From an uncultured bacterium (GTDB lineage: Bacteria > Spirochaetota > B62-G9 > DRHN01), in assembly GCA_965603595.1 (NCBI GenBank), contig CBFDDP010000001.1, forward strand, positions 17,751-81,750: a stretch of DNA of 64,000 nucleotides, read 5' to 3'. Shown here piece after piece: positions 1 through 64,000 of the stretch. The notes under the pieces are model-generated. The model was not told the DNA's origin. It did not search any database and saw nothing but the letters and a program-made list of their open reading frames with translations. A program made the position numbers and the translations under genes. Within the stretch, counting starts at the first letter, position 1; every line of letters starts with the position of its first letter.

Positions 1-563
1 TCCATGGTGCTGAACTTCACATCAGGAAGAAATATCTTCATACCCGGGCTCAGTTCATTGGAGCGAAGGTTGTTTACCTCCATGATGAAATCGGGCGCCA
101 CCTTGTACTTCGTTGAAAACTGGAAAATAGTATCGCCGTCCTGTACATTGACGAATATGCCCCTGATATTGGGAATGAGTATGACATCTCCCTCGTGTAT
201 GGCATGAACGTTGGTAAAAACATTGCAGCTGATAATACTGTCAGGGTCGACATCATACTTTCTTGCGATGTTCCAGATCGTATCCCCTTTCTCGATCGTG
301 TACTCGATGAGCCGGAGCCTGGGAACATAGTCCTCGATACCGCCCCGGCCGTTTTCCCTGAAGTCGCCGGCGGAAAGACGTACCGGTGCATCGGTCTGCC
401 AGGCAAAGTCTCCGTAAAAGGGAATGTCCTCTTTCGATGCAGCAAAGGGTGCCGGCACAAGTGCAAGTACCACCACGATACTGCAGGACAGGGCGCACAA
501 CTTCAGCGCATGCTGAAGTGGAATGAAATCAAAAGCTGTTATATGTTCCTTGAGCAGATGCAT
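1..563 (-). CDS. LysM-domain secreted protein, 3' end truncated by window edge. Not in the ORF track (no long Met-initiated ORF in that frame).
   Basis: Manual minus-strand translation gives a signal peptide (MHLLKEHITAFDFIPLQHALKLCALSCSIVVVLALVPAPFAASKE) followed by two LysM-like repeats (YTIEKGDTIWNIARKYDVDPDSIISCNV and VNVQDGDTIFQFSTKYKVAPDFIMEVNNL). It sits in tandem with the next LysM gene. Confidence 0.55.
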   Translation of the reverse strand, partial: MHLLKEHITAFDFIPLQHALKLCALSCSIVVVLALVPAPFAASKEDIPFYGDFAWQTDAPVRLSAGDFRENGRGGIEDYVPRLRLIEYTIEKGDTIWNIARKYDVDPDSIISCNVFTNVHAIHEGDVILIPNIRGIFVNVQDGDTIFQFSTKYKVAPDFIMEVNNLRSNELSPGMKIFLPDVKFSTM

Positions 564-768
564 ACATCTTCTCAAGCGTATGAAGCGAAGACGATACCTC
601 ACCTTGAGGGTCAGAAGCTTTATTGAAATGCTCAATCTCAATTGGCCTGGCTTTTTCATGGAACAGATCTCTCGGTAATGCCGTCAGTGATGATCAACCG
701 TCAGCGGTCAACCCCTATTATAGATACTTTGGATTTTTATACAAGTTTTTTACAAAACCTGCCCGGCT

Positions 769-1917
769 CTACCGGTGAAGCAGTTTCAGGGGATCGATGA
801 TCCTTCTGTAACGGTGAATTTCAAAATGAAGATGTGGGCCGGTCGAGCGCCCGGTATTCCCCACGGTCCCAATCTTATCCCCCTGCCTCACAACCTGCCC
901 CTTTTTGACCAGCATCTTATCCAGGTGTCCGTAAACCGTGGAATATCCCTGCTGATGAGAGAGTATCACCGTTTTACCATAGTGGCCCTTGTACCCGCTA
1001 AAGATGACTTTACCCGACTGCGAAGCATGTACAGGCGTCCCGATTCGATTGGCTATATCGATGCCCGCATGGTAGGCCCTTCGCTTCGTAAAAGGATCGA
1101 TGCGAAAACCCATTCTTGACGTCAGTCTCCCTCTTACAGGATATTTGAACAGCGTCCCGAGCGCTTCAGCGCGCTCCCACGCCGATAGAGCTGCACCCGG
1201 GATAAACAGTTTCTGTCCCACGTATATAACGGAGGATTCGAGCTCATTGACATCCACGAGCTTATTCATATCCACCCTGTACCTGGTAGTAATCGATGAA
1301 AGAGAATCCCCCTTCCGAACACTGTAATAGACTCCGTTCATGTTCGGTATTTTGAGGACGGTGCCGATACGCAGGATTGATGCATCCCTCATATTATTTA
1401 CAGAGAGGATTGCGTCGATGGAAATGTTGAACCTCTTGGCAATACTGAAGAGAGATTCCCCTTTCTTCACCACATAGGTTTTCATCCTCAGGGTCGGAAC
1501 GGTATATTCCCCCATGATTGCTTCAGGATCTCCCCCTTCGCTCCCGCCCATGAACTCCTCAATAACGAATAGATCGTAAAGGAGGTTTCCCTCCCCGATG
1601 AGCGCCCTGTGTCTCTCCCAAACATAGGACTTGAAGGCAACAGAAAGGGGCACGGCAGAAAGAATAATGGTGAATACCAGTAGAGCGATAATAAGGCTGC
1701 TCTTCTTTAGTTTGAAAATTTCATTAAATAGGGTAAAATTATGATGAGGTAAGGGTGAGTAACCCGGATTTTTCCTCATTCTCTTTCGCTGCAGAATCTT
1801 TTGATTATGTAGCGCCCGGGAGGAGGAATACGCGACCCTGTGGGTCCGGTGATATCTGTGAGAGGTATTCGTATTCTGATCAGCAAGACTTTTCACAGCC
1901 ATTGATCTGTTTCCCAT
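769..1917 (-). CDS. M23 family metallopeptidase with two LysM domains (peptidoglycan hydrolase)
   Basis: LysM repeats (YTVKKGESLFSIAKRFNISIDAILSVNNM and YSVRKGDSLSSITTRYRVDMNKLVDVNEL). M23 LytM motifs HAGIDIA ... HLHFEI. N-terminal membrane anchor. Confidence 0.85.
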   Translation of the reverse strand: MGNRSMAVKSLADQNTNTSHRYHRTHRVAYSSSRALHNQKILQRKRMRKNPGYSPLPHHNFTLFNEIFKLKKSSLIIALLVFTIILSAVPLSVAFKSYVWERHRALIGEGNLLYDLFVIEEFMGGSEGGDPEAIMGEYTVPTLRMKTYVVKKGESLFSIAKRFNISIDAILSVNNMRDASILRIGTVLKIPNMNGVYYSVRKGDSLSSITTRYRVDMNKLVDVNELESSVIYVGQKLFIPGAALSAWERAEALGTLFKYPVRGRLTSRMGFRIDPFTKRRAYHAGIDIANRIGTPVHASQSGKVIFSGYKGHYGKTVILSHQQGYSTVYGHLDKMLVKKGQVVRQGDKIGTVGNTGRSTGPHLHFEIHRYRRIIDPLKLLHR

Positions 1918-1984
1918 ACAACCTATTTTTCGACAGAAACAAAGGTCTTATGTAGTGTTTTTAATGTGAGGACAAGAGAGCGGG

Positions 1985-3709
1985 ATGGGCGAAAATATTG
2001 ACAAGCTGAGAGAAAAAACTGGTATCGATAAACTCGATCCAGATCAGAGGAAAAAGCTCTTCAGGGATTTCGTCGATCATGGCGGAGAAATCGTCACGGA
2101 GGAAAAACGAAAGGTGGCCTTGGGGTCCGCCAAAACCCCAATCGAGCGAAAACCTTCCGACAGGGGGGAGGAGAGGGAAAGACAGAGGCCGTCGACCGGA
2201 AAAACAACAGACAAGGTTACCCCGGGAACAGCTTCACGTACCATGGCTAAAAAAACGCTATGGGAAAAGAGGCCCAAGAAGAAAAACAGCCTTAAAATCT
2301 ATGTACATGGCATGCTGCTGCGGGTATTTGCCCTGAACGGCAACAAGTTCAGAGATAAATTTCTCGATGATTTCAGGGACACGGTTAAAAACCACCTTAT
2401 GAACCTCCACCTCCTCGTGAAATCATTTCTCAAGGGCTCGTCATCAATAAAAAAAACGATCATGACCCTTTCAACGGGCGAAAACAGCCTGTTCTACGAG
2501 ATCCTCTACAGGATGTCCATACTCTATGACGAACAGGAGTTCGAGGCGATCAGCAAGTCATTTTCCAACAAAACCATACCCAGCGGTCCCTACGTCGATA
2601 TCTACAAGCAATTTTTCAAGAAACTGTATATCCTTGGCCAGTACACCGATTTGTGTAAATTCTTCATTCAAAAATCGGTGGACCTGCAGCTCCAGGGAAA
2701 GAAAGTCGAAAAGCGCCTCGCGGGCCAGATGAAACCAAAGCTCAAAGCCGCTGTAAATGCGGTATTCATTGACTATCTTCCCCGATTGCACATCATTCTC
2801 TGTCAAATGGCCCGTGTCTATCTCCCACTCTACTCCCAGCAGCTCGACGATTATCTCAACTTTACCGAGCAGGACCGAATCGGTTACATAACCCGAATCG
2901 AGAAGAAGAAACGAATCGAAGAGCTGAGACGCATGAAGGAGTATATGAAACGAAAGCAGATGGAAGGACACGAGGAGGAGAAGGAGGAAGTGAAAGTTCC
3001 ACGACATGTGGAGCGGGGTTTTCGCTTAATCGATGAAGCAATCGATCGATTCGAAAAAAACTACACTGATGACGACGAGAAAAAAGTATACAGCCTCATG
3101 GAAAAAGACGACAAGCTCTACAGGACCGCGCTTCTCCTCGAGAGTTTCGACAAGGAATACTCTTTCATATTAACGACCGGCAAGATCTCCTTCAATATCG
3201 ATTATCAGGAGCAGAGGAAAATAGATGTCAAGGAAGAGCTGAATCATGCCTATCTCCTTCTCAGCGAAGCACGCCACGAGGTGAAGGACTACCTGGAAAC
3301 GATGGAGGAGGTTCACAAAACCGAACGCAATATACGGCTGACTATCCATCAGAAGTCTGAAATGCTCAGCACCCTTCAAAAAAAGAGGTCGGTACTCAGT
3401 AAAAACTCACGGAATAAAGTAGCAGAGACAATGGATGCCACTCATGACATCCTTTCAACAGTCATAAATGACTATAAGGGCCAACGTCGGCTTTTACAGA
3501 ACCCCGACGATCACCTTGACTTCACGAAAGACCTCGATTCAGCGAAGAAACTGCACGGCAGGAAAATCATTGAAGCAATTGTTGAGGCATTTCTCTTCTC
3601 ATCCGCCTTTCACTTCCTTCTCACCTACGGAGAGCTTGCAGGCAGCGGTCTCAACATCGAAGCCCAGCCCTCCGGTCAGGAGGATGATGTCCCTCAGACG
3701 CAAACCTGA
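1985..3709 (+). CDS. hypothetical protein, highly charged (K/E/R-rich), predicted coiled-coil, no TM segment
   Basis: Long ORF in a gap otherwise free of alternatives. No recognisable catalytic motif. Confidence 0.5.
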   Translation: MGENIDKLREKTGIDKLDPDQRKKLFRDFVDHGGEIVTEEKRKVALGSAKTPIERKPSDRGEERERQRPSTGKTTDKVTPGTASRTMAKKTLWEKRPKKKNSLKIYVHGMLLRVFALNGNKFRDKFLDDFRDTVKNHLMNLHLLVKSFLKGSSSIKKTIMTLSTGENSLFYEILYRMSILYDEQEFEAISKSFSNKTIPSGPYVDIYKQFFKKLYILGQYTDLCKFFIQKSVDLQLQGKKVEKRLAGQMKPKLKAAVNAVFIDYLPRLHIILCQMARVYLPLYSQQLDDYLNFTEQDRIGYITRIEKKKRIEELRRMKEYMKRKQMEGHEEEKEEVKVPRHVERGFRLIDEAIDRFEKNYTDDDEKKVYSLMEKDDKLYRTALLLESFDKEYSFILTTGKISFNIDYQEQRKIDVKEELNHAYLLLSEARHEVKDYLETMEEVHKTERNIRLTIHQKSEMLSTLQKKRSVLSKNSRNKVAETMDATHDILSTVINDYKGQRRLLQNPDDHLDFTKDLDSAKKLHGRKIIEAIVEAFLFSSAFHFLLTYGELAGSGLNIEAQPSGQEDDVPQTQT

Positions 3710-3807
3710 CCGAAAAACTGTTTTAACTTTTCAGCATTCATGGCTAAATTCGGTACACCGCCTGATAGGGAGTAAACCAAGCTGCATGAACGAGCGGAGA
3801 ACTATAG

Positions 3808-4896
3808 ATGAATAACAGCCGTGGTTTCGCCAGTGACAACAATTCGGGGATACACCCCGATGTTCTGCAAGCGATCACAGGCGCCAATAGAGGCCACTGC
3901 AGGGGATATGGGGATGATCCATACACCGCGGAGGCATTGAAGACATTCAAGGCAGTGTTTGGTGAAGATGTGGTGGTGTTTTTCGTGTGCACGGGCACGG
4001 GGGCCAATGTGCTCGGTTTGCGTGCGGCTGCTCAGTCATACCATGCAATCATCTGTGCTCAGTCTTCTCATCTTCACACCGATGAGTGCGGTGCACCTGA
4101 AAACTATGCAGGCTGCAAGGTAATAACCCTTCCCAGCGATGATGGAAAGATTGCCCCCCGACAGATAGAACCTCTACTCGAAAGCCGCGGAGATGAACAT
4201 CACTCCCAGCCCAAATTCATCTCTATCTCGCAACCCACGGAGTTCGGAACATTGTACACCGTCGAGGAAATCACCAATCTTGCGGATTTTGCGCATGCCA
4301 ACGACCTGATGCTCCATATGGACGGTGCTCGGTTGAGCAACGCTGCAGTGAGCCTGGGCTGCAGTCTGCGTGCAGTTTCAGGAGATGCGGGAGTTGATAT
4401 ACTCTCATTTGGCGGAACTAAAAACGGAATGATGATCGGTGAGGCGGTCGTGTTCTTTGACCCGGAAGTTGCCAATCATTTCAAGTACATCCGAAAACAG
4501 GGCATGCATCTGGTATCGAAGATGCGCTTCTTATCTGCCCAATTTACAGCCTATTTCAAGAATGACCTCTGGCTTCACAACGCCCGTCATGCAAACAGAA
4601 TGGCAGCACTGCTTGCACAGGAACTTGAAAATGTGCCCCAGTGCCGTATAACGCAGAAGGTCCATACGAACGCGGTATTCGTGGCTATGCCGTCAGAAAT
4701 TGTTGCAGAGCTGCAGAACCGCTGCTTCTTCTCTGTATACGACAGCACTAATACCGTTACCCGCCTCATGACCTCCTTTGACACCACAGAAGATGACATA
4801 CACGGTTTCATTTCTGACTTGCAGGAACTCCTCTCGAAAAGCAGTGTAGCAGATAAAAAAATAGCTAAAGGGAAGCACCATGAGCCCACCCAGTAA
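3808..4896 (+). CDS. ltaE: low-specificity L-threonine aldolase (PLP-dependent, beta-eliminating lyase fold)
   Basis: N-terminal [17 protein letters not shown] and the conserved [11 protein letters not shown]-lysine region typical of threonine aldolases. Confidence 0.75.
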
Positions 4897-6436
4897 TAGG
4901 CCTGACATACGGCAGGAGATAAATGAACTTTCTCTCCTGTTCGAGATCAGCCAGATACTTGAATCCAATATGGACCTCAGGGATGTGGTGGTGCCGGTTC
5001 TCAGGACAATATCGAACTATACAGGTACAGCCAGGGGTGTCATTACCCTGCTGAATCGTAAAACAGGCGAAATTTCTATCGAAGAGGCCGTGGGACTCTC
5101 CACCCATCAGCAGAAAAGGGGCCGGTACAGGCTCGGTGAGGGTATAACCGGAAAGGTTGTTCAATCCGGGCGTCCTGCAATTATTCCCCGCATATCGGAC
5201 GAGCCTCTGTTTCTTGACAAGACAAGAGCGAGGGAGAACATCGACTGGGAGGATGTATCATTTCTCTGTGTGCCCATCAAGATCGGCAACGAGGTAATCG
5301 GCACGCTGAGTGTGGACCGCCTCTTTAGCGATGCGGCGTCGCTCAACGAGGATGTGCGTCTCTTCTCGGTCATCGCCTCCATGATTTCACAGGCTGTGAA
5401 GATCAGACAGGAGGCACAGGAGGAACGTCAGAAGCTTCTGGAGGAGAATATACGACTGCAGGAGGAGCTGAAACACCGCTACCATCCCGCGAATATCATC
5501 GGCAACTCCAACGAGATGCAGGAAGTGTACGACCTCATACGACAGGTCGCTGACAGCGATACAACCGTCCTTCTCAGGGGGGAGAGCGGCACGGGTAAAG
5601 AGTTGGTTGCCCACGCCATCCATTACGCAAGCTCCAGGTCGCACAAGCCTCTTATCAAGGTCAATTGTGCCGCCCTGCCGGAAACAATTATCGAGAGTGA
5701 GCTCTTCGGTCACGAAAAGGGAGCATTCACAGGTGCACTCCATCAAAGGAAGGGGCGATTCGAGATCGCCCACGGCGGGACACTCTTCCTCGATGAGATC
5801 GGCGACCTGAGCATGATGACACAGATCAAGCTGCTTCGTGTACTGCAGGAAAGGGAGTTTGAACGGGTCGGCGGCGTGGAGACCATCAAAACGGACGTAC
5901 GTATCATTGCAGCAACCAATAGAAACCTCGAAGAGCTTATTGCCAAGAACCATTACCGGGAAGACCTCTACTACCGCCTGAACGTGTTTCCCATGCACAT
6001 ACCTCCCCTCAGAGAGAGGAAGACTGACATCCTGTTGCTCGCAGATTACTTTATTGAAAAGTACAGCAGGGCAGCGGGGAAAAACATTCGAAGGATCTCC
6101 ACGCCTGCCATTGATATGCTCATGGCCTATCATTGGCCGGGGAATGTCCGTGAGCTGGAGAACTGTATCGAGCGGGCTGTTGTTATGAGTAATGATGATG
6201 TCATTCACGGGCATCACCTTCCGCCTACTCTGCAAACTGCGGAGGCGAGCGGTACGACCATTAGGGGAACATTCGACGAGGCCCTTGAGAGTATCGAACG
6301 GGAACTGCTCATCGAGGCATTGAAATCTTCCCGGGGCAACATGGCAAAAGCGGCGCGGTCCCTCAATATCTCAGAACGCAGAATGGGCCTCAGAATCAAT
6401 AAATACGGTATTGATCCCAAGAGGTTTCATACATAA
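4880..6436 (+). CDS. sigma-54-dependent transcriptional activator with N-terminal GAF domain and C-terminal Fis-type HTH (NifA/NtrC-like, no receiver domain)
   Basis: AAA+ sigma-54 interaction motifs [15 protein letters not shown] and GAFTGA. GAF-like N-terminus. C-terminal [29 protein letters not shown]. Sits immediately upstream of glnB-amt-glnA. Confidence 0.85.
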
Positions 6437-6465
6437 ATGGTTCAGTGAACGTTTTATCCTACATA

Positions 6466-6506
6466 TATGTAGTCTTAAATCGTATATTCCTACATAAATG
6501 TAGCCC
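6466..6506. promoter_or_regulatory. pair of 14-bp palindromes (CTACATATATGTAG and CTACATAAATGTAG, centres ~25 bp apart): candidate upstream activator site
   Basis: Read directly in the intergenic region, about 80-120 bp upstream of the sigma-54 promoter. Confidence 0.4.
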
Positions 6507-6586
6507 TTCCTTGTCTGTAAAACTGTTCTCTCATGATTCATCTCTCTAACTCCTTATATATCATTAATTAAATTCTGTTTTATAAA

Positions 6587-6601
6587 TGGCACGGCACTTG
6601 C
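6587..6601 (+). promoter_or_regulatory. sigma-54 (-24/-12) promoter TGGCAC-N5-TTGC
   Basis: TGGCACggcacTTGCt matches the consensus TGGCAC-N5-TTGCA/T. It lies ~110 bp upstream of the glnB start and downstream of the palindromes. Confidence 0.6.
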
Positions 6602-6709
6602 TTAAATATTCGCTATGAATAGGTATTTCGGTGAGCATGGCATCGAAGTTCGCGGCAATTTTCTGATGATCAGAAATACGTAAGCCAATATTACCAAGGA
6701 GCCGAAACC

Positions 6710-7051
6710 GTGAAACTTATTACTGCATATATACAACCCCATAAACTGAACGATGTGAAGCAGGAACTATACAAGCAAGAGGTCTACAAGATCTCTGTTA
6801 CCAATGCACTCGGCTGTGGACAGCAAAAAGGCTACCACGAATCCTATAGGGGCGTCGACATTGAAGTGAATCTCCTGAAGAAGATCAGACTCGAGATAGC
6901 GGTCAACGAAAACTTCGTGCAGCGCACGATCGATGCCATCATACATGGTGCACACACGGGTGAAATCGGTAACGGCAAAATTTTCGTCACAGACCTTGTC
7001 GAGTGTGTCCGGATAAGAAGCGGTGAAACGGGGAATGTTGCCATTGGATAG
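6710..7051 (+). CDS. glnB: nitrogen regulatory protein P-II
   Basis: 113 aa, typical P-II sequence throughout ([19 protein letters not shown] ... GKIFVTDL). GTG start. Confidence 0.9.
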
Positions 7052-7189
7052 ATTACACCATGTCCGATTTTCTCACCCCAAAGTTTTACCTGTGACCGTA
7101 AAGGGTGTGGTTTTGAAATAAGTATTACTCTGTGTTCATTTCCTTTATAGAGAACAAAACCAGTAATCGGGGAGAGAAGATGAGAGGAA

Positions 7190-8529
7190 AAGCCTTCATC
7201 AGAAAAGTAGTATTAATGGCAACCAGTTCACTCGCCGTGATTTTACTGATCTGCCCGTGGGCACTGGCTGAGTCCACCGTGGAATTTACGGTGACAAGGG
7301 GGCTTGACACCGTCTGGGTCCTCTTTGCCGCAGTACTGGTTTTCTTCATGCAGGCGGGCTTCGGGATGGTGGAGGCCGGCTTCATCAGGGCAAAGAATGC
7401 ATGCAACATTCTCACAAAGAATTTTCTCGACTTCTGCATGGCATCATTCGGATTTTTTCTGTTTGGCTATGCAATCATGTTCGGTTCGGGCAACGGATTC
7501 ATCGGCCTGACGGGATGGTTCATGTATGGAGCTGAATCGGGTGCAGATATCCCCCTATTCGCATTCTGGCTTTTTCAAGCCGCATTCTGCGGTGCAGCAG
7601 CAACTATCGTTGCAGGCGGTATGGCCGAGAGGATGAAGTTTCCAGCCTATCTGGTCTACTCCTTCGTAATCTCGGCGTTTATCTACCCCATCGTCGGACA
7701 CTGGATCTGGGGAGGCGGATGGCTTGCGCAGCTCGGTTTTACCGATTTCGCCGGTTCAACAGTTGTACATTCGGTCGGCGGATTCGCGGCTCTTATCGGG
7801 ACTATACTCCTGAAACCCCGCATCGGCAAGTACGGTCCCGATGGAAAGGCAAACGCAATCACCGGTCACAACATTCCCATAGCATCGCTGGGTGTGTTCA
7901 TACTCTGGTTTGGCTGGTTCGGATTCAACGCAGGTTCGACCCTCAGCGTGGGAAACGGTGATCTCATTGCCCGTATTGCCATCAACACCAATCTAGCCGC
8001 TGCCCTCGGCGGTATCTTCGCTATGATCACTGTTTGGACTATGTTCGGTAAGCCCGACCTCTCAATGGCCATGAACGGGGCTCTGGCCGGACTTGTCGGC
8101 ATTACTGCACCCTGCGCCTTTGTGGACCCCTGGGCAGCCCTCGTTATTGGAGCCGTTTCAGGGGTCCTGGTGGTTTTCGGCGTCCTGCTGCTCGACAGGC
8201 TCCATATCGATGATCCTGTGGGCGCAGTCCCGGTACATGGATTTAATGGGATTTGGGGGACCATTGCGGTCGGACTCTTCGGCAGGGAAGCTCTCGGTCT
8301 TGCCCATAACGGCCTGTTCTACGGAGGAGGTGTTACACAACTCGGCACACAGGCGCTGGGAGTCATGATAGTGGTGTTATTCATGCTCGCTGCAATGGGC
8401 ATCGTGTTCAAACTCATCGATGTGACGATCGGCCTCAGGGTCAGCCGTGATGAAGAGCTCAGGGGACTCGACATCGGCGAGCACGGTATGGAATCCTATA
8501 CCGGATTTCAGATTTTTGCTACCAAATAA
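7190..8529 (+). CDS. amt: ammonium transporter Amt. The ORF-track start 7132 is GTG; the ATG at 7190 (MRGKAF, preceded by GGGGAGAG) is the more likely start.
   Basis: Signal-like N-terminus and Amt family motifs (DTVWVLFAAVLVFFMQAGFGMVEAGFIRAKN; DFAGSTVVH). Multiple TM segments. Confidence 0.88.
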
Positions 8530-8571
8530 ACAATCAGCATATTACCTTACAATATCTTTGGAGGTGTGACA

Positions 8572-9906
8572 ATGGCGCAGAAAGACATTGATTATGTCAT
8601 GAAAATGGTGAAGGAAAAGGAAGTGAAGTTCATACGCCTCTGGTTTACCGACGTACTCGGATTTCTTAAAAGTTTTGCAATAACTCAGGACGAGTTTGAA
8701 GGAGCCCTGCACGAGGGGATGGGTTTCGATGGTTCATCCATTGAGGGGTATGCACGGATCGAAGAGAGCGACATGATGGCAATGCCCGATCCCTCGACAT
8801 TTACCATCCTCCCCTTCTCAGGTGGTGAGGACACGGTGGTTGCACGGATGTTCTGTGACATTCAGGAACCGGACGGAAAACCCTACTGTGGCGATCCAAG
8901 GTACGCACTGCGGCAGAACCTGGCAAAGGCCAAGGAGATGGGCTACACCTTGTATGTGGGGCCGGAGCTCGAATTCTTCTACTTTGCCGATTCGACCCCA
9001 GCCACTAAAACCCTGGATGCAGGCGGCTACTTCGACCTGACACCCCTCGACGTGGCAAGCAACCTCAGAAGGGACACTATCCTTTCCCTGCAGAAAATGG
9101 AGATTCCGGTCGAATTCAGTCATCATGAGGTGGCCCCCTCACAGCACGAGATCGATCTCAGGTATGCAGAGGCGCTGCATATGGCAGATTCGGCAATGAC
9201 CTACCGCCTCACGGTTAAGGAAATTGCCATGAAACACGGAGTGTATGCTTCGTTTATGCCCAAGCCGCTCTTCGCACAGAACGGCTCAGGCATGCACACC
9301 CATCAGTCGCTGTTCGAGGGCAGCAAGAACGCGTTCTTTGATGCCAACGACGAGTATCATCTGTCGAAGATCGCAAAATCCTATATCGCCGGTCTTCTCA
9401 CACATGCGAGAGAGATCTGTCTCGTGGTTGCACAGTGGGTGAACTCTTACAAACGCCTTGTCCCCGGTTACGAAGCTCCCGTGTACGTCTCCTGGGCACG
9501 ACGAAACCGCTCCGCCCTCGTCAGGGTTCCCATGTACAAGGTCGGTAAGGAGAAGGCGACGAGAGCCGAGTTCCGCTGCCCTGACCCGGCATGCAACCCC
9601 TATCTCGCATTCTCCGTGATGCTTGCCGCAGGCCTGAAGGGAATAAGGGAAGGGTATGAGCTTCCGGAACCGGTTGAGGAGGACATATTCCACATGACAG
9701 AAGTTGAGAGGCAGAAGAGAGGGATCATCTCCCTTCCCGGAAGCCTCGGTGAGGCAATCGCTGAGACTGAAAAAAGCGATCTGGTTCGTGAATCTCTCGG
9801 TGACCACATATTCGAAAAGTTTATCGACAACAAGAAGATTGAGTGGGACAATTACCGTGTGCATGTGAGCCAGTTCGAGCTCGAGAAGTACCTACCCATT
9901 CTGTAA
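8572..9906 (+). CDS. glnA: glutamine synthetase, type I (short GSI-alpha-like, ~444 aa). The ATG at 8572 is 7 nt after GGAGG; the ORF-track GTG start is at 8566.
   Basis: GS beta-grasp and catalytic regions (FTDVLGFLKSF; GPELEFFYF; NGSGMHTHQSLF). Last gene of the glnB-amt-glnA operon. Confidence 0.88.
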   Translation: MAQKDIDYVMKMVKEKEVKFIRLWFTDVLGFLKSFAITQDEFEGALHEGMGFDGSSIEGYARIEESDMMAMPDPSTFTILPFSGGEDTVVARMFCDIQEPDGKPYCGDPRYALRQNLAKAKEMGYTLYVGPELEFFYFADSTPATKTLDAGGYFDLTPLDVASNLRRDTILSLQKMEIPVEFSHHEVAPSQHEIDLRYAEALHMADSAMTYRLTVKEIAMKHGVYASFMPKPLFAQNGSGMHTHQSLFEGSKNAFFDANDEYHLSKIAKSYIAGLLTHAREICLVVAQWVNSYKRLVPGYEAPVYVSWARRNRSALVRVPMYKVGKEKATRAEFRCPDPACNPYLAFSVMLAAGLKGIREGYELPEPVEEDIFHMTEVERQKRGIISLPGSLGEAIAETEKSDLVRESLGDHIFEKFIDNKKIEWDNYRVHVSQFELEKYLPIL

Positions 9907-10062
9907 GGGAGTTTATGCAATTTATGTTGGAGTGAGGAGGGTCCGGATCGTACCGAAGCGCCGGCAATGACAGCAGCGGCCCGCCTTCCACGTACATTAT
10001 GAGAGATCAGGTGCACAAGTTTTTTAGAAAATGAAATTGATGCGTGTACAGGAATAATACTC

Positions 10063-12099
10063 TCAAAATGAAATCATCGTATTGATGCCAAAGGAATCTA
10101 TTGGCCGCCACTGTTGGGCTGCATCGTCAAACTGATAGGTCCGTTTGACCCTGAGAGAAAGGGTGAGAAGCGGTGCCGCCTGATAGAAGATATCAGCCTT
10201 GAACAGGGTACTCTCATCAAAGGGCTCCTTGAAAATACTGCTGAAGTTGTCGCTCCGGTCATAGGTTATCTGTCCCCAGGTTTTTGGAAGGAGGCCCTCT
10301 TCCATCCTCAGGTAAATCTGACCCTCTTCGATGTTTTCTGTGCTGGTGCCGGTGTAGCGATTATACTGTCCATACCCGAGACCCATTGCAAGTTTCATAT
10401 CGAAGAGCCGCACACCACCTGACAGATAGAATCCGGAACTATCTGCACTTGTGTAGGAAGGATCATTCTGTGCGAGAATCAGGTTGAGAAGTTCCTGCTG
10501 ATAGGTCAGACGGTTGTTGTCCCAGTTGAAATCGATGATTCCCGGCTCGTAATAATCACGGATAAATCGGTATTCTGCACGGTAATCCACCATGGATATG
10601 ACTGTACCGGTCAGACCCAGTGCAATTCCAAACCCATCGAGAAACTCTATCTTACCCTCATTTACGCCGGTATCGGCAAGAGCCGGATGCAGCTCATTGT
10701 ACTGATAGCCCAGTTTCGCAGCATCCGCGTAGATCTCCATGGTGAAGGAGTCGAGCTGGGTAATTGGAAATCCCACGTCCAGGCCCACGATGAATATGCG
10801 GGGAAGCTGGTTTTCATCGGTTGTACCCGGAGGCCACGAGGCGCTGTTCGGCTTGGGCCAGTCGTGAAATATCGTTCCGCCAATGGAAAGGGGTACCTTG
10901 CCCCCCAGCGGTCGCAGGTACAATCTGGCCGCGGAAGTCTGAAGCCCCCTGTCGACATGCGCGACGAGGGTTTCGACGCCTACAATCGAGAGATCGGCAC
11001 CCAGCACTGCGCCGGTGCTCACCTCCTTCGGGAAGTAGAGCATGTTGGTGTAGTCGTTCACGATGAATCCCTGATGCAGCTTCACCCGCTCGAGGCCGCC
11101 CATTCTGAAGTAGAGGGGGTCGCCTTCCTCGCCATACCGCATATAGTAGATCTTGACGAGAAGATCATGAATTATGTCTTCAAAGTCTGTAAAATCCCAC
11201 TCATTCTTGTTGTGCCACTTGTTGAATGAGAAGAGGCCATTTTCCGGTAAGAATATGGCTGGAAGATAGAGTCCGACCCCGAACCTGCCCCTGTTGTACT
11301 CAGTCAAAAAGGCCCATCGATTGTAAAAAGCATCTTCGATTGTCAGGCTTCCAAAGGTCGCACCGAGACTGATTTTCCTTTCTCCCTTGTCAAAGGTGGT
11401 TTCAGGCTTCTCCTCAGGCTGTTCCTCCACGATCTCCTCCGCCTCTTCAGAAAAAGGGCTGAACTCCTCGTCCCACTCCTGCCATACTTTCTTGGGGATT
11501 CTGGTTGCCGATTCTGCAAGGCCGTCTGAAAGTACCGTGCTGAATTGCCCCTTTTTAATGACCTGGGGTTCGAAGGCACCTGTTATACTCTCGAGTGATA
11601 CAGAACCGTCGAATACAAGAACCTGCGCCTGTACGCCGTCAAAGAATATTCCGTAGGTGGTCCCGCGGACCCCTGCCAGTGCCGTTCCTGATCGAACATC
11701 AAATTCGGAATCCGATGTAGTGAGCTTGGCCACTGTTGCCTTCATCTTGCCAAACATGAGTTTGAATTTGCTGCGCTTTTTACCCGAATCCTCGTTGTAG
11801 GATATGTCCTCAATCTTGAAGACAGAGGTATGTGAGATCTTAACTATGCTTCCATCGTGGAGTGACAGCTCACACTGCCCGTCCCTCCCGGTCCTCACGA
11901 TGGTACCCTGAGGGAGCTGCATATCGAGCTCGGCAATCTGGAAATCTTCCACGTTGTTGTCCGGAGGGTTGTCGACATCCACGTTTCCCACAAGGTAGGT
12001 GATAACAGCGGGAATCTGCGTCATGCTCTCCTGTGCAAACCCGTACCCGAAAGAGAGGATACTCAAGAGAGCTACACCTATGTATAAAACCTTCCTCAT
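10063..12099 (-). CDS. predicted outer-membrane protein with N-terminal FecR-like domain. Likely start MRKVLYIGVALLSILSF at 12099 (RBS GGGGAGGAAG); ORF-track start is 12141.
   Basis: Signal peptide, FecR-like segment (VGNVDVDNPPDN ... IVRTGRDGQCELSLHDGSIVKISHTSVFKI). Y/N/D/G-rich C-terminal region ending in an aromatic residue (..NTMISF), as in beta-barrel OMPs. Confidence 0.6.
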   Translation of the reverse strand: MRKVLYIGVALLSILSFGYGFAQESMTQIPAVITYLVGNVDVDNPPDNNVEDFQIAELDMQLPQGTIVRTGRDGQCELSLHDGSIVKISHTSVFKIEDISYNEDSGKKRSKFKLMFGKMKATVAKLTTSDSEFDVRSGTALAGVRGTTYGIFFDGVQAQVLVFDGSVSLESITGAFEPQVIKKGQFSTVLSDGLAESATRIPKKVWQEWDEEFSPFSEEAEEIVEEQPEEKPETTFDKGERKISLGATFGSLTIEDAFYNRWAFLTEYNRGRFGVGLYLPAIFLPENGLFSFNKWHNKNEWDFTDFEDIIHDLLVKIYYMRYGEEGDPLYFRMGGLERVKLHQGFIVNDYTNMLYFPKEVSTGAVLGADLSIVGVETLVAHVDRGLQTSAARLYLRPLGGKVPLSIGGTIFHDWPKPNSASWPPGTTDENQLPRIFIVGLDVGFPITQLDSFTMEIYADAAKLGYQYNELHPALADTGVNEGKIEFLDGFGIALGLTGTVISMVDYRAEYRFIRDYYEPGIIDFNWDNNRLTYQQELLNLILAQNDPSYTSADSSGFYLSGGVRLFDMKLAMGLGYGQYNRYTGTSTENIEEGQIYLRMEEGLLPKTWGQITYDRSDNFSSIFKEPFDESTLFKADIFYQAAPLLTLSLRVKRTYQFDDAAQQWRPIDSFGINTMISF

Positions 12100-12118
12100 G
12101 GCATCTTCCTCCCCTGCG

Positions 12119-13453
12119 CTAAAATAGGAAACGTGTTTCAATGAAAGTCTGACTCACCGACTTTGCTATGGGTGTCACAGAATTTGGAGGATTAAAGGAG
12201 TGCTGTTGTATGAAAACGAGGCTCGCAAAATCGGTGACCCTGTATTCGAAAAGGGCTTCGAAGAGGCTGTTGTCGAGATCTGCGAAATCCTTGAAGCTCC
12301 CTATACCCTTTTTATCATAGGTGATGTGAAATCCTATCTTTTTCCATGCGTCTTCGGAAAGAACGAGGCCCGTCAAGATGCGGGGATCAACATCATCGGC
12401 AAGGCCGTCCTCCCAGTGAAAGTACAAGGTGAAAACGTTCCACAGGTTCAGGTCTGTGCCCACCAGGTACCCGAAATAACCGTCGGTGAATTGGTTGAGG
12501 TAGTCATATTTACCGGGCCGATCAACCCAGTAGAAGGGATCGAAATAGTGCGGTACAAATTGTTTGCCCAGATAGCGCAGTTCGGCAAGCAGGCTGAACC
12601 AGGTATACCGAAAATCAGCCCCGGCTGAAATACCGTTGCCCCTGCCCACAATGATACCCCAGTCAACGTAAGTCACCAGGTCCATGTCTTCTGATTGTAT
12701 GATGGGGAGTCCTGCATCGAGGCCAAAGGTAGTCACCGTATCACTGGCCGAATTGTCCTTGGGAGGACGGTTGTTCTTTGAGTCATACTCCTGCTGCGGA
12801 TCGAGATCTGCCACAACCGTACCGCCTAGCTCGAGCTGGCTTATCAGGGGATTGCTCATTCCGGCGAGAGGCCTGACAAACAGTCGGGCAGCAAGAACGT
12901 CCCAATCGAGCACATCATTGGCCACCGCTTCGATACCGAGGTATGGAAAATTAATAGCCTCTGCACCGAAGTCGAAGAGTAGGCCGCGCTGCAGAACGTA
13001 GGGATAGAAGAGGTTGTTGTTGAAGTTTTTCATGAGCATACCATACCCCATATAGTAACTGTCGAACTCGCCGATTCGCCCATATATGGGATCACCCTTG
13101 TGCGCATATTCCACGTACTGCACCTTGTACAGCCAGTCGGAAAAAGTAGTCCAGGTGTCCGCCTTGCCGTCCTTGTCCAGGTCCCTGAGGTTGAAATTGC
13201 CGTCGAACTCAAGGGTAAAATCAAAACCAAGCCGCCACTGGCCCCGGGAGAATTGCGGATAAAAACCGAGCTTCTGATAGCCCTCCTGTACCCCAACTAT
13301 GTCCTCGTAACTCGTCAGTCCTATAATGATACCCATGTCAAAATTCAATTTCTGCTCTTCCTCTTTCCGAGGGGTTTCATCTGCTGACTGCCCGTAGAGC
13401 AGTGAGACTGCCATACAGACAAGGAAAACGGTGATGAGTATCCTTTTTAACAT
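12119..13453 (-). CDS. predicted outer-membrane beta-barrel protein (hypothetical)
   Basis: Signal peptide MLKRILITVFLVCMAVSLLYGQSA. Amphipathic Y/F/D/N-rich composition. C-terminal F (..ETRFLF). Stop codon lies 20 nt upstream of the next gene's start, so it is co-operonic. Confidence 0.6.
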   Translation of the reverse strand: MLKRILITVFLVCMAVSLLYGQSADETPRKEEEQKLNFDMGIIIGLTSYEDIVGVQEGYQKLGFYPQFSRGQWRLGFDFTLEFDGNFNLRDLDKDGKADTWTTFSDWLYKVQYVEYAHKGDPIYGRIGEFDSYYMGYGMLMKNFNNNLFYPYVLQRGLLFDFGAEAINFPYLGIEAVANDVLDWDVLAARLFVRPLAGMSNPLISQLELGGTVVADLDPQQEYDSKNNRPPKDNSASDTVTTFGLDAGLPIIQSEDMDLVTYVDWGIIVGRGNGISAGADFRYTWFSLLAELRYLGKQFVPHYFDPFYWVDRPGKYDYLNQFTDGYFGYLVGTDLNLWNVFTLYFHWEDGLADDVDPRILTGLVLSEDAWKKIGFHITYDKKGIGSFKDFADLDNSLFEALFEYRVTDFASLVFIQQHSFNPPNSVTPIAKSVSQTFIETRFLF

Positions 13454-13581
13454 ACAATCCTCCCGGAGACCCTTATGAGTCTAGTATACAGCAGTAGATA
13501 AACGAATTCAATCAGTTACATGGAACCATGCGTGTTCGTCCCTGATAGAATAGGGATCATAAACATTAATATTATCGGTAT

Positions 13582-16500
13582 TTAGAAATAGATCTCCATC
13601 TTGAGGCCAAGCTCGAAACCAAGGGACGTCAGCAGGTTTCCGCTGCTGTAGTCGGGGGTTACCTTCTCTTCAACACCAAACTGGAACCTGGAAAAGGCGG
13701 TGAATATAAGGCTGTCGGTGATTTCATACTCCGTTTCATGTTCCAGGGTCAGGCGCAGGGGGATATTACTGAATCCTTCCGACTGCTCCCTCTCAGTAAT
13801 GGTATAAACATTCTCAATCGTCAGAACCTCCAGATTCTTGATTGAACTTTTGAACTCCGGATCCGGTTTCACAAAGAGAAATCCCTTTTTCGGGAATACC
13901 TCCCAGAGATAACTCAGCCTGAATTCGTTTTCGATCGTATCCGATGGCGGTACGAGAGCTACACTGGAATCGCTATCGGGAACACCAGGAATGAGTGCAT
14001 AGTCCGAGTCACCTTTATGCTGCCTCGTTCTGGTATACTCGACCTGGTCATATATCTTCAGGCCCTGAAACTCGGTACGCAGGGAGTTGTACTCGGTTGT
14101 CAGGGAGAAGCTGTTATTCAGTACTTTGGTATCAAACTGCCTTTCACCCTCATAATCAAAGGTCATCACTATGTTGTTCTTGAAGTATTTCTCGGCATGG
14201 GAGAGGGGTACGTTGTACTGGATGGAGGCTGTCCAGCCCCTGCTCTGCCTGTATGATTCCCCCTCCCTGCGTGTTTCCCCGTTTATGCCAAGGGTAACCC
14301 AACCTGGTATAAACCAACGGTCATACCCAAAGGCCACATCGAGAATATAACTGTTGAAGAGGGAGTTCACAGAGTTACCTGATATTTCAGAGCTGCCCTT
14401 GTAAATGTTCACGGCATCGTAATCCTTATCCCTTCCCCCGGGATGCATATAGTAAAAGGGGGGCATGAACATATACCTGTAGCTCTCCAGATACATATCT
14501 CTCCGGGTGAGAGATTCCGATACAGTCTTATAGTCACCCCTGAACTCGCGGCGCATCAGGGGAGTGACCTCGATCCTATCGATTCCAAGAAAGTAAAAGG
14601 GAATGGCCATCTCGAAATCGTGATTGTACACCGTATCCCGGTCTGCTTCATCAAAGGAGAAGTTCTTCTGAGAGTAATCAGTATCAAAGATCAGGTTGAA
14701 TCCCACAATCTTCATGAGGGGTATACTGATGTCCAACCCGTATCCGTCGGTTGTGGAAGCAAGTGTGCCGTTTTCGATGGTCTCGCCCACAGGCGTGAAA
14801 AGTGTGCTCAGGCGGTTGATATATGCACTGCCCCAGCTCTCAGCTTCAGGAACAGAGAGTCCGGTGTACTGCTGGTTCCGTAATAAATAGGTTGCTATGA
14901 TGTTACTGTTCCAGCTGAAGGATAGATCAAACCGGTCCTGCTGGTCCACAACGGCATCCTGCTCCCGCGTGGGATCCAGTGATTGCGAGGGTATGGTCTC
15001 ATAGGTGTCAGTGTAGAGCCAGAAACGATTGAAGGTGTACGCCTGGGACAAACCGAAGGGAAAATCGACCTGTTCTGAGAAAAGCAGCGAATCGTCATAG
15101 GCGGTCTGGTCATAGTGCTGATAATCGGTGGGATTGAGATCTATCTCTTTGCTGTTCGTTACATATCTGTCATAGGAATGTCTGATAGAGGGTATGTATG
15201 CATTATCGAATGCGAGCTCCAGGGTATGGGACTGCTGTGTACGATAGTCATCGGTGCTCAAATCGCCGGGTAAATCCTCCTCGTTTCTAATGGTGGTGAT
15301 GTCCTCCCGGCTCAGGTACACCTCTGTACCGAGCACTTTCAACAGATCAATGTCCAGACCCGTATAGAGACGGTCGTTCCGCTCATCAGTACTGGTATAG
15401 AACTTCCCCTCCTGTCGTTCAAATCCAAGCAGCAGCGATGGATTGCTTATGAGGGGAAACTCTGCAACCGAGAGCACATCTCCCTTATAGCCGAAGGTCC
15501 CCTCAGTGATAAAGGCCGTGTCAAAATACCCTTCACTGTTTCGCACGAACCATTCATCGAGCCAGATTTCCAGGGGCTGAGTTACATCACCGCTGTTGGC
15601 ATAGAAACCGAACTGAATCTCGGCGAGCCTGTTAAAAATTCGGAGATCACCCGATTTCGTCATGTTGATAACATCCTGGCCATTCAACTCTACCGTATAG
15701 GGCGATTTCAGATGGACATCGATGCGATTCCATCCCTGTACGATCTGTGATCCCGGGATGACAGTACGAAGCTCCTCATTCTGGCTGCTCACGAACGAGA
15801 GTGTGAAGTCCAAATTGGACGGCACCGTCTCGGATTCCGGAAGGTAGAGAAACATGGAGTAGTCGCCGTAGAAAGAGATATCCATTGGAATGGCGAAACG
15901 GCGGGCGACCGCTGCTTCCTCTCCCTGATCGAGCTGCGTCATTGCAGTGGGGTCAAAATAGACCTTCAGCACCTTCTCGACGAGATTGTTTCGGCTGCGG
16001 TAGGAAGCGTCCCCGTGGAGCTCGTCGTAGAGACCCGGATAATCCTTAGACAGTGCATGGTCATCAACATCGGGGTTCTCGTCCACAGATACTTCGCTGA
16101 TGTTGAGATAATCCTTGGATTCGTTCACCAGGCTCGAACCCGAAAACCAGATCCTGTTGATGACGACCTTACCTGTTACATCCTGAGCAGGAGGCGGATT
16201 AACCGTTGTGACGGTCAGCCGGAGAGCTGCAGCGCTCTGAAATACCTCCGGTTTACTCTCGATCAGGGAGAGTATGTCCACCGATAGATACCTCCAGCCA
16301 CTATTCCCGGTTGAAAACTGTTGTATATAGTCGGTCGTGTCACCCCGTATCAGCACGCCTGTATCAGGGCCTGTATCGAGTATGCCGTTCTTGTTCAGGT
16401 CCTCCGAATCTATGCGGCCGTTACTCGATCCCTCCCTGTCAGTACCGATGACTGTTGGATTCCCGTTCCAGGGTGTGATTGGAAAACCGGCATCATTGAT

Positions 16501-18909
16501 GGTATTCTCACCATCGGGCATGGGGTTCTGTGGGCGGTTATTGTTCAGGTCCTCGTCATACTCCTGAAGAAGCTCGACATAGATCTGTATACTGTCACCA
16601 GAAATATCCATTCCCTCGATGCTCATGTTGAACCGCTCATAGGCGGAGTAATTTGCATTGCTCAGGGGTATGGCAACCGACGCGTAGGGCTCGGTGCTGC
16701 CGGCGGTGAACTCGTAATCAATGACCAGCGAAGTGTCGGTACCACCAGTCGGCTTATCCGCCGCGTTGTAGGGTCCAGCCTTCTCACTGTAGCTGAACAC
16801 CTGATCTGAAGGGATATTCCAGGAAAGGGTCTTGAGCTCCGCGCTCCCAAAGGTTTTGTCTTCCCAGTAGTTCCTGTATAAAACATCGCCACGATCGCTC
16901 AAGCTGAGATCTATAGGAAATGCAGGTAATGATGTTTTAGTTGCCACTATCCAGTCCTGATCGTACAGGCTGATGTCGATTGTGAAATCGTCCCGCTCCA
17001 TGTCTGCGATGATGGCACTGCCGTACACGTTGTTGTTCGTCTGAGAAAAGGCAAACTCCCCATCGAAAATCGCGTAGAGACCCTCCTCATCCTCATCGGT
17101 AGCACCCAGGTTTACCATCACGCTTGTAGCGTTCGTCAGTGCTGCGGTATCCTCGCTTCCCACATCGGGCGCCTCGCGTCCCTTCAAGCCGGTCTCATAG
17201 GCTGTCAGGTTCTGTGCATAGAAAGGACCGTTTTCGTAATAAAATCCCAAAGCAGTGAAGAGGCCCTGCTCACCGGACCCGAAGCCGGTGTACCGGTATG
17301 TCGTGACAATTCTATCCGACGATTTGATCAGGCCAGGGTCAAAGGTGAGCATGCCGAACTCGTAATCGACCGTATAGTACTTCGGATCGAGGAGTACACC
17401 GTTCAGGTAGACCTCCACGCTTCCCGGAACGAGGTTGAAATCGAGGAAGTATATGTCCGTGTTGTAGCTGTATGAGATATGCAGTGTATTGATCGAATCT
17501 TCCGGTAGGGGATCCCCTACCCCACCATATATGGGATTCAAAGGATCAAAGGGATTGTAGACTGGATAGGGTTCAGGACCGGGAAATGGTCTGGGATAGA
17601 ATCCAACTGTGTCCTGGAAGTTGAAAAACAGCACACCCGCACTGGTATCGACCTCAAACTGATCCAATATGCTGTCGTAGTTCCTGTTTATGCCCTTATT
17701 TGCCGTTGCACGCAGCTCAATGTTCACATTGAACAGGGCCTCGCCCTCATACTCGTCCAGAAAATAACCGTTTCTGAGCTCCCAGTAGGAGTTAAAATTG
17801 TTTTTCTGCAGATAGAGGTAGGTGGTGCTTGTGCTTACGTCGAAATAGAAATATTCCGGATAGTTGTTGCTGTTAAAATTGTCTCGAGCCCCAGAGGTAT
17901 CGATGATCGCATCTTGACCGAGTGCAATGGCTCCCACACTCACCCCGCTTTTTTCGTAAGAGATGATAAGCTCCTCGTCATTCAGAAGAGCATTCAACAG
18001 GTAGATGCGGCCGCGTGTGTTGTCGAAGGTGTAATCTCGGCCCCGCGTGAGGAGTGCAAAGTTTTTCTCATCCACCATTACATCAAAAGATCCCGTTGCA
18101 GTCTTATACAACTCCAGCGTATCTTCGTCGATACCGATATCCGGTATAATGAAGAATTGATTTCTCACATATTCCACATCGAGAGCAGCAAACGCGACAT
18201 CGTTTCGCGAACCGCTGAACTCCTTTCTCCCCGACAGTGCATCGTTGAATCGGAGGAGGCCCTCCATGTGCAATTTCTCCCATCCCGCATTTCCCTTCAG
18301 GGCGAAGGAATCGGCATTCCCCTCATCAATCTTCAGGTACCTGCTGTCCTTGATGGCGAGTTCCTTGTTACCGACACTGACTTCCTTGATGAACTCGTCC
18401 TCCTTACCCCTGTACGATACCAAATAGGTATTCCGGTCTCCGCCGAGTTCCTCCTTTTTTCGCTCTGAGTCATAGTCGAATTCAATAAACAGACGGTCGG
18501 CAACAGACCCGGTGAGGAGAATGCGCGATATGAAATCATACCCGAAGCCGTCTGAAATTCCAGCTGTCCCAGCACCTGTGGTGCTACTGTTTCCAAGTGC
18601 AAAATCCTTTCCATAGAACATGTTCAGCTCGAGCTGTCCCTCGAGATTTACCTGTACATAACTGTCATCCTGAAGTTCACCATTGGCGAAGAGACCAGGT
18701 ATTGCAGGTTCATGGTCCCGGTAGGCATTGTACAGTAGAGGGCTCGTGTCCCTGTCCGTTACAAAGGGCAACGTATCCCCTGCATAGGGGCTGTACACGA
18801 TGTTGTAGTAGTCTTCCAGAATGTAGAACCTGGCAGCGGAGAGAGGTGTGGCAATGGTGAGTGTAATGATAAGAAGGGCTAATGCTGTGCCGATCCTGTA
18901 TTTACCCAC
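13582..18909 (-). CDS. giant (1775 aa) secreted protein, predicted outer-membrane beta-barrel/translocon-like, function unknown
   Basis: Signal peptide MGKYRIGTALALLIITLTIATPLSAA. Extremely Y/D/N/T/G/S-rich. No enzymatic motif. C-terminus ..GLKMEIYF with terminal Phe. First gene of a three-gene OMP operon. Confidence 0.65.
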   Translation of the reverse strand: MGKYRIGTALALLIITLTIATPLSAARFYILEDYYNIVYSPYAGDTLPFVTDRDTSPLLYNAYRDHEPAIPGLFANGELQDDSYVQVNLEGQLELNMFYGKDFALGNSSTTGAGTAGISDGFGYDFISRILLTGSVADRLFIEFDYDSERKKEELGGDRNTYLVSYRGKEDEFIKEVSVGNKELAIKDSRYLKIDEGNADSFALKGNAGWEKLHMEGLLRFNDALSGRKEFSGSRNDVAFAALDVEYVRNQFFIIPDIGIDEDTLELYKTATGSFDVMVDEKNFALLTRGRDYTFDNTRGRIYLLNALLNDEELIISYEKSGVSVGAIALGQDAIIDTSGARDNFNSNNYPEYFYFDVSTSTTYLYLQKNNFNSYWELRNGYFLDEYEGEALFNVNIELRATANKGINRNYDSILDQFEVDTSAGVLFFNFQDTVGFYPRPFPGPEPYPVYNPFDPLNPIYGGVGDPLPEDSINTLHISYSYNTDIYFLDFNLVPGSVEVYLNGVLLDPKYYTVDYEFGMLTFDPGLIKSSDRIVTTYRYTGFGSGEQGLFTALGFYYENGPFYAQNLTAYETGLKGREAPDVGSEDTAALTNATSVMVNLGATDEDEEGLYAIFDGEFAFSQTNNNVYGSAIIADMERDDFTIDISLYDQDWIVATKTSLPAFPIDLSLSDRGDVLYRNYWEDKTFGSAELKTLSWNIPSDQVFSYSEKAGPYNAADKPTGGTDTSLVIDYEFTAGSTEPYASVAIPLSNANYSAYERFNMSIEGMDISGDSIQIYVELLQEYDEDLNNNRPQNPMPDGENTINDAGFPITPWNGNPTVIGTDREGSSNGRIDSEDLNKNGILDTGPDTGVLIRGDTTDYIQQFSTGNSGWRYLSVDILSLIESKPEVFQSAAALRLTVTTVNPPPAQDVTGKVVINRIWFSGSSLVNESKDYLNISEVSVDENPDVDDHALSKDYPGLYDELHGDASYRSRNNLVEKVLKVYFDPTAMTQLDQGEEAAVARRFAIPMDISFYGDYSMFLYLPESETVPSNLDFTLSFVSSQNEELRTVIPGSQIVQGWNRIDVHLKSPYTVELNGQDVINMTKSGDLRIFNRLAEIQFGFYANSGDVTQPLEIWLDEWFVRNSEGYFDTAFITEGTFGYKGDVLSVAEFPLISNPSLLLGFERQEGKFYTSTDERNDRLYTGLDIDLLKVLGTEVYLSREDITTIRNEEDLPGDLSTDDYRTQQSHTLELAFDNAYIPSIRHSYDRYVTNSKEIDLNPTDYQHYDQTAYDDSLLFSEQVDFPFGLSQAYTFNRFWLYTDTYETIPSQSLDPTREQDAVVDQQDRFDLSFSWNSNIIATYLLRNQQYTGLSVPEAESWGSAYINRLSTLFTPVGETIENGTLASTTDGYGLDISIPLMKIVGFNLIFDTDYSQKNFSFDEADRDTVYNHDFEMAIPFYFLGIDRIEVTPLMRREFRGDYKTVSESLTRRDMYLESYRYMFMPPFYYMHPGGRDKDYDAVNIYKGSSEISGNSVNSLFNSYILDVAFGYDRWFIPGWVTLGINGETRREGESYRQSRGWTASIQYNVPLSHAEKYFKNNIVMTFDYEGERQFDTKVLNNSFSLTTEYNSLRTEFQGLKIYDQVEYTRTRQHKGDSDYALIPGVPDSDSSVALVPPSDTIENEFRLSYLWEVFPKKGFLFVKPDPEFKSSIKNLEVLTIENVYTITEREQSEGFSNIPLRLTLEHETEYEITDSLIFTAFSRFQFGVEEKVTPDYSSGNLLTSLGFELGLKMEIYF

Positions 18910-19148
18910 GTAACTATCTGCACTTCCGGCGCGCTATTCCAAATCGATCGGTTTTGCCATTGTGCTGGCATATTCAACTATATAGCATATCACTAGTTAC
19001 ACCTGTTCACAACCATTCTATATCGTTATGCACATCTTTGGAGACACTAAAAAAGGGGATAGCTCTCTTTATTCAAGCATAGTGGGGACACATCACTTAA
19101 TTCCACAAAAAAGGGGATACATCGCTTAAGGCGAGAGTAAAGGGGAAG

Positions 19149-19535
19149 TTATCCACGCAATTGGGTGTATATCTGACGGGCGAGTCCAAAGGCATCACTC
19201 TTCGCCATAACCTTGGCATACTCATCATACAGCATATCATTGAAGATATCCTTGGCCATGCTCTTACCGAAGAAATTGGTCTCCATGACCGTCTTCCGCA
19301 TGGTTTTCAGCATCTGCCCGACGAAGATCGATTCCATTTCGTAGCAGACGTCGAGCAGTTCCTTGTCAGGCATCCCCCCATGCCTTTCTGACTGTGCGGT
19401 TTCTGCCCCTTCGCCCCTCTTCATTTCAGCCTGAAGTATTCGCTCGAACTCTCCTGCCCTTCTGACCGGGTCCTCCCGGTTCTGCAGCTGGAAGATATCG
19501 ACGTTTACGGGTGTGAAATCCTGGATCTGAAGCAT
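19149..19535 (-). CDS. flagellar rod-binding (FlgJ N-terminal-like) protein
   Basis: 128 aa with a Rod_binding-type region (ESIFVGQMLKTMRKT ... FGKSMAKDIFNDMLYDEYAKVMAK). Directly downstream of flgG. Confidence 0.65.
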   Translation of the reverse strand: MLQIQDFTPVNVDIFQLQNREDPVRRAGEFERILQAEMKRGEGAETAQSERHGGMPDKELLDVCYEMESIFVGQMLKTMRKTVMETNFFGKSMAKDIFNDMLYDEYAKVMAKSDAFGLARQIYTQLRG

Positions 19536-19542
19536 ATAGCTA

Positions 19543-20337
19543 TTACCTCTTCAGTGCATTTGCCGTGGCAAGCATGGAATCAGACGTAATAATGGCCTTT
19601 GAGTTGAGTTCATAGGCACGCTGGGCAACGATCATATTCACCATCTCTTCGACGATCTGCACGTTTGACATTTCGAGAAATCCCTGCTGCAGCCTACCCA
19701 TCCCTGAGAAACCCGGTCTTCCCTCGATGGGAGGACCCGAGGCTGCACTTATCTTGACCAGGTTCTGACCGATGTTTTTGAGGCCGGCAGGGTTGACGAA
19801 ACGGTACATCTGTATCTGACCCACTTCTATGATTGCGTCATCACCGAAGCGCTTTACAGTCACGAGCCCGTCCTGGCTGATCGAAATATCAGAGTAGACG
19901 AATCCCTCAGGCATGATGATCTCCGGGCTCAGCTTATAGCCATTACTGGTTAACAGTTGCCCGTTTGAATCGATTTTAAAGGTCCCGTCCCGTGTGTAGC
20001 CGAAGCTACCGTCATAGAGCTGCACCCTGAAAAATCCCTCTCCCTCAATCGCGAGGTCGAGTTTGTTTCCGGTATTCTGTAGGCTGCCCTGGGAGTACAT
20101 CTTCTGCGTAGCCGCGGGCCGTACTCCGTGCCCCACCTGAACACCCGTGGGAACGAGTGTGTCACGGGTTGCAGGTGTACCTGCAGCCCGTATGGTCTGA
20201 TAGAGCAGGTCCTCAAAATCAGGCCTCCCCTTCTTGTAGCCTGTGGTATTTACATTTGAAAGGTTGTGTGAAATCGTATCTATGTTGAATTGCTGCCCTA
20301 TCATGCCGCTTGCGGCTGTCCAGAGGGATCTCATCAT
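19543..20337 (-). CDS. flgG: flagellar basal-body rod protein FlgG
   Basis: MMRSLWTAASGMIGQQFNIDTISHNLSNVNTTGYKKGRPDFEDLLYQ is a canonical distal-rod N-terminus. Conserved C-terminal AYELNSKAI region. Confidence 0.88.
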   Translation of the reverse strand: MMRSLWTAASGMIGQQFNIDTISHNLSNVNTTGYKKGRPDFEDLLYQTIRAAGTPATRDTLVPTGVQVGHGVRPAATQKMYSQGSLQNTGNKLDLAIEGEGFFRVQLYDGSFGYTRDGTFKIDSNGQLLTSNGYKLSPEIIMPEGFVYSDISISQDGLVTVKRFGDDAIIEVGQIQMYRFVNPAGLKNIGQNLVKISAASGPPIEGRPGFSGMGRLQQGFLEMSNVQIVEEMVNMIVAQRAYELNSKAIITSDSMLATANALKR

Positions 20338-20391
20338 TTTCTTAACTCCTTCCGGTATGCTGGGGGCTCACACTGCCCACAGAATCTCCCC

Positions 20392-21237
20392 TTAAATCCT
20401 GCCAACTTCATTGATTGCCCTTCCGAGCGCTCCGTCATGGGCCTGAATCATCCGCTGATTTGCCTCATAGTTACGATGCACCTCGATAAGGTTCACCATC
20501 TCAGTTACAGGGTTTACATTTGATGCTTCCAGAAAGCCCTGAAAGACCTTGGGCCGTTCCTCTTCAATCACGAAGGCGGGCTCTGAATATTCAGTTTCCT
20601 GGTAGAGGCTGTCACCGACTTTCTTGATATGCCGCACTTTGGGGAAATTAACGATCTTCAGCCTGTCCACAAGTACTGTGTCATTCCACTCGTTCTCCTC
20701 CATGCTGACGAGTCTCTGTGGATCGTCCGTGTACTCATCATTGACAAAAACGTTCCCGTCTTCATCAACCAGAAAGTTGTTTTTCTTTATCTGAATCGTT
20801 CCATTCTCACCGAGAACCTTGTGGCCATCCTTGGTGACCAGATAACCGTCACTGTCAATAAGAAAGCTCCCGTTTCTCGTATACCGCTCACCTTCCACAG
20901 TCATAACGCTGAAAAACCCATCCCCATCAAGGGCCAGATCGAAATCATTTTCCGTCTGTTTCAAAGATCCCTGTATGAACCGCGTGTACACCTCATTGAC
21001 CTCGACACCTGTGCCCATTTTGCCAACCACAGGCATGAGATCGTATGACCCGATGGGAATGACCCTGACCCCGTCATCATTGATGCGCCTGATGAGCATT
21101 TCCGGAAACGCCTTCATAAGAGTGGAATCCCTCTTGAAGGAAGGAGTGTTCACATTCGCAAGATTGTTGGAAAGCACATCGATTCGCCGCATCTGGGCAA
21201 TCATCGCCGATGCACCTGTGTACAGTCCCCTGACCAT
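20392..21237 (-). CDS. flgF: flagellar basal-body rod protein FlgF (or second FlgG-type rod paralogue)
   Basis: MVRGLYTGASAMIAQMRRIDVLSNNLANVNTPSFKRD N-terminal rod/hook signature. C-terminal NVNPVTEMVNLIEVHRNYEAN. Confidence 0.8.
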   Translation of the reverse strand: MVRGLYTGASAMIAQMRRIDVLSNNLANVNTPSFKRDSTLMKAFPEMLIRRINDDGVRVIPIGSYDLMPVVGKMGTGVEVNEVYTRFIQGSLKQTENDFDLALDGDGFFSVMTVEGERYTRNGSFLIDSDGYLVTKDGHKVLGENGTIQIKKNNFLVDEDGNVFVNDEYTDDPQRLVSMEENEWNDTVLVDRLKIVNFPKVRHIKKVGDSLYQETEYSEPAFVIEEERPKVFQGFLEASNVNPVTEMVNLIEVHRNYEANQRMIQAHDGALGRAINEVGRI

Positions 21238-21395
21238 TGCACGATCTTCCTTAGCTTAATAAATACACCGCTCACCATTCATGACCGGTTCATCTACTGT
21301 ATCGACCAGTTAGAAAAATCTATTACCCCAACTTTTTATTGTCCCCCCAAAATGCGTATACTATATTTAAGGCAAAAAAATGATCCGGAGGGGAA

Positions 21396-21722
21396 ATGGC
21401 GGAGATATTGAACACAACGGATGCCGAGTTTTCAGATACGGTCAGTGAATCGGATAAGCTGGTAGTCGTCGATATGTGGGCCGAGTGGTGCGGCCCCTGC
21501 AAGATGATGGAACCTGTTCTCGAGGAGATTGCAGAAGAATACAGTGACAAACTCAAGGTTGTGAAGCTCAATATTGATCAGAATCAGGATACCCCACTCA
21601 AATTCGGTGTAATGAATATACCTACACTCATATTCTTCCAGAATGGAAAGGAAATCGATCGGGTTATAGGCGCATTCCCCAAAAAGCAGCTCTTAAACAG
21701 AATTAAACCTCACCTCACCTAG
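21396..21722 (+). CDS. trxA: thioredoxin
   Basis: 108 aa with WCGPC active site (WAEWCGPCKMM). Confidence 0.92.
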   Translation: MAEILNTTDAEFSDTVSESDKLVVVDMWAEWCGPCKMMEPVLEEIAEEYSDKLKVVKLNIDQNQDTPLKFGVMNIPTLIFFQNGKEIDRVIGAFPKKQLLNRIKPHLT

Positions 21723-21838
21723 CCCTGCATGTGCTGTAGATGGGATATGAAGACAGGGTCACATGGGTCTACTACCTCATACCAACGTGGGCCCGACTAA
21801 CCCTTGCATTACAGACAGTAACCTTGTATCTTCATAGT

Positions 21839-24800
21839 ATGTTTGCCCTCGGACTCGACGTCGGTTCCACAACAGTAAAAGCGGTGCTGTTGGATGATGA
21901 AAATATGATTCGTTGGCAGCGGTACGAGCGGCACCGAACGAGGCAACTCGACAAGGTCATGGATTTTTTCGCTCTAATCCGTGAAAACCTTGGAGACCCG
22001 GACTTACATGTATTCACAACCGGGTCCGGTGGAAAACAGGTGGCCAGGCTCATGGGTGTCCGTCACTACCAGGAAGTAAATGCCCTCGGTACCGCTGTCG
22101 AGCACCTGCACCAAAACATTGCGTCTGTATTTGAGCTGGGCGGTCAGGACTCCAAGTATATCACGTGGCGAGGAAGTAACGGCAGGTTCGTCGCCATGAA
22201 CGACCGCTGTGCAGGAGGAACGGGTGCAACGATCGACCGAATACTCCTGAAACTTTGCATCACCCAAAGGAGTCTTCTCGACATAGCATATGATCCGCAG
22301 ATGCTATACCCCGTTGCCGGTAAATGCGGTGTCTTCGCAGAAACAGACCTCAACAGCCTCCAGAAGCAGGGAGTAGCGACCGAAGCTTTACTGCTCTCTC
22401 TCTTCCAAGCTATTGTCGAGCAGAACCTCACCGTCCTTGCACGGGGGCATATGCCTGTACCACCCCTGCTGCTCCTGGGCGGTCCCAATGTCTTTTTTCC
22501 CGCACTGCGGGGAACATGGCAGGCCCGTCTTGAATCCCTCTGGCAAGAGCGGGATATAGCGTTCGATAGAGACGCAGTACGCGTCCCTCACAATGCCCTG
22601 TATTACGGTGCCCTGGGTACAGCGCTTCTTGGCGCATCCATAGAATCCGGGGAACCAGCAATAGGATGCAGTACCTTCATGGATCGAATCGCAGAAAGCA
22701 GAGAAAAGGGAAATCCTGAAGGAACGCTAAAATCCGGCGGCCCGCCTCTGTTGCACACAGAAGAGGAGAGAAGGCATTTCTCAGGAACATACATGAGCAG
22801 GCCCCATAGCGGCACATACCCTCCTGCCGGGAAGGAGCTGCACGTCTACATGGGAATTGACGGTGGTTCCACTTCCACAAAGGGCGTCATTCTCGACACG
22901 CGTGAGAACGTGATGGAGACGGCATACCTGATATCGCAGGGCAATCCGGTCGACGATACTCGGTCCATACTTAAAGAGCTGCACGAAAAGGTCCGGCAGC
23001 GGGGCGTGAAACTCAATGTACGAGGTATCGGTTTTACCGGTTATGCCAAGGACCTCCTGAGCGCCGTTTTTGGCGGTGATACTGCCGTGGTGGAAACCGT
23101 AGCCCACACGCTGGGAGCACTCAAATACTACCCGGGGTGCGACGTTGTCTGTGATGTAGGCGGGCAGGATATTAAGATCATACTTCTTAAAAACGGTGCA
23201 ATCAGAGACTTCAGGCTCAACACCCAGTGTTCGGCGGGAAACGGATACTATCTGCAGTCAACGGCCGAACGGTTCGGGTACACAGTCGACGAGTATGCTG
23301 AGGCGGCCTTCACAGCCGGTACCATACCTGAGTTCAATTTCGGGTGTGCCGTGTTTCTCGAGGCTGATATCGTGAACTTCCAGCAGCTTGGCTGGAAGCC
23401 CGAAGAAATCATGGCGGGCCTTGCACAGGTGCTCCCCCTCAACGTGTGGCTGTATGTGGTGCGGGAACCCAATCTGAGCAGATTGGGAAGGCATTTCGTG
23501 CTCCAGGGCGGCACGCACAACAACCTCGCTGTCGTTAAAGCGCAGCAGGACTTTATCAAATCAAGGGTGCGAGACGCACAGATACACCTACATCCCTACA
23601 AGGAAGCTGCCGGTGCCATTGGCGCTGCAATTGAAGCGAGAAGGACCCTCTCATCAAAAATCTATACCGAATCGGGGAAGATGACCTCTCATATACCCGC
23701 ATCCAGCTTTATTGGTTTCGATTCCATCGACCTCGTTCAATACAGTGTCGAGAAGAACGAAGATACCAGGTGCACACGCTGCGGGAATCGATGTATGAGA
23801 ACCTTCATATCCGTTAGTGCGGGTGATTACAGAAACAGCCATATCATTGCAAACTGCGAGCGGGGAGCAGAGACTGATGAGAATAGAAAGTCTGCAGCGG
23901 GAAGCCCCAGCTCTCGTGAGGATGCACCTCATTTTGTGCATCTCTCGAACAGGATGATGTTCGCTACCCGTCCAGACAGGACACCGGCAGAGAGATCTTC
24001 ATCTTCATATCACATCAGGCGAAACAAACTGCTCGAGAAAGCCGTCATTGGCATACCGCGTGTGCTTGGCATATATTCCACAGGCCTCTTCTTCAGAAGT
24101 TACTTTGAAGCCCTTGGGGCGGGAAAAATTCTGTTTTCCGGGTATACGACACCAGAACTGTACAGGAAAACTGCAGGGAGGGGTTCAATTGACCCCTGCT
24201 TCCCTTCAAAGATCGCCATTGCCCATGTATATGACCTTATGAGCAGGGATGCTGTTACCCATATTTTCTTTCCCTGTATCCGCATGACAAGGGGCGAAAT
24301 ATATGGGGCACCCTATCACTGGGCCTGTACGGCACTCGCCGCGACACCGGAATCGGTCAAGGCAGCATTCACCCTGAATGGAAACGAGTTTCATGATCGA
24401 GGCATTCACTATGTCGACCCTGTCTGTGATATGGCCGAATGGGATGTATTCGAACGGCAGCTATACAGTTCGCTGCACCCCCTCTTCCGCATATCGAAGG
24501 GTGAGAACCGCAGGGCCATGGACACTGCCTTGCGCCTATGGGAAAGCTCTCTCGCAAACCTGCAGGCAAGGGCCGAGCGCGTTATTCTCGACCTCGAACA
24601 GAAATCCGGGATCGGGATCGTACTTCTCGGAAGACCCTATCACAATGACCCCGGAGTTAACCACGGTATCCTTGATGCCCTGAACAGTCATGGCTATCCC
24701 CTGTTCACCATCGAGAGCCTTCCGAGGTCCGGGCAGCTGGTAGAACGGATTTTTGAGCAGGAGTCTGAAAGGGGACATCCCATGGATATCCGTGACCTGT

Positions 24801-25114
24801 GGATGAAGTGCTACAGCGAGAACACCTCTCTGAAGATATGGGCGGCCAAATTCGTGTCACGCCACCCCAATCTCATTGCCCTTGATCTCTCTTCATTCCG
24901 CTGCGGACACGACGCCCCGCTCTACTCACTACTCGACGACCTGTTCAGCCAGTCGGCCTCACCGTATTTTACCTTTCATGAGATCGACGAAAACAGACCG
25001 GAGAGCTCTATCAGACTGCGTGTGGAAAGCATTCACTACTTTCTGCAGCGCTATCGGGAAGAGCTGTCGCAGAGAGCGGAGGGTTCATGGCAACGGTCAT
25101 TGTCAGTGGTTTGA
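21839..25114 (+). CDS. CoA-substrate-specific enzyme activase-type protein: two BadF/BadG/BcrA/BcrD (ASKHA) ATPase modules plus a conserved C-terminal domain. Likely start MFALGLDVGST at 21839; ORF-track start is 21740.
   Basis: Two DxGST ATPase phosphate-1 motifs (LGLDVGSTTVKAV and MGIDGGSTSTKGV). Each is followed by a GGQD box (ELGGQDSKYI; DVGGQDIKII). C-terminal 400 aa conserved in the activase-of-unknown-substrate family. Confidence 0.75.
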   Translation: MFALGLDVGSTTVKAVLLDDENMIRWQRYERHRTRQLDKVMDFFALIRENLGDPDLHVFTTGSGGKQVARLMGVRHYQEVNALGTAVEHLHQNIASVFELGGQDSKYITWRGSNGRFVAMNDRCAGGTGATIDRILLKLCITQRSLLDIAYDPQMLYPVAGKCGVFAETDLNSLQKQGVATEALLLSLFQAIVEQNLTVLARGHMPVPPLLLLGGPNVFFPALRGTWQARLESLWQERDIAFDRDAVRVPHNALYYGALGTALLGASIESGEPAIGCSTFMDRIAESREKGNPEGTLKSGGPPLLHTEEERRHFSGTYMSRPHSGTYPPAGKELHVYMGIDGGSTSTKGVILDTRENVMETAYLISQGNPVDDTRSILKELHEKVRQRGVKLNVRGIGFTGYAKDLLSAVFGGDTAVVETVAHTLGALKYYPGCDVVCDVGGQDIKIILLKNGAIRDFRLNTQCSAGNGYYLQSTAERFGYTVDEYAEAAFTAGTIPEFNFGCAVFLEADIVNFQQLGWKPEEIMAGLAQVLPLNVWLYVVREPNLSRLGRHFVLQGGTHNNLAVVKAQQDFIKSRVRDAQIHLHPYKEAAGAIGAAIEARRTLSSKIYTESGKMTSHIPASSFIGFDSIDLVQYSVEKNEDTRCTRCGNRCMRTFISVSAGDYRNSHIIANCERGAETDENRKSAAGSPSSREDAPHFVHLSNRMMFATRPDRTPAERSSSSYHIRRNKLLEKAVIGIPRVLGIYSTGLFFRSYFEALGAGKILFSGYTTPELYRKTAGRGSIDPCFPSKIAIAHVYDLMSRDAVTHIFFPCIRMTRGEIYGAPYHWACTALAATPESVKAAFTLNGNEFHDRGIHYVDPVCDMAEWDVFERQLYSSLHPLFRISKGENRRAMDTALRLWESSLANLQARAERVILDLEQKSGIGIVLLGRPYHNDPGVNHGILDALNSHGYPLFTIESLPRSGQLVERIFEQESERGHPMDIRDLWMKCYSENTSLKIWAAKFVSRHPNLIALDLSSFRCGHDAPLYSLLDDLFSQSASPYFTFHEIDENRPESSIRLRVESIHYFLQRYREELSQRAEGSWQRSLSVV

Positions 25115-26466
25115 CCAGAGCCCACGAAACCCTTTTAGAGGGCCTGTTCAGGTTTCTCGGCCAGGACGTTGTTCGTCTCCCCGAGCCTGACGGTGAAGCA
25201 CTCAAGATAGGCAGGATATACTGCAACAGGGGACAGTGCAACCCTGTGTACTACACTGCCGGCAATCTCATCCGATTCCTCCAGTGTCTCAGGACTTCCG
25301 GGGAGAAGGATATAGAGAAGAAATATTACTACCTGACAGCCGGAGCCTGTGGCCCCTGCAGATTCGGCATGTATGAGATTGAATACCGCAAGGCTCTCCA
25401 CGATGCCGGGTTTCCAGGGTTTAAAGTTGTGGGTGTACAGCAGAATGCGGCCCTGGTACAGGACCTGCACAATCTGGGATTCCGCTTCGAAAAGAGGCAT
25501 TTGAGCCGGTTCATCAACGCCATCATTCTCGCAGACCTGCTGAACAACCTCTACTATAAAATTAAACCCTATGAAGTCATACCTGAAAGTGTCGACCGAT
25601 GGCGAAACAGCACACTCGACCTGCTATACGCTGTATTCAGATACAACAGATCCATCACCCCATCACTGAAACAGATCCGAGATACATTCAACAGCCTCGA
25701 GCTCGATTATTTGAGACCGAAACCGAAGGTCAAGATAATCGGAGAAATTTTTTCACACCTCCATGAAGGCGACGCGAGCTACGGCCTACCCTCATGGCTC
25801 GTCGAGGAGGGCGCAGAGCCTGTGGTTGAGCCCCTCAGCAACTGGCTTGAGTACCTCTTCTGGGAAAAGATACAGTTTACCCGGGACCGGGCATTTCGAG
25901 GTAGGCTTAAAGCCCTAAGGAAGATACTTCCTGCCTGGCTGCTTAAGACAAGTATACGTCTGCATTTCGCCTATTTCAGATTCATTCTGAAAAACAGACC
26001 CGATAAACTCGCCCGTCAGCGACAGCTTGCACGATACGCTGCCCCATACTACCATGTCAGGCTTATAGGCGGCGAAGGGCACATGGAGGCAGGAAAGCAT
26101 ATATATGCGGTACGCAAACATCAGGCACACATGGTAATATCCATCAAGCCCTTCAGCTGTATGCCCTCGACGCAGAGTGATGGTGTGCAAACGAAAATTG
26201 CCGAGGACATGAAGGGAAGCCTCTTCGTTTCGGTGGACACCACAGGAGATGCGGAGGTGAATGTGAAGAGCCGCATCCTCATGAAGCTTCAGGTCGCACA
26301 GAAGAGAGCTGAATCCGAGTTCAGAGAAGTCCTGGAGAGGAAAAAACTGACCGAAGCGAGACTGAAGGTGTTGAGGGAGAGGACCCGTCTGCAGTCATTA
26401 CCCATGCGTAAACATCGGCGCAGATACATCGCTACAGCCACACGAGTTCTTACCACACTGGTCTGA
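25087..26466 (+). CDS. 2-hydroxyacyl-CoA dehydratase (HgdB/D-component)-like partner of the activase
   Basis: 459 aa. Cys motif AGACGPCRFG. Overlaps the end of the activase gene, consistent with translational coupling. Confidence 0.6.
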   Translation: MATVIVSGLTRAHETLLEGLFRFLGQDVVRLPEPDGEALKIGRIYCNRGQCNPVYYTAGNLIRFLQCLRTSGEKDIEKKYYYLTAGACGPCRFGMYEIEYRKALHDAGFPGFKVVGVQQNAALVQDLHNLGFRFEKRHLSRFINAIILADLLNNLYYKIKPYEVIPESVDRWRNSTLDLLYAVFRYNRSITPSLKQIRDTFNSLELDYLRPKPKVKIIGEIFSHLHEGDASYGLPSWLVEEGAEPVVEPLSNWLEYLFWEKIQFTRDRAFRGRLKALRKILPAWLLKTSIRLHFAYFRFILKNRPDKLARQRQLARYAAPYYHVRLIGGEGHMEAGKHIYAVRKHQAHMVISIKPFSCMPSTQSDGVQTKIAEDMKGSLFVSVDTTGDAEVNVKSRILMKLQVAQKRAESEFREVLERKKLTEARLKVLRERTRLQSLPMRKHRRRYIATATRVLTTLV

Positions 26467-26488
26467 AATGTGATCCGCGCTATAGTTT

Positions 26489-28078
26489 TCATTGGAAAGA
26501 TCTGTACATGGCGCCCTCAAGCTGAAATTCACCATGCTTCATATCTTTCTTCCTTATGGTCGCACCATCGCGCATCATGTGATGCAGCGTCATAAACTCA
26601 CGATCCCGTCCTATACCACACACTGCGCAAAGCCTGCTGCCTCGATAATAGGTTGCGGTGAATTCACCCTTTTCCACATCACCCCTGTACACCACCTTTT
26701 TCACCTTCGGGACATACCCGGCGAATCGTATCAACGTATCATACTGTGTGGTCCAGAAAAAAGGAATTTCGTGGTACGGCTCCATCGAGCCCATCATACA
26801 GCGTGCCGCATGCCGCCCCTGCTGCATGGCCTCAGTCCAGTGCTCGACGCGTCTCCTACCCCCTGTTACAAGATCCTGAACCTGTGCAATGTCGCCTGCC
26901 GCATAGATCCCCTCTGCACTGGTGCACATCTGCTCATTGACCGGGATTGCCCCATTGTCGACAATGCCCGCGTCCTCTAGAAAGTGGACCGCAGGCACGA
27001 TCCCTATGCCGGCAACCACCATGTCCACCTCCAGGGTGCTCTCATCTGAAAGCTCGGCACCCTGCACCCTGCCTTCTCCTCTTAAAGCGGTCACCGACCT
27101 TCCTAGATGAAAGTGTACCCCCCTCTCCTCATGGAGTTTCCGTATCCGCTCCCCGATCCTCTTACCAAACACATCTGCCATCGGAACCTTTTCAGGCGCA
27201 ACAATATATACCTCGATACCCTGCTCCCGTAGGACCACAGCTGTCTCGAGACCGATGAATCCGGCGCCGATGATGAGGGCGCTTTCGACACTCTTTACTG
27301 ATGCAGCGATGGTATCTGCATCTCTGAGGCTGCGAAGGAGGAAGAAATTCTTTAAATCAGTACCGGGTATGACCGGTGTGCGCGGTATTCCCCCCGTGGC
27401 TATGAGCAGTTTATCGTACAGGAGATAATCTCCATCCATAAAGACAATCTGCCGCTCTTCGGGATCTACCTGAGCCACCTGCCGTCCCATCAGCAGTTCA
27501 ATCCTCGTCTGCCTGAAATACTCCTCAAAGGGCAGAAATATGCTGTTTCGGTCAGACTCGCCTGAGAGATAGTCTTTCGACAGCCGGGGCCTGTCATAGG
27601 GCATGTACATTTCTGCGGTGACAATGATCAGACGGCCGTCAAAGCCCTCGCGCCGAAGGGTGACAGCTGCGGCCAATCCTGCAGCACCATTTCCGATGAT
27701 AAGATAAGTACCGCTTTCCCTCCGAAGATGCACTGAGACATCTTCGCGTTTCTTTCTCTTGAGAAGCAGCATACCGTCCTTTGTCTTAGTGTCAAACTGA
27801 AGCAAGTCATGCAGCGCCGGGGGAGATTTACAGGAAGCCGCCCTAAGGTCAAACTGGGAACCATGCCACGGACAGGTCAGTACATGATCAAGAAGCATTC
27901 CCTCCTCGAGAGCCCCACTGTGATGGGTGCATTCCGCCAGCACTGCCGTAACTGCGTCTCCCGAACGATACACAAGCACCCTGTCCTGACCATACACGAA
28001 AAGTCGGGATATTCCCTCTTCGATCTCGGTAAGGGGTGCAATCTCTACCCACTTATTTGCAGGGATCTTTTTCGGCAT
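26489..28078 (-). CDS. FAD/NAD(P)-dependent pyridine nucleotide-disulfide family oxidoreductase with N-terminal Rieske [2Fe-2S] domain
   Basis: Rieske boxes CTHHSGAL ... CPWHGSQF in the first 100 aa. Then GxGxxG Rossmann motifs (LIIGNGAAGLAAA; ALIIGAGFIGLE). Confidence 0.8.
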   Translation of the reverse strand: MPKKIPANKWVEIAPLTEIEEGISRLFVYGQDRVLVYRSGDAVTAVLAECTHHSGALEEGMLLDHVLTCPWHGSQFDLRAASCKSPPALHDLLQFDTKTKDGMLLLKRKKREDVSVHLRRESGTYLIIGNGAAGLAAAVTLRREGFDGRLIIVTAEMYMPYDRPRLSKDYLSGESDRNSIFLPFEEYFRQTRIELLMGRQVAQVDPEERQIVFMDGDYLLYDKLLIATGGIPRTPVIPGTDLKNFFLLRSLRDADTIAASVKSVESALIIGAGFIGLETAVVLREQGIEVYIVAPEKVPMADVFGKRIGERIRKLHEERGVHFHLGRSVTALRGEGRVQGAELSDESTLEVDMVVAGIGIVPAVHFLEDAGIVDNGAIPVNEQMCTSAEGIYAAGDIAQVQDLVTGGRRRVEHWTEAMQQGRHAARCMMGSMEPYHEIPFFWTTQYDTLIRFAGYVPKVKKVVYRGDVEKGEFTATYYRGSRLCAVCGIGRDREFMTLHHMMRDGATIRKKDMKHGEFQLEGAMYRSFQ

Positions 28079-28123
28079 TTCACTCCCCTCCCAGGTTTTC
28101 AGCTCAAGTGGGAGATAGGCAAT

Positions 28124-29785
28124 TCAAACCTCAATGATAAAGGGTACTATAACCGGTGAACGGGAAACCTCTTTCCTGAAGAAACGCTTCAGCGCATTGA
28201 TCACCGCCGATTTCAGTTGATCCTGCTGCAGGTTACCTCTCTTCAGGTGCTGCCGTACCTCAGAAAAAACTATATCCTTTGCACTCTCCAGAACACTCTC
28301 CGCATCCTGCAGGCATATGAAACCCCTGGAGTAGATTTCAGGATGCATCACCCCATGATTGTTCATGGAAAGCGGAATGACGATGATGACGACACCTTCC
28401 TCTGCAAGGCGATGCCGGTCCCTAATCACCGCACTCCCGATATCACCGGTGTTCTTACCATCAGTGTATACGCTCCCCGTCTCCACCACACCCGTTGCAC
28501 GCACACCATCCTCATCCACGATAATCACATCACCGTTCTGAGCAATCAGTATGTTCTTTTCCTCGATGCCCATCTCCTTCGCCAGGTCTGCATGATGGAT
28601 CAAATGTTTGAACTCTCCATGAATGGGGATGAAGTAGCGCGGCTTGAGAATTGCCATGAGGAGTTTCAGCTCCTCCCGTGATGCATGCCCCGAGACATGC
28701 AGGTCCGCGAAGCCCTCGTAAAAGACATGTGCCCCCTTTCTGAAGAGGCTGTTCACCACCCGGGACACTGTTCTTTCATTTCCAGGGATAATCGATGCGG
28801 ATAGAATAACCGTATCTCCCTTCTCGATGGTGAGCTGCTTGTGCCTGCTGCCGGCGATACGCGACAGGCCGGACATGGGTTCGCCCTGGGAACCCGTTGT
28901 GAGGAGCAGCACACTGTTCCGTTTGTAGTTGTTTATCTTCTCCGGCGCCACAACGAGACCCTCATCGAACTCAAGATACCCCAGGTCCCTGGCCATGGTT
29001 ACATTCTTCTCCATGCTCCTACCCAGGATGGAAACACGCTTCCCCGCTTTTCTGCACACATCAAATATCTGCTGTATCCGGTGAATATTCGAGGCGAAGG
29101 TAGCGATGATGATCCTGCCGGTTGCACTGGTGATCGTGTCGAAGAAGCTGTTGTTCAGCTCACGCTCCGAGGGTGTGTAGCCCTTGTGCTCAGCGTTGGT
29201 GGAGTCGGAGAGTAGCAGAAGTACCCCTTTCTCACCAAACTCGGCGATCTTAAAAAAATCGAAGTGATGATCGTAGATGGGAGTGAAGTCGAACTTAAAA
29301 TCACCCGAATGCACTATAATACCGAAGGGAGTATGAAAAGCCACACCCACACCGTCTGCCACTGAGTGACAGACACGGAAGAACTCTGCAGTAATGGCAC
29401 CGAACCTCACACTCTCGCGCGGTTCGATCTCGATGAATTCGGGTTCATAACCCAGCGAGTATTCCTCGAGCCTGTTGCGTGCGAATCCAATGGTGAGTCT
29501 TGTTCCGTAGATGGGAACCCGAAGATCTTGGAGCAGATAGGGAAGAGCACCGATATGGTCTTCATGACCGTGGGTCAGAATAATTGCCTCGATCCTGTCA
29601 CGGTTTTGCTGCACATAGGTCAGGTCAGGGATGATGAAGTCTATACCCGGCAGGTCCCCATTGGGGAACATCATACCCGCATCAATGATGAGTATGGAAT
29701 CCTCATGTTCCACGAGCATCATGTTCTTACCGATTTCACCAAGGCCGCCAATCGGTATGATCCGAATGCCCCTACTATCCGACAT
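28124..29785 (-). CDS. rnj: ribonuclease J (metallo-beta-lactamase/beta-CASP)
   Basis: IIPIGGLGEIGKNM start and HGHEDHIGALPYL motif. ~555 aa, typical RNase J length. Confidence 0.85.
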   Translation of the reverse strand: MSDSRGIRIIPIGGLGEIGKNMMLVEHEDSILIIDAGMMFPNGDLPGIDFIIPDLTYVQQNRDRIEAIILTHGHEDHIGALPYLLQDLRVPIYGTRLTIGFARNRLEEYSLGYEPEFIEIEPRESVRFGAITAEFFRVCHSVADGVGVAFHTPFGIIVHSGDFKFDFTPIYDHHFDFFKIAEFGEKGVLLLLSDSTNAEHKGYTPSERELNNSFFDTITSATGRIIIATFASNIHRIQQIFDVCRKAGKRVSILGRSMEKNVTMARDLGYLEFDEGLVVAPEKINNYKRNSVLLLTTGSQGEPMSGLSRIAGSRHKQLTIEKGDTVILSASIIPGNERTVSRVVNSLFRKGAHVFYEGFADLHVSGHASREELKLLMAILKPRYFIPIHGEFKHLIHHADLAKEMGIEEKNILIAQNGDVIIVDEDGVRATGVVETGSVYTDGKNTGDIGSAVIRDRHRLAEEGVVIIVIPLSMNNHGVMHPEIYSRGFICLQDAESVLESAKDIVFSEVRQHLKRGNLQQDQLKSAVINALKRFFRKEVSRSPVIVPFIIEV

Positions 29786-29787
29786 AT

Positions 29788-30243
29788 CTATACCCCTGTG
29801 TGCCCAAAACCACCACTGTCCCTTTCCGTCTTTTCCAGCTCTTCAATACTCACCGCTTCCTCGATACGAGTACTGTCGACACGGGCGATGACCATCTGAG
29901 CAATCCTCATGCCGTTTGTAACGGTAAAGTTCTCTTTTCCGTGGTTTATGAGTATTATGCCGACCTCACCCCGATAGTCTGTATCTATGGTACCGGGAGC
30001 ATTGAGCACGGTCACCCCGTGCTTGGAGGCGAGTCCGCTGCGCGGCCTTATCTGTGCTTCGTATCCCCTGGGTATGGAAACGATGATTCCAGTCGAAATA
30101 CTGGTAAACTCACCCGGTTCCATCTCAACCGGACTTTCGAGGGAGGCCATGAGGTCGATACCGCTTGCGTCTTCAGTCATATAACGCGGAAGAGGGTTCT
30201 TCTTGCTGATACGATAAATCTTGAGTACCATGGACAGGATCAA
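29788..30243 (-). CDS. dut: dUTP diphosphatase
   Basis: 151 aa with dUTPase motifs (RSGLASKHGV; GTIDTDYRGEVGIILINHG). Confidence 0.9.
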   Translation of the reverse strand: MILSMVLKIYRISKKNPLPRYMTEDASGIDLMASLESPVEMEPGEFTSISTGIIVSIPRGYEAQIRPRSGLASKHGVTVLNAPGTIDTDYRGEVGIILINHGKENFTVTNGMRIAQMVIARVDSTRIEEAVSIEELEKTERDSGGFGHTGV

Positions 30244-30350
30244 TATTTCAGTTTCAGCTATTTTATGGAATATCTAGAACTTTGCAACCTTTTTTTACAC
30301 TCGTGCCAAAGTATGCCCATAGTCACATGTGCAGCCCTTCTTACCTTTTG

Positions 30351-31628
30351 CTAGGGTGAGAAGGAAAATCGGAAATCCTTCACATGAGCCTCATGTATCG
30401 GCGGGCCCACGGAAGCGAAACTGAAGCTTCGTTCCCTGAACAGTGTGTGCACAACTTCTTCGATATCTTCGGATGTAACAGCTTCGATACGGCTGAGCGT
30501 TTCATCGTAGGGAATGAGCTTTCCGTACAGCATCTCCTGCATGGCCATCCTGATCATCTTCCATTCGATGCTTTCCTTGGCGAGTATAAAATTTCCCCTG
30601 AACTTGTCTTTTGCAAGTTCCAGTTCCTTCCTCCGTATACCCCTCTTCACCACATCCATCAGTTCACTGTCGATTTCATCGAGCACCACGGGGAGGTTTT
30701 CAGGACTTGTGGAAAAACCTATGCTGAACTCGCCGCAGTCCGAGTAGTTGATTGCCATCGAGGAGACAGAATAACAGAGGCCCTTCTCCTCCCGAATCCT
30801 CTGAAAGAGGCGCGAGCTGAAACTGCTACCCAGGACTATGTTCAGGAGTGTCAGGGGAAACCGTGATTCATCTGCATACCCAAATGCCTCTACACCACAG
30901 AGAACATGTACCTGAGTGATGTCTCTCAATTCCGTAAAGTTCTTATCCCATGCCCGTGGTTTGTTGCATTTAGGCCTTTCCGTTATCTCACCGTTGAGGT
31001 ATCCCCTCTTCTGAAACAAACTTTCAACCCCCTTCTTAAATGTTCCTGCAGTTATGTTTCCGGCAACAGAAAGTATCAAACCTCGACGGCCGTAGTGACG
31101 ACGGTGAAACCTTACCACTTCTTCCAGCGACACCGAACCAATACTCTCACGGTCCCCCAAAACAGGCAGGCCAAGCGGATTTTCGCCCCACATTGCACGG
31201 GAGAAGAGCTCACCCACATAGTCCTCAGGGTCATCGATAGCCATGTTTATTTCATCGAGAATGACGAGCCGCTCCCGTTCAAACTCAGCCTTCCTAAAAG
31301 AGGATTTGAAATACATGTCAAGTAGAATATCAAGTGCATCGGGCCAGTGCCCGGCTGCCACATTCACGAAGTAGTAGGTGTTTTCCTTGGAGGTCGATCC
31401 ATTGATTTCACCGCCGAATGAATCGATCTGCGCTGCGATGTCATAGGCACTTCGTTTCCCTGTTCCCTTGAAGAGCATATGCTCGATCATATGTGCATAT
31501 CCGCGCTCACTGTCACTCTCGTCCCGCGACCCAAGGTCAATCCAGGCTCCGAGGGACACGGCACCACTGGTCGATATTTCATCGACAAGCAAGGTGACGC
31601 CATTATCAAGAACCATCTTTTTCGACAT
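30351..31628 (-). CDS. M16 family (pitrilysin/insulinase-like) zinc peptidase. Probable start MSKKMVLDNG at 31628; ORF-track start 31772 would overlap mdh by 89 nt.
   Basis: Inverted zincin motif HMIEHMLFKGT (HxxEH). Confidence 0.8.
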   Translation of the reverse strand: MSKKMVLDNGVTLLVDEISTSGAVSLGAWIDLGSRDESDSERGYAHMIEHMLFKGTGKRSAYDIAAQIDSFGGEINGSTSKENTYYFVNVAAGHWPDALDILLDMYFKSSFRKAEFERERLVILDEINMAIDDPEDYVGELFSRAMWGENPLGLPVLGDRESIGSVSLEEVVRFHRRHYGRRGLILSVAGNITAGTFKKGVESLFQKRGYLNGEITERPKCNKPRAWDKNFTELRDITQVHVLCGVEAFGYADESRFPLTLLNIVLGSSFSSRLFQRIREEKGLCYSVSSMAINYSDCGEFSIGFSTSPENLPVVLDEIDSELMDVVKRGIRRKELELAKDKFRGNFILAKESIEWKMIRMAMQEMLYGKLIPYDETLSRIEAVTSEDIEEVVHTLFRERSFSFASVGPPIHEAHVKDFRFSFSP

Positions 31629-31683
31629 GTGTGTATTGACCTTGCAATTAAAATCGGTGCAGATACCTGAGGAGTGGGCAAAG

Positions 31684-32628
31684 TTACAGTATTTTCTGCT
31701 CGTAAAGTGACTCCAGAGTCTCCACTCCCTCCTCGACTGCCCGAGCAGAATTGTCCAGTGCTCTTTTCTCATCCCCGGACAGGGGTAGCTCGAGAATCTT
31801 CCTTACCCCCCCGGCACCGAGAAAGACAGGCACACCCAGAAAGATGTTTTTATAACCATACTCGCCGTTCAGATAAACCGATGCAGGCAGCAGCCTTCGC
31901 TCATCCCTGATGATCGATTCCACCATCTTCACCGTAGAGGCTGCCGGTGCATAGAAGGCGCTCCCCGTCTTCAGGTAATTTATAACCTCAGCCCCTCCCT
32001 TTCTCGTACGCTCGACGAGACGCTCCACGCTCTCCTCGTCGAGAAGTTCATCGATGGGAAAACCGTTTACCGAAGTATACTGTCTCAGGGGGACCATGCT
32101 GTCGCCGTGCCCTCCGAGAACCATGGCCGTCACATCGCCGGTCCACAATCCCAATTCCTCCGCAATGAAGTACCTGAACCTGGTGGAATCGAGAACACCG
32201 GCCTGACCCACAACCCGTGCCGGTTCGAACCCCGTCTCTTTCAGCACCACCATACAGATAACATCCAGGGGATTGGTTACCACAACCACCACAGCGTCGG
32301 GAGCATAGGTGGCGATTGCCGCTGAAGCCTCCTGTGCAATCTTTGCATTGATTTTCAGCAGGTCCATCCGGTCCATACCCGGTTTTCGAGCGACCCCGGC
32401 GGTGAACACGATGACATCCGATCCTGCAATCTCCTTGATATTATTAGTGCCGAATATCCTGACATTGTACTCCCTGAGCGGGGCGGCATGCAGAAAATCT
32501 AGCCCCTTGCTCTGCGGGAACCCCTCCACCACATCCACCATAACGACATCCGCCAGGTTCTTCTCTGCAATATAGTAAACCGCGGTGGCACCCACATTAC
32601 CCGCGCCGATAACCGATACCTTGTTCAT
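31684..32628 (-). CDS. mdh: malate dehydrogenase (LDH-like MDH family)
   Basis: VIGAGNVGATAVYY Rossmann motif. Substrate-loop Arg (GVARKPGMDRMDL) indicates malate specificity. Catalytic GGHGDSM. Confidence 0.85.
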   Translation of the reverse strand: MNKVSVIGAGNVGATAVYYIAEKNLADVVMVDVVEGFPQSKGLDFLHAAPLREYNVRIFGTNNIKEIAGSDVIVFTAGVARKPGMDRMDLLKINAKIAQEASAAIATYAPDAVVVVVTNPLDVICMVVLKETGFEPARVVGQAGVLDSTRFRYFIAEELGLWTGDVTAMVLGGHGDSMVPLRQYTSVNGFPIDELLDEESVERLVERTRKGGAEVINYLKTGSAFYAPAASTVKMVESIIRDERRLLPASVYLNGEYGYKNIFLGVPVFLGAGGVRKILELPLSGDEKRALDNSARAVEEGVETLESLYEQKIL

Positions 32629-33548
32629 CCTGCTCTCTTTTCGAGGAAATCCTTCATCTTTCGCGCCGATTTCCGAAACTGCTCGAGCTCTGACTCCTCC
32701 AGCCTGGGGAGATACACTCTCAGAACGCCCTCTCTGCCGATCATACCCGGTATGCTCATCGCCACATCCTCGACATCATATTCTCCCTGCAACAGCAGGG
32801 AAACGGGAAGCAGGCGTCTCGTATCCCGCACCATGGCGTCCACGAGTTCTGCAACGGATGCGGAAGGAGCGTAGTATGCGGTGGAGCGTCCTGCCATACC
32901 GGCAATGAAATCTCCAGCCCTGCGCGTCTCATCCATAATAGATCCGAACTGCTCGGGAATCATGAGGTTGAGTACAGGGACCCCGGAGACAGTGCAATAG
33001 CGCGGAAGGCCTATCATCTCCTCGTTATGTCTGCCCATAACCAGGGCCGACACGTCCTCAACCGAGACATCGAGGTCGCGGGCCACGGCGTAGCGAAGCC
33101 TGGTCGAGTCGAGAAGTCCGCCGAGCCCAAGCACCGCCTCTCTCGGCAGCCCAGACTCAAGGGTGAACACCGTGGTGAGAAGGTCCACCGGCTCTGTGAC
33201 GATGATGACCTTTACATCGTCCTTCCGCCCCTTCAGGGCCCCCGCAAGCTCCCGTAACACGGTCACATTGTCATTGAGGAGCTCTTCACGCTTCATGCCG
33301 GGTTTTCGAACCGAACCTGCCGAGATAACAATGATGGGGGAGCGGAGCACTTCGTCGAGAGAGTCGGTGCCTGTGATCTTCGTCCGATAAGTCCTCACCG
33401 GTGAAGCTTCCATGAGGTCGAGGGCCTTGCCTGTTGACAGCCCTTCTCTGACATCGTGGAGCAGCACATTGGCTATTCCCTTCTCGGCTATGAAGAATGC
33501 CGTATTCGCCCCGGTATTTCCGCTACCTATGATTCCGACCGTCACCAT
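32625..33548 (-). CDS. second LDH/MDH-family dehydrogenase paralogue with a divergent catalytic loop. ATG at 33548 is 5 nt after the RBS AAGAGGAAG; ORF-track GTG start is at 33569.
   Basis: IIGSGNTGANTAFF Rossmann motif. Substrate-loop Arg (GSVRKPGMKREEL). Catalytic-His region reads MGRHNEEM instead of GGHGDSM. 4-nt overlap with the downstream mdh. Confidence 0.75.
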   Translation of the reverse strand: MVTVGIIGSGNTGANTAFFIAEKGIANVLLHDVREGLSTGKALDLMEASPVRTYRTKITGTDSLDEVLRSPIIVISAGSVRKPGMKREELLNDNVTVLRELAGALKGRKDDVKVIIVTEPVDLLTTVFTLESGLPREAVLGLGGLLDSTRLRYAVARDLDVSVEDVSALVMGRHNEEMIGLPRYCTVSGVPVLNLMIPEQFGSIMDETRRAGDFIAGMAGRSTAYYAPSASVAELVDAMVRDTRRLLPVSLLLQGEYDVEDVAMSIPGMIGREGVLRVYLPRLEESELEQFRKSARKMKDFLEKRAG

Positions 33549-33652
33549 ACTGCTTCCTCTTACTTTCACTATTTAGCTGTTACTCTTAACATACCTCCAG
33601 GCGGATCACATGTGAATTCGCATTATACCTATAATTTCCCCTAATGAGAATT

Positions 33653-33682
33653 AAAAAACCGGAACGCGTGGTTCCGGTTTTA
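33653..33682. terminator. bidirectional rho-independent terminator AAAAAACCGGAACgcgtgGTTCCGGTTTT
   Basis: Perfect 8-bp GC-rich stem flanked by an A-run and a T-run. Lies between the SOR gene stop and the mdh-paralogue start. Confidence 0.7.
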
Positions 33683-33738
33683 TGTTATTGCTGTGTACCC
33701 CCGTACAGATATGTACCGGGATCAAAGGCTTTACACGG

Positions 33739-34134
33739 CTATCTCAACTTGAGCTCCTTGCTGCTCTCCCACAGGCCGTGAATGTTACAGTAGGATGCAG
33801 CGAGCAGTGTACCAGGCTTGTCCGTCTTCATGGAGGTAACCACACAGCTGTTCGTATAGACAGGGCCCTGATTCGCACCCTCAGTTGACTCACCATGCGC
33901 ATCAAACTCGTAGCGTCCCACCTGAAAGGGTGCCTTCGCTCCTTCCGGTTGGAAGTACAGGATAACCCACCGTATGTGGTGCTCAGTGGTGTTGGGATGG
34001 GCCACCTCCTTGCCGACGGTAACCTCAACATTGAAATATTCCCCTGCCTTCACGCTGTCGGGTGCACCTATGGCAGGCACATGTTTCTCTGACTTCCAGT
34101 CGGCACTTTGCATAACGTCCTTAAATGCAGACAT
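33739..34134 (-). CDS. superoxide reductase (1Fe-SOR, neelaredoxin type)
   Basis: 131 aa with EKHVP ... H..H ... C..H ligand pattern (SEKHVPAIG; HPNTTEHHIRW; CNIHGLW). Strong RBS GGAGAGGAGG. Confidence 0.85.
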   Translation of the reverse strand: MSAFKDVMQSADWKSEKHVPAIGAPDSVKAGEYFNVEVTVGKEVAHPNTTEHHIRWVILYFQPEGAKAPFQVGRYEFDAHGESTEGANQGPVYTNSCVVTSMKTDKPGTLLAASYCNIHGLWESSKELKLR

Positions 34135-34350
34135 ATATCGATCCTCCTCTCCTGTTTGTAATTATAATCACATTACGTCTGTGGGTTCTGAGAGTCAATA
34201 GAAAGAGAGGGATGATTGATACGGTTGACAATACATGAAGACTCATCATCATTAAACATATACACCTTGGGGTAAATTTTTTGTTTTGAACATGATTTTT
34301 CACGAAAATATGATATACTGTAGGATGATAACATATATGATTGGGTAACC

Positions 34351-35226
34351 ATGTTAAAAGTGTTTTGGAAGATTGTACTGTGTTTTCTACTCTTCCTTCT
34401 CGTCGCAACCTTCTCGTTCTCTGCAACCATATATCTCAAGGATGGGACTGTATTAAACGGGATTATCGTTGAAGCAACCGAGGAGCAAATAGTCATCGAC
34501 ACAACGGTCGGCCTCATCGAAGTGCCCAGGTACAAGATAGAGGACATACTCTATGAGGGGGAGCAACCCGAGCCCAACTCTGGAAACATCTCAAAAAATA
34601 TAATCATCCAGCCGCAGACAGATGAGGGCGAGCAGCTCTTCTCCGAGATGGAGCAGCGGTACAAAGAGATCGAGGAGAAGAAGATTCGCCTCTACTTTAT
34701 GCTCCACGAGGAAGAGTTTCTCGATAAAATGGGCATCTATGAGGTGCAGCGCCTCGCGGGTGAGATTCCCTATTCTGAACGCCTCGCCATGTACTCAGCC
34801 TATGAAAGACGGGACCAGGGCCTTGGTGTAGGTCTCAACTTCTTCGCACCGAGCCTCGGCAGCTGGATGCAGGGTGATATAACGGGTGCGCTCATTCAGG
34901 ATGGTTTACTGCTCGTGGGAGTCGGCCTGCTCTACTGGAACAACAACTTTGACTATGAGAACAGCAATTTCTATAACGAAGAGAATGGTCAGACCGATAT
35001 GATGATGTATGCGGGCATTACCGTGCTTGCAGGCAACTGGGTATTCGGTCTCATACGCCCCTTCACCTATGTGAGGAAGTGGAATAAAAAATTGGCAGCA
35101 TCGCTACGGATCTCAGTCGACACCCTTCAGCAGGGTTATACACCCGGACCACACAACCCCTACGCCGAATATAAGGCGGATAACGAAACTCAGCTCAGGG
35201 TCGACCTCCTCGAAATCGAGTATTAA
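34351..35226 (+). CDS. hypothetical secreted/membrane protein
   Basis: Signal peptide MLKVFWKIVLCFLLFLLVATFSFSA. Hydrophobic C-terminal segments. No known motif. Confidence 0.5.
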   Translation: MLKVFWKIVLCFLLFLLVATFSFSATIYLKDGTVLNGIIVEATEEQIVIDTTVGLIEVPRYKIEDILYEGEQPEPNSGNISKNIIIQPQTDEGEQLFSEMEQRYKEIEEKKIRLYFMLHEEEFLDKMGIYEVQRLAGEIPYSERLAMYSAYERRDQGLGVGLNFFAPSLGSWMQGDITGALIQDGLLLVGVGLLYWNNNFDYENSNFYNEENGQTDMMMYAGITVLAGNWVFGLIRPFTYVRKWNKKLAASLRISVDTLQQGYTPGPHNPYAEYKADNETQLRVDLLEIEY

Positions 35227-35243
35227 TCTCCACCCTCACAATT

Positions 35244-36533
35244 TCATGTCATGTCCCTGGGCTGGCCCGTGGCAGCCAGCACATGGTTCCAGAGCCGTCC
35301 AGCAGGGTCTATGCACTTGCGTTCAGATACGGCAAGGCGGATGGGAACATGCGTGAACTCCCGTTTCCAGTATCCCACAACGGTATTCGTCCTGCCCGCC
35401 ATACCTGCGTGCACCGCGTTCTGACCGAACAGCAGGCAGAATGCCGAATCGTGGGCATTGGCCGGTATGCTTCTGATGATGTAGCTGGGATCGATATATT
35501 TGAGCGTCAAATCCATATTAATCTTCTTGAAATGGGCCTTTATCTCATCTCTAAGATACACCCCAATATCGCCGTAACGTATGTTACCCGAATCATCACA
35601 CTCAGTGACCTTTTGCAACAAATCCTGCCCGGCCCCCTCGGCCACAACCACAACTGCATGGCTGCGGCTTTCAAGACGATCCTTTAAGGATTCGAGGAAG
35701 GGCTTCATCTTAAAAGGAACTTCCGGTATGAGGCAAAAGTTGACGTCCCCTGAGACCAGTGCCGCATAGGCCGCAATGAAACCTGAATCCCGCCCCATCA
35801 GTTTCACGAGACCAACACCATTGCGCGCGCCCTCGGCCTCGGTATGCGCAGCATATGTGGCCTTCTGGGCCTCCTGAATTGCGGTTTCGAAACCGAAAGA
35901 CCGGTCCACATAGGAAATGTCGTTGTCGATGGTTTTGGGAACCCCGATGACACCGATCTTCACCTTCCTCTTTTTGATCTCCTCGGAAATCGCCTGAGCC
36001 CCGCGCAGTGTCCCGTCACCGCCGATGGCAAAGAGGAGCCCGATACTCATGCGCTCCAGTGTATCGACCATCTCTGAAACATCCTGCGGTCCGCGTGAGG
36101 AACCAAGTATGGTACCGCCCTTCTTGTGAATATCACCCACCTCGTCGGGATTAAGCTCGATGGGCTCATGACCATGTGTAAGGGTGAGGCCCTCATAACC
36201 GTACCTGAACCCGAACACGTTCCTCACTTCGTAGTGGTGATAGAGGGCAAGCACTATTGCACGTATTACATCGTCGAGTCCCGGACAGATACCGCCGCAG
36301 GTGACGATCCCGCACTTGAGTTTTGATGCATCGAAGTATATCTTCTCCCGGGGACCGGCCAGCTCGAACACCGGGACTTTTTCCTTGTCCCTGATCAGCT
36401 TCTCGATTTCCGGCAGGCTCGAATGGTAGAGCACATGCTCATCGTCGCCGACATACCGTTCACCCGTCATTGGGGAAGGGATCTTGCATTCACCGAGTCT
36501 GTCGACAGAAAGGTCAGGATTACCGTTACCCAT
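35244..36533 (-). CDS. pfp: 6-phosphofructokinase, pyrophosphate-dependent type (Pfp/PFK group II-like)
   Basis: PFK motifs GGICPGLDDVIRAIV and AIGGDGTLRGAQ. 429 aa is the size typical of PPi-PFKs. Confidence 0.75.
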   Translation of the reverse strand: MGNGNPDLSVDRLGECKIPSPMTGERYVGDDEHVLYHSSLPEIEKLIRDKEKVPVFELAGPREKIYFDASKLKCGIVTCGGICPGLDDVIRAIVLALYHHYEVRNVFGFRYGYEGLTLTHGHEPIELNPDEVGDIHKKGGTILGSSRGPQDVSEMVDTLERMSIGLLFAIGGDGTLRGAQAISEEIKKRKVKIGVIGVPKTIDNDISYVDRSFGFETAIQEAQKATYAAHTEAEGARNGVGLVKLMGRDSGFIAAYAALVSGDVNFCLIPEVPFKMKPFLESLKDRLESRSHAVVVVAEGAGQDLLQKVTECDDSGNIRYGDIGVYLRDEIKAHFKKINMDLTLKYIDPSYIIRSIPANAHDSAFCLLFGQNAVHAGMAGRTNTVVGYWKREFTHVPIRLAVSERKCIDPAGRLWNHVLAATGQPRDMT

Positions 36534-36697
36534 GCATACACCTCCCCTATTCCCCGTTCATTCTTACACATAATGTAACGATAGTTGTCCTTTAATTTCA
36601 AACTATTATGAGTTGCAGCGTGAGGATGGATTGTTCACCCGGGGGTATCCTTCACCGAACCAGACCCGCCAACCTGTAGTAATAGTTCAGGTTATGT

Positions 36698-38557
36698 CTA
36701 TTCTTCCTCTTCCCAGATCATGACATCCTTCATTTGAGACATGTTAGCAGCTCGTGTTGCATCATCGCCTGCTAAATCCAGATATGCATATTCCACAGCC
36801 AAATCAGGATCTATCTTCTTTAATTTGTTATAAGTTTTTTTTGCAGATCCATAATTTTCTAGTTCGTGGTTTGCGCGAGTAACACAAAGCAATACCTTCG
36901 GATTTTTAGGCTGTATCCTGGTTGCTCGCTCATATAATTCGAGTGCCCTCTCCATTTCATCATTGAGATAGTAAATATTTCCAAGGTTCATTAATGCGGG
37001 CATATACTTACTATTCATGCTCAACGACTTGGTGAACTCCATCTCAGCCTTGTCATTCACTCCATATCGAGCATATAAAACGCCACGTTTATTGACAAGC
37101 TTTGCAGTTTCTCCACTTTTTGTTATATCATCCTCAATCTTTACCAGCTGTGAATATATTTCCCTATCGATATACTTTATTAATTCTGTCAAGTACACAC
37201 TCACCAGCGTATCACTGCTGGGAAGAGTCAAAGTTGCAATATCTCCAGGCAACCCCACAGGTTCATACAGGCTCCAGGAACTATGCATTGGATAGAATCC
37301 CTCTTTCTGTTTTAAAACGGCTTCTCTCCACTCCTGAGCCCCTGTCTGCCATGCTTTAAGAAATCCTCCACCGATTTCTGTTACTTCAACGGGTATCCAG
37401 ACCTTCTCATCCCTGAATATCAACTCATCCTGCCTTGAAAACCTCTTCCTTGCTTGTTCAGGATCCATGGCAACTGCAAAGGCCATAAAGATATGGCCAG
37501 GTATTGTAATAAATGATGTTTCAACTCCCACTGACTCAAGGAGAGCACTGTACAGAATAGAGAGATCATCACAGTCACCAGCCCTGTAGTCCAGAGTCTG
37601 CTTGGGGAACTGCAGGAAGTCGACTGCTTGTTTATTTGCCGAAAATTCTGCATACGGTGTTGTCGGGTCTATAACATAGCTCATACCGTATAACGATATC
37701 GCCTCGTGGAGAGCCATCGCCATAAGTAGATTCTTGTCCACGGCTTTGCTTCCCTTATCTTTGATCATCCCTGCGACATTTTTTGAAAACCTGAGCACAA
37801 CCGGATCCTTTGCCGTTACAAATGCCGCGGCTTTTCTGTCGTCATCCCAATTTATCGCATTTCTATCAAATATTCGTATTGTCTCACTGTATTTGCTTTC
37901 GTATACCGTCCCCTTATGGGTGTACTCGACAATTATTTCAGCAGCCACCTTGGTGCCTTCAGTAATCTCAAGAACCTTGTTGTTAAACAGGGCAGTCAAC
38001 TCTATCTCGGCCTCTTCGCCAGCTTCAAGTGTACCGGGTGTCTTGCACTCTTTTGGTATATCCATATACTGCCGCACAAATACAGTTACGTTTATATCCG
38101 TCGTTGGGATCTTTTCCCAGTTGTGAATAACAGCTATACCCAATGGATTTTCATCATAGTACTTGTAAAACACCGGAAATATATCGTAGAACTGTGCTTT
38201 TACTATCTCTAGCCCTTCACCTGTCGTAATAACCTCCTTTTCCTCGGCTGGCTTCGATTTCTGAAAATCCTCCTTCCTGGGTTTCTGAAGTTTTTCCCTC
38301 TCTGGTTCTTCAACACCTTCTTTCCCAGGCTTCACAAGTTGTTCTGTTTCCGTTTTTTGAGTTTCTTCTTGGCCAGGTTTTACAAGCTTTTCCTCTTTTC
38401 CTGGTTTTTCGAGCTCTTTATCTCCAGAAACCGGAGATTCATCTTTTCCAGGCTTTTCGAGCTTCTCTCCCCCTCCTCCAAAGAGACCATTTGTAACAAG
38501 AGCAAATGAAATTATCAAACAGAAGAAAATGGTAAAAAAATTGAATTTATATTTCAT
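36698..38557 (-). CDS. transglutaminase-like cysteine-protease-domain protein with N-terminal KPGKE tandem repeats and C-terminal TPR repeats
   Basis: Signal/anchor MKYKFNFFTIFFCLIISFALV. Repeats EKPGKDE/EKPGKEE/VKPGQEE/VKPGKEG/QKPRKED. Transglutaminase-like Cys/His (AGDCDDLSILYSALLESVG ... IPGHIFMAF). C-terminal TPR-like helices. The gene is ~40% GC versus ~52% in flanking DNA. Confidence 0.7.
   Translation of the reverse strand: MKYKFNFFTIFFCLIISFALVTNGLFGGGGEKLEKPGKDESPVSGDKELEKPGKEEKLVKPGQEETQKTETEQLVKPGKEGVEEPEREKLQKPRKEDFQKSKPAEEKEVITTGEGLEIVKAQFYDIFPVFYKYYDENPLGIAVIHNWEKIPTTDINVTVFVRQYMDIPKECKTPGTLEAGEEAEIELTALFNNKVLEITEGTKVAAEIIVEYTHKGTVYESKYSETIRIFDRNAINWDDDRKAAAFVTAKDPVVLRFSKNVAGMIKDKGSKAVDKNLLMAMALHEAISLYGMSYVIDPTTPYAEFSANKQAVDFLQFPKQTLDYRAGDCDDLSILYSALLESVGVETSFITIPGHIFMAFAVAMDPEQARKRFSRQDELIFRDEKVWIPVEVTEIGGGFLKAWQTGAQEWREAVLKQKEGFYPMHSSWSLYEPVGLPGDIATLTLPSSDTLVSVYLTELIKYIDREIYSQLVKIEDDITKSGETAKLVNKRGVLYARYGVNDKAEMEFTKSLSMNSKYMPALMNLGNIYYLNDEMERALELYERATRIQPKNPKVLLCVTRANHELENYGSAKKTYNKLKKIDPDLAVEYAYLDLAGDDATRAANMSQMKDVMIWEEEE
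38275..38480 (-). repeat. imperfect in-frame tandem DNA repeats (CCAGGNTTTNCNAGCT-type unit) encoding the KPGKE peptide repeats
   Basis: Four to five copies of the unit visible in the 5' part of the 36698..38557 gene. Confidence 0.5.
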
Positions 38558-38787
38558 GGCCGCGTACCTCCACAGTTCATTGATCTAAACAACAGTGCAA
38601 GTATAATTAAGAGTGCTTAATTTTTAACTCCTTATATTAATCTTTACCACACATCAGGAAAATTTTAAAGATTTTTATAGAAAAAAAACGTCGTTTTTGA
38701 ATTACCTGTATATATAGAATTATATTGACATTAAAATAAGAAAATTTATAATTAAAATAATTTCATGCCATTTTAAGGAGTTCGACA

Positions 38788-39501
38788 ATGAAAAAATTTA
38801 TCATCATTACTGCTTTAATTTTGGGTGTCCTTTTTATATTTTCAGCTACCTCTGTTTTTGCTCAGTACGCATATTTTGGAGTGAAAGGAGGAATAAATTT
38901 AGCAAATGTTTGGGGTGAGGATACTGATCCAGATGGTGCTCTCTTTATTGGTTGGGATGACAAAAAAATAAAAATAGGCTTTGCAGCGGGGGGTTATTCA
39001 ACAATTGTACTAACAAATTGGTTTGCATTACAGCCAGAACTGCTTTTTACTATGCAGGGCACCTCATATGAATATTCGGAGGAATTACCAGGCTACTCTT
39101 TCTGGGTTAAAGAGACTTTAAAATTGGGTTATATTCAACTTCCAGTTCTGCTCAAATTTTACATTCCGATGGAAGGCAATGTAAAGATCAACGCTTTTGC
39201 TGGACCATATGTTGCCTATAACGTATATGCGAAAGCTAGAGTGCAGGTAGAGGAAACTGGCTTTGAGGATTATGATGAAATAGAAGATATAGAGGATGAT
39301 TGGGGATGGGGAGTCCGAAAATTTGATTATGGGGCTGTTGCTGGTGCAGGTGTTGACTTTATCATAAAAGGTAGGCAGCTCACTGTTGACGCGAGGTATA
39401 CCATAGGATTTGCAAATATCTTCCAAGATTTAACGGGATGGCCCGAAGATCCTGTTTTTAGAAATGGTACAATTTCAGTAATGGTTGGGATTGGATTTTA
39501 A
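38788..39501 (+). CDS. small outer-membrane beta-barrel protein (OmpA-like N-terminal-domain / porin_2-type)
   Basis: Signal peptide MKKFIIITALILGVLFIFSATSVFAQ. Alternating aromatic beta-strands. C-terminal F (..MVGIGF). Low GC, preceded by a very AT-rich 230-bp promoter region. Confidence 0.65.
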   Translation: MKKFIIITALILGVLFIFSATSVFAQYAYFGVKGGINLANVWGEDTDPDGALFIGWDDKKIKIGFAAGGYSTIVLTNWFALQPELLFTMQGTSYEYSEELPGYSFWVKETLKLGYIQLPVLLKFYIPMEGNVKINAFAGPYVAYNVYAKARVQVEETGFEDYDEIEDIEDDWGWGVRKFDYGAVAGAGVDFIIKGRQLTVDARYTIGFANIFQDLTGWPEDPVFRNGTISVMVGIGF

Positions 39502-39722
39502 ACTTACAACAATCATGCAAAATCCAGGATCATCGGATTTATGAGTATTCTTCAAATATGACAGAAACCTCTTCGAAGAAGCTTCAAAAATCATATTTTC
39601 GATCATACACGATTTCCATACAGAACCAGTACAAACGGCCATAAAGACAGGGGCTGTCATCTCCTATCAGTCCTTTGGCGACCTGTTCTATTAAAAACAT
39701 CATCGTGGGGAGAGTAAAAACA

Positions 39723-39932
39723 ATGAAGGAGAAGAGATCTGATAAAGATCGAAGGGGTGTTAATGACCGGCGGAATGGGGAGGACGGACGTTCGGGTCTT
39801 GACAGAAGGGTAGAAAACGTTGCTGTCGAGCTCGATCTACGCTGTTCTTCCAATCGAAGATCGGGTAGCGAAAGAAGAACGAATCGGGAAAGGCGTATAC
39901 AGACGGACAGGAGGAAGGTGAAAACTGTCTAA
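39723..39932 (+). CDS. small (69 aa) highly basic protein with repeated DRR/ERR motifs (hypothetical)
   Basis: RBS GGGGAGAG 8 nt upstream of the ATG at 39723. Sequence MKEKRSDKDRRGVNDRRNGEDGRSGLDRRVEN ... SNRRSGSERRTNRERRIQTDRRKV. The ORF-track form (85 aa, from 39675) has no RBS. Confidence 0.35.
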   Translation: MKEKRSDKDRRGVNDRRNGEDGRSGLDRRVENVAVELDLRCSSNRRSGSERRTNRERRIQTDRRKVKTV

Positions 39933-40221
39933 TCCTTATTCTATGTTCATTGGATTGAACCTACCCGACTCTACCTTGAACACGAACTCATCCCCTCTGT
40001 AGCATGAGTAAACTATTGAAAGAAATAGTAAATACAGGTATGAATTGATTTTCACCGAAATGGAAACAAGGTCAAGGCAAAAATCAAAGAAGATTTTTTT
40101 CCGAGAATTGCTGTCAGAGAAGGCTGCCAGATATGTACACATCGGTACAACAGTGACACTGCATCCTATATCACAAAGTCCGGCATACCATGAGATAACA
40201 ATGTCTACTTTTCTGCACAAG

Positions 40222-41652
40222 TTAGAACTTGTATTCGAAACGTATCTCTAGAAAATCCTTATCATCGAACTGGCCGAAGTAGGTCTCGGCGTCACCGCCG
40301 TACTCCAGGTACATGACCGACATGACCATGTCATCACGAAGAGAGAACTCGATCTCAGGCCAGATGATATAATCTCCCTTTTCGATCGTATACGCCACGG
40401 ACACGACCGGCCTTATCTTATCCCGATGATAGCTGTCACGCAGCGCCAGTATCAGTATGTCATCGGTATACTTACCTTTCGAATTGTACTCCGTGTCGCC
40501 TGGGCCAATCTTATCGCTGTGCATGATATAGTTTCCCCTGAGTTGAAACTCGAAGTTGAGACTGCTTATGCCCAGGTCCCGATCAAAGCCGAAGAGAAGT
40601 ACCAGGCGATGGTTGTGCACGAGTGGGTCATCGCCGGCCCAGTCCTCCGTGAAGTAATACCCCGCCTCCAGCCAGGTGTTGAAACCCCACAGCACAGTGC
40701 CCAGATCACCGCCCAGAAAATGCACACGGTCCCAGGAGATATAGGCTTTGTTTTCCAGCATGAGCCGCTGATAATTGATGGAGGGTTCCCTGAAATAGCC
40801 GTAGTAGTAGAGCATACCCAGGTCGAGTCGACCAGGTGCCTTGCTCCATCGAGCCGCGAATTGCCCGTATTCCAAGCTATTTGTGATAGGATAAATGATG
40901 TCATCCGCTCCATTGGGCAATGTGTCTATTAATTGCTCGAGATTGTAGGGGACCCAAGGACCTTCTAGCGGAAAGGTATCGGGCGTAAACACCGGTTCAT
41001 AGACCAGCTCGAGCAAAGAACCGCCCGTGAACTTCCAATTGATCTTGAATATGGCCTCTGCTTCCTTCCGGTCCAGGTAGTCCTGGTTTACAAAATCCGT
41101 GTAGTCCATGGGAGTGAGCAGGTCTATAACATGGGTCTCATCCCCCGGTCCCCACACCACCTTCATGTACCCGATCTCCAGGTCAAAGCGTTTGTAGTAA
41201 AGCCGCGCATAGGCCTCATCAATGATATTGTCCAGGTCATTAAAAAGGATGTTCTTGGTAAAATCCAGGGCGAGAAAGAGATCGGAGTTTTTGTTCTGAT
41301 AGAGGAAGTCCAGCGTAACCCAGGGATATACACTGACTGGGCTGTCCTTGAATGAGTCTTTATTCGCATAGTAACGGGTATCGAACCTGAATCTGCCGCC
41401 TATGTTGAGCTTCTGTTCTTTATCTGACCCTGTATCGAATGAGGACAACCCCTCTCCTTCATCCTCAGCGATGATCTCGTCGATGTCGCCAAAATTGGAG
41501 AAATCATCGCCCCCCGCACCCTCATCAAACTCACCCTCACTATCCCCTGTGCCGGTTTCCCCTTCAGCGAAATCCTCCTGCGTCATTCCCGTTGACACGA
41601 AGAACAGGAGCAAGAAGAATGCAATGGCGGCCACTGTTGGTATCCTCTTCAT
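40222..41652 (-). CDS. predicted outer-membrane beta-barrel protein with N-terminal acidic low-complexity region
   Basis: Signal peptide MKRIPTVAAIAFFLLLFFVSTGMTQ. D/E/G-rich stretch (res ~26-75). Y/W/F-rich body ending ..RFEYKF. Confidence 0.6.
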   Translation of the reverse strand: MKRIPTVAAIAFFLLLFFVSTGMTQEDFAEGETGTGDSEGEFDEGAGGDDFSNFGDIDEIIAEDEGEGLSSFDTGSDKEQKLNIGGRFRFDTRYYANKDSFKDSPVSVYPWVTLDFLYQNKNSDLFLALDFTKNILFNDLDNIIDEAYARLYYKRFDLEIGYMKVVWGPGDETHVIDLLTPMDYTDFVNQDYLDRKEAEAIFKINWKFTGGSLLELVYEPVFTPDTFPLEGPWVPYNLEQLIDTLPNGADDIIYPITNSLEYGQFAARWSKAPGRLDLGMLYYYGYFREPSINYQRLMLENKAYISWDRVHFLGGDLGTVLWGFNTWLEAGYYFTEDWAGDDPLVHNHRLVLLFGFDRDLGISSLNFEFQLRGNYIMHSDKIGPGDTEYNSKGKYTDDILILALRDSYHRDKIRPVVSVAYTIEKGDYIIWPEIEFSLRDDMVMSVMYLEYGGDAETYFGQFDDKDFLEIRFEYKF

Positions 41653-41689
41653 GATAAGACCCTCGCCGAATTTTTTTAGTGCGCCCCTG

Positions 41690-42487
41690 TTACGGCCTTC
41701 CCGTTTTCAGAAACTGTGTGGTAAAAAACCCTTCATTCACAGCCTCATCATATGCAAGCTTCTTGAACTCGAGTGAAGTTCTGTGCTCAGTCTTCATATT
41801 CTTCATCTCCGAGTAGAGCGCAGTCCAGTAGCCCTGTACCTGCTTGAGGCTCTTCGACACACCCACCTTCTCGAGCTCACCCCTCTTATTATACAGCTCA
41901 ACCTTGATAGGCACCCATATATCCCTGGGGACCCAGCGCAGCAGGTATGCGTAGTCGGAATCGGAAGGATCTTTTGCCCACATCTTTATGACATAACAGT
42001 CATACCCATCGAGTTTCTCCTCCCGTAAAACCTCGTAGTGATACTTCTCCACCTTGCGTCTCTTCATGTCATCATAAGAAAAATCTGTACCCATAAAGGA
42101 CTTGCCCCCCTCCTGGGCAGCAATCCTCCTCACCTTCTTCAGTGCCGGAAGATAAATCCACTGATCGTCGTCGCGGTCACCGTACTCGACCTGCAGGAAA
42201 CGTGTACCCTTGATCGATGCCGGTGCGTGAAACACGACCACGTTCTTCTCCAGCTCGCCGTCATACTTGTACGACCACTGCTCCACGTATCGCGTGCTTA
42301 TGGTTCCGTCTTTATCGATAAGGTCCATCTTGACCAGAGAGTGCATGGTCCGCTGCGTTTCGCTGTTGTAGACCTCCCAGGCAATCTCTTCAGCAGTCAG
42401 GGCATAGAGGCTTTGAAGGCCAACGGAAGACTGCAAACAAAATAGCAGCGCTGATGTAATAAGTGTGACAAGGATTACCCGCCTCAT
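41690..42487 (-). CDS. LolA-like outer-membrane lipoprotein-sorting family protein (periplasmic partner frequently encoded with MMPL exporters)
   Basis: Signal peptide. ~265 aa. Located immediately downstream of the MMPL gene. Assignment is by architecture and context rather than a sharp motif. Confidence 0.5.
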   Translation of the reverse strand: MRRVILVTLITSALLFCLQSSVGLQSLYALTAEEIAWEVYNSETQRTMHSLVKMDLIDKDGTISTRYVEQWSYKYDGELEKNVVVFHAPASIKGTRFLQVEYGDRDDDQWIYLPALKKVRRIAAQEGGKSFMGTDFSYDDMKRRKVEKYHYEVLREEKLDGYDCYVIKMWAKDPSDSDYAYLLRWVPRDIWVPIKVELYNKRGELEKVGVSKSLKQVQGYWTALYSEMKNMKTEHRTSLEFKKLAYDEAVNEGFFTTQFLKTGRP

Positions 42488-42538
42488 ATCCTTTCCTCCA
42501 AACTCCCAAAATATTTCGCTCTAAAGTTCAAACCCCTT

Positions 42539-45184
42539 CTATTTCAATAAAAACTTTGGCTTTAGCATGTTCAGCAATACAGGAAGTACGGTCATTGCGG
42601 CAAGGGACGTGGTTATCATGGTGAGTGCAATGAGAAGCCCTGCCGTGGCAATGGGTATGAAATTCGAGAACATGAGTACCGCGAATCCCGCACCAACGGT
42701 GATCGCATTGATGATAATCGCCTTGCCCGTTGTGAAGAGTGTGTTCTTCGTGACCCTGCTCAGGTTATCCGTATTTTTCCGCTCACGATAGTAGCGCGAG
42801 AGAAAGTGAATCGAGTAGTCTATGCCGATGCCGATTGCAACAGAGGCGACCAGTGAGGTAACGATATCGAGTAGATACCCGGCAAATCCCATAACACCGA
42901 ATATGATGATGATCGCAACGGACAGCGGAATGATCCCGTATAGCCCGGCGACTGCCGATCTGAATGATACCGCGATGATGATGAATACGACCACCAGTGC
43001 GACGAATATACTCATGATCTGTGAGCGAACTATAAGATCGGTAAATGCCGCCTCGATATCCGCATGACCCGCGATCTCCACTTCATAACCCTCTGGAAAC
43101 CGCTCATCCACATACCGCATAATGTCCCTGGTTATCTCTTTGGTGAAGTGATTGCCCGTTGTCGTGAGTTGCACATGCATACGCGCCTGCGAGGGTTCGA
43201 GTGCATCATCGGTAAAATCGTCCAGGTTGCCCGAGAAGAGAAGCAGATACTGGGTTATGAGGTTCTGGAGCTCCTCTCTGCTCGAGACCGGGTATTTTTC
43301 AGGATCATAGGGGATTTCATTGTACGCCTCCCCTTCAATATTGAACTCCCGCATGAACAGGCTGATATACTCGTCTGCAGGCAGGTTCATGTCACGGGCG
43401 TCAAGGTACACATCGTTCATGAGTGCGGCAATTTCACTACGGGAAAAATTCACATCGTACTTCACGGGAGGAAAGGTGGAGCCTCCTGCCGGGATCTCAT
43501 CTTCAACCTGATCGGCAAACTCTTCCGTGAAGAAACTCTCGAAGGCTGAATCATCATCGCTTCCCACATCCTCAGAAGCCATGAACTCCTCGGTGAAGAA
43601 GCTTCCCTCCACTCCTCCGTTATCTGCATGTGCGTACTCCTCTTCCGGTTCCGTATAGTTCATGACCTTGTTCATGCGCTTGATATAGTCGGTAAACGAA
43701 ATAACCTTACCCACCTGTACGTATTCGGCCTGCAGGTACAGGCTCAAATCATCCATTGCCTTGAGTATCTCAGGGTTGGTCAGGTCACCACGCTTCTTTC
43801 CCCGTACGACGATGCTGAAATCCTTGGTACCCCCGAAATTCTCACGCAGAAAATCATCGGCATCCCGTATCTCGGTACCCCTGCGAAAGTACTCCACCAT
43901 TGAGTTGTCAATAACGATCCTGGACATGCCGTACACCGAAATCGGCAAAATAATCGCCAAACTCAGAATCACTCCCATCCCGCGTCTTGTCACAATGAAG
44001 TTGTAGAATTTCAAAATGGCAAGGAGCAGGCCCCCCGACTGTTTCCTCTGTGAATGTGCGGCAAGCCGTTCGAAACCCCTTCTCCTTGACAGCAGGAGTG
44101 CAGGGATAAAGGTCAGTGCAACGATCAGTGCAATGAGCACGCCGATGGCGGTAAATATTCCGAAATGGCGCATGGGAAGCACCGAACTCACGGAGAGTGA
44201 TCCAAACCCGGCAATGGTGGTCAGTCCTGCCAGCAATACCGGTTTCCCGACCTTGCGCACTGTGTCGAATACGATCTCCCTGTTTTCATCCGTGCCCGAA
44301 ACCCTGCGCAAATTATCATAGTAGTGACTTATGATGTGAATGCCGTAGGCACTTCCTACTGCAATGAGCAGTACGGGGATCGCCGTGGCCAGCATGGTGA
44401 GTGAGAGACCGATCAATGCCATGAGCCCCACTGTCCAGATCGTACTGATGGACACGGTAATAATGGGGAGCAGCACACCCCCGGTGTTCCTGAAGGAGAG
44501 ATAGAGAAAGATAAACACTACGATGAGTACAAAGGGGATGAGGTTACGGAGGTCGCCCCGTACACTCGTCCCCATGAGCGCAGTCATCACGGGATTCCCG
44601 GCCACATGTGCCCGCAATCCGAACTCCCCACTGTCCTTCACAATCTCCTTTATCTCATAGTAGGCCCGCTCCCAGACCTCCACGTCGAGGTCTAATTCCA
44701 GGGTTGCGATGATCTGAGCTGACTGGAAATCATCGGAGAAGAGAAGTTTCTGGTACGCGTCCCATGAGATGAGTCTTTCTTTCAGTTCCTGGATTTCATC
44801 CTCAGTACCGCCGAATCCGTCCACAATGGGTGTAACCTTCATGCCCTCTTCTGTTCCGGAGATATAGTCTGAATTGGTAAGGGAGTTTACCTCCTGCACA
44901 TATTCAAGGTCTTCAATCTCACCGGTAATCCCATCGAGGTAGGCAATCGCCTCTTTCGTGAAGATGGTTCCATGCTCAGCATGAAAGGCAATAGACACGT
45001 GGTCCTGGCTACCAAAGGTCTCCTCAACCTCATCAAAGGCCAGTCTCGACGGGTACCGCTCAGGTACGAATTTGGTGATGTCGTTATCAATCCTCGTTCG
45101 AGGAAGCTGGAGGCTGAAAAAGAAGGTGCCGGCGAGGATAACGGATATGATGATCCAGGGGTGCCGAAACAGTTTTTGGAGCAT
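42539..45184 (-). CDS. MMPL/RND-superfamily exporter (two 6-TM bundles, each preceded by a large periplasmic loop)
   Basis: 881 aa. N-terminal TM, large soluble domain, TM cluster (res ~200-370), second large soluble domain, second TM cluster (res ~700-870). This is the typical MMPL topology. Confidence 0.8.
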   Translation of the reverse strand: MLQKLFRHPWIIISVILAGTFFFSLQLPRTRIDNDITKFVPERYPSRLAFDEVEETFGSQDHVSIAFHAEHGTIFTKEAIAYLDGITGEIEDLEYVQEVNSLTNSDYISGTEEGMKVTPIVDGFGGTEDEIQELKERLISWDAYQKLLFSDDFQSAQIIATLELDLDVEVWERAYYEIKEIVKDSGEFGLRAHVAGNPVMTALMGTSVRGDLRNLIPFVLIVVFIFLYLSFRNTGGVLLPIITVSISTIWTVGLMALIGLSLTMLATAIPVLLIAVGSAYGIHIISHYYDNLRRVSGTDENREIVFDTVRKVGKPVLLAGLTTIAGFGSLSVSSVLPMRHFGIFTAIGVLIALIVALTFIPALLLSRRRGFERLAAHSQRKQSGGLLLAILKFYNFIVTRRGMGVILSLAIILPISVYGMSRIVIDNSMVEYFRRGTEIRDADDFLRENFGGTKDFSIVVRGKKRGDLTNPEILKAMDDLSLYLQAEYVQVGKVISFTDYIKRMNKVMNYTEPEEEYAHADNGGVEGSFFTEEFMASEDVGSDDDSAFESFFTEEFADQVEDEIPAGGSTFPPVKYDVNFSRSEIAALMNDVYLDARDMNLPADEYISLFMREFNIEGEAYNEIPYDPEKYPVSSREELQNLITQYLLLFSGNLDDFTDDALEPSQARMHVQLTTTGNHFTKEITRDIMRYVDERFPEGYEVEIAGHADIEAAFTDLIVRSQIMSIFVALVVVFIIIAVSFRSAVAGLYGIIPLSVAIIIIFGVMGFAGYLLDIVTSLVASVAIGIGIDYSIHFLSRYYRERKNTDNLSRVTKNTLFTTGKAIIINAITVGAGFAVLMFSNFIPIATAGLLIALTMITTSLAAMTVLPVLLNMLKPKFLLK

Positions 45185-45207
45185 ATGAGTAACTCCCCTG
45201 TGCAGGC

Positions 45208-45837
45208 CTACAGTGACCGGACCATGAGCTCGAGCATGTGCTCGAGCAGCTCCCGGGGCTCATACTGACCACGCTGATTGATGATATCGCCCAAGACCGA
45301 CAGCTGCTTCATGAAGGACGTCACGATATTCGCATACAGGATGGCCATCTTCTCGGGTTCTATGTCGTCCCGTATGGTGCCGTCCTCCTTTCCTTCCTGG
45401 AGTACCTCAATGAGCATGTCGATGATTTCATCGATGATGCGCATACACTGGGCGGCCATGTTGCTCTCTTCCACCTGCGAGGTAATTTTATAATCGATGT
45501 TACTGGCGAATTCAAAGTATTCGGCATAGTCTGTATAGTATTGTGGGATAATCCCGACAATGCGTTTGATCTTCTCAATTCCCGAACCGCCATCCCGAAT
45601 AGCCCCTTCCATCATCCCCTTCAGCATCTTGAAGGACTCGAACATGATTGCATGGGCAAGATCTTCCTTGTTTTTAAAGTAGATGTAGAGGGTACCCTTG
45701 CTCAGTTCGGCGACGCGTGCAATGTCATCCATGGTGGTGTCGTTAAAGCCCTTGGTGAAGAAGACTCCCTTTGCAGCCTCGAGAATCTCTCCGTACCGCT
45801 GCTCGCGCTCACGCTGCCGCCGCTCTTCCGTTCCCAT
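45208..45837 (-). CDS. TetR/AcrR family transcriptional regulator
   Basis: N-terminal HTH (ILEAAKGVFFTKGFNDTTMDDIARVAELSKGTLYIYFKNKEDL). Confidence 0.88.
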   Translation of the reverse strand: MGTEERRQREREQRYGEILEAAKGVFFTKGFNDTTMDDIARVAELSKGTLYIYFKNKEDLAHAIMFESFKMLKGMMEGAIRDGGSGIEKIKRIVGIIPQYYTDYAEYFEFASNIDYKITSQVEESNMAAQCMRIIDEIIDMLIEVLQEGKEDGTIRDDIEPEKMAILYANIVTSFMKQLSVLGDIINQRGQYEPRELLEHMLELMVRSL

Positions 45838-45852
45838 ATTGCTAACCCCGGG

Positions 45853-45881
45853 TTATATTATGACTGCAAGTCATAATATAA
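45853..45881. promoter_or_regulatory. perfect 13-bp inverted repeat TTATATTATGACT-gca-AGTCATAATATAA: candidate TetR operator
   Basis: Read directly ~15 bp upstream of the tetR start codon, the classic position for an autoregulatory TetR operator. Confidence 0.6.
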
Positions 45882-46045
45882 CTATAATTCATTATAAAAA
45901 TATGTCAAGCAATTATGAAAAACAGAAAAGAGGACAGCTCACTTTTCGAAAAAAGGTGACAGCTCACGTAATTCAATCATGAGAAGGGATATTACCCACC
46001 CCTATTGAAGAGGAACAAAGGGGGATTGCCGATATGACCATTGGT

Positions 46046-46708
46046 TTATGGTATGGATGTTCGATCCTGCTGCGTACTCTGTTCGGCCCGCTTGGCAGCG
46101 AGCATGTCCTTCACCTTCATGAGGCGGGTCAAATTTGCCCGTTCCATCTCTGCGAGCTTCATGGTGATATACTTGATGGTGTCGATTATGTTGGGGACGA
46201 TTATATACTCGAGCGCGTTGACCCGCCTGCGGGTCTTCTCGATCTCTTCGGCAAGGAGAATGGAAGCCTTCTCGAGCTCCGCGAGCTTGAGAAGGGTCTG
46301 CAGCATCTCACCGTACTTTCGAACGCTCCGGTCCACGAGCACCGAGCTCCGGGCATCGCCGTAATCGAAGGGGTCACCGATGATCTCCACCTCGAATTCA
46401 GGGACCTTGAGGTTCATGATCTGCTTGGTCCTGGACTTCACATCCGTGTGCGCACCTGGCATGGAGAAGAGGCTTTCTATACTGGCACCGCCCACAACAC
46501 CCTCGGCAAGGGAGAAGCTCTGATACACGGCCTGAATATCCCTGTCAGCCTGTATACGGAGTTCCTTTGTGTCCTCAATAATTTCCAGGAAGTTCCGTAC
46601 GAGCTCGTCCTGCTTGTCCTTGAGAAGCTTGTGGCCCTTCTGGGCAAGCACGAGCCGCTTCTTCAACCGCTGCAGCTCCTGCCTCGTGGGGTTGATAGCA
46701 AGAATCAT
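46046..46708 (-). CDS. atpD: V/A-type ATP synthase subunit D. Start MILAINPTRQ at 46708 with RBS GAGAGGG; the ORF-track 5' extension to 46894 is probably spurious.
   Basis: Subunit D N-terminus and coiled-coil. Last gene of the operon. Confidence 0.8.
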   Translation of the reverse strand: MILAINPTRQELQRLKKRLVLAQKGHKLLKDKQDELVRNFLEIIEDTKELRIQADRDIQAVYQSFSLAEGVVGGASIESLFSMPGAHTDVKSRTKQIMNLKVPEFEVEIIGDPFDYGDARSSVLVDRSVRKYGEMLQTLLKLAELEKASILLAEEIEKTRRRVNALEYIIVPNIIDTIKYITMKLAEMERANLTRLMKVKDMLAAKRAEQSTQQDRTSIP

Positions 46709-46790
46709 GAAACCCTCTCTGATATCGGGGATACATAACGTAACTTTTATAAGTACGGTGTCCCCGTAATTAAGTGAGCTGTCACCATAA

Positions 46791-48179
46791 TTACTGGGCC
46801 GCTTTTTTGAAGCGGGGTAGATACTTATCCAGAAACTCGGGACGAATACGCTTGAGCTCCACCGTGGGCAGCACGGAGAGAAGCTCCCACCCAAGGTTCA
46901 ATGTGAATTCAATGTCCCGGTCTTCCATCTCCCCCTGCGCAATGTACTTGCGCTCGAAATTCTCTGCAAAATTGTAGAATATGCGGTCGATATCCGACAA
47001 CGCAGCCTCGCCGAGTATAACTTCGAGCTCCCGTGCCTCGAGACCCCGCGCATAGGCGGCAAAGAGCTGGTTAAACACATCTGCGTGGTCCTCACGGGTT
47101 TTTCCCTCTCCGATTCCCTTGTCCTTGAGTCTGGACAGGGACTGCAGTACGTCCACCGGCGGGTAGATGCCGCGGCGGTGCAGTGCCCTTGAAAACACGA
47201 TCTGTCCCTCTGTGATATAGCCAGTCAAGTCTGGGATGGGATGGGTCTTGTCGTCCTCCGGCATGGTCAGCACCGGGATCTGGGTGATGGACCCGGGTTT
47301 GCCCTTGATACGCCCCGCCCTCTCATATATGCTTGCCAGGTCGGTGTACAGGTAGCCGGGGTATCCCCGTCGTCCCGGGACCTCCTGGCGTGCCGCCGAC
47401 ACCTCGCGCAGTGCCTCGCAGTAGTTGGTCATGTCCGTGAGGATGACGAGCACGTGCATGTCTTTCTCGAATGCCAGATACTCCGCAGCCGTGAGAGCAA
47501 GCCGCGGGGTTGCTAACCGCTCGACGGCCGGGTCGTCAGCAAGGTTGATGAAAAGCACTGTACGCTCTATGGCCCCGGTGCGCTGAAAGTCATTTCTGAA
47601 AAACTGTGCCTCTTCGAAGGTGATGCCCATGGCCGCAAACACCACGGCAAACTCCCCCTCGGTTCCAAGCACCTTCGCCTGACGCGCAATCTGCGCAGCC
47701 ATCCGGGCATGGGGCAGGCCGGTCACCGAAAAGATGGGAAGCTTCTGCCCGCGCACCAGAGTGTTGAGACCGTCAATGGTCGAAAATCCGGTCTGTATGA
47801 ACTCGGAAGGATAGTCGCGCGCATAGGGGTTGATGGGCGAGGAGTTGATGTCGAGCCTTTTCTCGGGAATGATCCTGGGGCCATCGTCGATGGGGCGCCC
47901 CTGTCCGTCAAACACCCTGCCGAGTATGTCGTCGGACACGTCGAGCTCCATACCCTTACCCTTGAAGCGCACCTTGGTGTTGAATACATTGACCCCCACC
48001 ACGCCTTCAAAGAGCTGAATGAGCGCCAGGTCCCTGTTTACCTCCAGCACGCGCCCGTTCCTGATCTCACCACTCGGCAGTTCGATCTCAACGAGCTCCT
48101 CATACTTGACGCCCTCCACCTCCTCGACAAGCATGAGCGGACCGGCAACTTCTCTGATGGTACTGTACTCTTTTATCAT
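46791..48179 (-). CDS. atpB: V/A-type ATP synthase subunit B
   Basis: 462 aa, regulatory B-subunit signature throughout. Confidence 0.9.
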
Positions 48180-49952
48180 TTACGCCTCCTGGGCCACCTT
48201 CTCCTTGAGTCCCTTGTAACCCTTCTGGATCTCATCCTTAATCTTGTCGATATCCCCCACCTTGTCCTCGTGGATGAACTTCGCGCGTGCAATGGTTTCC
48301 CTTACGGGCAGAGCTGCAATATCATGAATATTCACACCCTGCTCCAGTGCGTCCTTGCCGAGCTGATGGAAGAACTTAATGAGCTCCATCAACTTCGACA
48401 TCTTCTGAAAGGAAGTGTAGGTATCGATCTCGTGAAATGCGTTCTGATGGAGAAAATCCTCGCGTATGGAGCGCGCCGTTTCCATGATGAGGCGGTTGTC
48501 CGATGAGAGAGCGTCGAGACCCACAAGGCGCACGATCTCCTCGAGCTCCGCTTCCTGCTGCAGAATGGACATGGCATCGTCGATGGATTGCACCCACTCC
48601 TCACCATACTGTTTCAGGAAAAAGTCCCGCAGGTTTGTGTTGTAGAGCGAGTAGCTTGTAAGCCAGCTGATAGCCGGGAAGTGCCTCCTGTATGCGAGCT
48701 TGTCCTCCAGGCTCCAGAACACCCTTACCACACGCAGTGTGGCCTGAACGACCGGGTCCGACAGGTCGCCGCCCGGGGGCGATACCGCACCAATCGCGCT
48801 CAGGGCTCCAATCCGCTCGTCAGAGCCGAGACACACCACCTTGCCTGCACGCTCGTAGAACTCCGCGATACGTGTACCCAGATAGGCCGGATACCCCTCC
48901 TCACCGGGCATCTCCTCGAGACGTCCTGACATTTCACGCATGGCCTCGGCCCACCGTGACGTGGAATCAGCCATGAGCGCCACCGAGTAGCCCATGTCCC
49001 GAAAGTACTCGGCGATGGTGATACCCGTGTACACCGAAGCCTCGCGAGCCGCCACCGGCATGTTTGAGGTATTGGCAATGAGTATGGTCCGCTTCATGAG
49101 CGGCTCCCCTGTATGGGGGTCGATGAGTTCGGGAAACTCGAGAAGCACATCGGTCATCTCATTGCCGCGCTCGCCGCATCCCACGTACACGATGATCTGT
49201 GCATCGGCATACTTGGCAAGCTGATGCTGCACCACCGTCTTCCCGCTGCCGAAGGGCCCCGGAACACAGGCCGTACCCCCCTTGCTGATGGGGAAGAAGG
49301 CGTCGATGACCCGCTGGCCCGTAGAGAGGGGCTCATCGGGGTCGAGCTTTCGTTTGTAGGGACGAGCAAGCCTGACCGGCCATTTCTGCATCATGGTAAT
49401 ATCCACGTCGCCCTTTTCAGTACTGATGACTGCGACCTTGTCGGTGATGTTAAACTCCCCGGCATCTATCTTCTTCACCCTACCGCTCACCCCGGGGGGA
49501 ACCATGATGCGGTGCTTGACAAGAATGGTCTCATCCACCGTACCGAGTATGTCCCCCTCAGCTACAACATCACCGGACTTCACGCCGGGATCGAATTTCC
49601 ACTTCTTTTCCCTGTTCAGGCCGGGGATGTCGATGCCCCTGGTAATAAAGTCACCCGCCTGCTCTCTGATAATGTCGAGCGGTCGCTGCACGCCGTCGTA
49701 TATGGATTCTATGAGCCCGGGACCCAGCTCGACTGAAAGAGGCACACCGGTAGGATATACCGGCTCGCCCACACCGAGCCCGCCCGTCTCCTCATAGACC
49801 TGGATGGAAGCCTCGTCGCGTCGCATCTCGATGACCTCACCCATGAGGCGGTGTTCACTGACCCGTACCACGTCATAGATCTTTGCACTGCGTATATTGG
49901 ATGCAATGACAAGCGGTCCGGCTACCTTGACGATCTTGCCAACTTCCTCCAT
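48180..49952 (-). CDS. atpA: V/A-type ATP synthase catalytic subunit A
   Basis: Walker A GPFGSGKT. 590 aa with the non-homologous insert typical of A subunits. Confidence 0.92.
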
Positions 49953-49953
49953 C

Positions 49954-50274
49954 CTAATTCTCCTTTAATAGGTCTGTACCAATTGCCTTGATGACAAGGC
50001 TTCTCAGCCGATCGAAGGCCGCACTGGAGGTTTCCCCGAGCCCGCTGATGGTCAGCACCACGGGAAAATCCTTCTTCCAGAGGGCCTGTATCTGTTCCCT
50101 GAGCTTTACCGCCACTGTTTCGGTGATCAGAATGAGCTTGTATTCCTTTCTGACAATCGACCTGAACCAGTCTTCGGTGTCTTCACCACTCTCATGGGAC
50201 AGGTACACGTCGACACCAAAGGGCCTGAAACCGATGACGTTTCTCTCCTCGCCTACCACTGCAATATTAGCCAT
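49954..50274 (-). CDS. atpF: V/A-type ATP synthase subunit F
   Basis: 106 aa with position and size of subunit F ([22 protein letters not shown]). Confidence 0.75.
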
Positions 50275-51283
50275 AGAGTCCTCTTAAACATGTACGTATC
50301 TCATCATGGGGAATGCCGCTCATCTTGGCGAGGAAAATGGTGCGCAGGTTGTTCAGCTCACGCTCCCTGGTCCACAGGTAGGCAAGCAGAGGCTCGATAC
50401 CGAAGGAGATGAAAACGCTTTCCTTCAGGTAGGTTGCCTGCGCAGCATCGAGCCGCCGCTCGACCTGCGCAACCTGCTCCTCCGGATCAATGCTCTTGTC
50501 AACCTCCCTGAGATGCTGTCCGAAGGGAGAAAACTGTATTCTCCCCGCAAATCCCTCCAGGTTTATATCAAATCCCTCCTCCAGATAGGAGATATCTATG
50601 GAACCCAGTGGTATGTAGCGCTCCCGCATAACACCCCGTTTTTTACCCTGTAGCTTCAGTCTGAGTACAGTCGAAATGTTGACTGCATCGATTTCTCTTA
50701 TGAAGTAGTCCTGAATAAAGGGATTGTTCCTCTCGTCGAGAAGCTGGAAGAGCTCATTATAGTATGCACGGTCACAGGAGATATCGATCAGTGTGCTCGA
50801 AATCTCCTTCCTGTCCAGCAAATCCCTGAAGGTTCTGAACATGGTCTCACCCGTCTCCAGGGCTTTCCCCTCCGCAAGCAGGGTTTTCAGTAACCCGTGA
50901 CCATAGTTTGAGCGCTCGATCAGTAAAAGAGGGATACGTAAGACTTCGCCCTTCTCCTCCTTCACGATAAACTTGAGAAGCTCGTAGTCATAACGCAGAC
51001 CGATGAGCCGCTTCATCTCTTCTTCCAGAATGAGAGACTGTACGAGCCGGAAGGTCTCGCTGAACGACTCCTCGAGATCATCCAGGATACGGGTAACATC
51101 CACGGATGCTCCGCTTCGAATGCCCGTTACTTCTGAAAAATGGGCTACAAAGCGCTCACCGTCTGATGAGAGAAGTGTATTCAGGGTGACCTCGTCGATG
51201 TACCTCGTCTCCAGCGCACGTACCCTGGCAACGGCGAATGCGTATTCAGTGTCTTCAACAAACTCTGGACTATACGTCAGCAT
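50267..51283 (-). CDS. atpC: V/A-type ATP synthase subunit C (eukaryotic d-like)
   Basis: 338 aa helical protein between E and F. Confidence 0.7.
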   Translation of the reverse strand: MLTYSPEFVEDTEYAFAVARVRALETRYIDEVTLNTLLSSDGERFVAHFSEVTGIRSGASVDVTRILDDLEESFSETFRLVQSLILEEEMKRLIGLRYDYELLKFIVKEEKGEVLRIPLLLIERSNYGHGLLKTLLAEGKALETGETMFRTFRDLLDRKEISSTLIDISCDRAYYNELFQLLDERNNPFIQDYFIREIDAVNISTVLRLKLQGKKRGVMRERYIPLGSIDISYLEEGFDINLEGFAGRIQFSPFGQHLREVDKSIDPEEQVAQVERRLDAAQATYLKESVFISFGIEPLLAYLWTRERELNNLRTIFLAKMSGIPHDEIRTCLRGLYG

Positions 51284-51857
51284 CGAAGAGCTCCCACGCC
51301 TTCTGCTCGAGATCGTTCCGCTTGTACTTGAACAGGCTCTCTATGGACATATTCGTCTCAACCTTACCCTTCAGGAGTATGAACCCCCAGGGGAAATCGC
51401 CCCGCACATCCGCAAGGGTGAACTTACCGCCCGTCTCTTTGTTCAGCTCGCTGAGAATCGACCCCAACTCTTTTTCGCCACCCTTTGAGCCAAACTGGAC
51501 CTCCTCATCCCTGGCAGAAGAGACGGTCGAAATGAGCTGCTTCATAAGCTGCTGATACTCCTTCATGGGCTGATCAACAAGCCTGCTCCGGGCCTCCTCA
51601 AATGCCCTGTCCATCCAGGTCTGGCGGGTCATCAGCAGGCTCTTGCGCTCTTGGAGACGCCTGTTCAGGATTGCCCGCTCCTTGTCCTTGCGGTACTTCT
51701 CGTCGAGCAGCTCCCTCTGCCGGTCATAATGCTCCTGTGCTTCCCGCTCATTGTTATCCTGGATGGCCTTTGCCTGACGCCGGGTCTCACTGAGTATACT
51801 CTCCACTTCTCCCTTCGCATCAGTCATAATGCGATCGATAATTCCCTCTACGGACAT
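51270..51857 (-). CDS. atpE: V/A-type ATP synthase subunit E
   Basis: 195 aa, N-terminal charged coiled-coil, operon position. Confidence 0.7.
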   Translation of the reverse strand: MSVEGIIDRIMTDAKGEVESILSETRRQAKAIQDNNEREAQEHYDRQRELLDEKYRKDKERAILNRRLQERKSLLMTRQTWMDRAFEEARSRLVDQPMKEYQQLMKQLISTVSSARDEEVQFGSKGGEKELGSILSELNKETGGKFTLADVRGDFPWGFILLKGKVETNMSIESLFKYKRNDLEQKAWELFDADV

Positions 51858-51882
51858 AACCTTTCTCCGTTCATCGGTGAGG

Positions 51883-52356
51883 TTAAATGGTCAGGAACTG
51901 CCAGATGAAGATCGAGACGAGCAGACCAAGAACCGCGTAGAATTCGACGAGAACACCCATAACGAGGGCCTTGCCCATTTCGCCTTCCTGCTTCGAGACG
52001 AGATTGACTCCCGCCGCACACACCTTACCTTGATGAATGGCCGAAAAGAGCCCGGCTAATGCGATGGGCACGTTCATGAATAATATCTCGAGCCCCTGCG
52101 TGAAGCTGAGCTGCGCCACATTTCCCGTCAGCAGGCCGATCTTCTGAATCGTTAAAAACCCCATGACAAAACCGTAGATGCCCTGTGTACCGGGCAGTGC
52201 CACCAGCAGGATGAACTTACCGAACTTCTTCGGATCTTCGCTCAACGCACCGCACGCTGCAGTACCGACGATCCCGATTCCCTTTGCAGAACCAGTTCCC
52301 GCAAGACCCACCGCAAACGCCGCACCTGCTATGGCAAGCCAAAGTCCTACATTCAT
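51883..52356 (-). CDS. atpK: V/A-type ATP synthase proteolipid subunit K (c)
   Basis: 157 aa, four hydrophobic helices, glycine zipper GLAGTGSAKGIGIVG. Confidence 0.85.
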   Translation of the reverse strand: MNVGLWLAIAGAAFAVGLAGTGSAKGIGIVGTAACGALSEDPKKFGKFILLVALPGTQGIYGFVMGFLTIQKIGLLTGNVAQLSFTQGLEILFMNVPIALAGLFSAIHQGKVCAAGVNLVSKQEGEMGKALVMGVLVEFYAVLGLLVSIFIWQFLTI

Positions 52357-52400
52357 ACTCTCCTCCTGTCAATTCCTCATTAATCAGTATCTTATGGGCG

Positions 52401-54395
52401 CTAGGCCCCACGCATGTACGTATACTTTCTCTTTTCTGAAAACTCAGTGATCAGTTCACCGCCGCCGGTGTAAAACTTGGTGAAAAACTCCATGAACTGC
52501 AGCCTGATGGAGTGGACAAAGGCACTCAGGCCGCTGATAAACAGATTGAACATGTGTCCGACCAGGAGCACAACGAAGAAACCCACGATTCCCACAATGG
52601 GCATGTCCTTCACCATAATGGCAAGGGTATTCATGACACCGGCTATGACGCCCGTTGCAAGCCCGAGCGCCAGGAGACGCGAGTAGGAAAGCACATCGGA
52701 AAGTACACCGGAAACGCCGTACAGGGTGAACAGTCCCTTACCGATCCGCTTGATGGGGTTCCATGAGCTCCGCTCCGAGAAGAAGAGCAGAATACCGGCC
52801 CAGAGTCCAAGCAGTACGTAGAATATGATATTCAACATTTTTGCATGTTCAGGCATGAAACTTGATAACATCTTGGGCACAGGGGCGAGAAGCAGAATCA
52901 CCCAGGGCAGGTGATCGCATACCGCCTCCGCCCATTCGCCCTCTCGAACGAGCATATATATCTTGATCAGATATCCCACTATGAGGTGGAGCACGCCGAG
53001 TCCGAGGGAGAGGCCGAAGAACTTGAGTATATCCTTCCCCGAATCAAAGAGCATGACCCTGTACCTCACCTCCCGAAGCCATGCCCACTTTTCCGGCAGC
53101 GCGTTGAAGTCTATGCCGAACACCGTACCGATGAGAGACCCAATTATAAACGTGGCAATACCAAGGATGAAAAACATGGTCAGGAATTTGCGAAAGGGCG
53201 TCTTCTGCTTGATCAGAATCATGCCCACCAGCGCGATGAGCGCTATGATCAGGCCGTACCCCGCATCGGTGAGACAGACACCGAAGAATACCGTGTAAAA
53301 GGGCATGAGAATGGGTGTCGGGTCAACCTCTTTGTGATGTGGGGGTGAGTAGAGATTCACGATGATCTCGAAGGGAGAGACAATGGGGTTGTTGCGGTAG
53401 GCAACCGGCGGCACTTCGTCTTCCCCTATCTCCACTTCGGTGACATAGGCTTCACCGTACCTCTCCACCACTTCCTTGAGCTGGGGAAGGTCACGCTTCT
53501 TTGCCCAGCCATTAATGACAAATACCTTTTCCGTGTAGAAGAACTTCTCCTTTGAAAGCTGTTTTTCCAGCTCAGTCTGCAGATAGTCCGCGTAGAACTT
53601 CAGTGCTTTGAGACACTTTGCCGTCTCCCGGCTTTTGGCCACCAGCTCCTCTCTCGATCTCTTCAGCTCATCTATTTCACCTGCATACTCATCCATGAGC
53701 TGAACCGGTGTTTTATCGACCGCGTTCAGGGACACCGGTTCCAGTCTGAAATCCCGTTCGATCTGCTGCACCTGCTCAGTTGCGTCCCTGTGAAAGACAA
53801 TGACAAAATACACCGTGTCCCTCGTATGCTCACCACCGGATATCTTCTCCACATGTACAAGTTCACTGTCCATAGCTTCAAGCAGCTGGTTGTATATTTC
53901 AAGGTCAAGCTTTGAAACGAGTGTGGCAGTGTTTCCTGCAGATGGGAGCAGGTTGAGCGGTGTTTCGAGCTGCACAAAGGGCTCAAGCTCCTGCCTGAGC
54001 TGTCCGAGCTCCCTTATCTTCGCATCGATATTAGAGAGCTCTCGCCCGCAGTCAAGGGCCTTTACCTTGACATCGGCTGCATGATGCTCTTCCGAATACT
54101 CTTTCAAATCTTTTTTAGATACCACATCGGGCGGGGTGTTGAGCTTCTCGAGAATGGGCACACGTGGTTTGTATGCCTCGAGAAATCTCAGCGCCACTTC
54201 GACATCAAGTGACTCTCTTCGCAGCTCTGAAATCCGATCGCCTGTCTCGTGAATAAGTGTTTTCTCACTCTCCCACTCTTCGATTCGATGGGGATCGATC
54301 TGTATGATTGAGAGCTGCTGCAACTCTTCGAGGAGTTCATCGATGATTGAGGTGTGTGCCGTGATCTCAACTTTGGTGACAGGATCGAGTGCCAT
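52401..54395 (-). CDS. atpI: V/A-type ATP synthase subunit I (a)
   Basis: 664 aa with a soluble N-terminal half and a C-terminal multi-TM half. Conserved Arg in the penultimate TM region. Confidence 0.85.
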   Translation of the reverse strand: MALDPVTKVEITAHTSIIDELLEELQQLSIIQIDPHRIEEWESEKTLIHETGDRISELRRESLDVEVALRFLEAYKPRVPILEKLNTPPDVVSKKDLKEYSEEHHAADVKVKALDCGRELSNIDAKIRELGQLRQELEPFVQLETPLNLLPSAGNTATLVSKLDLEIYNQLLEAMDSELVHVEKISGGEHTRDTVYFVIVFHRDATEQVQQIERDFRLEPVSLNAVDKTPVQLMDEYAGEIDELKRSREELVAKSRETAKCLKALKFYADYLQTELEKQLSKEKFFYTEKVFVINGWAKKRDLPQLKEVVERYGEAYVTEVEIGEDEVPPVAYRNNPIVSPFEIIVNLYSPPHHKEVDPTPILMPFYTVFFGVCLTDAGYGLIIALIALVGMILIKQKTPFRKFLTMFFILGIATFIIGSLIGTVFGIDFNALPEKWAWLREVRYRVMLFDSGKDILKFFGLSLGLGVLHLIVGYLIKIYMLVREGEWAEAVCDHLPWVILLLAPVPKMLSSFMPEHAKMLNIIFYVLLGLWAGILLFFSERSSWNPIKRIGKGLFTLYGVSGVLSDVLSYSRLLALGLATGVIAGVMNTLAIMVKDMPIVGIVGFFVVLLVGHMFNLFISGLSAFVHSIRLQFMEFFTKFYTGGGELITEFSEKRKYTYMRGA

Positions 54396-54397
54396 GG

Positions 54398-54718
54398 TTA
54401 TTCCTTTACGATTTCGCTGGAGATGAAATCAACAACCCTGCCTATATTCTTCTCGCAGGCGGTAGTGAGTTTCTGGACTGTTCTCTTCTCCTCCTCTTCG
54501 ATCTGTTTCACTATATCTGCAGTCTCCCCTGCATACTTCTCCCTGATTTTTTCCTCCTCCTTTTCAAGGAGATTGTTCTTTTTCTCAATAAGAACAGTCT
54601 TCTCGTCGCGCGTCCTTTCTAGAAGCTTCTTCGCATCTGCATGTGCCTCTGCGATGAGTTCAGACGCCTCGCTTTCCCTGTCCTTTATCTGTTTGATTAC
54701 TTCACCAGCCATACCCAT
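54398..54718 (-). CDS. atpH: V/A-type ATP synthase subunit H (G-like peripheral stalk)
   Basis: 106 aa charged coiled-coil. First gene of the operon. Confidence 0.65.
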   Translation of the reverse strand: MGMAGEVIKQIKDRESEASELIAEAHADAKKLLERTRDEKTVLIEKKNNLLEKEEEKIREKYAGETADIVKQIEEEEKRTVQKLTTACEKNIGRVVDFISSEIVKE

Positions 54719-54745
54719 CTCCCCTGAGCCAGAAACTTTTTAGTT

Positions 54746-54774
54746 ACTATACCCGAATTATGTAACTTGTAAAG
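54746..54774 (-). promoter_or_regulatory. sigma-70-type promoter for the ATPase operon, read on the minus strand: TTTACA-N17-TATAGT
   Basis: Reverse complement of the intergenic region gives TTTACAagttacataattcgggTATAGT. About 30 nt downstream is the RBS GGGGAGAT and then the atpH ATG. Confidence 0.5.
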
Positions 54775-54797
54775 TAAAAATGCAAAACTAGATCGAT

Positions 54798-55433
54798 TCA
54801 CAGAATAGCCAAGAGCTCATCGGGGTGATTGATCGTAAAATCCGGACTGAGCCCCGTCATGCTGCTGTCATGGCTGAAGCCCCAGCTCACATACACCGAC
54901 TGTAAACCGGCCTCAGCTGCCGTGAGAATATCGTTTCTCCCGTCGCCTATGAGCAGGGATTTCTCCCTGCCAACACCGGCTTTCTCGATAATGTAATTGA
55001 CGCCGTCCGGAAAAGGCTTCTTTCTCGGCAGCGTGTCACCCCCGACAAATATTTCAAAGTAACCGGTGAGCCCCAGGCCGTCGGTAATTGCCTTTGACGG
55101 GGCATAGGCCTTGTTGGTGAGGATTGCCTTTCGGTACACTTTGAGCTGTTTGAGAAGATCGACAATACTTGGATAGGGCCTTGTATTCTCGAGAAGGCGT
55201 GCTGTGTAAATCTTCTTGAATAGCAGGACTGCCTCATCGATATTCACGTCCTCATCGCCCATACAGCGCTCCACGAGCTTTGCGATCCCGTCTCCCACAT
55301 AGCCTGTCACTTCGTCCACGCCCTTCTGATCCAGGCCGTAGTGGGCGAGCATCTGATTTGCTGAATTGGTGATGTCCTGACGCGTGTCGATGAGGGTACC
55401 ATCAAGATCGAAGATGAGCAGTTCGTAGTTCAC
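54798..55433 (-). CDS. HAD-superfamily hydrolase (phosphoglycolate phosphatase-like)
   Basis: Motif I FDLDGTL at the N-terminus. Motif IV-like GDGRNDI. Confidence 0.8.
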   Translation of the reverse strand: MNYELLIFDLDGTLIDTRQDITNSANQMLAHYGLDQKGVDEVTGYVGDGIAKLVERCMGDEDVNIDEAVLLFKKIYTARLLENTRPYPSIVDLLKQLKVYRKAILTNKAYAPSKAITDGLGLTGYFEIFVGGDTLPRKKPFPDGVNYIIEKAGVGREKSLLIGDGRNDILTAAEAGLQSVYVSWGFSHDSSMTGLSPDFTINHPDELLAIL

Positions 55434-55576
55434 GCATCCAAATATAATCAGGCGGGTTGCTCAATGCAACTGAATGTCGGGATTTCGTGCAGAAATATGG
55501 TTGCAAAATCTGCCCATCCCATTTACGCTGTGAATGCCGCCTTTTCAGTGATACTGCTTCTAAGAGAGAATGGGCC

Positions 55577-56347
55577 ATGCCCCGGAGAGAGGATAGACAG
55601 GACCTGTACCGTATGGCATTACGCTGCGCAGAGCGGGCCGGTCAGTACATCAGGAAACGCTTTCACGACGATGACAGGCTGATCACCACCAACTACCGCC
55701 ACGATGTGAAACTCGATGTGGACCGTCAGACCGAAGAGCTCATTATCTCCATGATTCGACGGAAGTTTCCCAACACAGGGATCATTTCGGAGGAGATTGG
55801 CCGCGACCTGGAAAAGCCAGATTTTAACTGGGTCATCGACCCGCTTGACGGCAGCGTCAATTTCTCACGGGGCATACCCCACTTCTGTACCTCTATTGCC
55901 TACAGGGAAGGAGGGCGATACCTGGTTGGCGCGGTGTATGACCCCATGCGTGACGAGACCTTTTCCGCACTGAGGGGTGAGGGTGCGTTTTTAAACGGGA
56001 AGCCCATGAAACGCAGGAGCATCTCTGCGCTCGAGGAGGCGGTGGTGTCGGGAGGATTCTTTAAAATCGAGTCCCTTCGGGAGGGCGGAAGAATATTCGA
56101 GATAATTGCACACCGGGTCAAGAAGGTACGGTTCTTCGGGTCCGCTGCACTTGACCTCTGCTACCTTGCCTGCGGACGTGTGAACGGCTATATACAGCAT
56201 GCGGTGAACGAGTGGGACATTGCTGCAGCTTCCCTCATCACCGAAGAGCAGGACATACCGATTGAAATCATCGAACATAAGGGCAGGCTGAATGTGTTTG
56301 CCGCAGACAGCCACATATACGATGCATTGCGCGAGTGCTGTGCATGA
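55577..56347 (+). CDS. inositol monophosphatase family protein. Start MPRREDRQ at 55577; the ORF-track 5' extension to 55457 is likely spurious.
   Basis: IMPase motifs EEIG ... WVIDPLDGSVNF ... WDIAAASLI. Confidence 0.8.
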   Translation: MPRREDRQDLYRMALRCAERAGQYIRKRFHDDDRLITTNYRHDVKLDVDRQTEELIISMIRRKFPNTGIISEEIGRDLEKPDFNWVIDPLDGSVNFSRGIPHFCTSIAYREGGRYLVGAVYDPMRDETFSALRGEGAFLNGKPMKRRSISALEEAVVSGGFFKIESLREGGRIFEIIAHRVKKVRFFGSAALDLCYLACGRVNGYIQHAVNEWDIAAASLITEEQDIPIEIIEHKGRLNVFAADSHIYDALRECCA

Positions 56348-56631
56348 GAGTACTTCTGTCGAGAATTGAGATCCACATCCCCTATGCCACGTCACTCAAG
56401 GACAAGCGGCGTGTGATCAAGGGTCTCAAGGACAAGATCTGGTCCCGATTCAGAGCCTCAATATCGGAAGTGGATAGGCATGATTCCCGCCAGGTAGCCA
56501 TACTCGGCCTCTCTTATGTGTCAAACGACAGCACGCTCCTGGAGTCGATTATGAACAAGGTGGTCAATCTCATCGAGGACAGCTATCCGGGACACCTCCA
56601 TCATTACGAGTACCATGTTGAGCACTACTAA
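56344..56631 (+). CDS. DUF503 (YlxP-like) family protein
   Basis: ~95 aa (MRVLLSRIEIHIPYATSLKDKRRVIKGLKDKI). ATGA start/stop overlap with the IMPase gene. Confidence 0.7.
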   Translation: MRVLLSRIEIHIPYATSLKDKRRVIKGLKDKIWSRFRASISEVDRHDSRQVAILGLSYVSNDSTLLESIMNKVVNLIEDSYPGHLHHYEYHVEHY

Positions 56632-59600
56632 CGGTACCCCCTCCTGAGCAAGAGACCACGATACCCCTTCACGAATCCGAACTGTACAAAGTGATCCAGG
56701 AATGCACTTTCCAGAGCGGGTTTTTCGTTTATGCTGTCGACCCTGATCTGCGCCACTGGGTTGACCGGTCTGTTCAGCAGGGCATGAAAAACACGCAGAT
56801 AGACGGGAATGCCCTCATCTTCAGGCGGAACGTACACAGTGACCTCCCTTCCGCTCCGTCCCAGAGCAAGCACGAGGCGTTCACCGCGAAACACCAGATA
56901 GTTACTATTCACCCTTCTTGGAAGGGGCAGATCGATTCCCTCAATCCGTACTCCGCAGAGAGAGGCGGGGTCCGTTGCATTCATCCAGTACACCGCATCC
57001 GTGGGTACCGGCTGCCCGAACTCCTGAAATGCGGTGTGTGACGCAAACTGGAGTCCCGGTATATCCTCAAAGAAGTATCCTGCAAGCACCTCACCGGAGA
57101 GCTCCATGATTCTCAGGCTCCTGAAAACACGCCCCCATCGCAGCTGGGGAAGCTCATGTTGCAGAAGCTCCCTGAACAGCACGCCGTATCGGGCAAGGAG
57201 CTGACGAACCCGGTCACGCGACAGCTCCTCCTCGTGCATGAGGTCGGGAATGAGGGGGTCGGGGTTGAGCACATACCAGTTTCCTGAAAGGGGATGCGAC
57301 GCCTGCCATCGGTTGAATCGGTGACGCCGTCCGTGCCTGTTGCCGGGTGACGGCATCTCCAGGAAATCCGTGTATCCCGCTGTGATTCCCCTCCTGACTG
57401 GCTCGAACCTGTCGTTCGAGAGCAACCCCTTCCACACCAGGCCCCAGACATGCTCTGAAAGCTTCCGGTGGTCCATGCCCGCATATCTGTGCATGTCCCA
57501 GTACCCGTACTTGCCTGAACGGTCAGGAAAGATACGATTTATATCACCGCTCTCATCGGTATTGGGTTCCAGATACATCTCCCTGTCCGAGCTGAAACAG
57601 AAACTCAGCCGCTCACCGCCCGTCCCGAACCAGATGAGATCGCTCTGCTGAAACAGAAGATCGAGCTGCCCAGGCATATAGGATTTCATGCGGGCGGGAA
57701 AGATGTCATATTCCCACGATTCAGCCTTTGCAGGATAACCGAATAGAATCTCCAGGCATTGCTGGAGATGCCTTTGCTGATCAACGGGGTCATCCCCCCC
57801 AGTTTCCTCTGACTCCTCCACCCGGCTGCTCGGAATTAACTGTTGATGCCGGGCGAGAAAGAGCGGAAGCATTCGCAGGGGAAGCGCACTGAACTCCCTG
57901 CGGCCTTTCCTGCGCACCATTCGAAGAAGGCTCTCCATATTCTCGGCATCACAAACCTCAACTGTATCAGTCCCGTCACGAAAACGGTCTCGTACGATGC
58001 TCCGTTCCTCGAGCAGTGTCTCCACAATGACGCTGAGGCGCTGGAGACCCACGCCCCACACTTCGGCAAGGTAGGACTCATGCACCGGTCCGTAGTAGCG
58101 CAGCCATTCGGCTGCAAGGGGGCTCAGCCTGTCCTCTCCCTCCTCCCCGGGAATGAATAGTGCTTCCAGGACACGCTGCATGTTTTCAAGGGTCATGAGG
58201 GACCTGCAAGAAGCAGAGGGAAGATAAATCTCAACCACCCGGTCCGCGAGCTTCCCAAGCCATCCCGATGCATCTGTACCATGGTCACGCACCATAGCAG
58301 AGACGAGCCTTTCGGCCTCTTCCAGCGGAAGGAGGATTCGCTCCGTTACCCAATCGTAGAGGTCTTCCGCCGAATCGGGCGTATACCCCGGGGCAGTCCG
58401 GTCAAGCCTTCCTACGAAATAGTGGATCAGCTTCTCGGATATCCTTGGCCTGAGGCTGGAGGTAAAAACCGCATCCTTCAGAATATCCTCACGGAGCCCT
58501 GACTCAGTCATCAACCCGGGTGTGTCATCCTCATACATATGTGTGTGGGTCTGCCAGTGTATGATTTCAGCCGCAAAGGGCGAGGGAGACGCAGGGTACG
58601 CATCGACAATGCTGATATCATTCTGTTCGAGCTCCTGGAGGAGGGCTTTGAGATTCCCCATGTCAAACTCGTCCCACAGGCATGTCCTCCATGTCTCCGT
58701 GAGTACAGGGAAATCCGCATAGTCGTACACCGCATGGAGGAGTTTTCGTGCCCTGATGCGGTTGATCCAGAGCGGTGTTCTCCGGTTGAAGCCCCTTTTC
58801 GGAAGCAGGAGTGACCGCGCAGCATTCTGCCTGAACCGTGCACCGAATATACCGGTCCGCTCCAGTTTTTTTCGAAGGAGGCGCTCAACGTTGTCGGGGG
58901 TCACCAGAGTCAGTATACCCTGAAGGGGGTGTGTATCCGCTCCTGCTGGCAGGCTCATGAGAATGGTATCATTGTCATGATACATCCTGAGAGTGCTCCC
59001 GTACCTCTCCTCCCAGGCCTGTCCGAGGGCGATGACGTAGGGAACAATGACCTTCCCTCCCCATATTGCATGCACCACGACCTGCCTGCTGTCGGACCTG
59101 TCCTCAAGGCCTGCAATATGCTCGGCGATTATCTGATGCCGATGCGGAAGGCCTGTACCCGTTGCCCTCCTCTGGTCGCCCAGAAAATCGAGGAGCTTCC
59201 TGACCGATGCCTCGTCCATGAAGTAGCGGTCAGAGAGCATGCCGGCAGCATCCTCTAGATTTTTGTACCCGTCCATCTCCTCGAGGAACAGTGCGATTTT
59301 CTCAGAAAGGTGAAAGTCACGGCCGCTTAAATCCGCCTTCCAGAAGGGGGCCATGGAGGCCTGTCTCGAGGCGGGCACAACCTCCACGTTCTGATGATCA
59401 ATTTTTGTTACCCTCCACTGCTGTGTGCCGAAGGAAAAGACATCACCCACAGACCGCTCCCACACAAACTCCTCGTCCAGTTCACCGATCTTCGCTCCGG
59501 AGTCCTGCACCCTGAGCGAGTAATAGCCCCGATCAGGGATGGTGCCGCCGGCCATGTACAGAACTCCGAGAGACCCCTCTCTGCTCCTGATCACCCCTGA

Positions 59601-61163
59601 AAGGGGATCGATGGATATGCGGGGCCTGAGTTCCCTGATTCTCGTCTCCTCGTAGCGGCCGGCAAGCATCTGCAGGACCAGGTCGAACTGATCACGCCTG
59701 AGGTCACGATAGGAATAGCTCGTTCTGATGAAATCATACAGGTCCTCTGCACTGAGGGTCTCGACAGCGGTCATGGAAACAACGATTTGTGCGAGCACAT
59801 CGAGCGGGCACAGGGGAATGCGGGTCTCTTCAATATCGCCCTCCATGACCGCCCGGGCGATAACGGCACCGTTCAGATAATCCCTGCTGAAGAGAGGATA
59901 GAGCCGCGCTCTGCTCACCTCACGCACACCATGCCCCGCCCTTCCCACACGCTGTAGCGCGGATGACACGCTGTAGGGTGCCTGCACCAGAACCACCTCG
60001 TCGAGCTCACCGATGTCTATGCCGAGCTCGAGGGAGCTCGTTGCCACGATTGACCTGAGCTCCCCCCTTTTAAGCTTGTTCTCCACGAGATGCCTGATCT
60101 CCCTGGAGAGAGAGCCGTGGTGCGAGTAGGCAGTACGCACATCGCCCCTATCCTCAGCATTGATGAGACGTGTGAGCTTTTCAGTGAATCGTCTGCTGTT
60201 TGCAAAGAGGAGGGTTGCGCGGTTTGCGTCGATTCTGCCCCTGAGTGCCGTCACGAAGCTCTGCCACCACGCATCGGGACCCTGCACACGCTCCGCATCT
60301 GCAGGCGAGCAGACCTGCATCTCATACCGCTTGCTTCCGGCGGCTTTCACAATCGATACCTCTCGGTTTCGGTACAGGGCTTTACCGTCCCCCTCCCTCG
60401 TAAAGCCACCGATGAAATCAGCAATGGCCCTGAAGGGTTTGATCGTAGCGGAAAGCGCGATACGCTGGAACTCACCCGAGAGTGGTACGAGCCTTTCAAC
60501 GGCTGTGATGAGATGGGTACCACGCTTGTTCGATGCCACTGCGTGTATCTCATCCAGGATAACGGTTTCGATATGGTTGAGCACTGCTCTCCCGCCCATA
60601 GAGCTCAGAAGAATGTTGAGGCTCTCGGGTGTGGTGATGAGTATCTCGGGAGGCCGCCTCAGCATTCGCTGGCGTTCGGCAGGCGGTGTGTCACCACTTC
60701 GCGTCTGCACCCCGATCTCAGGGAAGGGTTCTCCCGTATGGAGAAACTGCTCCCTGAGATCGGACAGGGGGCCCCGCAGGTTGATACGAATATCGTTGTT
60801 CAGTGCCCTGAGTGGTGAGATGTAGAGTATCCTGACCCTGCCGGTTGTCCATCTCTCTGTTATGAGTTGATTGAGCCCCCAGAGGAAAGCAGAGAGGGTC
60901 TTGCCGGAGCCTGTGGGAGCAGTCATGAGAATATGGCGGCCCTCGGCGATGACAGGCCACGCTTTTCGCTGTACTTCGGTGGGTTCCCCGTATCGCCGCT
61001 GGAACCATTCTCTGATCAGTGGATGAAAGAGAGAGAGAACGTTCTCGGTGGGTACCATGCAATACAATGTAAGCCAAATGGATATCCCTGTAAACTCACT
61101 ATTGATCGGGTTTGTTTCGTATTTTACACTCCGCTGCGTCGTAATTTCATTATTGTTGTACAT
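56628..61163 (-). CDS. lhr: Lhr-type large ATP-dependent helicase (superfamily 2, DEAD/DEAH). True start possibly the internal Met at 61058 (MVPTENVLSLFHP).
   Basis: 1511 aa. Walker A MTAPTGSGKTL. DExH box ILDEIH. Lhr-size C-terminal extension. Confidence 0.8.
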   Translation of the reverse strand: MYNNNEITTQRSVKYETNPINSEFTGISIWLTLYCMVPTENVLSLFHPLIREWFQRRYGEPTEVQRKAWPVIAEGRHILMTAPTGSGKTLSAFLWGLNQLITERWTTGRVRILYISPLRALNNDIRINLRGPLSDLREQFLHTGEPFPEIGVQTRSGDTPPAERQRMLRRPPEILITTPESLNILLSSMGGRAVLNHIETVILDEIHAVASNKRGTHLITAVERLVPLSGEFQRIALSATIKPFRAIADFIGGFTREGDGKALYRNREVSIVKAAGSKRYEMQVCSPADAERVQGPDAWWQSFVTALRGRIDANRATLLFANSRRFTEKLTRLINAEDRGDVRTAYSHHGSLSREIRHLVENKLKRGELRSIVATSSLELGIDIGELDEVVLVQAPYSVSSALQRVGRAGHGVREVSRARLYPLFSRDYLNGAVIARAVMEGDIEETRIPLCPLDVLAQIVVSMTAVETLSAEDLYDFIRTSYSYRDLRRDQFDLVLQMLAGRYEETRIRELRPRISIDPLSGVIRSREGSLGVLYMAGGTIPDRGYYSLRVQDSGAKIGELDEEFVWERSVGDVFSFGTQQWRVTKIDHQNVEVVPASRQASMAPFWKADLSGRDFHLSEKIALFLEEMDGYKNLEDAAGMLSDRYFMDEASVRKLLDFLGDQRRATGTGLPHRHQIIAEHIAGLEDRSDSRQVVVHAIWGGKVIVPYVIALGQAWEERYGSTLRMYHDNDTILMSLPAGADTHPLQGILTLVTPDNVERLLRKKLERTGIFGARFRQNAARSLLLPKRGFNRRTPLWINRIRARKLLHAVYDYADFPVLTETWRTCLWDEFDMGNLKALLQELEQNDISIVDAYPASPSPFAAEIIHWQTHTHMYEDDTPGLMTESGLREDILKDAVFTSSLRPRISEKLIHYFVGRLDRTAPGYTPDSAEDLYDWVTERILLPLEEAERLVSAMVRDHGTDASGWLGKLADRVVEIYLPSASCRSLMTLENMQRVLEALFIPGEEGEDRLSPLAAEWLRYYGPVHESYLAEVWGVGLQRLSVIVETLLEERSIVRDRFRDGTDTVEVCDAENMESLLRMVRRKGRREFSALPLRMLPLFLARHQQLIPSSRVEESEETGGDDPVDQQRHLQQCLEILFGYPAKAESWEYDIFPARMKSYMPGQLDLLFQQSDLIWFGTGGERLSFCFSSDREMYLEPNTDESGDINRIFPDRSGKYGYWDMHRYAGMDHRKLSEHVWGLVWKGLLSNDRFEPVRRGITAGYTDFLEMPSPGNRHGRRHRFNRWQASHPLSGNWYVLNPDPLIPDLMHEEELSRDRVRQLLARYGVLFRELLQHELPQLRWGRVFRSLRIMELSGEVLAGYFFEDIPGLQFASHTAFQEFGQPVPTDAVYWMNATDPASLCGVRIEGIDLPLPRRVNSNYLVFRGERLVLALGRSGREVTVYVPPEDEGIPVYLRVFHALLNRPVNPVAQIRVDSINEKPALESAFLDHFVQFGFVKGYRGLLLRRGYR

Positions 61164-61316
61164 ACCTCCATATAAATATCAAGAAGGAAAGGTCATCATG
61201 GAACGATTAAACCAAATCAGATGATGTCCCGTACCGTGAAGATGCAGGACATCATCCTTTCTCTATGCTGTTCCTTTGCTTCTGCTTCTATACATCTCAA
61301 CACTGTTCTTACACTT

Positions 61317-62588
61317 CTATTTCTGCAAACCGGCGCGTTTTGCCAGTTTGTTCAGCTCCCGTGCTGCAGTGTCGAGACCCTTCTTCACATCCTTTCCCCC
61401 GATCATGAGCGAAAGCTCGCGGCCGACGACCTCGATCATCTGCGTGGAGTAGGTGAACTCGGGAACGGGCTTTGCCGATGCGAGTATGTCGCTCACCAGC
61501 GGATACCAGGGATACTTGGCAGCGACTTCGGGATCCAGGAACACGTCCTTTCTCGTAGGTGCTCCTCCGGCGAGAGCACGCTTCTTCGCTATGGGATAGG
61601 ACTCGACCCAGGAGATGAATTTCCAGGCTGCCTCCTTGTTGGGTGAGCTCTTGGGAATCGCCCATCCCCAGCCTCCGTTCAGGTTCGCACCGCCGGGCAT
61701 GCGGGAGAGGCCCACCTTGCCGGCAATTCCTGAACTTTCCGGGTTCTGCATGTCGATGTAGAACATCCAGAAGGTCACGATCGAGAAGGCCTTGCCCTGA
61801 ATGAAGAGCTGAATGGCCTCGTCAAAGCCGTATCCCGGGGCCCCGGGTGGTGCGTTCTCGGTCATGTTCTTTACATAGAGCGAGGCGGCTTCCATACCGG
61901 CTCTGTTGTTCATGATGGAGTTCCAGTTCCGGTCGTAGTAGTCGCCTCCCAGGCTGAAGAGATAGTTCGACCACTCCATGCAGATCGGATCGGGCTTCAG
62001 GCCCATCATGGATGCGCCGTACATTTCACCCCGATTCATGAAGCTGCAGAGCTCGACATAGTCCTTCAGATTGTTCGGGATCTTGAGCTCGCGGCCATAC
62101 TTCCTCTTGTACTCCTGCTGCAGCTTCGGGTCCTCTATGAGGTCCGTACGATAGAACAGTAGCATGGTGTAGTTGTAGAAGGGAATCATGTACAGGGTTC
62201 CCTCGTAGTAGCCCACCATCTCGAGCATGGAGGGAACGTACTGGTCGAGCTCGACCGAATCGGTCGTGGCGGCAAGCTGGTCCAGGGGCTCAAGCCAGCC
62301 GCCTGCTGGAAACTCACCGGCCCAATAGTTATCGACCACGATTGCATCGTACGCGCCCCTCTTGCTCATCAGCTGCGGGAGGAGCTTGGCGTGCATCTGG
62401 GCGTAGTTGACGATCTCGAAATTCACCGTGATGCCCGTCTCCCGCTTGAACTCGGGGAGAATTTCCTGAATGATGAAGGTGTCGGGAACGCCCTCCATGA
62501 GAAGGTTGATCGTCTCTGCGAAGGAGAGCCCGCAGGTCAGAACAACAAGCAGTACAGCAAGACCTATGATCTTTCTTAGTTTCATCAC
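61317..62588 (-). CDS. ABC transporter extracellular solute-binding protein (family 1, carbohydrate-type)
   Basis: Signal peptide/lipobox MMKLRKIIGLAVLLVVLTCGLSFA. 423 aa. Follows two permease genes. Confidence 0.8.
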   Translation of the reverse strand: MMKLRKIIGLAVLLVVLTCGLSFAETINLLMEGVPDTFIIQEILPEFKRETGITVNFEIVNYAQMHAKLLPQLMSKRGAYDAIVVDNYWAGEFPAGGWLEPLDQLAATTDSVELDQYVPSMLEMVGYYEGTLYMIPFYNYTMLLFYRTDLIEDPKLQQEYKRKYGRELKIPNNLKDYVELCSFMNRGEMYGASMMGLKPDPICMEWSNYLFSLGGDYYDRNWNSIMNNRAGMEAASLYVKNMTENAPPGAPGYGFDEAIQLFIQGKAFSIVTFWMFYIDMQNPESSGIAGKVGLSRMPGGANLNGGWGWAIPKSSPNKEAAWKFISWVESYPIAKKRALAGGAPTRKDVFLDPEVAAKYPWYPLVSDILASAKPVPEFTYSTQMIEVVGRELSLMIGGKDVKKGLDTAARELNKLAKRAGLQK

Positions 62589-62720
62589 ATCCTCCTTATT
62601 AGTGTCACCTATTGATAGGGTCCCACCTCGATGGGTAGAACTGCCCTTTGAACTCTGAAACAGTCAGGTTATCACCTCCTTCCACAGCAATATGTATATC
62701 CTCTACCAGAACATGCACAC

Positions 62721-63563
62721 TCATTTCAACGCTCCGAAGGTCAGGCCCCGCACCAGATACTTCTGTATGCCCAGTGAGAGGATGAGCATGGGTATGATGG
62801 CAAAACACATTGCGGCAGCCAGAGTGCCGAGCATGACTCCCCGCTCTGTCTGCATGGCAGCAAGGGCGATGGGCACGGTGCTCGTCTTCTCCGCCGTGAG
62901 CATGAGGGCAAACAGGAACTCGTTCCAGCACAGTATGAAGCTCAATACGGCCGATGCCATCACCCCGGGTGTGGCGAGGGGAAACACGATGCGCATGACG
63001 GCCTGAAGCCTCGATGCACCGTCGATCATCGCCGCCTCCTCGAGCTCCTTGGGGATGCCATCGAGATACCCCATGAGCATCCATATCAGAAAGGGCAGGT
63101 TGAAGGAGAGATAGGCCGCAATCAGGGCGCCCCTCGTGTTCAACAGGTTCAGGGTCTGCATGAGAAAGAAAATCGGTATGCTCAGCACAATGGGAGGAAG
63201 CATCTGAAGGCCCAGTATACCGAACTGGAGCTTCGGTCCCCCGGTGTTGAATCGGTTGAATGCATAGGCGGCGAGCAGGGCGACTGGTACGGCGATGAGC
63301 GTCGAGCCGACCGCAACCCCGAGACTGTTGAAGAAGAACCGCGCGAACCCATAGTCGATGAACAGTGCACGGTAGTTGTCGAGTATGGGCCTGAAGAACC
63401 AGACAGGCGGTATCTTGTAGGCGATGTACTTTGTGGTGAAGGAGAGGCGTACGATCCACAGTACGGGAAGGAGTATGACGAGGGAAAAGATCGAGAGCAG
63501 TATATAGGTCGTCGTATCAGCCAGCAGCCTTCCTCTGCGCATGGATCGTGTTCTCGATTCCAC
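62721..63563 (-). CDS. ABC transporter permease (MalG/UgpE-like)
   Basis: Six TM segments. EAA loop ELEEAAMIDGASRLQAVMRIVFP. Confidence 0.85.
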   Translation of the reverse strand: MESRTRSMRRGRLLADTTTYILLSIFSLVILLPVLWIVRLSFTTKYIAYKIPPVWFFRPILDNYRALFIDYGFARFFFNSLGVAVGSTLIAVPVALLAAYAFNRFNTGGPKLQFGILGLQMLPPIVLSIPIFFLMQTLNLLNTRGALIAAYLSFNLPFLIWMLMGYLDGIPKELEEAAMIDGASRLQAVMRIVFPLATPGVMASAVLSFILCWNEFLFALMLTAEKTSTVPIALAAMQTERGVMLGTLAAAMCFAIIPMLILSLGIQKYLVRGLTFGALK

Positions 63564-63568
63564 TGGCC

Positions 63569-64000
63569 TTACACCTCCCTCTGCATTTTCAGTGCCCTGT
63601 AGAGAAACACCACGATGAACATGGTGACCAGAAGCAGTATATAGGATGCTGCCGAGGATTCAGATACGCTGAGCCCCATGAAGGTTCGCCGGTAGATGTA
63701 GTAGCTCATGACGTCGGTGGTCACGCCGGGCCCGCCGCGGGTCAGGATGTACACGAGGTCGAAGGTCCTGAACCCGAATATCACCCGCAGTAGCAGTGCG
63801 ACCACGATCACCGGCTTCATGAGCGGCAGCGTGATGAACCTGAACCGCTGGGATAGAGAGGCGCCGTCGATTTCAGCCGCTTCGTAGGGATCCTTGGGAA
63901 GGGACACCAGCCCTGCAAGCAGGATCAGGATCATGAACGATACCTGCTGCCATATGTCCACCATGACCACGGTCCAGAAGGCGACCTTCTCAGAGCCGAG
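63569..64000 (-). CDS. ABC transporter permease (MalF/UgpA-like), 5' end beyond window
   Basis: EAA loop YEAAEIDGASLSQRFRFITLP. The ORF continues to the window edge. Confidence 0.75.
   Translation of the reverse strand, partial: LGSEKVAFWTVVMVDIWQQVSFMILILLAGLVSLPKDPYEAAEIDGASLSQRFRFITLPLMKPVIVVALLLRVIFGFRTFDLVYILTRGGPGVTTDVMSYYIYRRTFMGLSVSESSAASYILLLVTMFIVVFLYRALKMQREV

What the first reader, a model, noticed from the sequence alone, without database searches (positions are those of the whole stretch)
4880..9906. Nitrogen-assimilation unit: GAF-domain sigma-54 activator followed by glnB-amt-glnA under a perfect sigma-54 promoter
The window contains a complete regulatory circuit. A receiver-less GAF + AAA+ + HTH enhancer-binding protein is followed by an intergenic region with a textbook TGGCAC-N5-TTGC promoter, then P-II, Amt and a short type-I GS in one operon. 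Gene order glnB-amt is inverted relative to the common amtB-glnK arrangement. The EBP probably senses a small molecule directly through its GAF domain, NifA-style, rather than through a two-component partner. A GAF-EBP dedicated to gln genes is not the textbook NtrBC arrangement.
Basis: partly seen in the sequence, partly recalled or inferred. Interest (0 to 1): 0.5.

Follow-up and report, generated by a model that had tools for sequence, protein, structure and literature searches.

The report
NifA-like activator driving ammonium-assimilation operon
A spirochaete gene cluster in which a sensor-activator protein (auto-annotated as the nitrogen-fixation regulator NifA) sits next to, and very probably switches on through a sigma-54 promoter, the genes for ammonium uptake and glutamine synthesis; it is a well-supported but fairly ordinary regulatory unit from a widespread, little-studied regulator family.

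Summary
Present are a 518-aa GAF + AAA+ + HTH enhancer-binding protein (4880-6436), an exact TGGCAC-N5-TTGC promoter (6587-6601, unique in 64 kb), and P-II, Amt and type-I GS genes.

Comparative evidence supports the circuit. Of 52 related loci with enough downstream DNA, 25 have amt/P-II/GS right after the activator. Of those 25, 20 carry a strict -24/-12 promoter and 22 a CTAC-N6-GTAG site, against 1 and 4 of the 27 without such genes. Paired sites are always 29-32 bp apart, with the proximal one about 80-105 bp before the promoter.

The protein passes NCBI's NifA model. However, it lacks the NifA-type DNA-binding helix, there is no TGT-N10-ACA site, and no nif gene lies in the window. It belongs to a separate clade with 70% or more identity across phyla and an [14 protein letters not shown] linker. 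Its GAF domain is closest to Aquifex Nlh1.

One-component GAF activators of nitrogen assimilation are already predicted (Desulfovibrio DVU1949, Nlh1) or shown (Leptospira EbpA). This is a new member of a known kind. The ligand and the presence of rpoN remain untested.

The parts
3808..4896 (+). PLP-dependent threonine-aldolase-like gene (Beta_elim_lyase). Its end overlaps the EBP start by 17 nt, so it is probably co-transcribed with the EBP.
   Evidence: Pfam PF01212 E 2e-52. The same neighbour precedes the EBP in spirochaete relatives L081 and L164-L167. Co-transcription is inferred from the overlap.
4880..6436 (+). One-component sigma-54 enhancer-binding protein (518 aa). Domains: GAF sensor (aa 32-173), long linker helix (aa 155-200), AAA+ (aa 206-372, with Walker A GESGTGKE and GAFTGA), lid (aa 378-459), HTH_8 DNA-binding domain (aa 469-509).
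   Evidence: It scores 561.4 bits on TIGR01817 NifA (cutoff 528.85). The GAF domain is closest to Aquifex Nlh1 4g3k (E 2e-27).
6206..6247 (+). Codons for the clade-specific linker motif [14 protein letters not shown] (aa 443-456), between the AAA+ lid and the HTH.
   Evidence: Invariant in 13 cross-phylum homologues. Absent from A. vinelandii NifA and from the proteobacterial and Desulfovibrio-type NifA-like loci. Used as a family-specific probe.
6431..6444 (.). Degenerate third copy of the palindrome (ATACATAAATGGTT), overlapping the EBP stop codon.
   Evidence: Aligns with full sites in L165 and L081. Sequence.
6459..6472 (.). Distal enhancer (UAS) palindrome CTACATATATGTAG, centred about 146 bp upstream of the predicted transcription start.
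   Evidence: Exact, with 0.00 expected. Conserved block in 7 spirochaete loci. The consensus CTAC[A/C]-N4-[T/G]GTAG comes from 63 sites.
6490..6503 (.). Proximal enhancer (UAS) palindrome CTACATAAATGTAG, 31 bp from the distal one. It starts 97 bp before TGGC.
   Evidence: In the 21 promoters with paired sites, the spacing is always 29-32 bp.
6555..6578 (.). A/T-rich block between enhancer and promoter, conserved only among the spirochaete relatives. It may be a bending or architectural-protein site.
   Evidence: Alignment A3. An IHF-consensus test across phyla found it in only 2 of 42 promoters, so this role is weakly supported.
6587..6601 (+). Sigma-54 (-24/-12) promoter TGGCACGGCACTTGC. The predicted transcription start is near 6612.
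   Evidence: Unique exact match in the window. TGGCA-N6-TTGC is invariant in 7 aligned relatives. Such promoters are 42-fold enriched after EBP genes of this family. The start position is inferred from the standard -12 spacing.
6612..6709 (+). Predicted 5' leader of about 98 nt, with RBS AAGGAG at 6696-6701. It contains a non-conserved perfect palindrome at 6660-6676.
   Evidence: No Rfam hit. Fold z-score -0.37. The leader is not conserved in relatives.
6710..7051 (+). P-II signal protein (113 aa, GTG start) of a subtype without the Tyr51 uridylylation site (Ile51; T-loop [19 protein letters not shown]).
   Evidence: PF00543 E 2e-23. It scores below the GlnB/GlnK equivalog cutoffs. T-loop comparison.
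7180..8529 (+). Ammonium transporter Amt (ORF opens at 7132; the likely start is ATG 7180, after GGGGAGAG), with an N-terminal signal-like segment.
   Evidence: PF00909 E 2e-129; TIGR00836 455 bits against a cutoff of 343. Sequence.
8572..9906 (+). Type-I glutamine synthetase, short (alpha-like) form (ORF opens at GTG 8566; the likely start is ATG 8572, after GGAGG).
   Evidence: TIGR00653 518.5 bits against a cutoff of 429. Sequence. No second -24/-12 promoter lies in front of it, so it is read as the third gene of the operon (inferred).

Best explanation
This is a self-contained nitrogen-assimilation control unit of a spirochaete.

The EBP (4880-6436) binds as dimers to the two CTACA-N4-TGTAG palindromes, which lie 31 bp (three helical turns) apart at 6459-6503; a weak third site may sit at 6431-6444. 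When its N-terminal GAF domain is switched on, it releases the AAA+ domains to assemble into a ring. The ring contacts sigma-54 RNA polymerase bound at TGGCAC-N5-TTGC (6587-6601), about 115-146 bp downstream, and uses ATP to open the promoter. Transcription then starts near 6612 and reads through P-II, Amt and GS as one operon, raising ammonium uptake and assimilation when nitrogen is scarce.

Shown here: the parts, their statistical non-randomness, and the conservation of the activator-enhancer-promoter-nitrogen-gene arrangement across many lineages.

Inferred: DNA binding by this protein, the transcription start, operon continuity and the signal.

The most likely signal is nitrogen/carbon status. 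It could be read by the GAF domain directly (2-oxoglutarate, as in A. vinelandii NifA) and/or through the co-encoded Tyr51-less P-II protein. The GAF/linker-helix repression mechanism is taken from Aquifex Nlh1.

The protein is a NifA-like paralogue or clade, not a nif-specific NifA. In diazotrophic relatives the same enhancer and promoter also precede nifH, so the family acts as a general nitrogen regulator.
For: - **Domains and motifs.** Domain architecture and intact catalytic and sigma-54-contact motifs.
- **Non-randomness in the window.** A unique exact -24/-12 promoter and two exact palindromes with 0 expected. No sigma-70 consensus lies in the 6437-6709 intergenic region.
- **Footprint among close relatives.** In 7 spirochaete loci with 76-96% identical EBPs, the only conserved intergenic blocks are the two palindromes, an AT block and TGGCA-N6-TTGC.
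- **Family-wide enrichment.** CTAC-N6-GTAG occurs at 2.16 per kb in the 280 nt after the EBP stop against 0.26 per kb elsewhere. The strict promoter occurs at 1.17 against 0.028 per kb-strand.
- **Link to nitrogen genes.** 25 of 52 loci have amt/P-II/GS next to the EBP. Of these, 20 have the promoter and 22 a UAS, against 1 and 4 of the 27 loci without such genes.
- **Geometry.** 42 of 73 strict promoters have a UAS 50-260 nt upstream. All 21 paired sites are spaced 29-32 bp.
- **Other targets.** The same UAS and promoter precede second GS or amt operons, and nifH in L142.
- **Gene context across phyla.** Spirochaetota, Planctomycetota and Thermodesulfobacteriota.
- **GAF homology.** To Nlh1 and the NifA GAF, with a long predicted linker helix at aa 155-200.
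- **Literature.** 2-OG binding by the NifA GAF (PMC12998190). The Nlh1 mechanism and its proposed nitrogen-assimilation role (PMC9866876). A similar predicted motif, TTACA-N4-TGTAA, for the nitrogen regulon of DVU1949 (PMC4641369, supplement).
Against: - No rpoN gene lies in the 64-kb window, so sigma-54 in this genome is assumed.
- There are no experimental data for this clade. Binding of this protein to the palindromes is inferred from co-occurrence only.
- About half of the family's loci have unrelated genes downstream, so adjacency is not universal.
- 5 of 25 nitrogen-linked loci lack a strict promoter match.
- No clear terminator follows GS, and the 128-nt P-II/Amt gap could hold an unrecognised internal promoter.
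- The ligand is unknown even for the structurally solved homologue Nlh1 (PMC9866876).
- The AlphaFold model was poor for the AAA+ part.
Confidence: 0.8

Rival explanations
1. The protein is a genuine nif-specific NifA that regulates an unlinked nitrogenase regulon. Its position next to P-II/amt/glnA is incidental, and that operon has another activator.
For: It scores above the trusted cutoff of NCBI's NifA equivalog model (561.4 against 528.85), and public records name its relatives NifA. Some family members sit next to nifH (L142, L013, L029, L018).
Against: - No nif gene lies in the 64 kb.
- No TGT-N10-ACA lies in 6381-6600.
- The DNA-binding helix and linker differ from canonical NifA.
- The enhancer and promoter sit directly before P-II and track amt/P-II/GS across lineages.
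- The hosts include lineages named Planctomycetota, Candidatus Hydrogenedentes, Blastocatellia and Akkermansia. That these are mostly non-diazotrophs rests on my own knowledge.
Confidence: 0.05
2. The palindromes are not EBP sites. They could be a hairpin or terminator at the end of the EBP transcript, or operators for an unrelated regulator. In that case the sigma-54 promoter is served by a distant EBP, or the operon is sigma-70 driven.
For: The palindromes start 23 nt after the EBP stop. As RNA, region 6437-6530 folds better than shuffles (z -2.9).
Against: - No U-tract follows.
- The arms are invariant in sequence (CTAC/GTAG in 63 sites) rather than covarying, while the centre varies.
- The same sites occur before second operons that are not preceded by an EBP gene.
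- The 29-32 bp spacing and the 80-130 bp distance to -24/-12 promoters are typical enhancer geometry.
- Terminator and sigma-70 scans found nothing in the intergenic region.
- The low fold energy is expected from two copies of one palindrome.
Confidence: 0.07
3. The circuit is the same, but the nitrogen signal is not read by a small molecule in the GAF pocket. The co-encoded P-II protein (itself sensing 2-oxoglutarate/ATP/ADP) binds the GAF domain and switches the EBP, as GlnB/GlnK do for NifA in Azospirillum, Herbaspirillum and Rhodospirillum.
For: P-II genes accompany the EBP in most nitrogen-linked loci. A distinctive Tyr51-less P-II subtype (75-84% identical) travels with it across lineages. 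P-II/GAF control of NifA is established in the literature (reference lists of PMC9866876; PMC12093980 for AnfA).
Against: Some loci have the EBP with GS only and no P-II (L164, L090, L098, L156). Others carry ordinary Tyr51 GlnK-type P-II. No interaction could be modelled with the tools available. The GAF pocket region is highly conserved, which also fits a small ligand.
Confidence: 0.3

Closest known systems
Aquifex aeolicus Nlh1 (NifA-like homolog 1; GAF structures 4G3K/4G3W)
   Same: A one-component GAF + AAA+ + HTH sigma-54 activator from a non-diazotroph. It is the closest solved GAF domain (E 2e-27, roughly 40% identity, alignment running into the linker helix). It is proposed to control nitrogen assimilation rather than fixation, with a GAF dimer and coiled-coil linker holding the AAA+ domains inactive until a ligand binds (PMC9866876, citing Batchelor 2013).
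   Different: Only the GAF domain could be compared. The targets, DNA site and ligand of Nlh1 are unknown. Whether Nlh1 carries the [14 protein letters not shown] linker was not tested.
Canonical proteobacterial NifA (e.g. A. vinelandii, PDB 9QQ6 chain C)
   Same: The same three-domain architecture and full-length homology (E 5e-116). It passes TIGR01817. The NifA GAF domain binds 2-oxoglutarate (PMC12998190). Some clade members precede nifH.
   Different: - No nif genes or nifL nearby.
- No TGT-N10-ACA; the site here is CTACA-N4-TGTAG.
- A different DNA-binding helix...[19 protein letters not shown] against ...AARLLGMTPRQIAYRIQ.
- The [14 protein letters not shown] linker is absent from NifA.
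- The target is P-II/amt/glnA.
Desulfovibrio vulgaris DVU1949 predicted nitrogen regulon (Kazakov et al. 2015, PMC4641369)
   Same: A single-component EBP predicted by comparative genomics to activate sigma-54 promoters of amt-glnB-glnD, glnA, glnN and others. Its predicted site, tTTACA-N4-TGTAAa, shares the TACA-N4-TGTA core.
   Different: DVU1949 is not adjacent to its targets. Its DNA-binding domain (GWIQHKAARELGLTPRQMGYRI) groups with canonical NifA, and the Desulfovibrio-type loci L020 and L023 lack the linker motif. It is therefore a distant homologue and functional analogue, not an orthologue. It is also only a prediction.
Leptospira interrogans EbpA-RpoN pathway
   Same: A spirochaete system in which a GAF-containing one-component EBP and sigma-54 directly activate amtB. 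It is needed for growth at low nitrogen, with experimental DNA binding and genetics (PMC12655853, summarising Hu et al. 2017).
   Different: EbpA is FhlA-like with two GAF domains. Its reported targets are amtB and two lipoprotein genes, not a P-II/amt/glnA operon next to the regulator.
Enterobacterial NtrBC-glnAp2 / glnK-amtB system
   Same: The same logic: a sigma-54 promoter with paired upstream enhancer sites drives GS, P-II and Amt under nitrogen limitation.
   Different: NtrC is a phosphorylated response regulator with a partner kinase. Here there is no receiver domain and no kinase nearby. The P-II here lacks Tyr51, and GS is the short form, probably not adenylylated.

Membership tests
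Bacterial sigma-54 enhancer-binding proteins (PF00158) | AAA+ domain with Walker A/B and the GAFTGA sigma-54 contact loop | tested here: met
   PF00158 E 1e-74. [14 protein letters not shown] and DEIG are present and invariant in homologues.
Bacterial sigma-54 enhancer-binding proteins (PF00158) | C-terminal Fis-type HTH DNA-binding domain and cognate upstream enhancer sites | tested here: met
   HTH_8 at aa 469-509. Paired palindromes about 100-130 bp upstream of the promoter are conserved across loci. Physical binding was not tested.
Bacterial sigma-54 enhancer-binding proteins (PF00158) | Presence of rpoN (sigma-54) in the same genome | not testable with these tools
   No rpoN among the window ORFs scanned. 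The rest of the genome is not available.
NifA (TIGR01817, nif-specific activator) | Score above the curated equivalog cutoff | tested here: met
   561.4 bits against a cutoff of 528.85.
NifA (TIGR01817, nif-specific activator) | Genomic and functional link to nif genes | tested here: not met
   No nif gene in 64 kb. The neighbours are P-II/amt/glnA. In the family, amt/P-II/GS follow the EBP in 25 of 52 loci, and nifH is adjacent in only 4 loci fetched.
NifA (TIGR01817, nif-specific activator) | Enhancer TGT-N10-ACA (recalled from established NifA literature) | tested here: not met
   None in 6381-6600. The conserved site is CTACA-N4-TGTAG.
NifA (TIGR01817, nif-specific activator) | Canonical NifA DNA-binding region (GWVQAKAARLLGMTPRQIAYRI type) | tested here: not met
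   Alignment to A. vinelandii NifA and to proteobacterial NifA loci shows a different recognition region and a clade-specific linker.
Nlh1-like GAF-regulated activators (Aquifex) | Single N-terminal GAF domain homologous to Nlh1, joined to the AAA+ domain by a long signalling helix | tested here: met
   4g3k E 2e-27 over aa 16-189. Predicted continuous helix at aa 155-200 with pLDDT about 70-87.
Nlh1-like GAF-regulated activators (Aquifex) | Ligand-released repression of AAA+ assembly | not testable with these tools
   Needs biochemistry. The mechanism is taken from PMC9866876.
NtrC (TIGR01818) | N-terminal receiver domain phosphorylated by NtrB | tested here: not met
   No Response_reg hit. 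The TIGR01818 match covers only aa 171-456 and scores 357 against a cutoff of 559.
Sigma-54 promoter | GG at -24 and GC at -12 in TGGCAC-N5-TTGC, upstream of a gene and downstream of enhancer sites | tested here: met
   Exact match at 6587-6601, unique in the window, and conserved in relatives.
GlnB/GlnK-type P-II | P-II fold family | tested here: met
   PF00543 83 bits against a cutoff of 25.
GlnB/GlnK-type P-II | T-loop Tyr51 uridylylation site and an equivalog-level score | tested here: not met
   Position 51 is Ile (numbering by alignment to E. coli GlnB recalled from memory). It scores 104 and 100 bits against cutoffs of 181 and 202.
Type I glutamine synthetase (TIGR00653) | Score above the cutoff, with both GS domains | tested here: met
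   518.5 against 429.15; PF03951 + PF00120. The alpha subtype and the lack of an adenylylation Tyr are inferred from length and sequence only.
Amt ammonium transporter (TIGR00836) | Score above the cutoff over the full domain | tested here: met
   455.5 against 343.3.

The most novel reading that the evidence does not exclude
The EBP may represent a distinct, very highly conserved clade (70% or more identity across Spirochaetota, Planctomycetota, Hydrogenedentes and Thermodesulfobacteriota, with more distant members in Acidobacteriota, Bacteroidota and Verrucomicrobiota) that is systematically auto-annotated as NifA. On this reading it is in fact the master nitrogen regulator that takes the place of NtrBC in these phyla.

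It would bind paired CTACA-N4-TGTAG enhancers 30-31 bp apart. It would drive amt, P-II, GS and, in diazotrophs, nifH. It would travel as a horizontally mobile cassette with a Tyr51-less P-II partner, and its GAF domain would read 2-oxoglutarate or glutamine directly.
Probability: 0.4. Interest if true: 0.55.

Novelty: new member of a known kind. Interest (0 to 1): 0.38.

Why it matters
Nitrogen control is well understood mainly in Proteobacteria (NtrBC, NifLA), Firmicutes (GlnR/TnrA), cyanobacteria (NtcA) and archaea (NrpR). For spirochaetes other than Leptospira, and for planctomycetes, acidobacteria and many sulfate reducers, the regulator is essentially unassigned.

This window, with its relatives, gives a concrete and testable candidate: a defined protein clade, a defined DNA site with fixed geometry, and defined target operons.

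It also flags an annotation problem. That can mislead metagenomic inferences of nitrogen-fixation potential.

The unit itself is otherwise an ordinary sigma-54 nitrogen-assimilation operon.

Tried and rejected
- **RNA element in the leader.** No Rfam family anywhere in the window. The leader 6612-6712 folds no better than shuffles (z -0.37) and is not conserved. Rejected.
- **IHF site between enhancer and promoter.** The WATCAANNNNTTR-like consensus occurs in only 2 of 42 UAS-promoter spacers. Only a lineage-specific AT block remains.
- **Canonical NifA enhancer TGT-N10-ACA.** Absent.
- **Other regulon members in the window.** No other exact palindrome and no convincing second -24/-12 promoter.
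- **Genome-contig scan with the full-length alignment.** A metagenome scan seeded on the clade-specific HGHHLPPT motif replaced it.
- **Exact-sequence look-up of the window's EBP.** Found no contig, so the source genome, rpoN and nif content could not be checked.
- **GAF-only search of 1.8 billion representatives.** Giant multi-GAF proteins and fragments dominated (281 hits at E 1e-30 or better). Not useful for family size.
- **AlphaFold2 model from 13 sequences.** Good for the GAF domain, linker helix and HTH but poor for the AAA+ domain (mean pLDDT 60.6). No fold search was run on it.
- **Batchelor et al. 2013 (Nlh1).** Could not be read. It is cited only through the review PMC9866876.
- **Sigma-70 promoter and terminator scans of 3600-10300.** At background level, with nothing in the intergenic region.

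Full report
**1. What is in the window**

- The EBP is at 4880-6436 (518 aa). Its Pfam domains are GAF (aa 32-173), Sigma54_activat (206-372), AAA_lid_14 (378-459) and HTH_8 (469-509), with no receiver domain.
- The next ORFs are a P-II protein (6710-7051), an Amt ammonium transporter (ORF 7132-8529) and a type-I glutamine synthetase (ORF 8566-9906). All are above curated thresholds for the general families.
- The ribosome-binding sites suggest real starts at ATG 7180 (Amt) and ATG 8572 (GS).
- The EBP start overlaps the end of an upstream threonine-aldolase-like PLP enzyme gene by 17 nt.
- The rest of the 64 kb encodes flagellar rod proteins, a Borrelia_P13-like protein, a V-type ATPase, glycolytic enzymes, an Lhr-like helicase and other housekeeping genes. 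There is no rpoN and no nif gene.
- Gene content and the closest relatives indicate a spirochaete.

**2. The non-coding signals**

TGGCACGGCACTTGC at 6587-6601 is the only exact TGGCAC-N5-TTGC in the window on either strand, against 0.05 expected.

Two exact copies of CTACAT-N2-ATGTAG lie at 6459-6472 and 6490-6503, against 0.00 expected with none in 100 shuffles. A degenerate third copy (6431-6444) overlaps the EBP stop codon.

With the usual -12 spacing the transcription start is predicted near 6612. That puts the palindrome centres about 115 and 146 bp upstream, which is normal enhancer geometry (inference).

No sigma-70-like promoter or terminator was found in the 6437-6709 intergenic region. 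No Rfam family matches anywhere in the window. The predicted 98-nt leader is not unusually structured (z -0.37).

**3. Is the arrangement more than adjacency?**

The EBP has very close homologues, 70% or more identical over the full length. They occur in records named Spirochaetota, Planctomycetota, Candidatus Hydrogenedentes, Thermodesulfobacteriota and Pseudomonadota, and almost all named ones are called 'NifA'. An alignment of 13 of them shows 76% mean column identity and an invariant linker, [14 protein letters not shown], between the AAA+ lid and the HTH.

Gene context with precomputed Pfam labels gave the following:
- A spirochaete MAG has EBP, P-II, Amt, GS (L081).
- A Planctomycetota MAG has EBP, an unknown gene, Amt, P-II, GS, GS (L082).
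- A complete Thermodesulfobacteriota genome has Glu-synthase and GDH, then EBP, Amt, P-II (L083).

A first genome scan was too generic to be useful. I therefore seeded a metagenome scan on the clade-specific linker, which gave 80 loci. The results were:
- Among 52 loci with at least 1.5 kb after the EBP gene, 25 have amt/P-II/GS starting within 1.6 kb on the same strand.
- Of those 25, 20 have a strict TGGC-N7-TTGC promoter, 22 have a CTAC-N6-GTAG site (at most 1 mismatch) and 19 have both.
- Of the 27 loci without such genes, only 1 has the promoter and 4 have the site.
- Site density in the 280 nt after the EBP stop is 2.16 per kb against 0.26 per kb elsewhere in the loci. Promoter density is 1.17 against 0.028 per kb-strand.
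- Across all fetched loci, 42 of 73 strict promoters have a site 50-260 nt upstream.
- In all 21 cases with two sites the spacing is 29-32 bp, mostly 30-31. The proximal site usually starts 80-105 nt before TGGC.
- The 63 sites give the consensus C-T-A-C-(A/C)-N4-(T/G)-G-T-A-G, with invariant arms and a variable centre.
- The same enhancer-plus-promoter module also precedes second operons inside the loci (GS in L082, L093, L097, L098, L116 and L138; a second amt in L102 and L110). In L142 it precedes nifH.

At short range, seven spirochaete loci with 76-96% identical EBPs were aligned. The only conserved intergenic blocks are the two palindromes, an AT-rich block and TGGCA-N6-TTGC. The leader is not conserved.

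This is the pattern expected if the palindromes are this EBP's own binding sites and the promoter is its target.

**4. What the protein is and is not**

It exceeds the trusted cutoff of NCBI's NifA equivalog model (561.4 against 528.85 bits). Its best full-length solved relative is A. vinelandii NifA (9QQ6 chain C, E 5e-116).

Three defining NifA features nevertheless fail:
- There is no nif linkage in the window.
- There is no TGT-N10-ACA enhancer.
- The DNA-binding region is different, and the family linker is absent from A. vinelandii NifA. It is also absent from proteobacterial NifA loci and from the Desulfovibrio-type loci.

The GAF domain is closer to Aquifex aeolicus Nlh1 (4G3K, E 2e-27) than to the NifA GAF (8JRC, E 7e-19). 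The model predicts a continuous helix at aa 155-200 joining the GAF and AAA+ domains (the AAA+ part of the model is unreliable).

Nlh1 has been proposed to control nitrogen assimilation rather than fixation. In the proposed mechanism a GAF dimer and coiled-coil linker hold the AAA+ domains inactive until an unknown ligand binds (PMC9866876). I therefore file the protein as a NifA-like (Nlh1-like) one-component EBP, not as nif-specific NifA.

**5. Mechanism**

Shown:
- the parts and their statistical non-randomness;
- the conserved architecture across lineages.

Inferred:
- EBP dimers bind the paired palindromes on the same face of the helix, three turns apart.
- Under nitrogen limitation the GAF domain releases the AAA+ domains, which oligomerise.
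- The oligomer remodels sigma-54 holoenzyme at 6587-6601.
- Transcription from about 6612 runs through P-II, Amt and GS. No second -24/-12 promoter lies before GS, but continuity was not tested.

The signal is open. 2-oxoglutarate binding to the GAF domain is established for A. vinelandii NifA (PMC12998190), and P-II control of the GAF domain for other NifA and AnfA proteins (PMC9866876, PMC12093980).

The P-II encoded here lacks Tyr51 (Ile51). It belongs to a subtype (T-loop [19 protein letters not shown]) that accompanies the EBP in several lineages at 75-84% identity. This is compatible with a P-II partner role but does not prove one.

**6.

The 'inverted' glnB-amt order is real but evolutionarily labile:
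- L165, L081 and L094 have P-II then Amt.
- L166 and L167 (82-84% identical EPBs) have Amt then P-II.
- L164 (96% identical EBP) has lost both genes, leaving about 25 codons of P-II after the promoter.

The unit is also not conceptually unprecedented:
- Kazakov et al. predicted that the single-component EBP DVU1949 controls amt-glnB-glnD, glnA, glnN and others in Desulfovibrionales. The predicted motif is TTACA-N4-TGTAA, which shares the core found here (PMC4641369). Its DNA-binding domain groups with canonical NifA, so it is an analogue rather than an orthologue.
- Leptospira EbpA (two GAF domains) with RpoN activates amtB experimentally (PMC12655853).

**7. Verdict**

This is a new, well-delimited member of a known kind of system, namely sigma-54 control of nitrogen assimilation by a one-component GAF activator.

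The added value is threefold:
- a clade-level definition of the enhancer;
- evidence that a very conserved, cross-phylum 'NifA' clade is mainly an ammonium-assimilation regulator;
- the annotation caveat that follows from that.

Untested and decisive are rpoN in the genome, physical binding, the transcription start and the ligand.

Noticed in passing
L164:3798-4175 (relative with 96% identical EBP): The P-II and amt genes are deleted. About 25 codons of P-II ([21 protein letters not shown]...) remain after the conserved enhancer and promoter, and GS follows directly.
   Followed up: partly
window 6710-7051: The P-II protein has Ile at position 51 instead of the uridylylated Tyr, and Gln38 instead of Arg38. 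The same T-loop subtype recurs next to this EBP family in several lineages at 75-84% identity.
   Followed up: partly
window 6660-6676: A perfect 8+8 palindrome, TTTCTGAT-g-ATCAGAAA, lies in the predicted leader between promoter and RBS. It is not conserved in relatives, and the leader is not unusually structured. It could be an operator for a second regulator or chance.
   Followed up: partly
L083:3078-7352: In a complete Thermodesulfobacteriota genome the EBP-amt-P-II unit lies beside an NrpR-like gene (PF08461 + PF01995), a glutamate synthase domain gene and a glutamate dehydrogenase gene. Two different nitrogen regulators may therefore coexist there.
   Followed up: no
L142:3373-4433; also L013, L029, L018: Family members at 47-62% identity sit next to nifH. 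In L142 nifH is preceded by CTACGCGAACGTAG and TGGCAG-N5-TTGCA at the usual distance. In L029 the nifH upstream region carries TTTACATTTTTGTAAA, which resembles the DVU1949 motif.
   Followed up: partly
window 4880-9906 vs L082:8001-15649: The whole cassette is unusually similar between the spirochaete window and a Planctomycetota MAG (EBP 72%, P-II 77%, Amt 65%, GS 77% identity). This suggests horizontal transfer of the module or a mis-binned contig.
   Followed up: no
L082:9720-10755; L093, L099, L100 (first gene after the promoter): In several loci a gene of about 270-355 aa, starting with a signal-peptide-like sequence and with no Pfam hit on record, sits between the sigma-54 promoter and amt. 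It may be an ammonium-related outer-membrane or periplasmic protein. It is absent from the window.
   Followed up: no
window 3808-4896: A threonine-aldolase-like PLP enzyme gene overlaps the EBP start by 17 nt. It is conserved upstream of the EBP in the spirochaete relatives (L081, L164-L167), so the regulator is probably the second gene of a two-gene operon.
   Followed up: partly
window 13582-18909 (-), 40222-41652 (-), 25087-26466 (+): Large ORFs (1775, 476 and 459 aa) have no Pfam match. The 1775-aa ORF lies downstream of two FecR-domain or unknown genes that are also syntenic in L081.
   Followed up: no
window 31684-33569 (-): Two adjacent lactate/malate dehydrogenase paralogues (314 aa each) overlap by 4 nt. 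A one-mismatch TGGCAC-N5-TTAC lies inside the first (32586), probably by chance.
   Followed up: no

Follow-up and report, generated by a model that had tools for sequence, protein, structure and literature searches.

Two overlapping genes (21839-25114 and 25087-26466) within the analyzed DNA stretch of 64,000 nucleotides, hereafter termed the window, probably encode a two-subunit ether-lipid synthase of the PlsA/PlsR-Ger type. The source organism is an uncultured MAG, so that its lipids are predicted purely from genes. An earlier sequence-only reading of the window had described the pair as a radical dehydratase-like system to which no substrate had been assigned. This statement is out of date, because the architecture is that of PlsA/PlsR and Ger, which have been validated by heterologous expression, and the family thus has members with an assigned substrate. 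The pair is an uncharacterized spirochaete representative of a known kind of enzyme and not an orphan radical dehydratase.

PlsA/PlsR is the anaerobic plasmalogen synthase described from Clostridium perfringens in 2021, and Ger is the glycerol ester reductase described from Thermotoga maritima in 2022 (PMC13159169, PMC12838417, PMC9702350, PMC8788747). When expressed in Escherichia coli, PlsA/PlsR gave rise to plasmalogens and Ger to 1-O-alkyl glycerol ethers (PMC13159169, PMC12838417, PMC8788747, PMC9702350). Homologs of Ger have been reported in the Spirochaetes and Aquificae by a search at E ≤ 1e-50 (PMC13159169) and in 19 of 28 Spirochaetota MAGs from the Black Sea (PMC11868695), and the Aquificales are known to produce alkyl glycerol ethers (PMC5552659; bioRxiv 10.1101/2022.04.21.487849). 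Searching the literature for spirochaete plasmalogens brought no useful result.

Gene Organization

All genes described in the sequence-only reading exist at the coordinates given there. The first is a thioredoxin gene of the TrxA type (21396-21722, forward strand; 108 amino acids), which contains the WCGPC motif and matches TIGR01068 with 129.9 bits (cut-off 96.8) and PF00085 with an E-value of 6.7e-34. The following large open reading frame (ORF) on the forward strand is open from position 21740 (21740-25114), and the alignment of homologs sets its start at the ATG at 21839 (MFALGLDVGSTT). The resulting PlsA-like large subunit (21839-25114, forward) has 1,091 amino acids, one fewer than previously counted, and a mass of roughly 120 kDa, the "1.1-kDa" class mentioned earlier being a slip. 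It shares 28 nucleotides with the ORF of the PlsR-like partner (25087-26466, forward; 459 amino acids), which constitutes the second module with the HAD/BCR fold (Red2). The Shine-Dalgarno sequence GGAGG of the partner gene, as read from the sequence, falls within the last codons of the large gene (25078-25082, forward), four bases ahead of the partner's ATG, an arrangement from which translational coupling is predicted. A gene for a Rieske [2Fe-2S] and FAD/NAD(P)H reductase (26489-28078, reverse strand; PF00355, PF07992, PF14759) is convergent with the pair.

A weak promoter-like site, TTGTCC-17-TATATT (21339-21367, forward), was found upstream of the thioredoxin gene by consensus scan only, and may give rise to one transcript comprising the thioredoxin, plsA-like, and plsR-like genes. 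No terminator-like site was found between the thioredoxin gene and the large gene, and the two are probably co-transcribed. An Rfam search of the whole window yielded no match.

The Large Subunit

Of the Pfam families that the sequence-only reading had named for a domain search, PF01869 was found in two stretches of the large protein (255 bits) and PF09989/DUF2229 at amino acids 737-960 (144 bits), but PF06050 was absent from both proteins of the pair, even at E ≤ 10. The proposal of two ATPase modules is confirmed, as the DxGST and GGQD motifs each occur twice. ASKHA ATPase module 1 (21839-22648, forward; amino acids 1 to about 270) carries DVGST, GGQD, and the cysteines C124 and C163, which coincide with the two cluster cysteines when the module is aligned to DCCP-R, MbdQ, and HgdC. 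ASKHA ATPase module 2 (22841-23653, forward; amino acids about 335-605, with the PF01869 match spanning 339-600) carries DGGST, GGQD, C464, and C503, of which C464 aligns with C127 of HgdC, and C503, located in a CTVFAE motif, with the second cluster cysteine. These four cysteines are invariant among the homologs aligned.

Downstream of the ATPase modules lies a putative metal site in a linker (23771-23857, forward). The C-x2-C-x3-C cluster noticed earlier in this region is real (C645, C648, C652) and is joined by a fourth cysteine, C673, 21 residues on. All four are invariant in 41 homologs and are also found in the Aquifex, Brevibacillus, Fusobacterium, Listeria, and Collinsella enzymes. The linker forms a small beta-sheet subdomain in the predicted model (pLDDT 73-85) and, judging from its cysteine pattern, could bind Fe-S or Zn. 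The last part of the protein is the DUF2229 or Red1 module (24047-25048, forward; amino acids about 737-1070), which has the fold of HAD/BCR catalytic subunits and contains the invariant cysteines C787, C830, and C1022. Domains and folds therefore agree with the earlier notion of a fused double activase acting on a two-module, HAD/BCR-like iron-sulfur core, and hence with a low-potential, ATP-driven redox enzyme of the radical type.

The Partner Subunit

Since searches of Pfam, NCBIfam, and PDB sequences with the partner gave no match, its homology had to be established by fold and by fused relatives. The AlphaFold model adopts the fold of 2-hydroxyacyl-CoA dehydratases, benzoyl-CoA reductases, and double-cubane proteins. 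The proposed resemblance to the D-components of 2-hydroxyacyl-CoA dehydratases thus holds for the modeled fold and three to four conserved cysteines but not for PF06050, and it is at this level only that the partner is predicted to be dehydratase-like. Three cysteines (C51, C91, C358) are kept family-wide, whereas C88, which forms a CxxC motif with C91, is particular to the clade of the window and missing from the Listeria, Fusobacterium, and Collinsella enzymes.

Along its whole length, the partner can be aligned to amino acids 1016-1421 of a fused ORF of 1,484 amino acids in Listeria monocytogenes (E = 2e-26). It likewise aligns to the C-terminal end of a fused protein from a metagenome (42% identity, E = 5e-122). 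True fusions were searched with a concatenated query of DUF2229 and the partner, which yielded the proteins P0241 and P0242. Homologs of 1,300-1,400 amino acids had also been considered as fusions with the partner and were rejected by BLAST, their extra length being an unrelated tail. PF09989 has no match in the partner and matches weakly in the PlsR-equivalent regions of Listeria and Fusobacterium. When the alignments of the partner and of the large protein were compared as profiles, no similarity emerged, so that only their structures reveal Red1 and Red2 as paralogs.

Relationship to Ether Lipid-Forming Enzymes

The assignment to the PlsA/PlsR-Ger type is carried by the module order, which is B-B-(Cys4)-DUF2229 with the second core module in the adjoining gene, and by 14 family cysteines (four in the activase, four in the linker, three each in Red1 and Red2) that are common to the Listeria, Collinsella, and Fusobacterium enzymes. 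Partner and large gene stand side by side, in either order, in 76 of 80 related loci from more than 10 phyla. The closest cultured homolog is found in Aquifex aeolicus (Aquificota), with 55 and 50% identity, respectively, for the large subunit and the partner.

The C. perfringens (Q8XL48/Q8XL47), Enterococcus faecalis (Q835P9), T. maritima (AGL49404), and Desulfatibacillum alkenivorans (SHJ90043) proteins lay outside the best 120 matches and the 80 loci. Relatedness was gauged via proxies from Listeria, Collinsella, Fusobacterium, Brevibacillus, and Paraclostridium, taken from chromosomes filed as plasmids in PLSDB, and identities to the PlsA/Ger type are thus proxy values and not values against these five reference accessions. 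They amount to 28% (large subunit) and 25% (partner) for the fused Listeria ORF, which we take to be the plsA orthologue based on a review statement and its architecture, and to 30 and 22% for the split pair of Fusobacterium.

Because identity to the Listeria-type enzyme is this low, a paralogous function is possible, either on a substrate that is neither a lipid nor a CoA compound, such as a DCCP/YjiLM-like reduction of small unsaturated molecules, or in a lipid reaction other than the formation of sn-1 ethers, for example sn-2 etherification. DCCP is among the top fold matches, C88 sets the clade apart, and Bacillota carry extra PlsA homologs whose role is unknown (PMC13274423). However, the other cofactor cysteines and the complete domain order are common to the PlsA type, and DCCP differs in architecture, being homodimeric and having its small reductase as a protein apart. 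Furthermore, the clade is present in ether-lipid producers (Aquificota), and a radical SAM gene resembling the tetraether synthase Tes occurs in seven related loci, in Acidobacteriota beside the pair. We therefore regard a paralogous reductase as improbable. A FabF-like ketoacyl synthase gene is located near the pair in two spirochaete loci, and the window itself has no lipid-biosynthesis gene adjoining the pair.

Neighboring Genes and Electron Supply

The sequence-only reading had proposed thioredoxin and the Rieske/FAD reductase as potential electron donors. Both genes do adjoin the pair, but this linkage is conserved only in a syntenic block of one spirochaete sublineage. Thioredoxin, plsA-like gene, partner, and convergent Rieske-FAD gene remain linked in relatives with identities as low as 59%, and in one locus (L088) the four-gene order is kept despite the loss of the RNase J gene downstream. 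Together with the promoter-like site ahead of the thioredoxin gene and the lack of a detected terminator ahead of the large gene, this would agree with a four-gene unit in which this lineage recruited one or both neighbors as a dedicated chain for electron supply or protection. The same loci, however, keep the flagellar rod genes and a gene for a protein of roughly 1,780 amino acids equally well, so that the linkage is plain synteny, and both neighbors are missing in relatives at 54-56% identity and in 77 loci of other phyla. Thioredoxin is a dithiol protein with a potential of about -270 mV, and archerase [4Fe-4S] clusters are fed by ferredoxin or flavodoxin; neither thioredoxin nor Rieske centers are known to donate electrons to such clusters. 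A recruited four-gene chain is accordingly unlikely even within this lineage, and as conserved electron donors in general the two proteins are ruled out by the neighborhood comparison. Judged from their distribution, they are lineage-specific neighbors and not core parts of the system, since distant relatives and other phyla lack them.

Least probable of all is an HAD- or BCR-like enzyme that acts on a CoA thioester of unknown identity and is activated by its own fused archerase: both core modules do match HadB/C and BzdN/O by fold, similarity to HgdC, HadI, and MbdQ is seen for the activase modules, and database names read "CoA-substrate-specific enzyme activase," but these names are automatic and predate 2021, PF06050 is absent, and the architecture including the Cys4 linker is that of the lipid-acting PlsA type and not of HAD/BCR systems with separate activators. 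Moreover, the 80 + 8 related loci show no recurrent gene for a CoA ligase (the linkage suggested earlier for a co-occurrence check), a CoA transferase, or a 2-hydroxyacid dehydrogenase. Genes for the latter two were also sought in the window, and none was found.

Proposed Mechanism and Product

Enzymes of the PlsA/PlsR-Ger family are oxygen-sensitive, ATP-dependent reductases that convert an ester bond of membrane glycerolipids to an ether bond. For an ether-lipid synthase of this type, we infer every step of the following mechanism. The two fused ASKHA modules would form an intramolecular pseudo-dimer holding one [4Fe-4S] cluster by C124, C163, C464, and C503 across both modules, and this cluster would be reduced by a donor of the ferredoxin or flavodoxin type. 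ATP hydrolysis would then drive a very-low-potential electron into the core of DUF2229 (Red1) and the 459-amino-acid partner (Red2), a putative pseudo-heterodimer comparable to HadBC or BzdNO, whose clusters would be bound by C787/C830/C1022 and C51/(C88)/C91/C358; the linker Cys4 site may serve as a relay or be structural. In the core, a phospholipid would take up two successive electrons and protons at its sn-1 acyl carbonyl, and subsequent loss of water would give a plasmalogen with its vinyl ether bond, which one more reduction would turn into the saturated alkyl ether in enzymes of the Ger type.

According to the literature, vinyl-ether and saturated-ether products cannot be told apart by sequence. 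For the window pair, a saturated alkyl ether is put forward tentatively, with a chance slightly short of even; a vinyl ether is a plausible product of lower probability, and a product of another kind appears unlikely. The clade of the window is far from the Listeria type and nearest to the Aquificota, which produce alkyl glycerol ethers, and we lean slightly toward saturated ethers.

Implications

Bacterial ether lipids are relevant to the "lipid divide" and to palaeoclimate proxies based on brGDGTs, and it is therefore useful to know which lineages are capable of making them. Here, ether lipids are predicted for an uncultured marine spirochaete lineage. The gain is one for annotation: no model of Pfam or NCBIfam recognizes the 459-amino-acid protein that forms the second subunit in this clade, so that domain surveys see only "BBD" and may call the second reduction module missing. 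A sponge-symbiont preprint of 2026 came to this conclusion (10.64898/2026.06.23.733905). In 76 of the 80 related genomes the second module is simply the adjoining gene, and the thioredoxin and Rieske neighbors should not be taken as partners.

A broader joint reading, which we consider rather doubtful, is that the window pair belongs to a separate and widespread clade of two, at times three, genes, which occurs in the Spirochaetota, Aquificota, Acidobacteriota, Nitrospirota, Chloroflexota, Latescibacterota, and Poribacteria, and that bacteria make saturated alkyl glycerol ethers, perhaps along with dialkyl or membrane-spanning ones, mainly by way of this clade and not by the fused Firmicutes-type PlsA. 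As parts of this reading, the partner would have a fully Cys-ligated site (C51/C88/C91/C358), the mechanism would differ in that one cluster serves electron transfer alone and another is catalytic, and thioredoxin or the Rieske-FAD protein might act as a dedicated supply line in this spirochaete lineage.

Comparison with Known Systems

PlsA/PlsR (CPE1194/1195 in C. perfringens; fused PlsA in E. faecalis, Lactococcus, Bifidobacterium, and Listeria) belongs, like the window pair, to the BCR/HAD superfamily and has the same succession of two activase domains, DUF2229 module 1, and module 2. The division into separate genes, pointed out as helpful in the earlier reading, is nothing particular, as the same two-gene split exists in C. 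perfringens and Fusobacterium and a three-gene split in Aquifex. The window pair differs from PlsA/PlsR by the extra partner cysteine C88, and a vinyl-ether product is only putative for its clade. Ger, represented by Tmari_0479 (AGL49404) of T. maritima and SHJ90043 of D. alkenivorans, was compared with the window pair by its described domain architecture. The "BBD" core (two PF01869 and one PF09989) is reported to be kept in all alkyl-ether producers (PMC13159169) and is shared by the window protein, in which both B domains are clear. Validated Ger is a single fused polypeptide with small C-terminal PF06050/PF09989 matches, whereas in the window this part is a separate gene without a Pfam match.

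The 2-hydroxyacyl-CoA dehydratases (HadBC with HadI; HgdAB with HgdC) share with the window core the HAD alpha/beta fold with predicted Cys-ligated [4Fe-4S] clusters. Their activator is a separate homodimer of ~260 amino acids, while that of the window is fused and duplicated, and the window pair further differs from HadBC and HgdAB by the lack of PF06050 and of CoA-related neighbors and by the extra Cys4 linker. Compared to HadC, about 190 extra residues of the partner remain unaligned, including a helical hairpin at amino acids 250-300. Class I benzoyl-CoA reductases (BzdNOPQ, MbdNOPQ) consist of four separate subunits and act on an aromatic CoA thioester, and their gene context of aromatic degradation is not found at the window. 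DCCP (YjiM/YjiL type) has a homodimeric, single-module core and a separate small reductase, DCCP-R, whereas the window pair combines two different core modules with fused ATPases and resembles DCCP in fold only.

Gene organization of the pair

The genes described in the sequence-only reading were confirmed by ORF and domain evidence: a thioredoxin gene (21396-21722, + strand, 108 aa), a large PlsA-like gene, a partner gene (25087-26466, + strand, 459 aa) that overlaps the large ORF by 28 nt, and a Rieske/FAD reductase gene convergent to the pair (26489-28078, - strand, 529 aa). The large ORF is open from 21740 to 25114 (+ strand), and its likely start is the ATG at 21839 (1091 aa), since all 41 aligned homologues have their N-terminus at the MFALGLDVGSTT position. 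The public gene call for a 99% identical protein (P0121) begins at ATG 21740 (1124 aa) and is probably over-extended, because the 33 extra residues, encoded by 21740-21838 (+ strand), are missing from every aligned homologue. A GGAGG at 25078-25082 lies within the 3' end of the large gene, 4 bases upstream of the partner ATG, a placement that points to translational coupling of the partner. By consensus scan only, a promoter-like site lies upstream of the thioredoxin gene, and the stretch from there to the large gene has no terminator-like site.

Judged from sequence, the large gene and the partner gene are parts of one enzyme. Among 80 related loci drawn from species-representative genomes, 76 carry a partner homologue adjoining the large gene in the same orientation; in the remaining four, less than 1 kb of contig is left upstream of the large gene. 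No other neighbour of the large gene recurs widely in this set; in the close spirochaete loci the partner follows the large gene, and in the other phyla it precedes it. In a natural fusion protein (P0241), one chain comprises ATPase module 2 joined to DUF2229 and the partner (identity 47% with the large protein and 42% with the partner, E 5e-122). The Aquifex aeolicus locus (L083 4190-9377, AE000657) is split into three overlapping genes for the two ATPase modules (611 aa), DUF2229 (472 aa), and the partner (458 aa). A TetR-family regulator precedes this three-gene set; a TetR/AcrR-type regulator also adjoins the Collinsella gene (L085 7412-8101), and one has been reported next to plsA in E. 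faecalis (PMC9702350).

Domain composition and predicted fold

According to Pfam, the large protein contains two stretches of PF01869 (BcrAD_BadFG), and its aa 737-960 match PF09989 (DUF2229). Each ATPase module can be aligned to activators of solved structure (HgdC, HadI, MbdQ/P, DCCP-R). In module 2, the residue matching C127 of HgdC is C464, and the one matching the second cluster cysteine is C503; C124 and C163 of module 1 are likewise in register with the cluster cysteines of these activators. The C-x2-C-x3-C cluster noticed earlier in the linker corresponds to C645, C648, and C652 and is followed by a fourth cysteine, C673. Across 41 homologues these four cysteines do not vary, and neither do C787, C830, and C1022 of the DUF2229 region.

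The partner had zero matches among Pfam, NCBIfam, and PDB sequences even at E <= 10, and PF06050, the family proposed for it, was absent at the same threshold. Its C51, C91, and C358 are invariant in 69 homologues, at least 90% of which also conserve C88. For an AlphaFold2 model of the partner (mean pLDDT 84.8, pTM 0.88), the ten best Foldseek PDB matches were all 2-hydroxyisocaproyl-CoA dehydratase subunits, double-cubane cluster protein, or BzdN; the refuting case named in the sequence-only reading, absence of an Fe-S or dehydratase-like fold, did not arise. The DUF2229 module and the partner therefore both have the HAD/BCR catalytic-subunit fold, although profile-profile comparison of these two core modules found no similarity. 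The sequence-only interpretation is upheld in its structural part, a fused archerase with a HAD-like Fe-S core.

Genomic neighborhood

The thioredoxin (108 aa) is of the canonical type (TIGR01068, 129.9 bits against a cut-off of 96.8; WCGPC present). In relatives at 93%, 73%, 66%, 61%, 60%, and 59% identity, the entire block (a gene for ~1780 aa, FlgJ-like, FlgG, FlgF, thioredoxin, large gene, partner, Rieske-FAD) is kept wherever the contig extends far enough. Relatives at 54-56% identity keep the overlapping pair alone, and of 77 loci from other phyla none has either flanking gene. Inherited synteny within one sublineage is therefore, from gene order, the best reading of the adjacency; lineage-specific recruitment of thioredoxin and the Rieske-FAD reductase appears improbable. 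Both had been suggested as potential electron donors, but as general partners of the pair they drop out, being kept beside it in one spirochaete sublineage only.

The nearest genome is the Spirochaetes MAG RS_9_44, whose large protein is 93% identical. Elsewhere, the window carries housekeeping genes: those for an ammonium transporter, glutamine synthetase, RNase J, an M16 peptidase, phosphofructokinase, an MMPL transporter, a membrane protein like Borrelia P13, V-type ATPase subunits, and the flagellar rod, and two tandem overlapping lactate/malate dehydrogenase-family genes (31684-33569, - strand, 314 aa each). The pair has no lipid-synthesis gene beside it in the window, and no Rfam RNA family was found there. 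A 1775-aa ORF without Pfam match (13582-18909, - strand), upstream of the flagellar rod genes, is on positional grounds a real conserved gene, because proteins of 1784-1788 aa occupy the matching position in two related spirochaete contigs (L087, L088).

A conserved ORF of ~91-100 aa lies directly 3' of the PlsA-like gene in 25 of the 80 loci (for example L003 13449-13724, + strand; L009 13541-13819; L029 13703-13978; L076 13435-13710). It encodes zero cysteines and the motif VMFEIYR...YFTEL.DHNKE.EINRALAGEHFYDGFI, has no Pfam or NCBIfam match, and occurs in Acidobacteriota, Latescibacterota, Poribacteria, Planctomycetales, Thermoleophilia, and one Spirochaetia MAG; by tblastn it is not in the window. 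Its product may be a third component.

Predicted product

A text search for DUF2229 led directly to the ether-lipid literature. PlsA/PlsR of Clostridium perfringens, a BCR/HAD-family two-gene operon, converts diacyl lipids to plasmalogens, is a single fused gene in Enterococcus, Lactococcus, and Bifidobacterium, and yields plasmalogens when expressed in E. coli (PMC12838417, PMC9702350). [quoted passage not shown] In E. coli grown anaerobically, the homologue glycerol ester reductase (Ger) of Thermotoga maritima and Desulfatibacillum alkenivorans forms saturated 1-O-alkyl glycerol ethers; it has two PF01869, PF09989, then small C-terminal matches, and homologues are reported from Spirochaetes and Aquificae (PMC13159169). 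Of 28 Black Sea Spirochaetota MAGs, 19 also have Ger homologues (PMC11868695). The claim of a novel system lacking an assigned substrate thus fails, because the substrate class of this family has been assigned since 2021-2022 (PlsA/PlsR, Ger).

According to two papers, PlsA and Ger are indistinguishable by sequence (PMC13274423, PMC11868695). For the window enzyme, a saturated ether is tentatively preferred, a vinyl ether is possible, and another product is rather unlikely. Four features, none decisive, favour the Ger-like saturated ether. Firstly, among cultured organisms Aquifex aeolicus has the closest homologue (55% identity for the large protein, 50% for the partner), and Aquificales produce alkyl glycerol ethers (PMC5552659; 10.1101/2022.04.21.487849). 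Secondly, both activase domains are clearly present, a feature tentatively correlated with alkyl-ether production (PMC13274423). Thirdly, in Blastocatellia and other Acidobacteriota loci the pair adjoins a Tes-like radical SAM gene of ~700 aa (L007 13912-16041, + strand; also L020, L021, L023, L057, L039, L009; 318.8 bits on NF045702, under the model cut-off of 450), which suggests an ether/membrane-spanning lipid gene cluster. Fourthly, in two spirochaete relatives at 55-56% identity a divergent FabF/FabB-type ketoacyl synthase gene (L089 3384-4724; L092 3401-4744; both - strand) holds the place of the window's thioredoxin gene.

Comparison with known systems

The pair was compared with proxies for the validated PlsA and Ger proteins. 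They came from PLSDB, where several records filed as plasmids are in fact whole, nearly unannotated chromosomes and served as the PlsA-type reference source (NZ_CP030101.1, Listeria, 2.9 Mb; NZ_CP084075.1, Fusobacterium, 2.1 Mb; NZ_CP154629.1, Acetoanaerobium, 2.6 Mb). The Listeria monocytogenes record holds a fused 1484-aa ORF, and active plsA/plsR orthologues are stated for Listeria (PMC9702350). The large protein matches aa 9-986 of this ORF (28% identity), and the full-length partner matches aa 1016-1421 (25% identity, E 2e-26). Fusobacterium has the two-gene split of the window (975 + 404 aa). In Listeria and Fusobacterium, the regions equivalent to PlsR match PF09989 only over short stretches and below threshold; the partner of the window type does not match it at all. 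The second subunit of the window clade falls outside Pfam/NCBIfam coverage, a useful by-product for annotation, and 'BBD-only' Ger homologues (two PF01869 + PF09989) in surveys such as 10.64898/2026.06.23.733905 probably have their second module encoded by a neighbouring gene. A joint alignment of window, Aquifex, Brevibacillus, Fusobacterium, Listeria, and Collinsella sequences has four activase, four linker, three DUF2229, and three partner cysteines common to all six, and partner C88 only in the window, Aquifex, and Brevibacillus group. The window pair would represent a distant clade of the ether-lipid family with an invariant Cys4 linker and a clade-specific fourth partner cysteine.

Follow-up and report, generated by a model that had tools for sequence, protein, structure and literature searches.

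The locus considered here raises the question of whether a short low-GC segment with two divergent genes has recently arrived in the chromosome of an uncultured spirochaete, or is an old resident of unusual composition. A sequence-only reading of the window, i.e., the whole 64-kb stretch of DNA that was analysed, had suggested horizontal acquisition or selection for A/T-rich repeats, and had likened the product of the larger gene, a 619-aa protein, to surface-exposed, contingency-type proteins. The explanation that we favour, and consider probable, is that the segment is an envelope locus of two genes which has long resided in an uncultured Spirochaetota lineage and which encodes a hypervariable outer membrane protein (OMP) and a putative periplasmic thiol enzyme. 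All sequences from relatives (labelled L with a number below) are metagenome contigs, several of which are short.

Composition and extent of the locus

The GC content of positions 36698-39660 is 39.8% (0.398), compared with 51.1% (0.511) for the whole 64-kb window, and a sliding 3-kb GC check places this segment lowest among all 3-kb windows (mean 0.511, sd 0.032), confirming the sharp drop over about 3 kb that had been noted. The codon-usage anomaly claimed along with it is real and strong, with a GC3 of 0.41 in the 619-aa gene and 0.29 in the OMP gene versus 0.55-0.77 in the other 36 long ORFs. By part, the GC content is 0.422 in the 619-aa gene, 0.265 in the intergenic region (38558-38787) and 0.385 in the 237-aa OMP gene. 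GC1 and GC2 of both genes are almost normal, and the anomaly is one of third codon positions. The drop spans both genes at synonymous sites, contrary to the suggestion that it arises from A/T-rich repeats.

The low-GC stretch extends rightward past 39660, to about 40045-40300, and the locus as a whole covers about 36534-40045. The low-GC segment 3′ of the OMP gene (39502..40045, GC 0.425) is part of the conserved locus; in L115/L116 it directly adjoins the V-ATPase D gene, and 39687-40045 of the window aligns with positions 2553-2911 of L115 at 90.5%. This segment contains an uncalled, putatively coding ORF for a 69-aa Arg-rich protein with DRR/ERR repeats (39723..39932, plus strand), which is intact in six related contigs and which gave no Pfam/NCBIfam or Rfam match.

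Divergent transcription from an AT-rich spacer, proposed from the sequence, agrees with the ORFs and with the GC content of the spacer at 38558..38787. A perfect sigma-70 consensus, TTGACA-16-TATAAT (12/12 matches), is located at 38725..38752 on the plus strand, 36 nt 5′ of the OMP start codon. Conspecific strains carry this promoter region in one of two haplotypes that differ by about 9% and whose length varies around the poly-A tract near 38683-38690; both sigma-70 hexamers are identical in the other haplotype.

The small outer membrane protein and its alleles

The gene at 38788..39501 (plus strand) encodes a 237-aa small outer membrane beta-barrel protein, whose HMM match to PF13568 (88.5 bits against a cut-off of 27), signal peptide (ending in SVFA before QYAYF) and C-terminal aromatic residue (in GIGF) place it in this Pfam family. 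The nearest named family is the TDE1717-family OMP (NF049866), for which the score of 70.2 bits falls below the cut-off of 135. Homologues are labelled "opacity protein-like surface antigen" in some sources.

An alignment of alleles reveals eight conserved strand blocks, linked by four connectors that are long and variable and three that are short and conserved, and this conservation pattern, together with the Pfam match, suggests an eight-stranded barrel with surface-exposed loops. The variable blocks 1 to 4 in the alignment correspond to the predicted extracellular loops L1 (residues 38-59, 38899..38964, with indels), L2 (residues 91-109, 39058..39114), L3 (residues 146-176, 39223..39315) and L4 (residues 212-223, 39421..39456), all on the plus strand.

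At least six OMP alleles were found, sharing 62-81% amino acid identity and showing a GC3 of 0.25-0.33 in six of them. Identity between alleles is 28-67% in the loops and 74-90% in the strand blocks, and the divergence is limited to four blocks within the ORF, with in-frame indels. For the closest allele pair (L112/L088), dN/dS is 4.7 in the loops and 0.34 in the barrel, and nonsynonymous changes are more frequent in the loops than in the barrel (Fisher p = 2e-4); the loop dN/dS above 1 refers to this one pair, for N versus S inside the loops Fisher p = 0.075, and the other pairs are saturated. The OMP is probably under diversifying selection.

Some of these alleles lie between flanks that are 99-100% identical to those of the window. 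L112 matches the window at 100% in the 5′ end of the 619-aa gene and the promoter and at 99.7-100% in the right flank, with the OMP gene only 70-78% identical at the nucleotide level, and L110 combines flanks of 99-100% with an OMP gene of 75-82%. The reverse combination occurs in L004, L005 and L111, with the OMP gene at 99-100% and the promoter at only about 91%. L110, L111 and L112 come from one metagenome. The position of divergent OMP alleles between flanks of 99-100% identity, together with the reshuffled promoter and OMP combinations, implies an exchange of alleles by recombination within a species. No silent cassettes or phase-variable repeats were found within 64 kb, and the OMP variation is variation between strains. 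A variable surface component, as anticipated for this locus, does exist; however, it is the small OMP and not the 619-aa protein.

The 619-aa protein and its putative enzyme core

The gene at 36698..38557 (minus strand) encodes a 619-aa secreted protein, for which the ORF, its homologues and an AF2 model (pLDDT 74.8) indicate a signal peptide or anchor, a K/E/P linker, an Ig-like sandwich, a transglutaminase-like core and TPRs, in this order. The N-terminal hydrophobic helix is modelled as H2-22. It is followed by a disordered K/E/P/G-rich linker with five (E)KLxKP[GR][KQ] motifs (residues 26-105, 38243..38482; pLDDT < 50 at residues 23-100), an Ig-like beta-sandwich domain (residues 116-229, 37871..38212), a transglutaminase-like alpha/beta core (residues 237-430, 37268..37849) and a long helix with a TPR array (residues 448-607, 36737..37216), all on the minus strand. 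The TPR assignment draws on an HMM match above the Pfam threshold at residues 521-552 and on the helical repeats of the AF2 model across residues 448-607.

The putative catalytic triad consists of Cys329 (within GDCDD; codon 37573-37571), His355 (37495-37493) and Glu391 (37387-37385), minus strand, all three of which are invariant in 46 homologues. A helix begins at the Cys, a beta-hairpin carries the His and a strand ends at the Glu, an order that fits a transglutaminase-like fold. The core of the window protein reaches 16.9 bits for PF01841, below the gathering threshold of 23; 24 of 24 core sequences match this family and 23 of 24 match DUF553, all sub-threshold, with a best E of 2.6e-5. 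No Pfam or NCBIfam family spans the 330-aa core as a unit. Structure searches gave no independent match to the catalytic fold of transglutaminases: the full AF2 model matched only TPRs, and the core model, which is of low confidence immediately ahead of Cys329, matched only the Ig-like sandwich. Thus, of the architecture originally read from the sequence, the signal or anchor, the five motifs, the Cys-His(-Glu) columns and the TPRs are confirmed, whereas the transglutaminase-like HMM matches are sub-threshold.

More than 1700 homologues of this protein were found, with cores 50-67% identical in Spirochaetota MAGs, and the species representatives of GTDB contain at least 560 loci of the family, a genome having several paralogues. 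Long-form members consist of a signal peptide, a small N-terminal barrel (PF13505), a Lys/Pro linker and globular domains, and in their loci the enzyme gene overlaps at its 3′ end with a gene for a large secreted protein or lipoprotein. Judging from the sequences, the lineage of the window has lost the fused N-terminal barrel that is usual in the family; a barrel remnant in L115 matches positions 114-182 of the long-form profile (E 3e-10). The divergent separate OMP is found only in the barrel-less clade, where it is always present. It has no detectable sequence similarity to the fused barrels (hhalign probability 1.6%), and, judged by gene context only, it may replace the lost barrel. By analogy with the family members that are fused behind a barrel, and with their OmpA-like topology, the 619-aa protein is probably periplasmic.

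Age and origin of the locus

An acquired island would be expected to be missing from close relatives at this position, but the OMP/619-aa pair is found in L004, L005, L006, L088, L114 and L115/L116. The gene order OMP-619aa-PFK is kept in L004, L005, L006 and L088, and the OMP gene adjoins the V-ATPase operon in L114 and L115/L116. Of these, L006 and L088 (pair beside PFK) and L114 and L115/L116 (pair beside the V-ATPase operon) have backbones that differ from that of the window by a dS of 0.08-0.39. In the contigs that show flanking genes (L088, L114, L115/L116), the pair is as low in GC3 as in the window, with 0.41/0.32 for the L088 pair, 0.27 for the L114 OMP gene versus 0.64-0.74 for its flanks, and 0.39 and 0.27 for the 619-aa and OMP genes of L115, with 0.67-0.74 for V-ATPase. 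The impression that the locus is evolutionarily unusual is borne out by a comparison with a 99.6%-identical strain, in which 57 of the 76 differences cluster at 36600-40000, in 3.4 of 21.9 kb (binomial p about 1e-30). Between the window and L088, dS is 0.26 for PFK, 0.073 for the 619-aa gene and 0.53 for the OMP gene; between the window and L115, it is 0.39 for AtpD, 0.30 for AtpB and 0.16 for the 619-aa gene. A dS of the 619-aa gene below that of the backbone and a dS of the OMP gene far above it together fit a gene pool that recombines across lineages, although the lower dS of the 619-aa gene could alternatively reflect different mutational dynamics of AT-rich codons and not exchange. The locus is probably an old one that recombines and encodes a variable surface protein, and not a recent insertion.

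The alternative that survives best, and that we still regard as rather unlikely, is that the low GC content is kept by selection or mutation at the locus itself with no transfer, e.g., by AT-rich codons that tune the translation or secretion of envelope proteins or by nucleoid-protein binding, and that the OMP diversity is an old balanced polymorphism. This would accommodate an anomaly that is common to all alleles and several lineages and that also covers a non-variable gene, that of the 619-aa protein, as well as the OMP genes of L001 and L003, which are still 2-5 points under their flanks. However, the 619-aa orthologues of L001 and L003 do not have the anomaly, and low GC is therefore not intrinsic to the 619-aa family. 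In addition, recombination is needed to explain the reshuffling of promoter and OMP haplotypes, and such a mechanism is not known to operate in spirochaetes. This alternative overlaps the preferred explanation of a long-standing, recombining locus rather than excluding it.

Recent horizontal acquisition, in which a low-GC donor would have contributed the 3-kb pair as a genomic island that came to lie between PFK and the efflux operon, is improbable. The strong anomaly in GC and GC3 and the plastic surroundings of the locus speak for it, as do a more distant orthologue on a 37%-GC contig (L007) and orthologues at 60-67% identity that occupy different contexts without a GC anomaly. However, the relatives with diverged backbones described above carry the same low-GC3 pair beside PFK or the V-ATPase operon. 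The proposed check for flanking direct repeats and a nearby tRNA found no repeats bracketing the locus and no tRNA in 64 kb, and no integrase is present among the neighbours of the pair. In the comparison with L115, what has been inserted is the normal-GC block 40046-46049 and not the low-GC pair; the normal-GC efflux operon on the right side is the part that comes and goes. An ancient foreign origin of the pair is conceivable. For annotation, a sharp fall in GC3 is by itself no proof of recent insertion.

Quite improbable is the idea that slippage of the KPGKEE repeats provides contingency (phase- or size-variable) variation of an exposed, adhesin-like 619-aa protein. Its appeal lies in the five motif copies (KP[GR][KQ] at residues 35, 51, 60, 76 and 92), in a motif number that ranges from three to six among orthologues, in a linker dN/dS of 0.73 versus L006 and in L088, a lineage 90% identical to the window, which has four KPGK copies instead of five. 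Exactly 16 aa are missing there between two KLVKPG motifs, through a clean in-frame deletion of a 48-nt unit between the imperfect 14-nt direct repeats CTTGTAAAACCTGG (38386-38373) and CTTGTGAAGCCTGG (38338-38325). The predicted variation in copy number is thus seen in L088; however, the number equals that of the window in four of the five close relatives with a readable repeat region (L004, L005, L006 and L115), and four contigs that are conspecific or near-conspecific do not differ in length. The DNA repeats are irregularly spaced and weak, TRF reporting only 27 bp x 2.0 at 77% and a repeat search three copies of 26 nt at 77-88%, and are not the near-perfect tandem repeats with strain length changes of simple-sequence contingency loci. 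Orthologues at 60-67% identity retain the motif, and its conservation at 60% protein identity suggests a functional linear motif or spacer. Outside the linker the protein shows strong conservation and purifying selection (omega 0.17-0.42), with a core 50-67% identical across hundreds of Spirochaetota genomes, which does not bear out a contingency-type surface protein. The core also lies behind a small barrel in most family members, an OmpA-like topology that would direct it to the periplasm.

An assembly artefact, in which related species would have been fused at conserved stretches into chimeric metagenome contigs, might be suspected since assemblers break and join where conserved segments border divergent ones and L110-L112 are contigs of 1.1-1.9 kb from a single metagenome, but it is very improbable given the same gene order and intact ORFs in at least nine independent contigs from at least six samples, the confinement of the divergence to four blocks of one ORF with indels in frame, and the divergent alleles in syntenic backbones of longer contigs (L088, 4.1 kb; L114, 35.5 kb; L115, 4.5 kb).

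Proposed function and wider implications

In the mechanism that we propose, the OMP would be an eight-stranded outer membrane barrel expressed from a consensus promoter, with four hypervariable, predicted extracellular loops on conserved strands, and with a conserved signal peptide and flanks. Homologous recombination, anchored in the conserved 5′ region that codes for the signal peptide and in the 3′ flank, would exchange entire OMP alleles among genomes, which may account for several deeply divergent alleles in one species and even in one metagenome. The likeliest driver would be diversifying or frequency-dependent selection on a surface target, for instance a receptor for phages or bacteriocins or a structure attacked by predators. 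The low GC3 would be a property of the locus common to several lineages, pointing to a recombining, locus-specific gene pool that is compositionally uncoupled from the chromosome.

The 619-aa protein would be a secreted, most likely periplasmic thiol enzyme with a transglutaminase/papain-like fold and the putative triad Cys329/His355/Glu391, with an Ig-like spacer domain on the N-terminal side of the core and a TPR module for peptide binding at the C-terminus. Its fused barrel appears to have decayed in the lineage of the window, with a remnant persisting in L115, and the separate OMP is always present in the barrel-less clade, from which we infer that the enzyme lies under the outer membrane, possibly hanging on the KPGK linker. 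The TPRs may select an envelope protein or peptide, which the enzyme would then cleave or cross-link, with the adjacent OMP as a tether or partner.

A wider conjecture, which we put forward as a long shot, is that the barrel/Ig-like/transglutaminase-like/TPR proteins form a previously unrecognised spirochaetal system, each paralogue being an outer-membrane-tethered periplasmic thiol enzyme that processes, anchors or releases one co-encoded envelope protein. In long-form loci the partner would be the large variable lipoprotein (Ig-like, beta-propeller or beta-helix) encoded by the gene that overlaps the enzyme stop codon, and here it would be the hypervariable OMP. If true, spirochaetes would assemble a variable surface by a principle resembling that of sortases, LapG or Slam. 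The analysis flags a large Spirochaetota family of putative enzymes with a conserved Cys-His-Glu core and links to outer membrane barrels and large envelope proteins, which is a concrete experimental target for spirochaete envelope biogenesis. Strain-level surface variation in this uncultured environmental spirochaete involves one small OMP with deeply divergent alleles on a clonal background; the OMP is a likely phage or predator target and a useful marker for strain tracking in metagenomes.

Comparison with known systems

Neisseria Opa and the OmpA/OmpX alleles of E. coli are small eight-stranded outer membrane barrels with hypervariable surface loops. The OMP resembles Opa/OmpA-type barrels in its signal peptide, a mature barrel of about 210 aa and a C-terminal aromatic residue, in a predicted topology of conserved strands and short turns interspersed with four variable loops that are long, and in the exchange of alleles by recombination. 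Extracellular-loop variability has been reported for the OMPs of Treponema pallidum (PMC12369335), for which models of the OMPeome are available (PMC8407342). Unlike these variable-loop OMPs, the present one belongs to an environmental, uncultured spirochaete, and its 64-kb window contains no silent cassettes or phase-variable repeats.

The 619-aa protein combines features of several groups. Members of the transglutaminase-like superfamily (PF01841 Transglut_core, PF04473 DUF553) are papain-like thiol enzymes with a Cys-His-Asp triad. The 619-aa protein likewise has a Cys at a helix N-terminus, a His on a beta-hairpin and an acidic residue on the next strand; however, this third residue is Glu instead of Asp, the HMM matches are sub-threshold, and the core lies between an Ig-like sandwich on its N-terminal side and TPRs on its C-terminal side. 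The closest named model is NCBIfam NF058533, "anti-phage protein ProA" (1903 positions), of which positions 17-290 align with residues 144-411 (E 1.9e-12); only the sandwich plus transglutaminase-like module at the N-terminus of the model is shared. Identity with ProA was rejected, as the score is 45.5 bits against a cut-off of 1500 and the remainder of ProA is missing; PADLOC found no match for a defence system, and a literature search for ProA found no paper. The TPR region weakly matches NCBIfam NlpI, PilW and FlcA, in line with TPR proteins tethered to the outer membrane (NlpI, BamD, PilF/PilW and the spirochaetal collar protein FlcA).

OmpA-type proteins consist of an N-terminal eight-stranded barrel, a Pro-rich hinge and a periplasmic domain, an architecture mirrored by the long-form family members with their barrel, Lys/Pro linker and globular domains. 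In contrast to OmpA, the cargo is a thiol-enzyme fold and not the peptidoglycan-binding OmpA_C, and the window protein has no barrel. LapG/BTLCP proteins, which are transglutaminase-like cysteine proteases of the periplasm, process a surface adhesin encoded together with them. The putative periplasmic transglutaminase-fold thiol enzyme, and the overlapping gene of a large secreted protein or lipoprotein in long-form loci, recall this arrangement, whereas no PF06035 sequence match, LapD-like regulator or type I secretion genes are found; in functional terms the LapG analogy is speculative.

The rfb clusters for O-antigen synthesis in Enterobacteria are loci at fixed positions with a GC content far under that of the genome, whose divergent alleles recombine via conserved flanks. 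Although its products are putatively a protein antigen and a conserved enzyme, and its size is 3.5 kb versus 10-20 kb, the present locus resembles them in its fixed chromosomal position, its low GC content and its deeply divergent alleles that recombine in conserved flanks.

Base composition of the locus

The locus keeps its position, stands apart in composition and encodes an OMP with four blocks that are hypervariable between alleles. The GC content of 36698-39660 is 39.8%, versus 51.1% for the whole 64-kb window, the lowest value among all 3-kb windows (mean 0.511, sd 0.032). The low-GC segment noticed in the sequence-only reading was thus confirmed by a sliding-GC calculation, except in its extent, as the drop begins near 36500, just past the start of the phosphofructokinase (PFK) gene, and persists to about 40300, past the reported end. 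GC3 is 0.41 in the 619-aa gene (36698-38557, minus strand) and 0.29 in the 237-aa OMP gene (38788-39501, plus strand), versus 0.55-0.77 in the other 36 of the 38 long ORFs. The anomaly is synonymous: since GC1 and GC2 of both genes are nearly normal, it is explained neither by amino-acid composition nor by Lys-rich repeats, which disposes of A/T-rich repeats as the proposed cause. Another GC dip, to about 0.40 and of shorter extent, lies at 34000-34600, at the divergent intergenic region between a desulfoferrodoxin-like gene (33739-34134, minus strand) and a P13-like porin gene (34351-35226, plus strand).

The two low-GC genes diverge across a 230-bp spacer (38558-38787) with a GC content of 26.5%, in agreement with the earlier claim of divergent transcription from an AT-rich region, and a perfect TTGACA-16-TATAAT promoter lies in this spacer upstream of the 237-aa gene. 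An Rfam scan of 36000-41000 at a permissive threshold gave no matches. Among contigs otherwise 99.6-100% identical, the spacer occurs as two haplotypes about 9% apart, one in the window and L112 and the other in L004, L005, L111, L006 and L110 (L numbers denote contigs or loci of relatives with homologous genes). They differ by small length changes around an A-tract at ~38683-38690 and by a rearranged TATAGA/TATTATATT segment, while both OMP promoter hexamers, -35 and -10, are identical.

Downstream of the OMP gene, at 39723-39932 (plus strand), lies an uncalled candidate 69-aa Arg-rich ORF (MKEKRSDKDRRGVNDRRNGEDGRSGLDRR...SERRTNRERRIQTDRRKVKTV) preceded by GGAG at a distance of about 11 nt. 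The frame remains intact, free of indels and stops, in L004, L005, L111, L112 and L115/L116, and shows up to 9.5% nt divergence with many amino-acid changes among relatives. It has no Pfam/NCBIfam or Rfam match, and in L115 the gene caller chose a frame overlapping it.

Conservation of the pair in relatives

By its homologues and neighbours, the window belongs to an uncultured Spirochaetota lineage. The neighbours encode, among others, a P13-like porin, a TP_0789/LolA-like protein and a V-type ATPase, with best matches in Spirochaetota MAGs. Window 26698-48559 has two counterparts among ENA contigs, L004 and L005, both at 99.6% identity and with unchanged gene order. The pair adjoins PFK in L006, at 96.8% nt identity, and in L088, at 90.5%, and the OMP end of the locus adjoins the V-ATPase operon in L115/L116 and L114. 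The low GC3 is retained as well, being 0.32 for the OMP and 0.41 for the 619-aa gene in L088 (PFK 0.59), 0.27 and 0.39 in L115 (V-ATPase 0.67-0.74), and 0.27 for the OMP in L114 (flanks 0.64-0.74), where the 619-aa gene falls outside the contig. No tRNA was found in the window, no integrase near the pair and no direct repeats bracketing the island; a genome-collection scan for empty-site relatives with the neighbouring 476-aa protein gave no relatives. Given the kept position, the low GC3 and the lack of mobility marks, the horizontal acquisition suggested at first is not borne out as a recent event, and the low-GC pair forms the conserved core within a plastic region. In L001 and L003, orthologues at 60-67% identity lack the GC anomaly, so the compositional shift is specific to the sub-clade of the window. 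An ancient foreign origin of the pair is possible. The contig that carries a 72%-identical orthologue (L007) has 37% GC.

In L115, window 39687-40045 is joined directly to window 46050 onward, so the window has a 6-kb insertion (40046-46049) relative to L115. This insertion is an operon encoding TetR, MMPL (RND-like), TP_0789/LolA-like and 476-aa unknown proteins, with a normal GC of 0.498. In L115/L116, which lack it, the OMP locus and the V-ATPase D gene are immediate neighbours, and L114 carries at this site an OEP/ACR_tran/MFP efflux operon (RND) with an 80%-identical remnant of window 40200-40368. The position is a swap site for envelope-export operons. Immediately before the TetR-family gene, a perfect 14-nt inverted repeat at 45852-45882 (GTTATATTATGACT n3 AGTCATAATATAAC) looks like a candidate operator.

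Allelic variation of the OMP

Over 21.9 kb the window and L004 show 76 differences, and 57 of these lie within 36600-40000 (binomial p about 1e-30). The identities to the window along the locus form a mosaic. L112 is 100% identical at the 5' end of the 619-aa gene and in the promoter, 70-78% in the OMP and 99.7-100% in the right flank; the respective values are 99.4%, 92.6%, 75-82% and 100% (82 bp) for L110, and 99.7-100%, about 91%, 99-100% and 94-100% for L004, L005 and L111. OMP alleles and promoter haplotypes are thus reshuffled on near-identical backbones, and L110, L111 and L112 come from one common metagenome. The variable component is real, but it consists of the OMP and the promoter, not of the 619-aa protein to which it had been assigned.

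Six OMP alleles (window, L112, L088, L110, L114 and L115) share 62-81% protein identity, and in a database search identity falls from 99% straight to 64%; the window OMP scores below the cut-off of the nearest named family. The aligned alleles have in common a signal peptide, eight strand-like blocks, three short connectors and a C-terminal GIGF, and differ, with indels, in four long blocks (window residues 38-59, 91-109, 146-176 and 212-223), as would be expected if these blocks were the extracellular loops L1-L4 of a barrel with eight strands. Amino-acid identity is 28-67% in these blocks versus 74-90% in the putative barrel. For the closest allele pair, dN/dS is 4.7 in the loops and 0.34 in the barrel; the nonsynonymous excess in the loops is significant (p = 2e-4), whereas the contrast of N with S inside the loops is not (p = 0.075). 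In the 64 kb, only chance 13-14-mers matched other OMP alleles, and no silent cassettes were detected.

Between the window and L088, dS is 0.26 for PFK, 0.073 for the 619-aa gene and 0.53 for the OMP (dN 0.25); between the window and L115, it is 0.39 for AtpD, 0.30 for AtpB and 0.16 for the 619-aa gene. The 619-aa gene is less diverged than the backbone in both comparisons, and the OMP, in that with L088, much more. This contrast fits repeated recombination, with divergent OMP alleles imported and the enzyme gene recently shared across lineages; alternatively, the low dS of the 619-aa gene may mean that synonymous sites in AT-rich codons mutate under a regime of their own.

Anatomy of the 619-aa protein

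An AlphaFold model from 46 homologues (pLDDT 74.8) predicts an N-terminal hydrophobic helix, a disordered K/E/P/G-rich segment (residues 23-100), an Ig-like beta-sandwich (116-229), an alpha/beta domain (237-430), and a long helix with a TPR array (448-607). The core is conserved, with Cys329 (in GDCDD, at a helix start), His355 and Glu391 invariant in 46/46 sequences. Transglut_core (Pfam) is matched by all 24 core sequences tested and DUF553 by 23, every match lying below the curated threshold, and these are the only families matching more than four of the 24. Assignment of the core to the transglutaminase-like thiol enzymes is well supported, though not proven, by motif and profile evidence. 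A search of the core profile against PDB sequences gave nothing significant. Residues 144-411 (gene 36698-38557) match NCBIfam NF058533, 'anti-phage protein ProA', over its N-terminal 290 positions (E 1.9e-12), a domain-level match only, with 45 bits against a cut-off of 1500 and a model of 1903 positions. PADLOC gave no matches, and the literature searched yielded no publication on ProA and nothing relevant on spirochaetal transglutaminase-like/TPR proteins. The N-terminus was also considered as that of a lipoprotein (Cys13), a reading rejected because the Cys is missing from orthologues and the local pattern for signal peptidase I is xFA|Q.

Five (E)KLxKP[GR][KQ] motifs are located at residues 35, 51, 60, 76 and 92. 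Repeat number is variable in part: in L088 a stretch of exactly 16 aa (48 nt) is missing between the two KLVKPG copies, and orthologues at 60-67% identity keep the motif in 3-6 copies, so copy number changes on an evolutionary time scale, yet five identically arranged copies occur in each of the window, L004, L005, L006 and L115. This constancy, together with an identity of only 77-88% between the imperfect repeats at the DNA level, argues against the contingency-type tract proposed earlier, and a periplasm-spanning spacer or a conserved linear motif fits better than slippage.

Enzyme family and fused barrels

A protein search returned 1713 matches, hundreds of them with a core (residues about 100-619) 50-60% identical to that of the window, and a scan of one genome per GTDB species gave at least 560 family loci, nearly all in Spirochaetota MAGs and often several paralogues per genome. 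Most members are about 700 aa long (the long form), with an N-terminal Gly/Tyr-rich domain of ~180 aa that matches PF13505 (OM beta-barrel), followed by a Lys/Pro linker ending in LPxKPxPL; others carry beta-helix, LamG, WD40 or extra TPR modules before the core. OmpA consists of a small N-terminal 8-stranded barrel, a hinge and globular domains, the C-terminal part being periplasmic. The long forms share this order, which places the C-terminal domains of the family probably in the periplasm and speaks against the surface exposure first proposed for the 619-aa protein.

About 40 of 80 long-form loci show an overlap between the stop of the enzyme gene and the start of a gene for a large secreted protein or lipoprotein, whose type varies. 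These products (loci L014-L087) contain Ig-like repeats, FG-GAP/NHL-like beta-propellers or a beta-helix, or are giant 1700-aa proteins; examples are L018 7509-9662, L081 7497-8738, L058 10052-11875, L016 7569-9311 and L087 7451-12748. Several genomes contain 3-4 such cassettes each.

The fused barrel is absent only from one sub-clade (window, L001/L008, L009, L003/L010 and L013), and among the loci examined a divergently transcribed PF13568 OMP gene adjoins the enzyme gene only there. From this constant presence, the separate OMP is possibly a tether or partner of the enzyme. The L115 orthologue (L115 1-1296, and L116 3-227) has a core 94.4% nt identical to that of the window but a different N-terminus. 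This comprises a signal peptide and a ~110-aa extension with a match to positions 114-182 of the long-form barrel profile, its C-terminal third (E 3e-10), and is followed by the shared FGGGGEKLEKPG sequence. L115 looks like an intermediate in barrel loss, which suggests that the barrel-less short form arose by decay of the fused barrel. Simple gene fission as the origin of the separate OMP is not supported, as these OMPs have no detectable similarity to the long-form barrels (hhalign probability 1.6%). At the 67%-identical orthologous loci, a gene for a 1118-aa WD40 and TPR protein (L001 10671-14027 and its L009 and L013 equivalents) is convergent to the enzyme gene, and L001 has a phage-type integrase 6 kb upstream.

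Proposed mechanism and comparison with known systems

The variable OMP blocks would be surface loops under diversifying selection by phages, bacteriocins or grazers, and allele replacement may use the conserved 5' signal-peptide coding region and the 3' flank as recombination anchors; this OMP-variation part of the mechanism is very probably right. The enzyme would be periplasmic, with the linker holding it under the outer membrane, formerly through its own barrel and now possibly through the neighbouring OMP; the periplasmic location seems somewhat likelier than any other. It may act on an envelope substrate selected by the TPR, as a thiol protease or a transacylase, a catalytic role that is proposed tentatively and may well be wrong.

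O-antigen loci are low in GC, multi-allelic and fixed in position, and the locus in the window is likewise. The 619-aa enzyme would be a divergent member of the transglutaminase-like superfamily placed in an OmpA-like tethered architecture, of which no description was found in the literature searched. A widespread, uncharacterised enzyme family here accompanies otherwise known kinds of protein. The window OMP behaves like Opa, OmpA and OmpX alleles, which are small barrels with variable loops. Its loop variability also resembles the extracellular-loop variability of Treponema pallidum OMPs (PMC12369335, PMC8407342).
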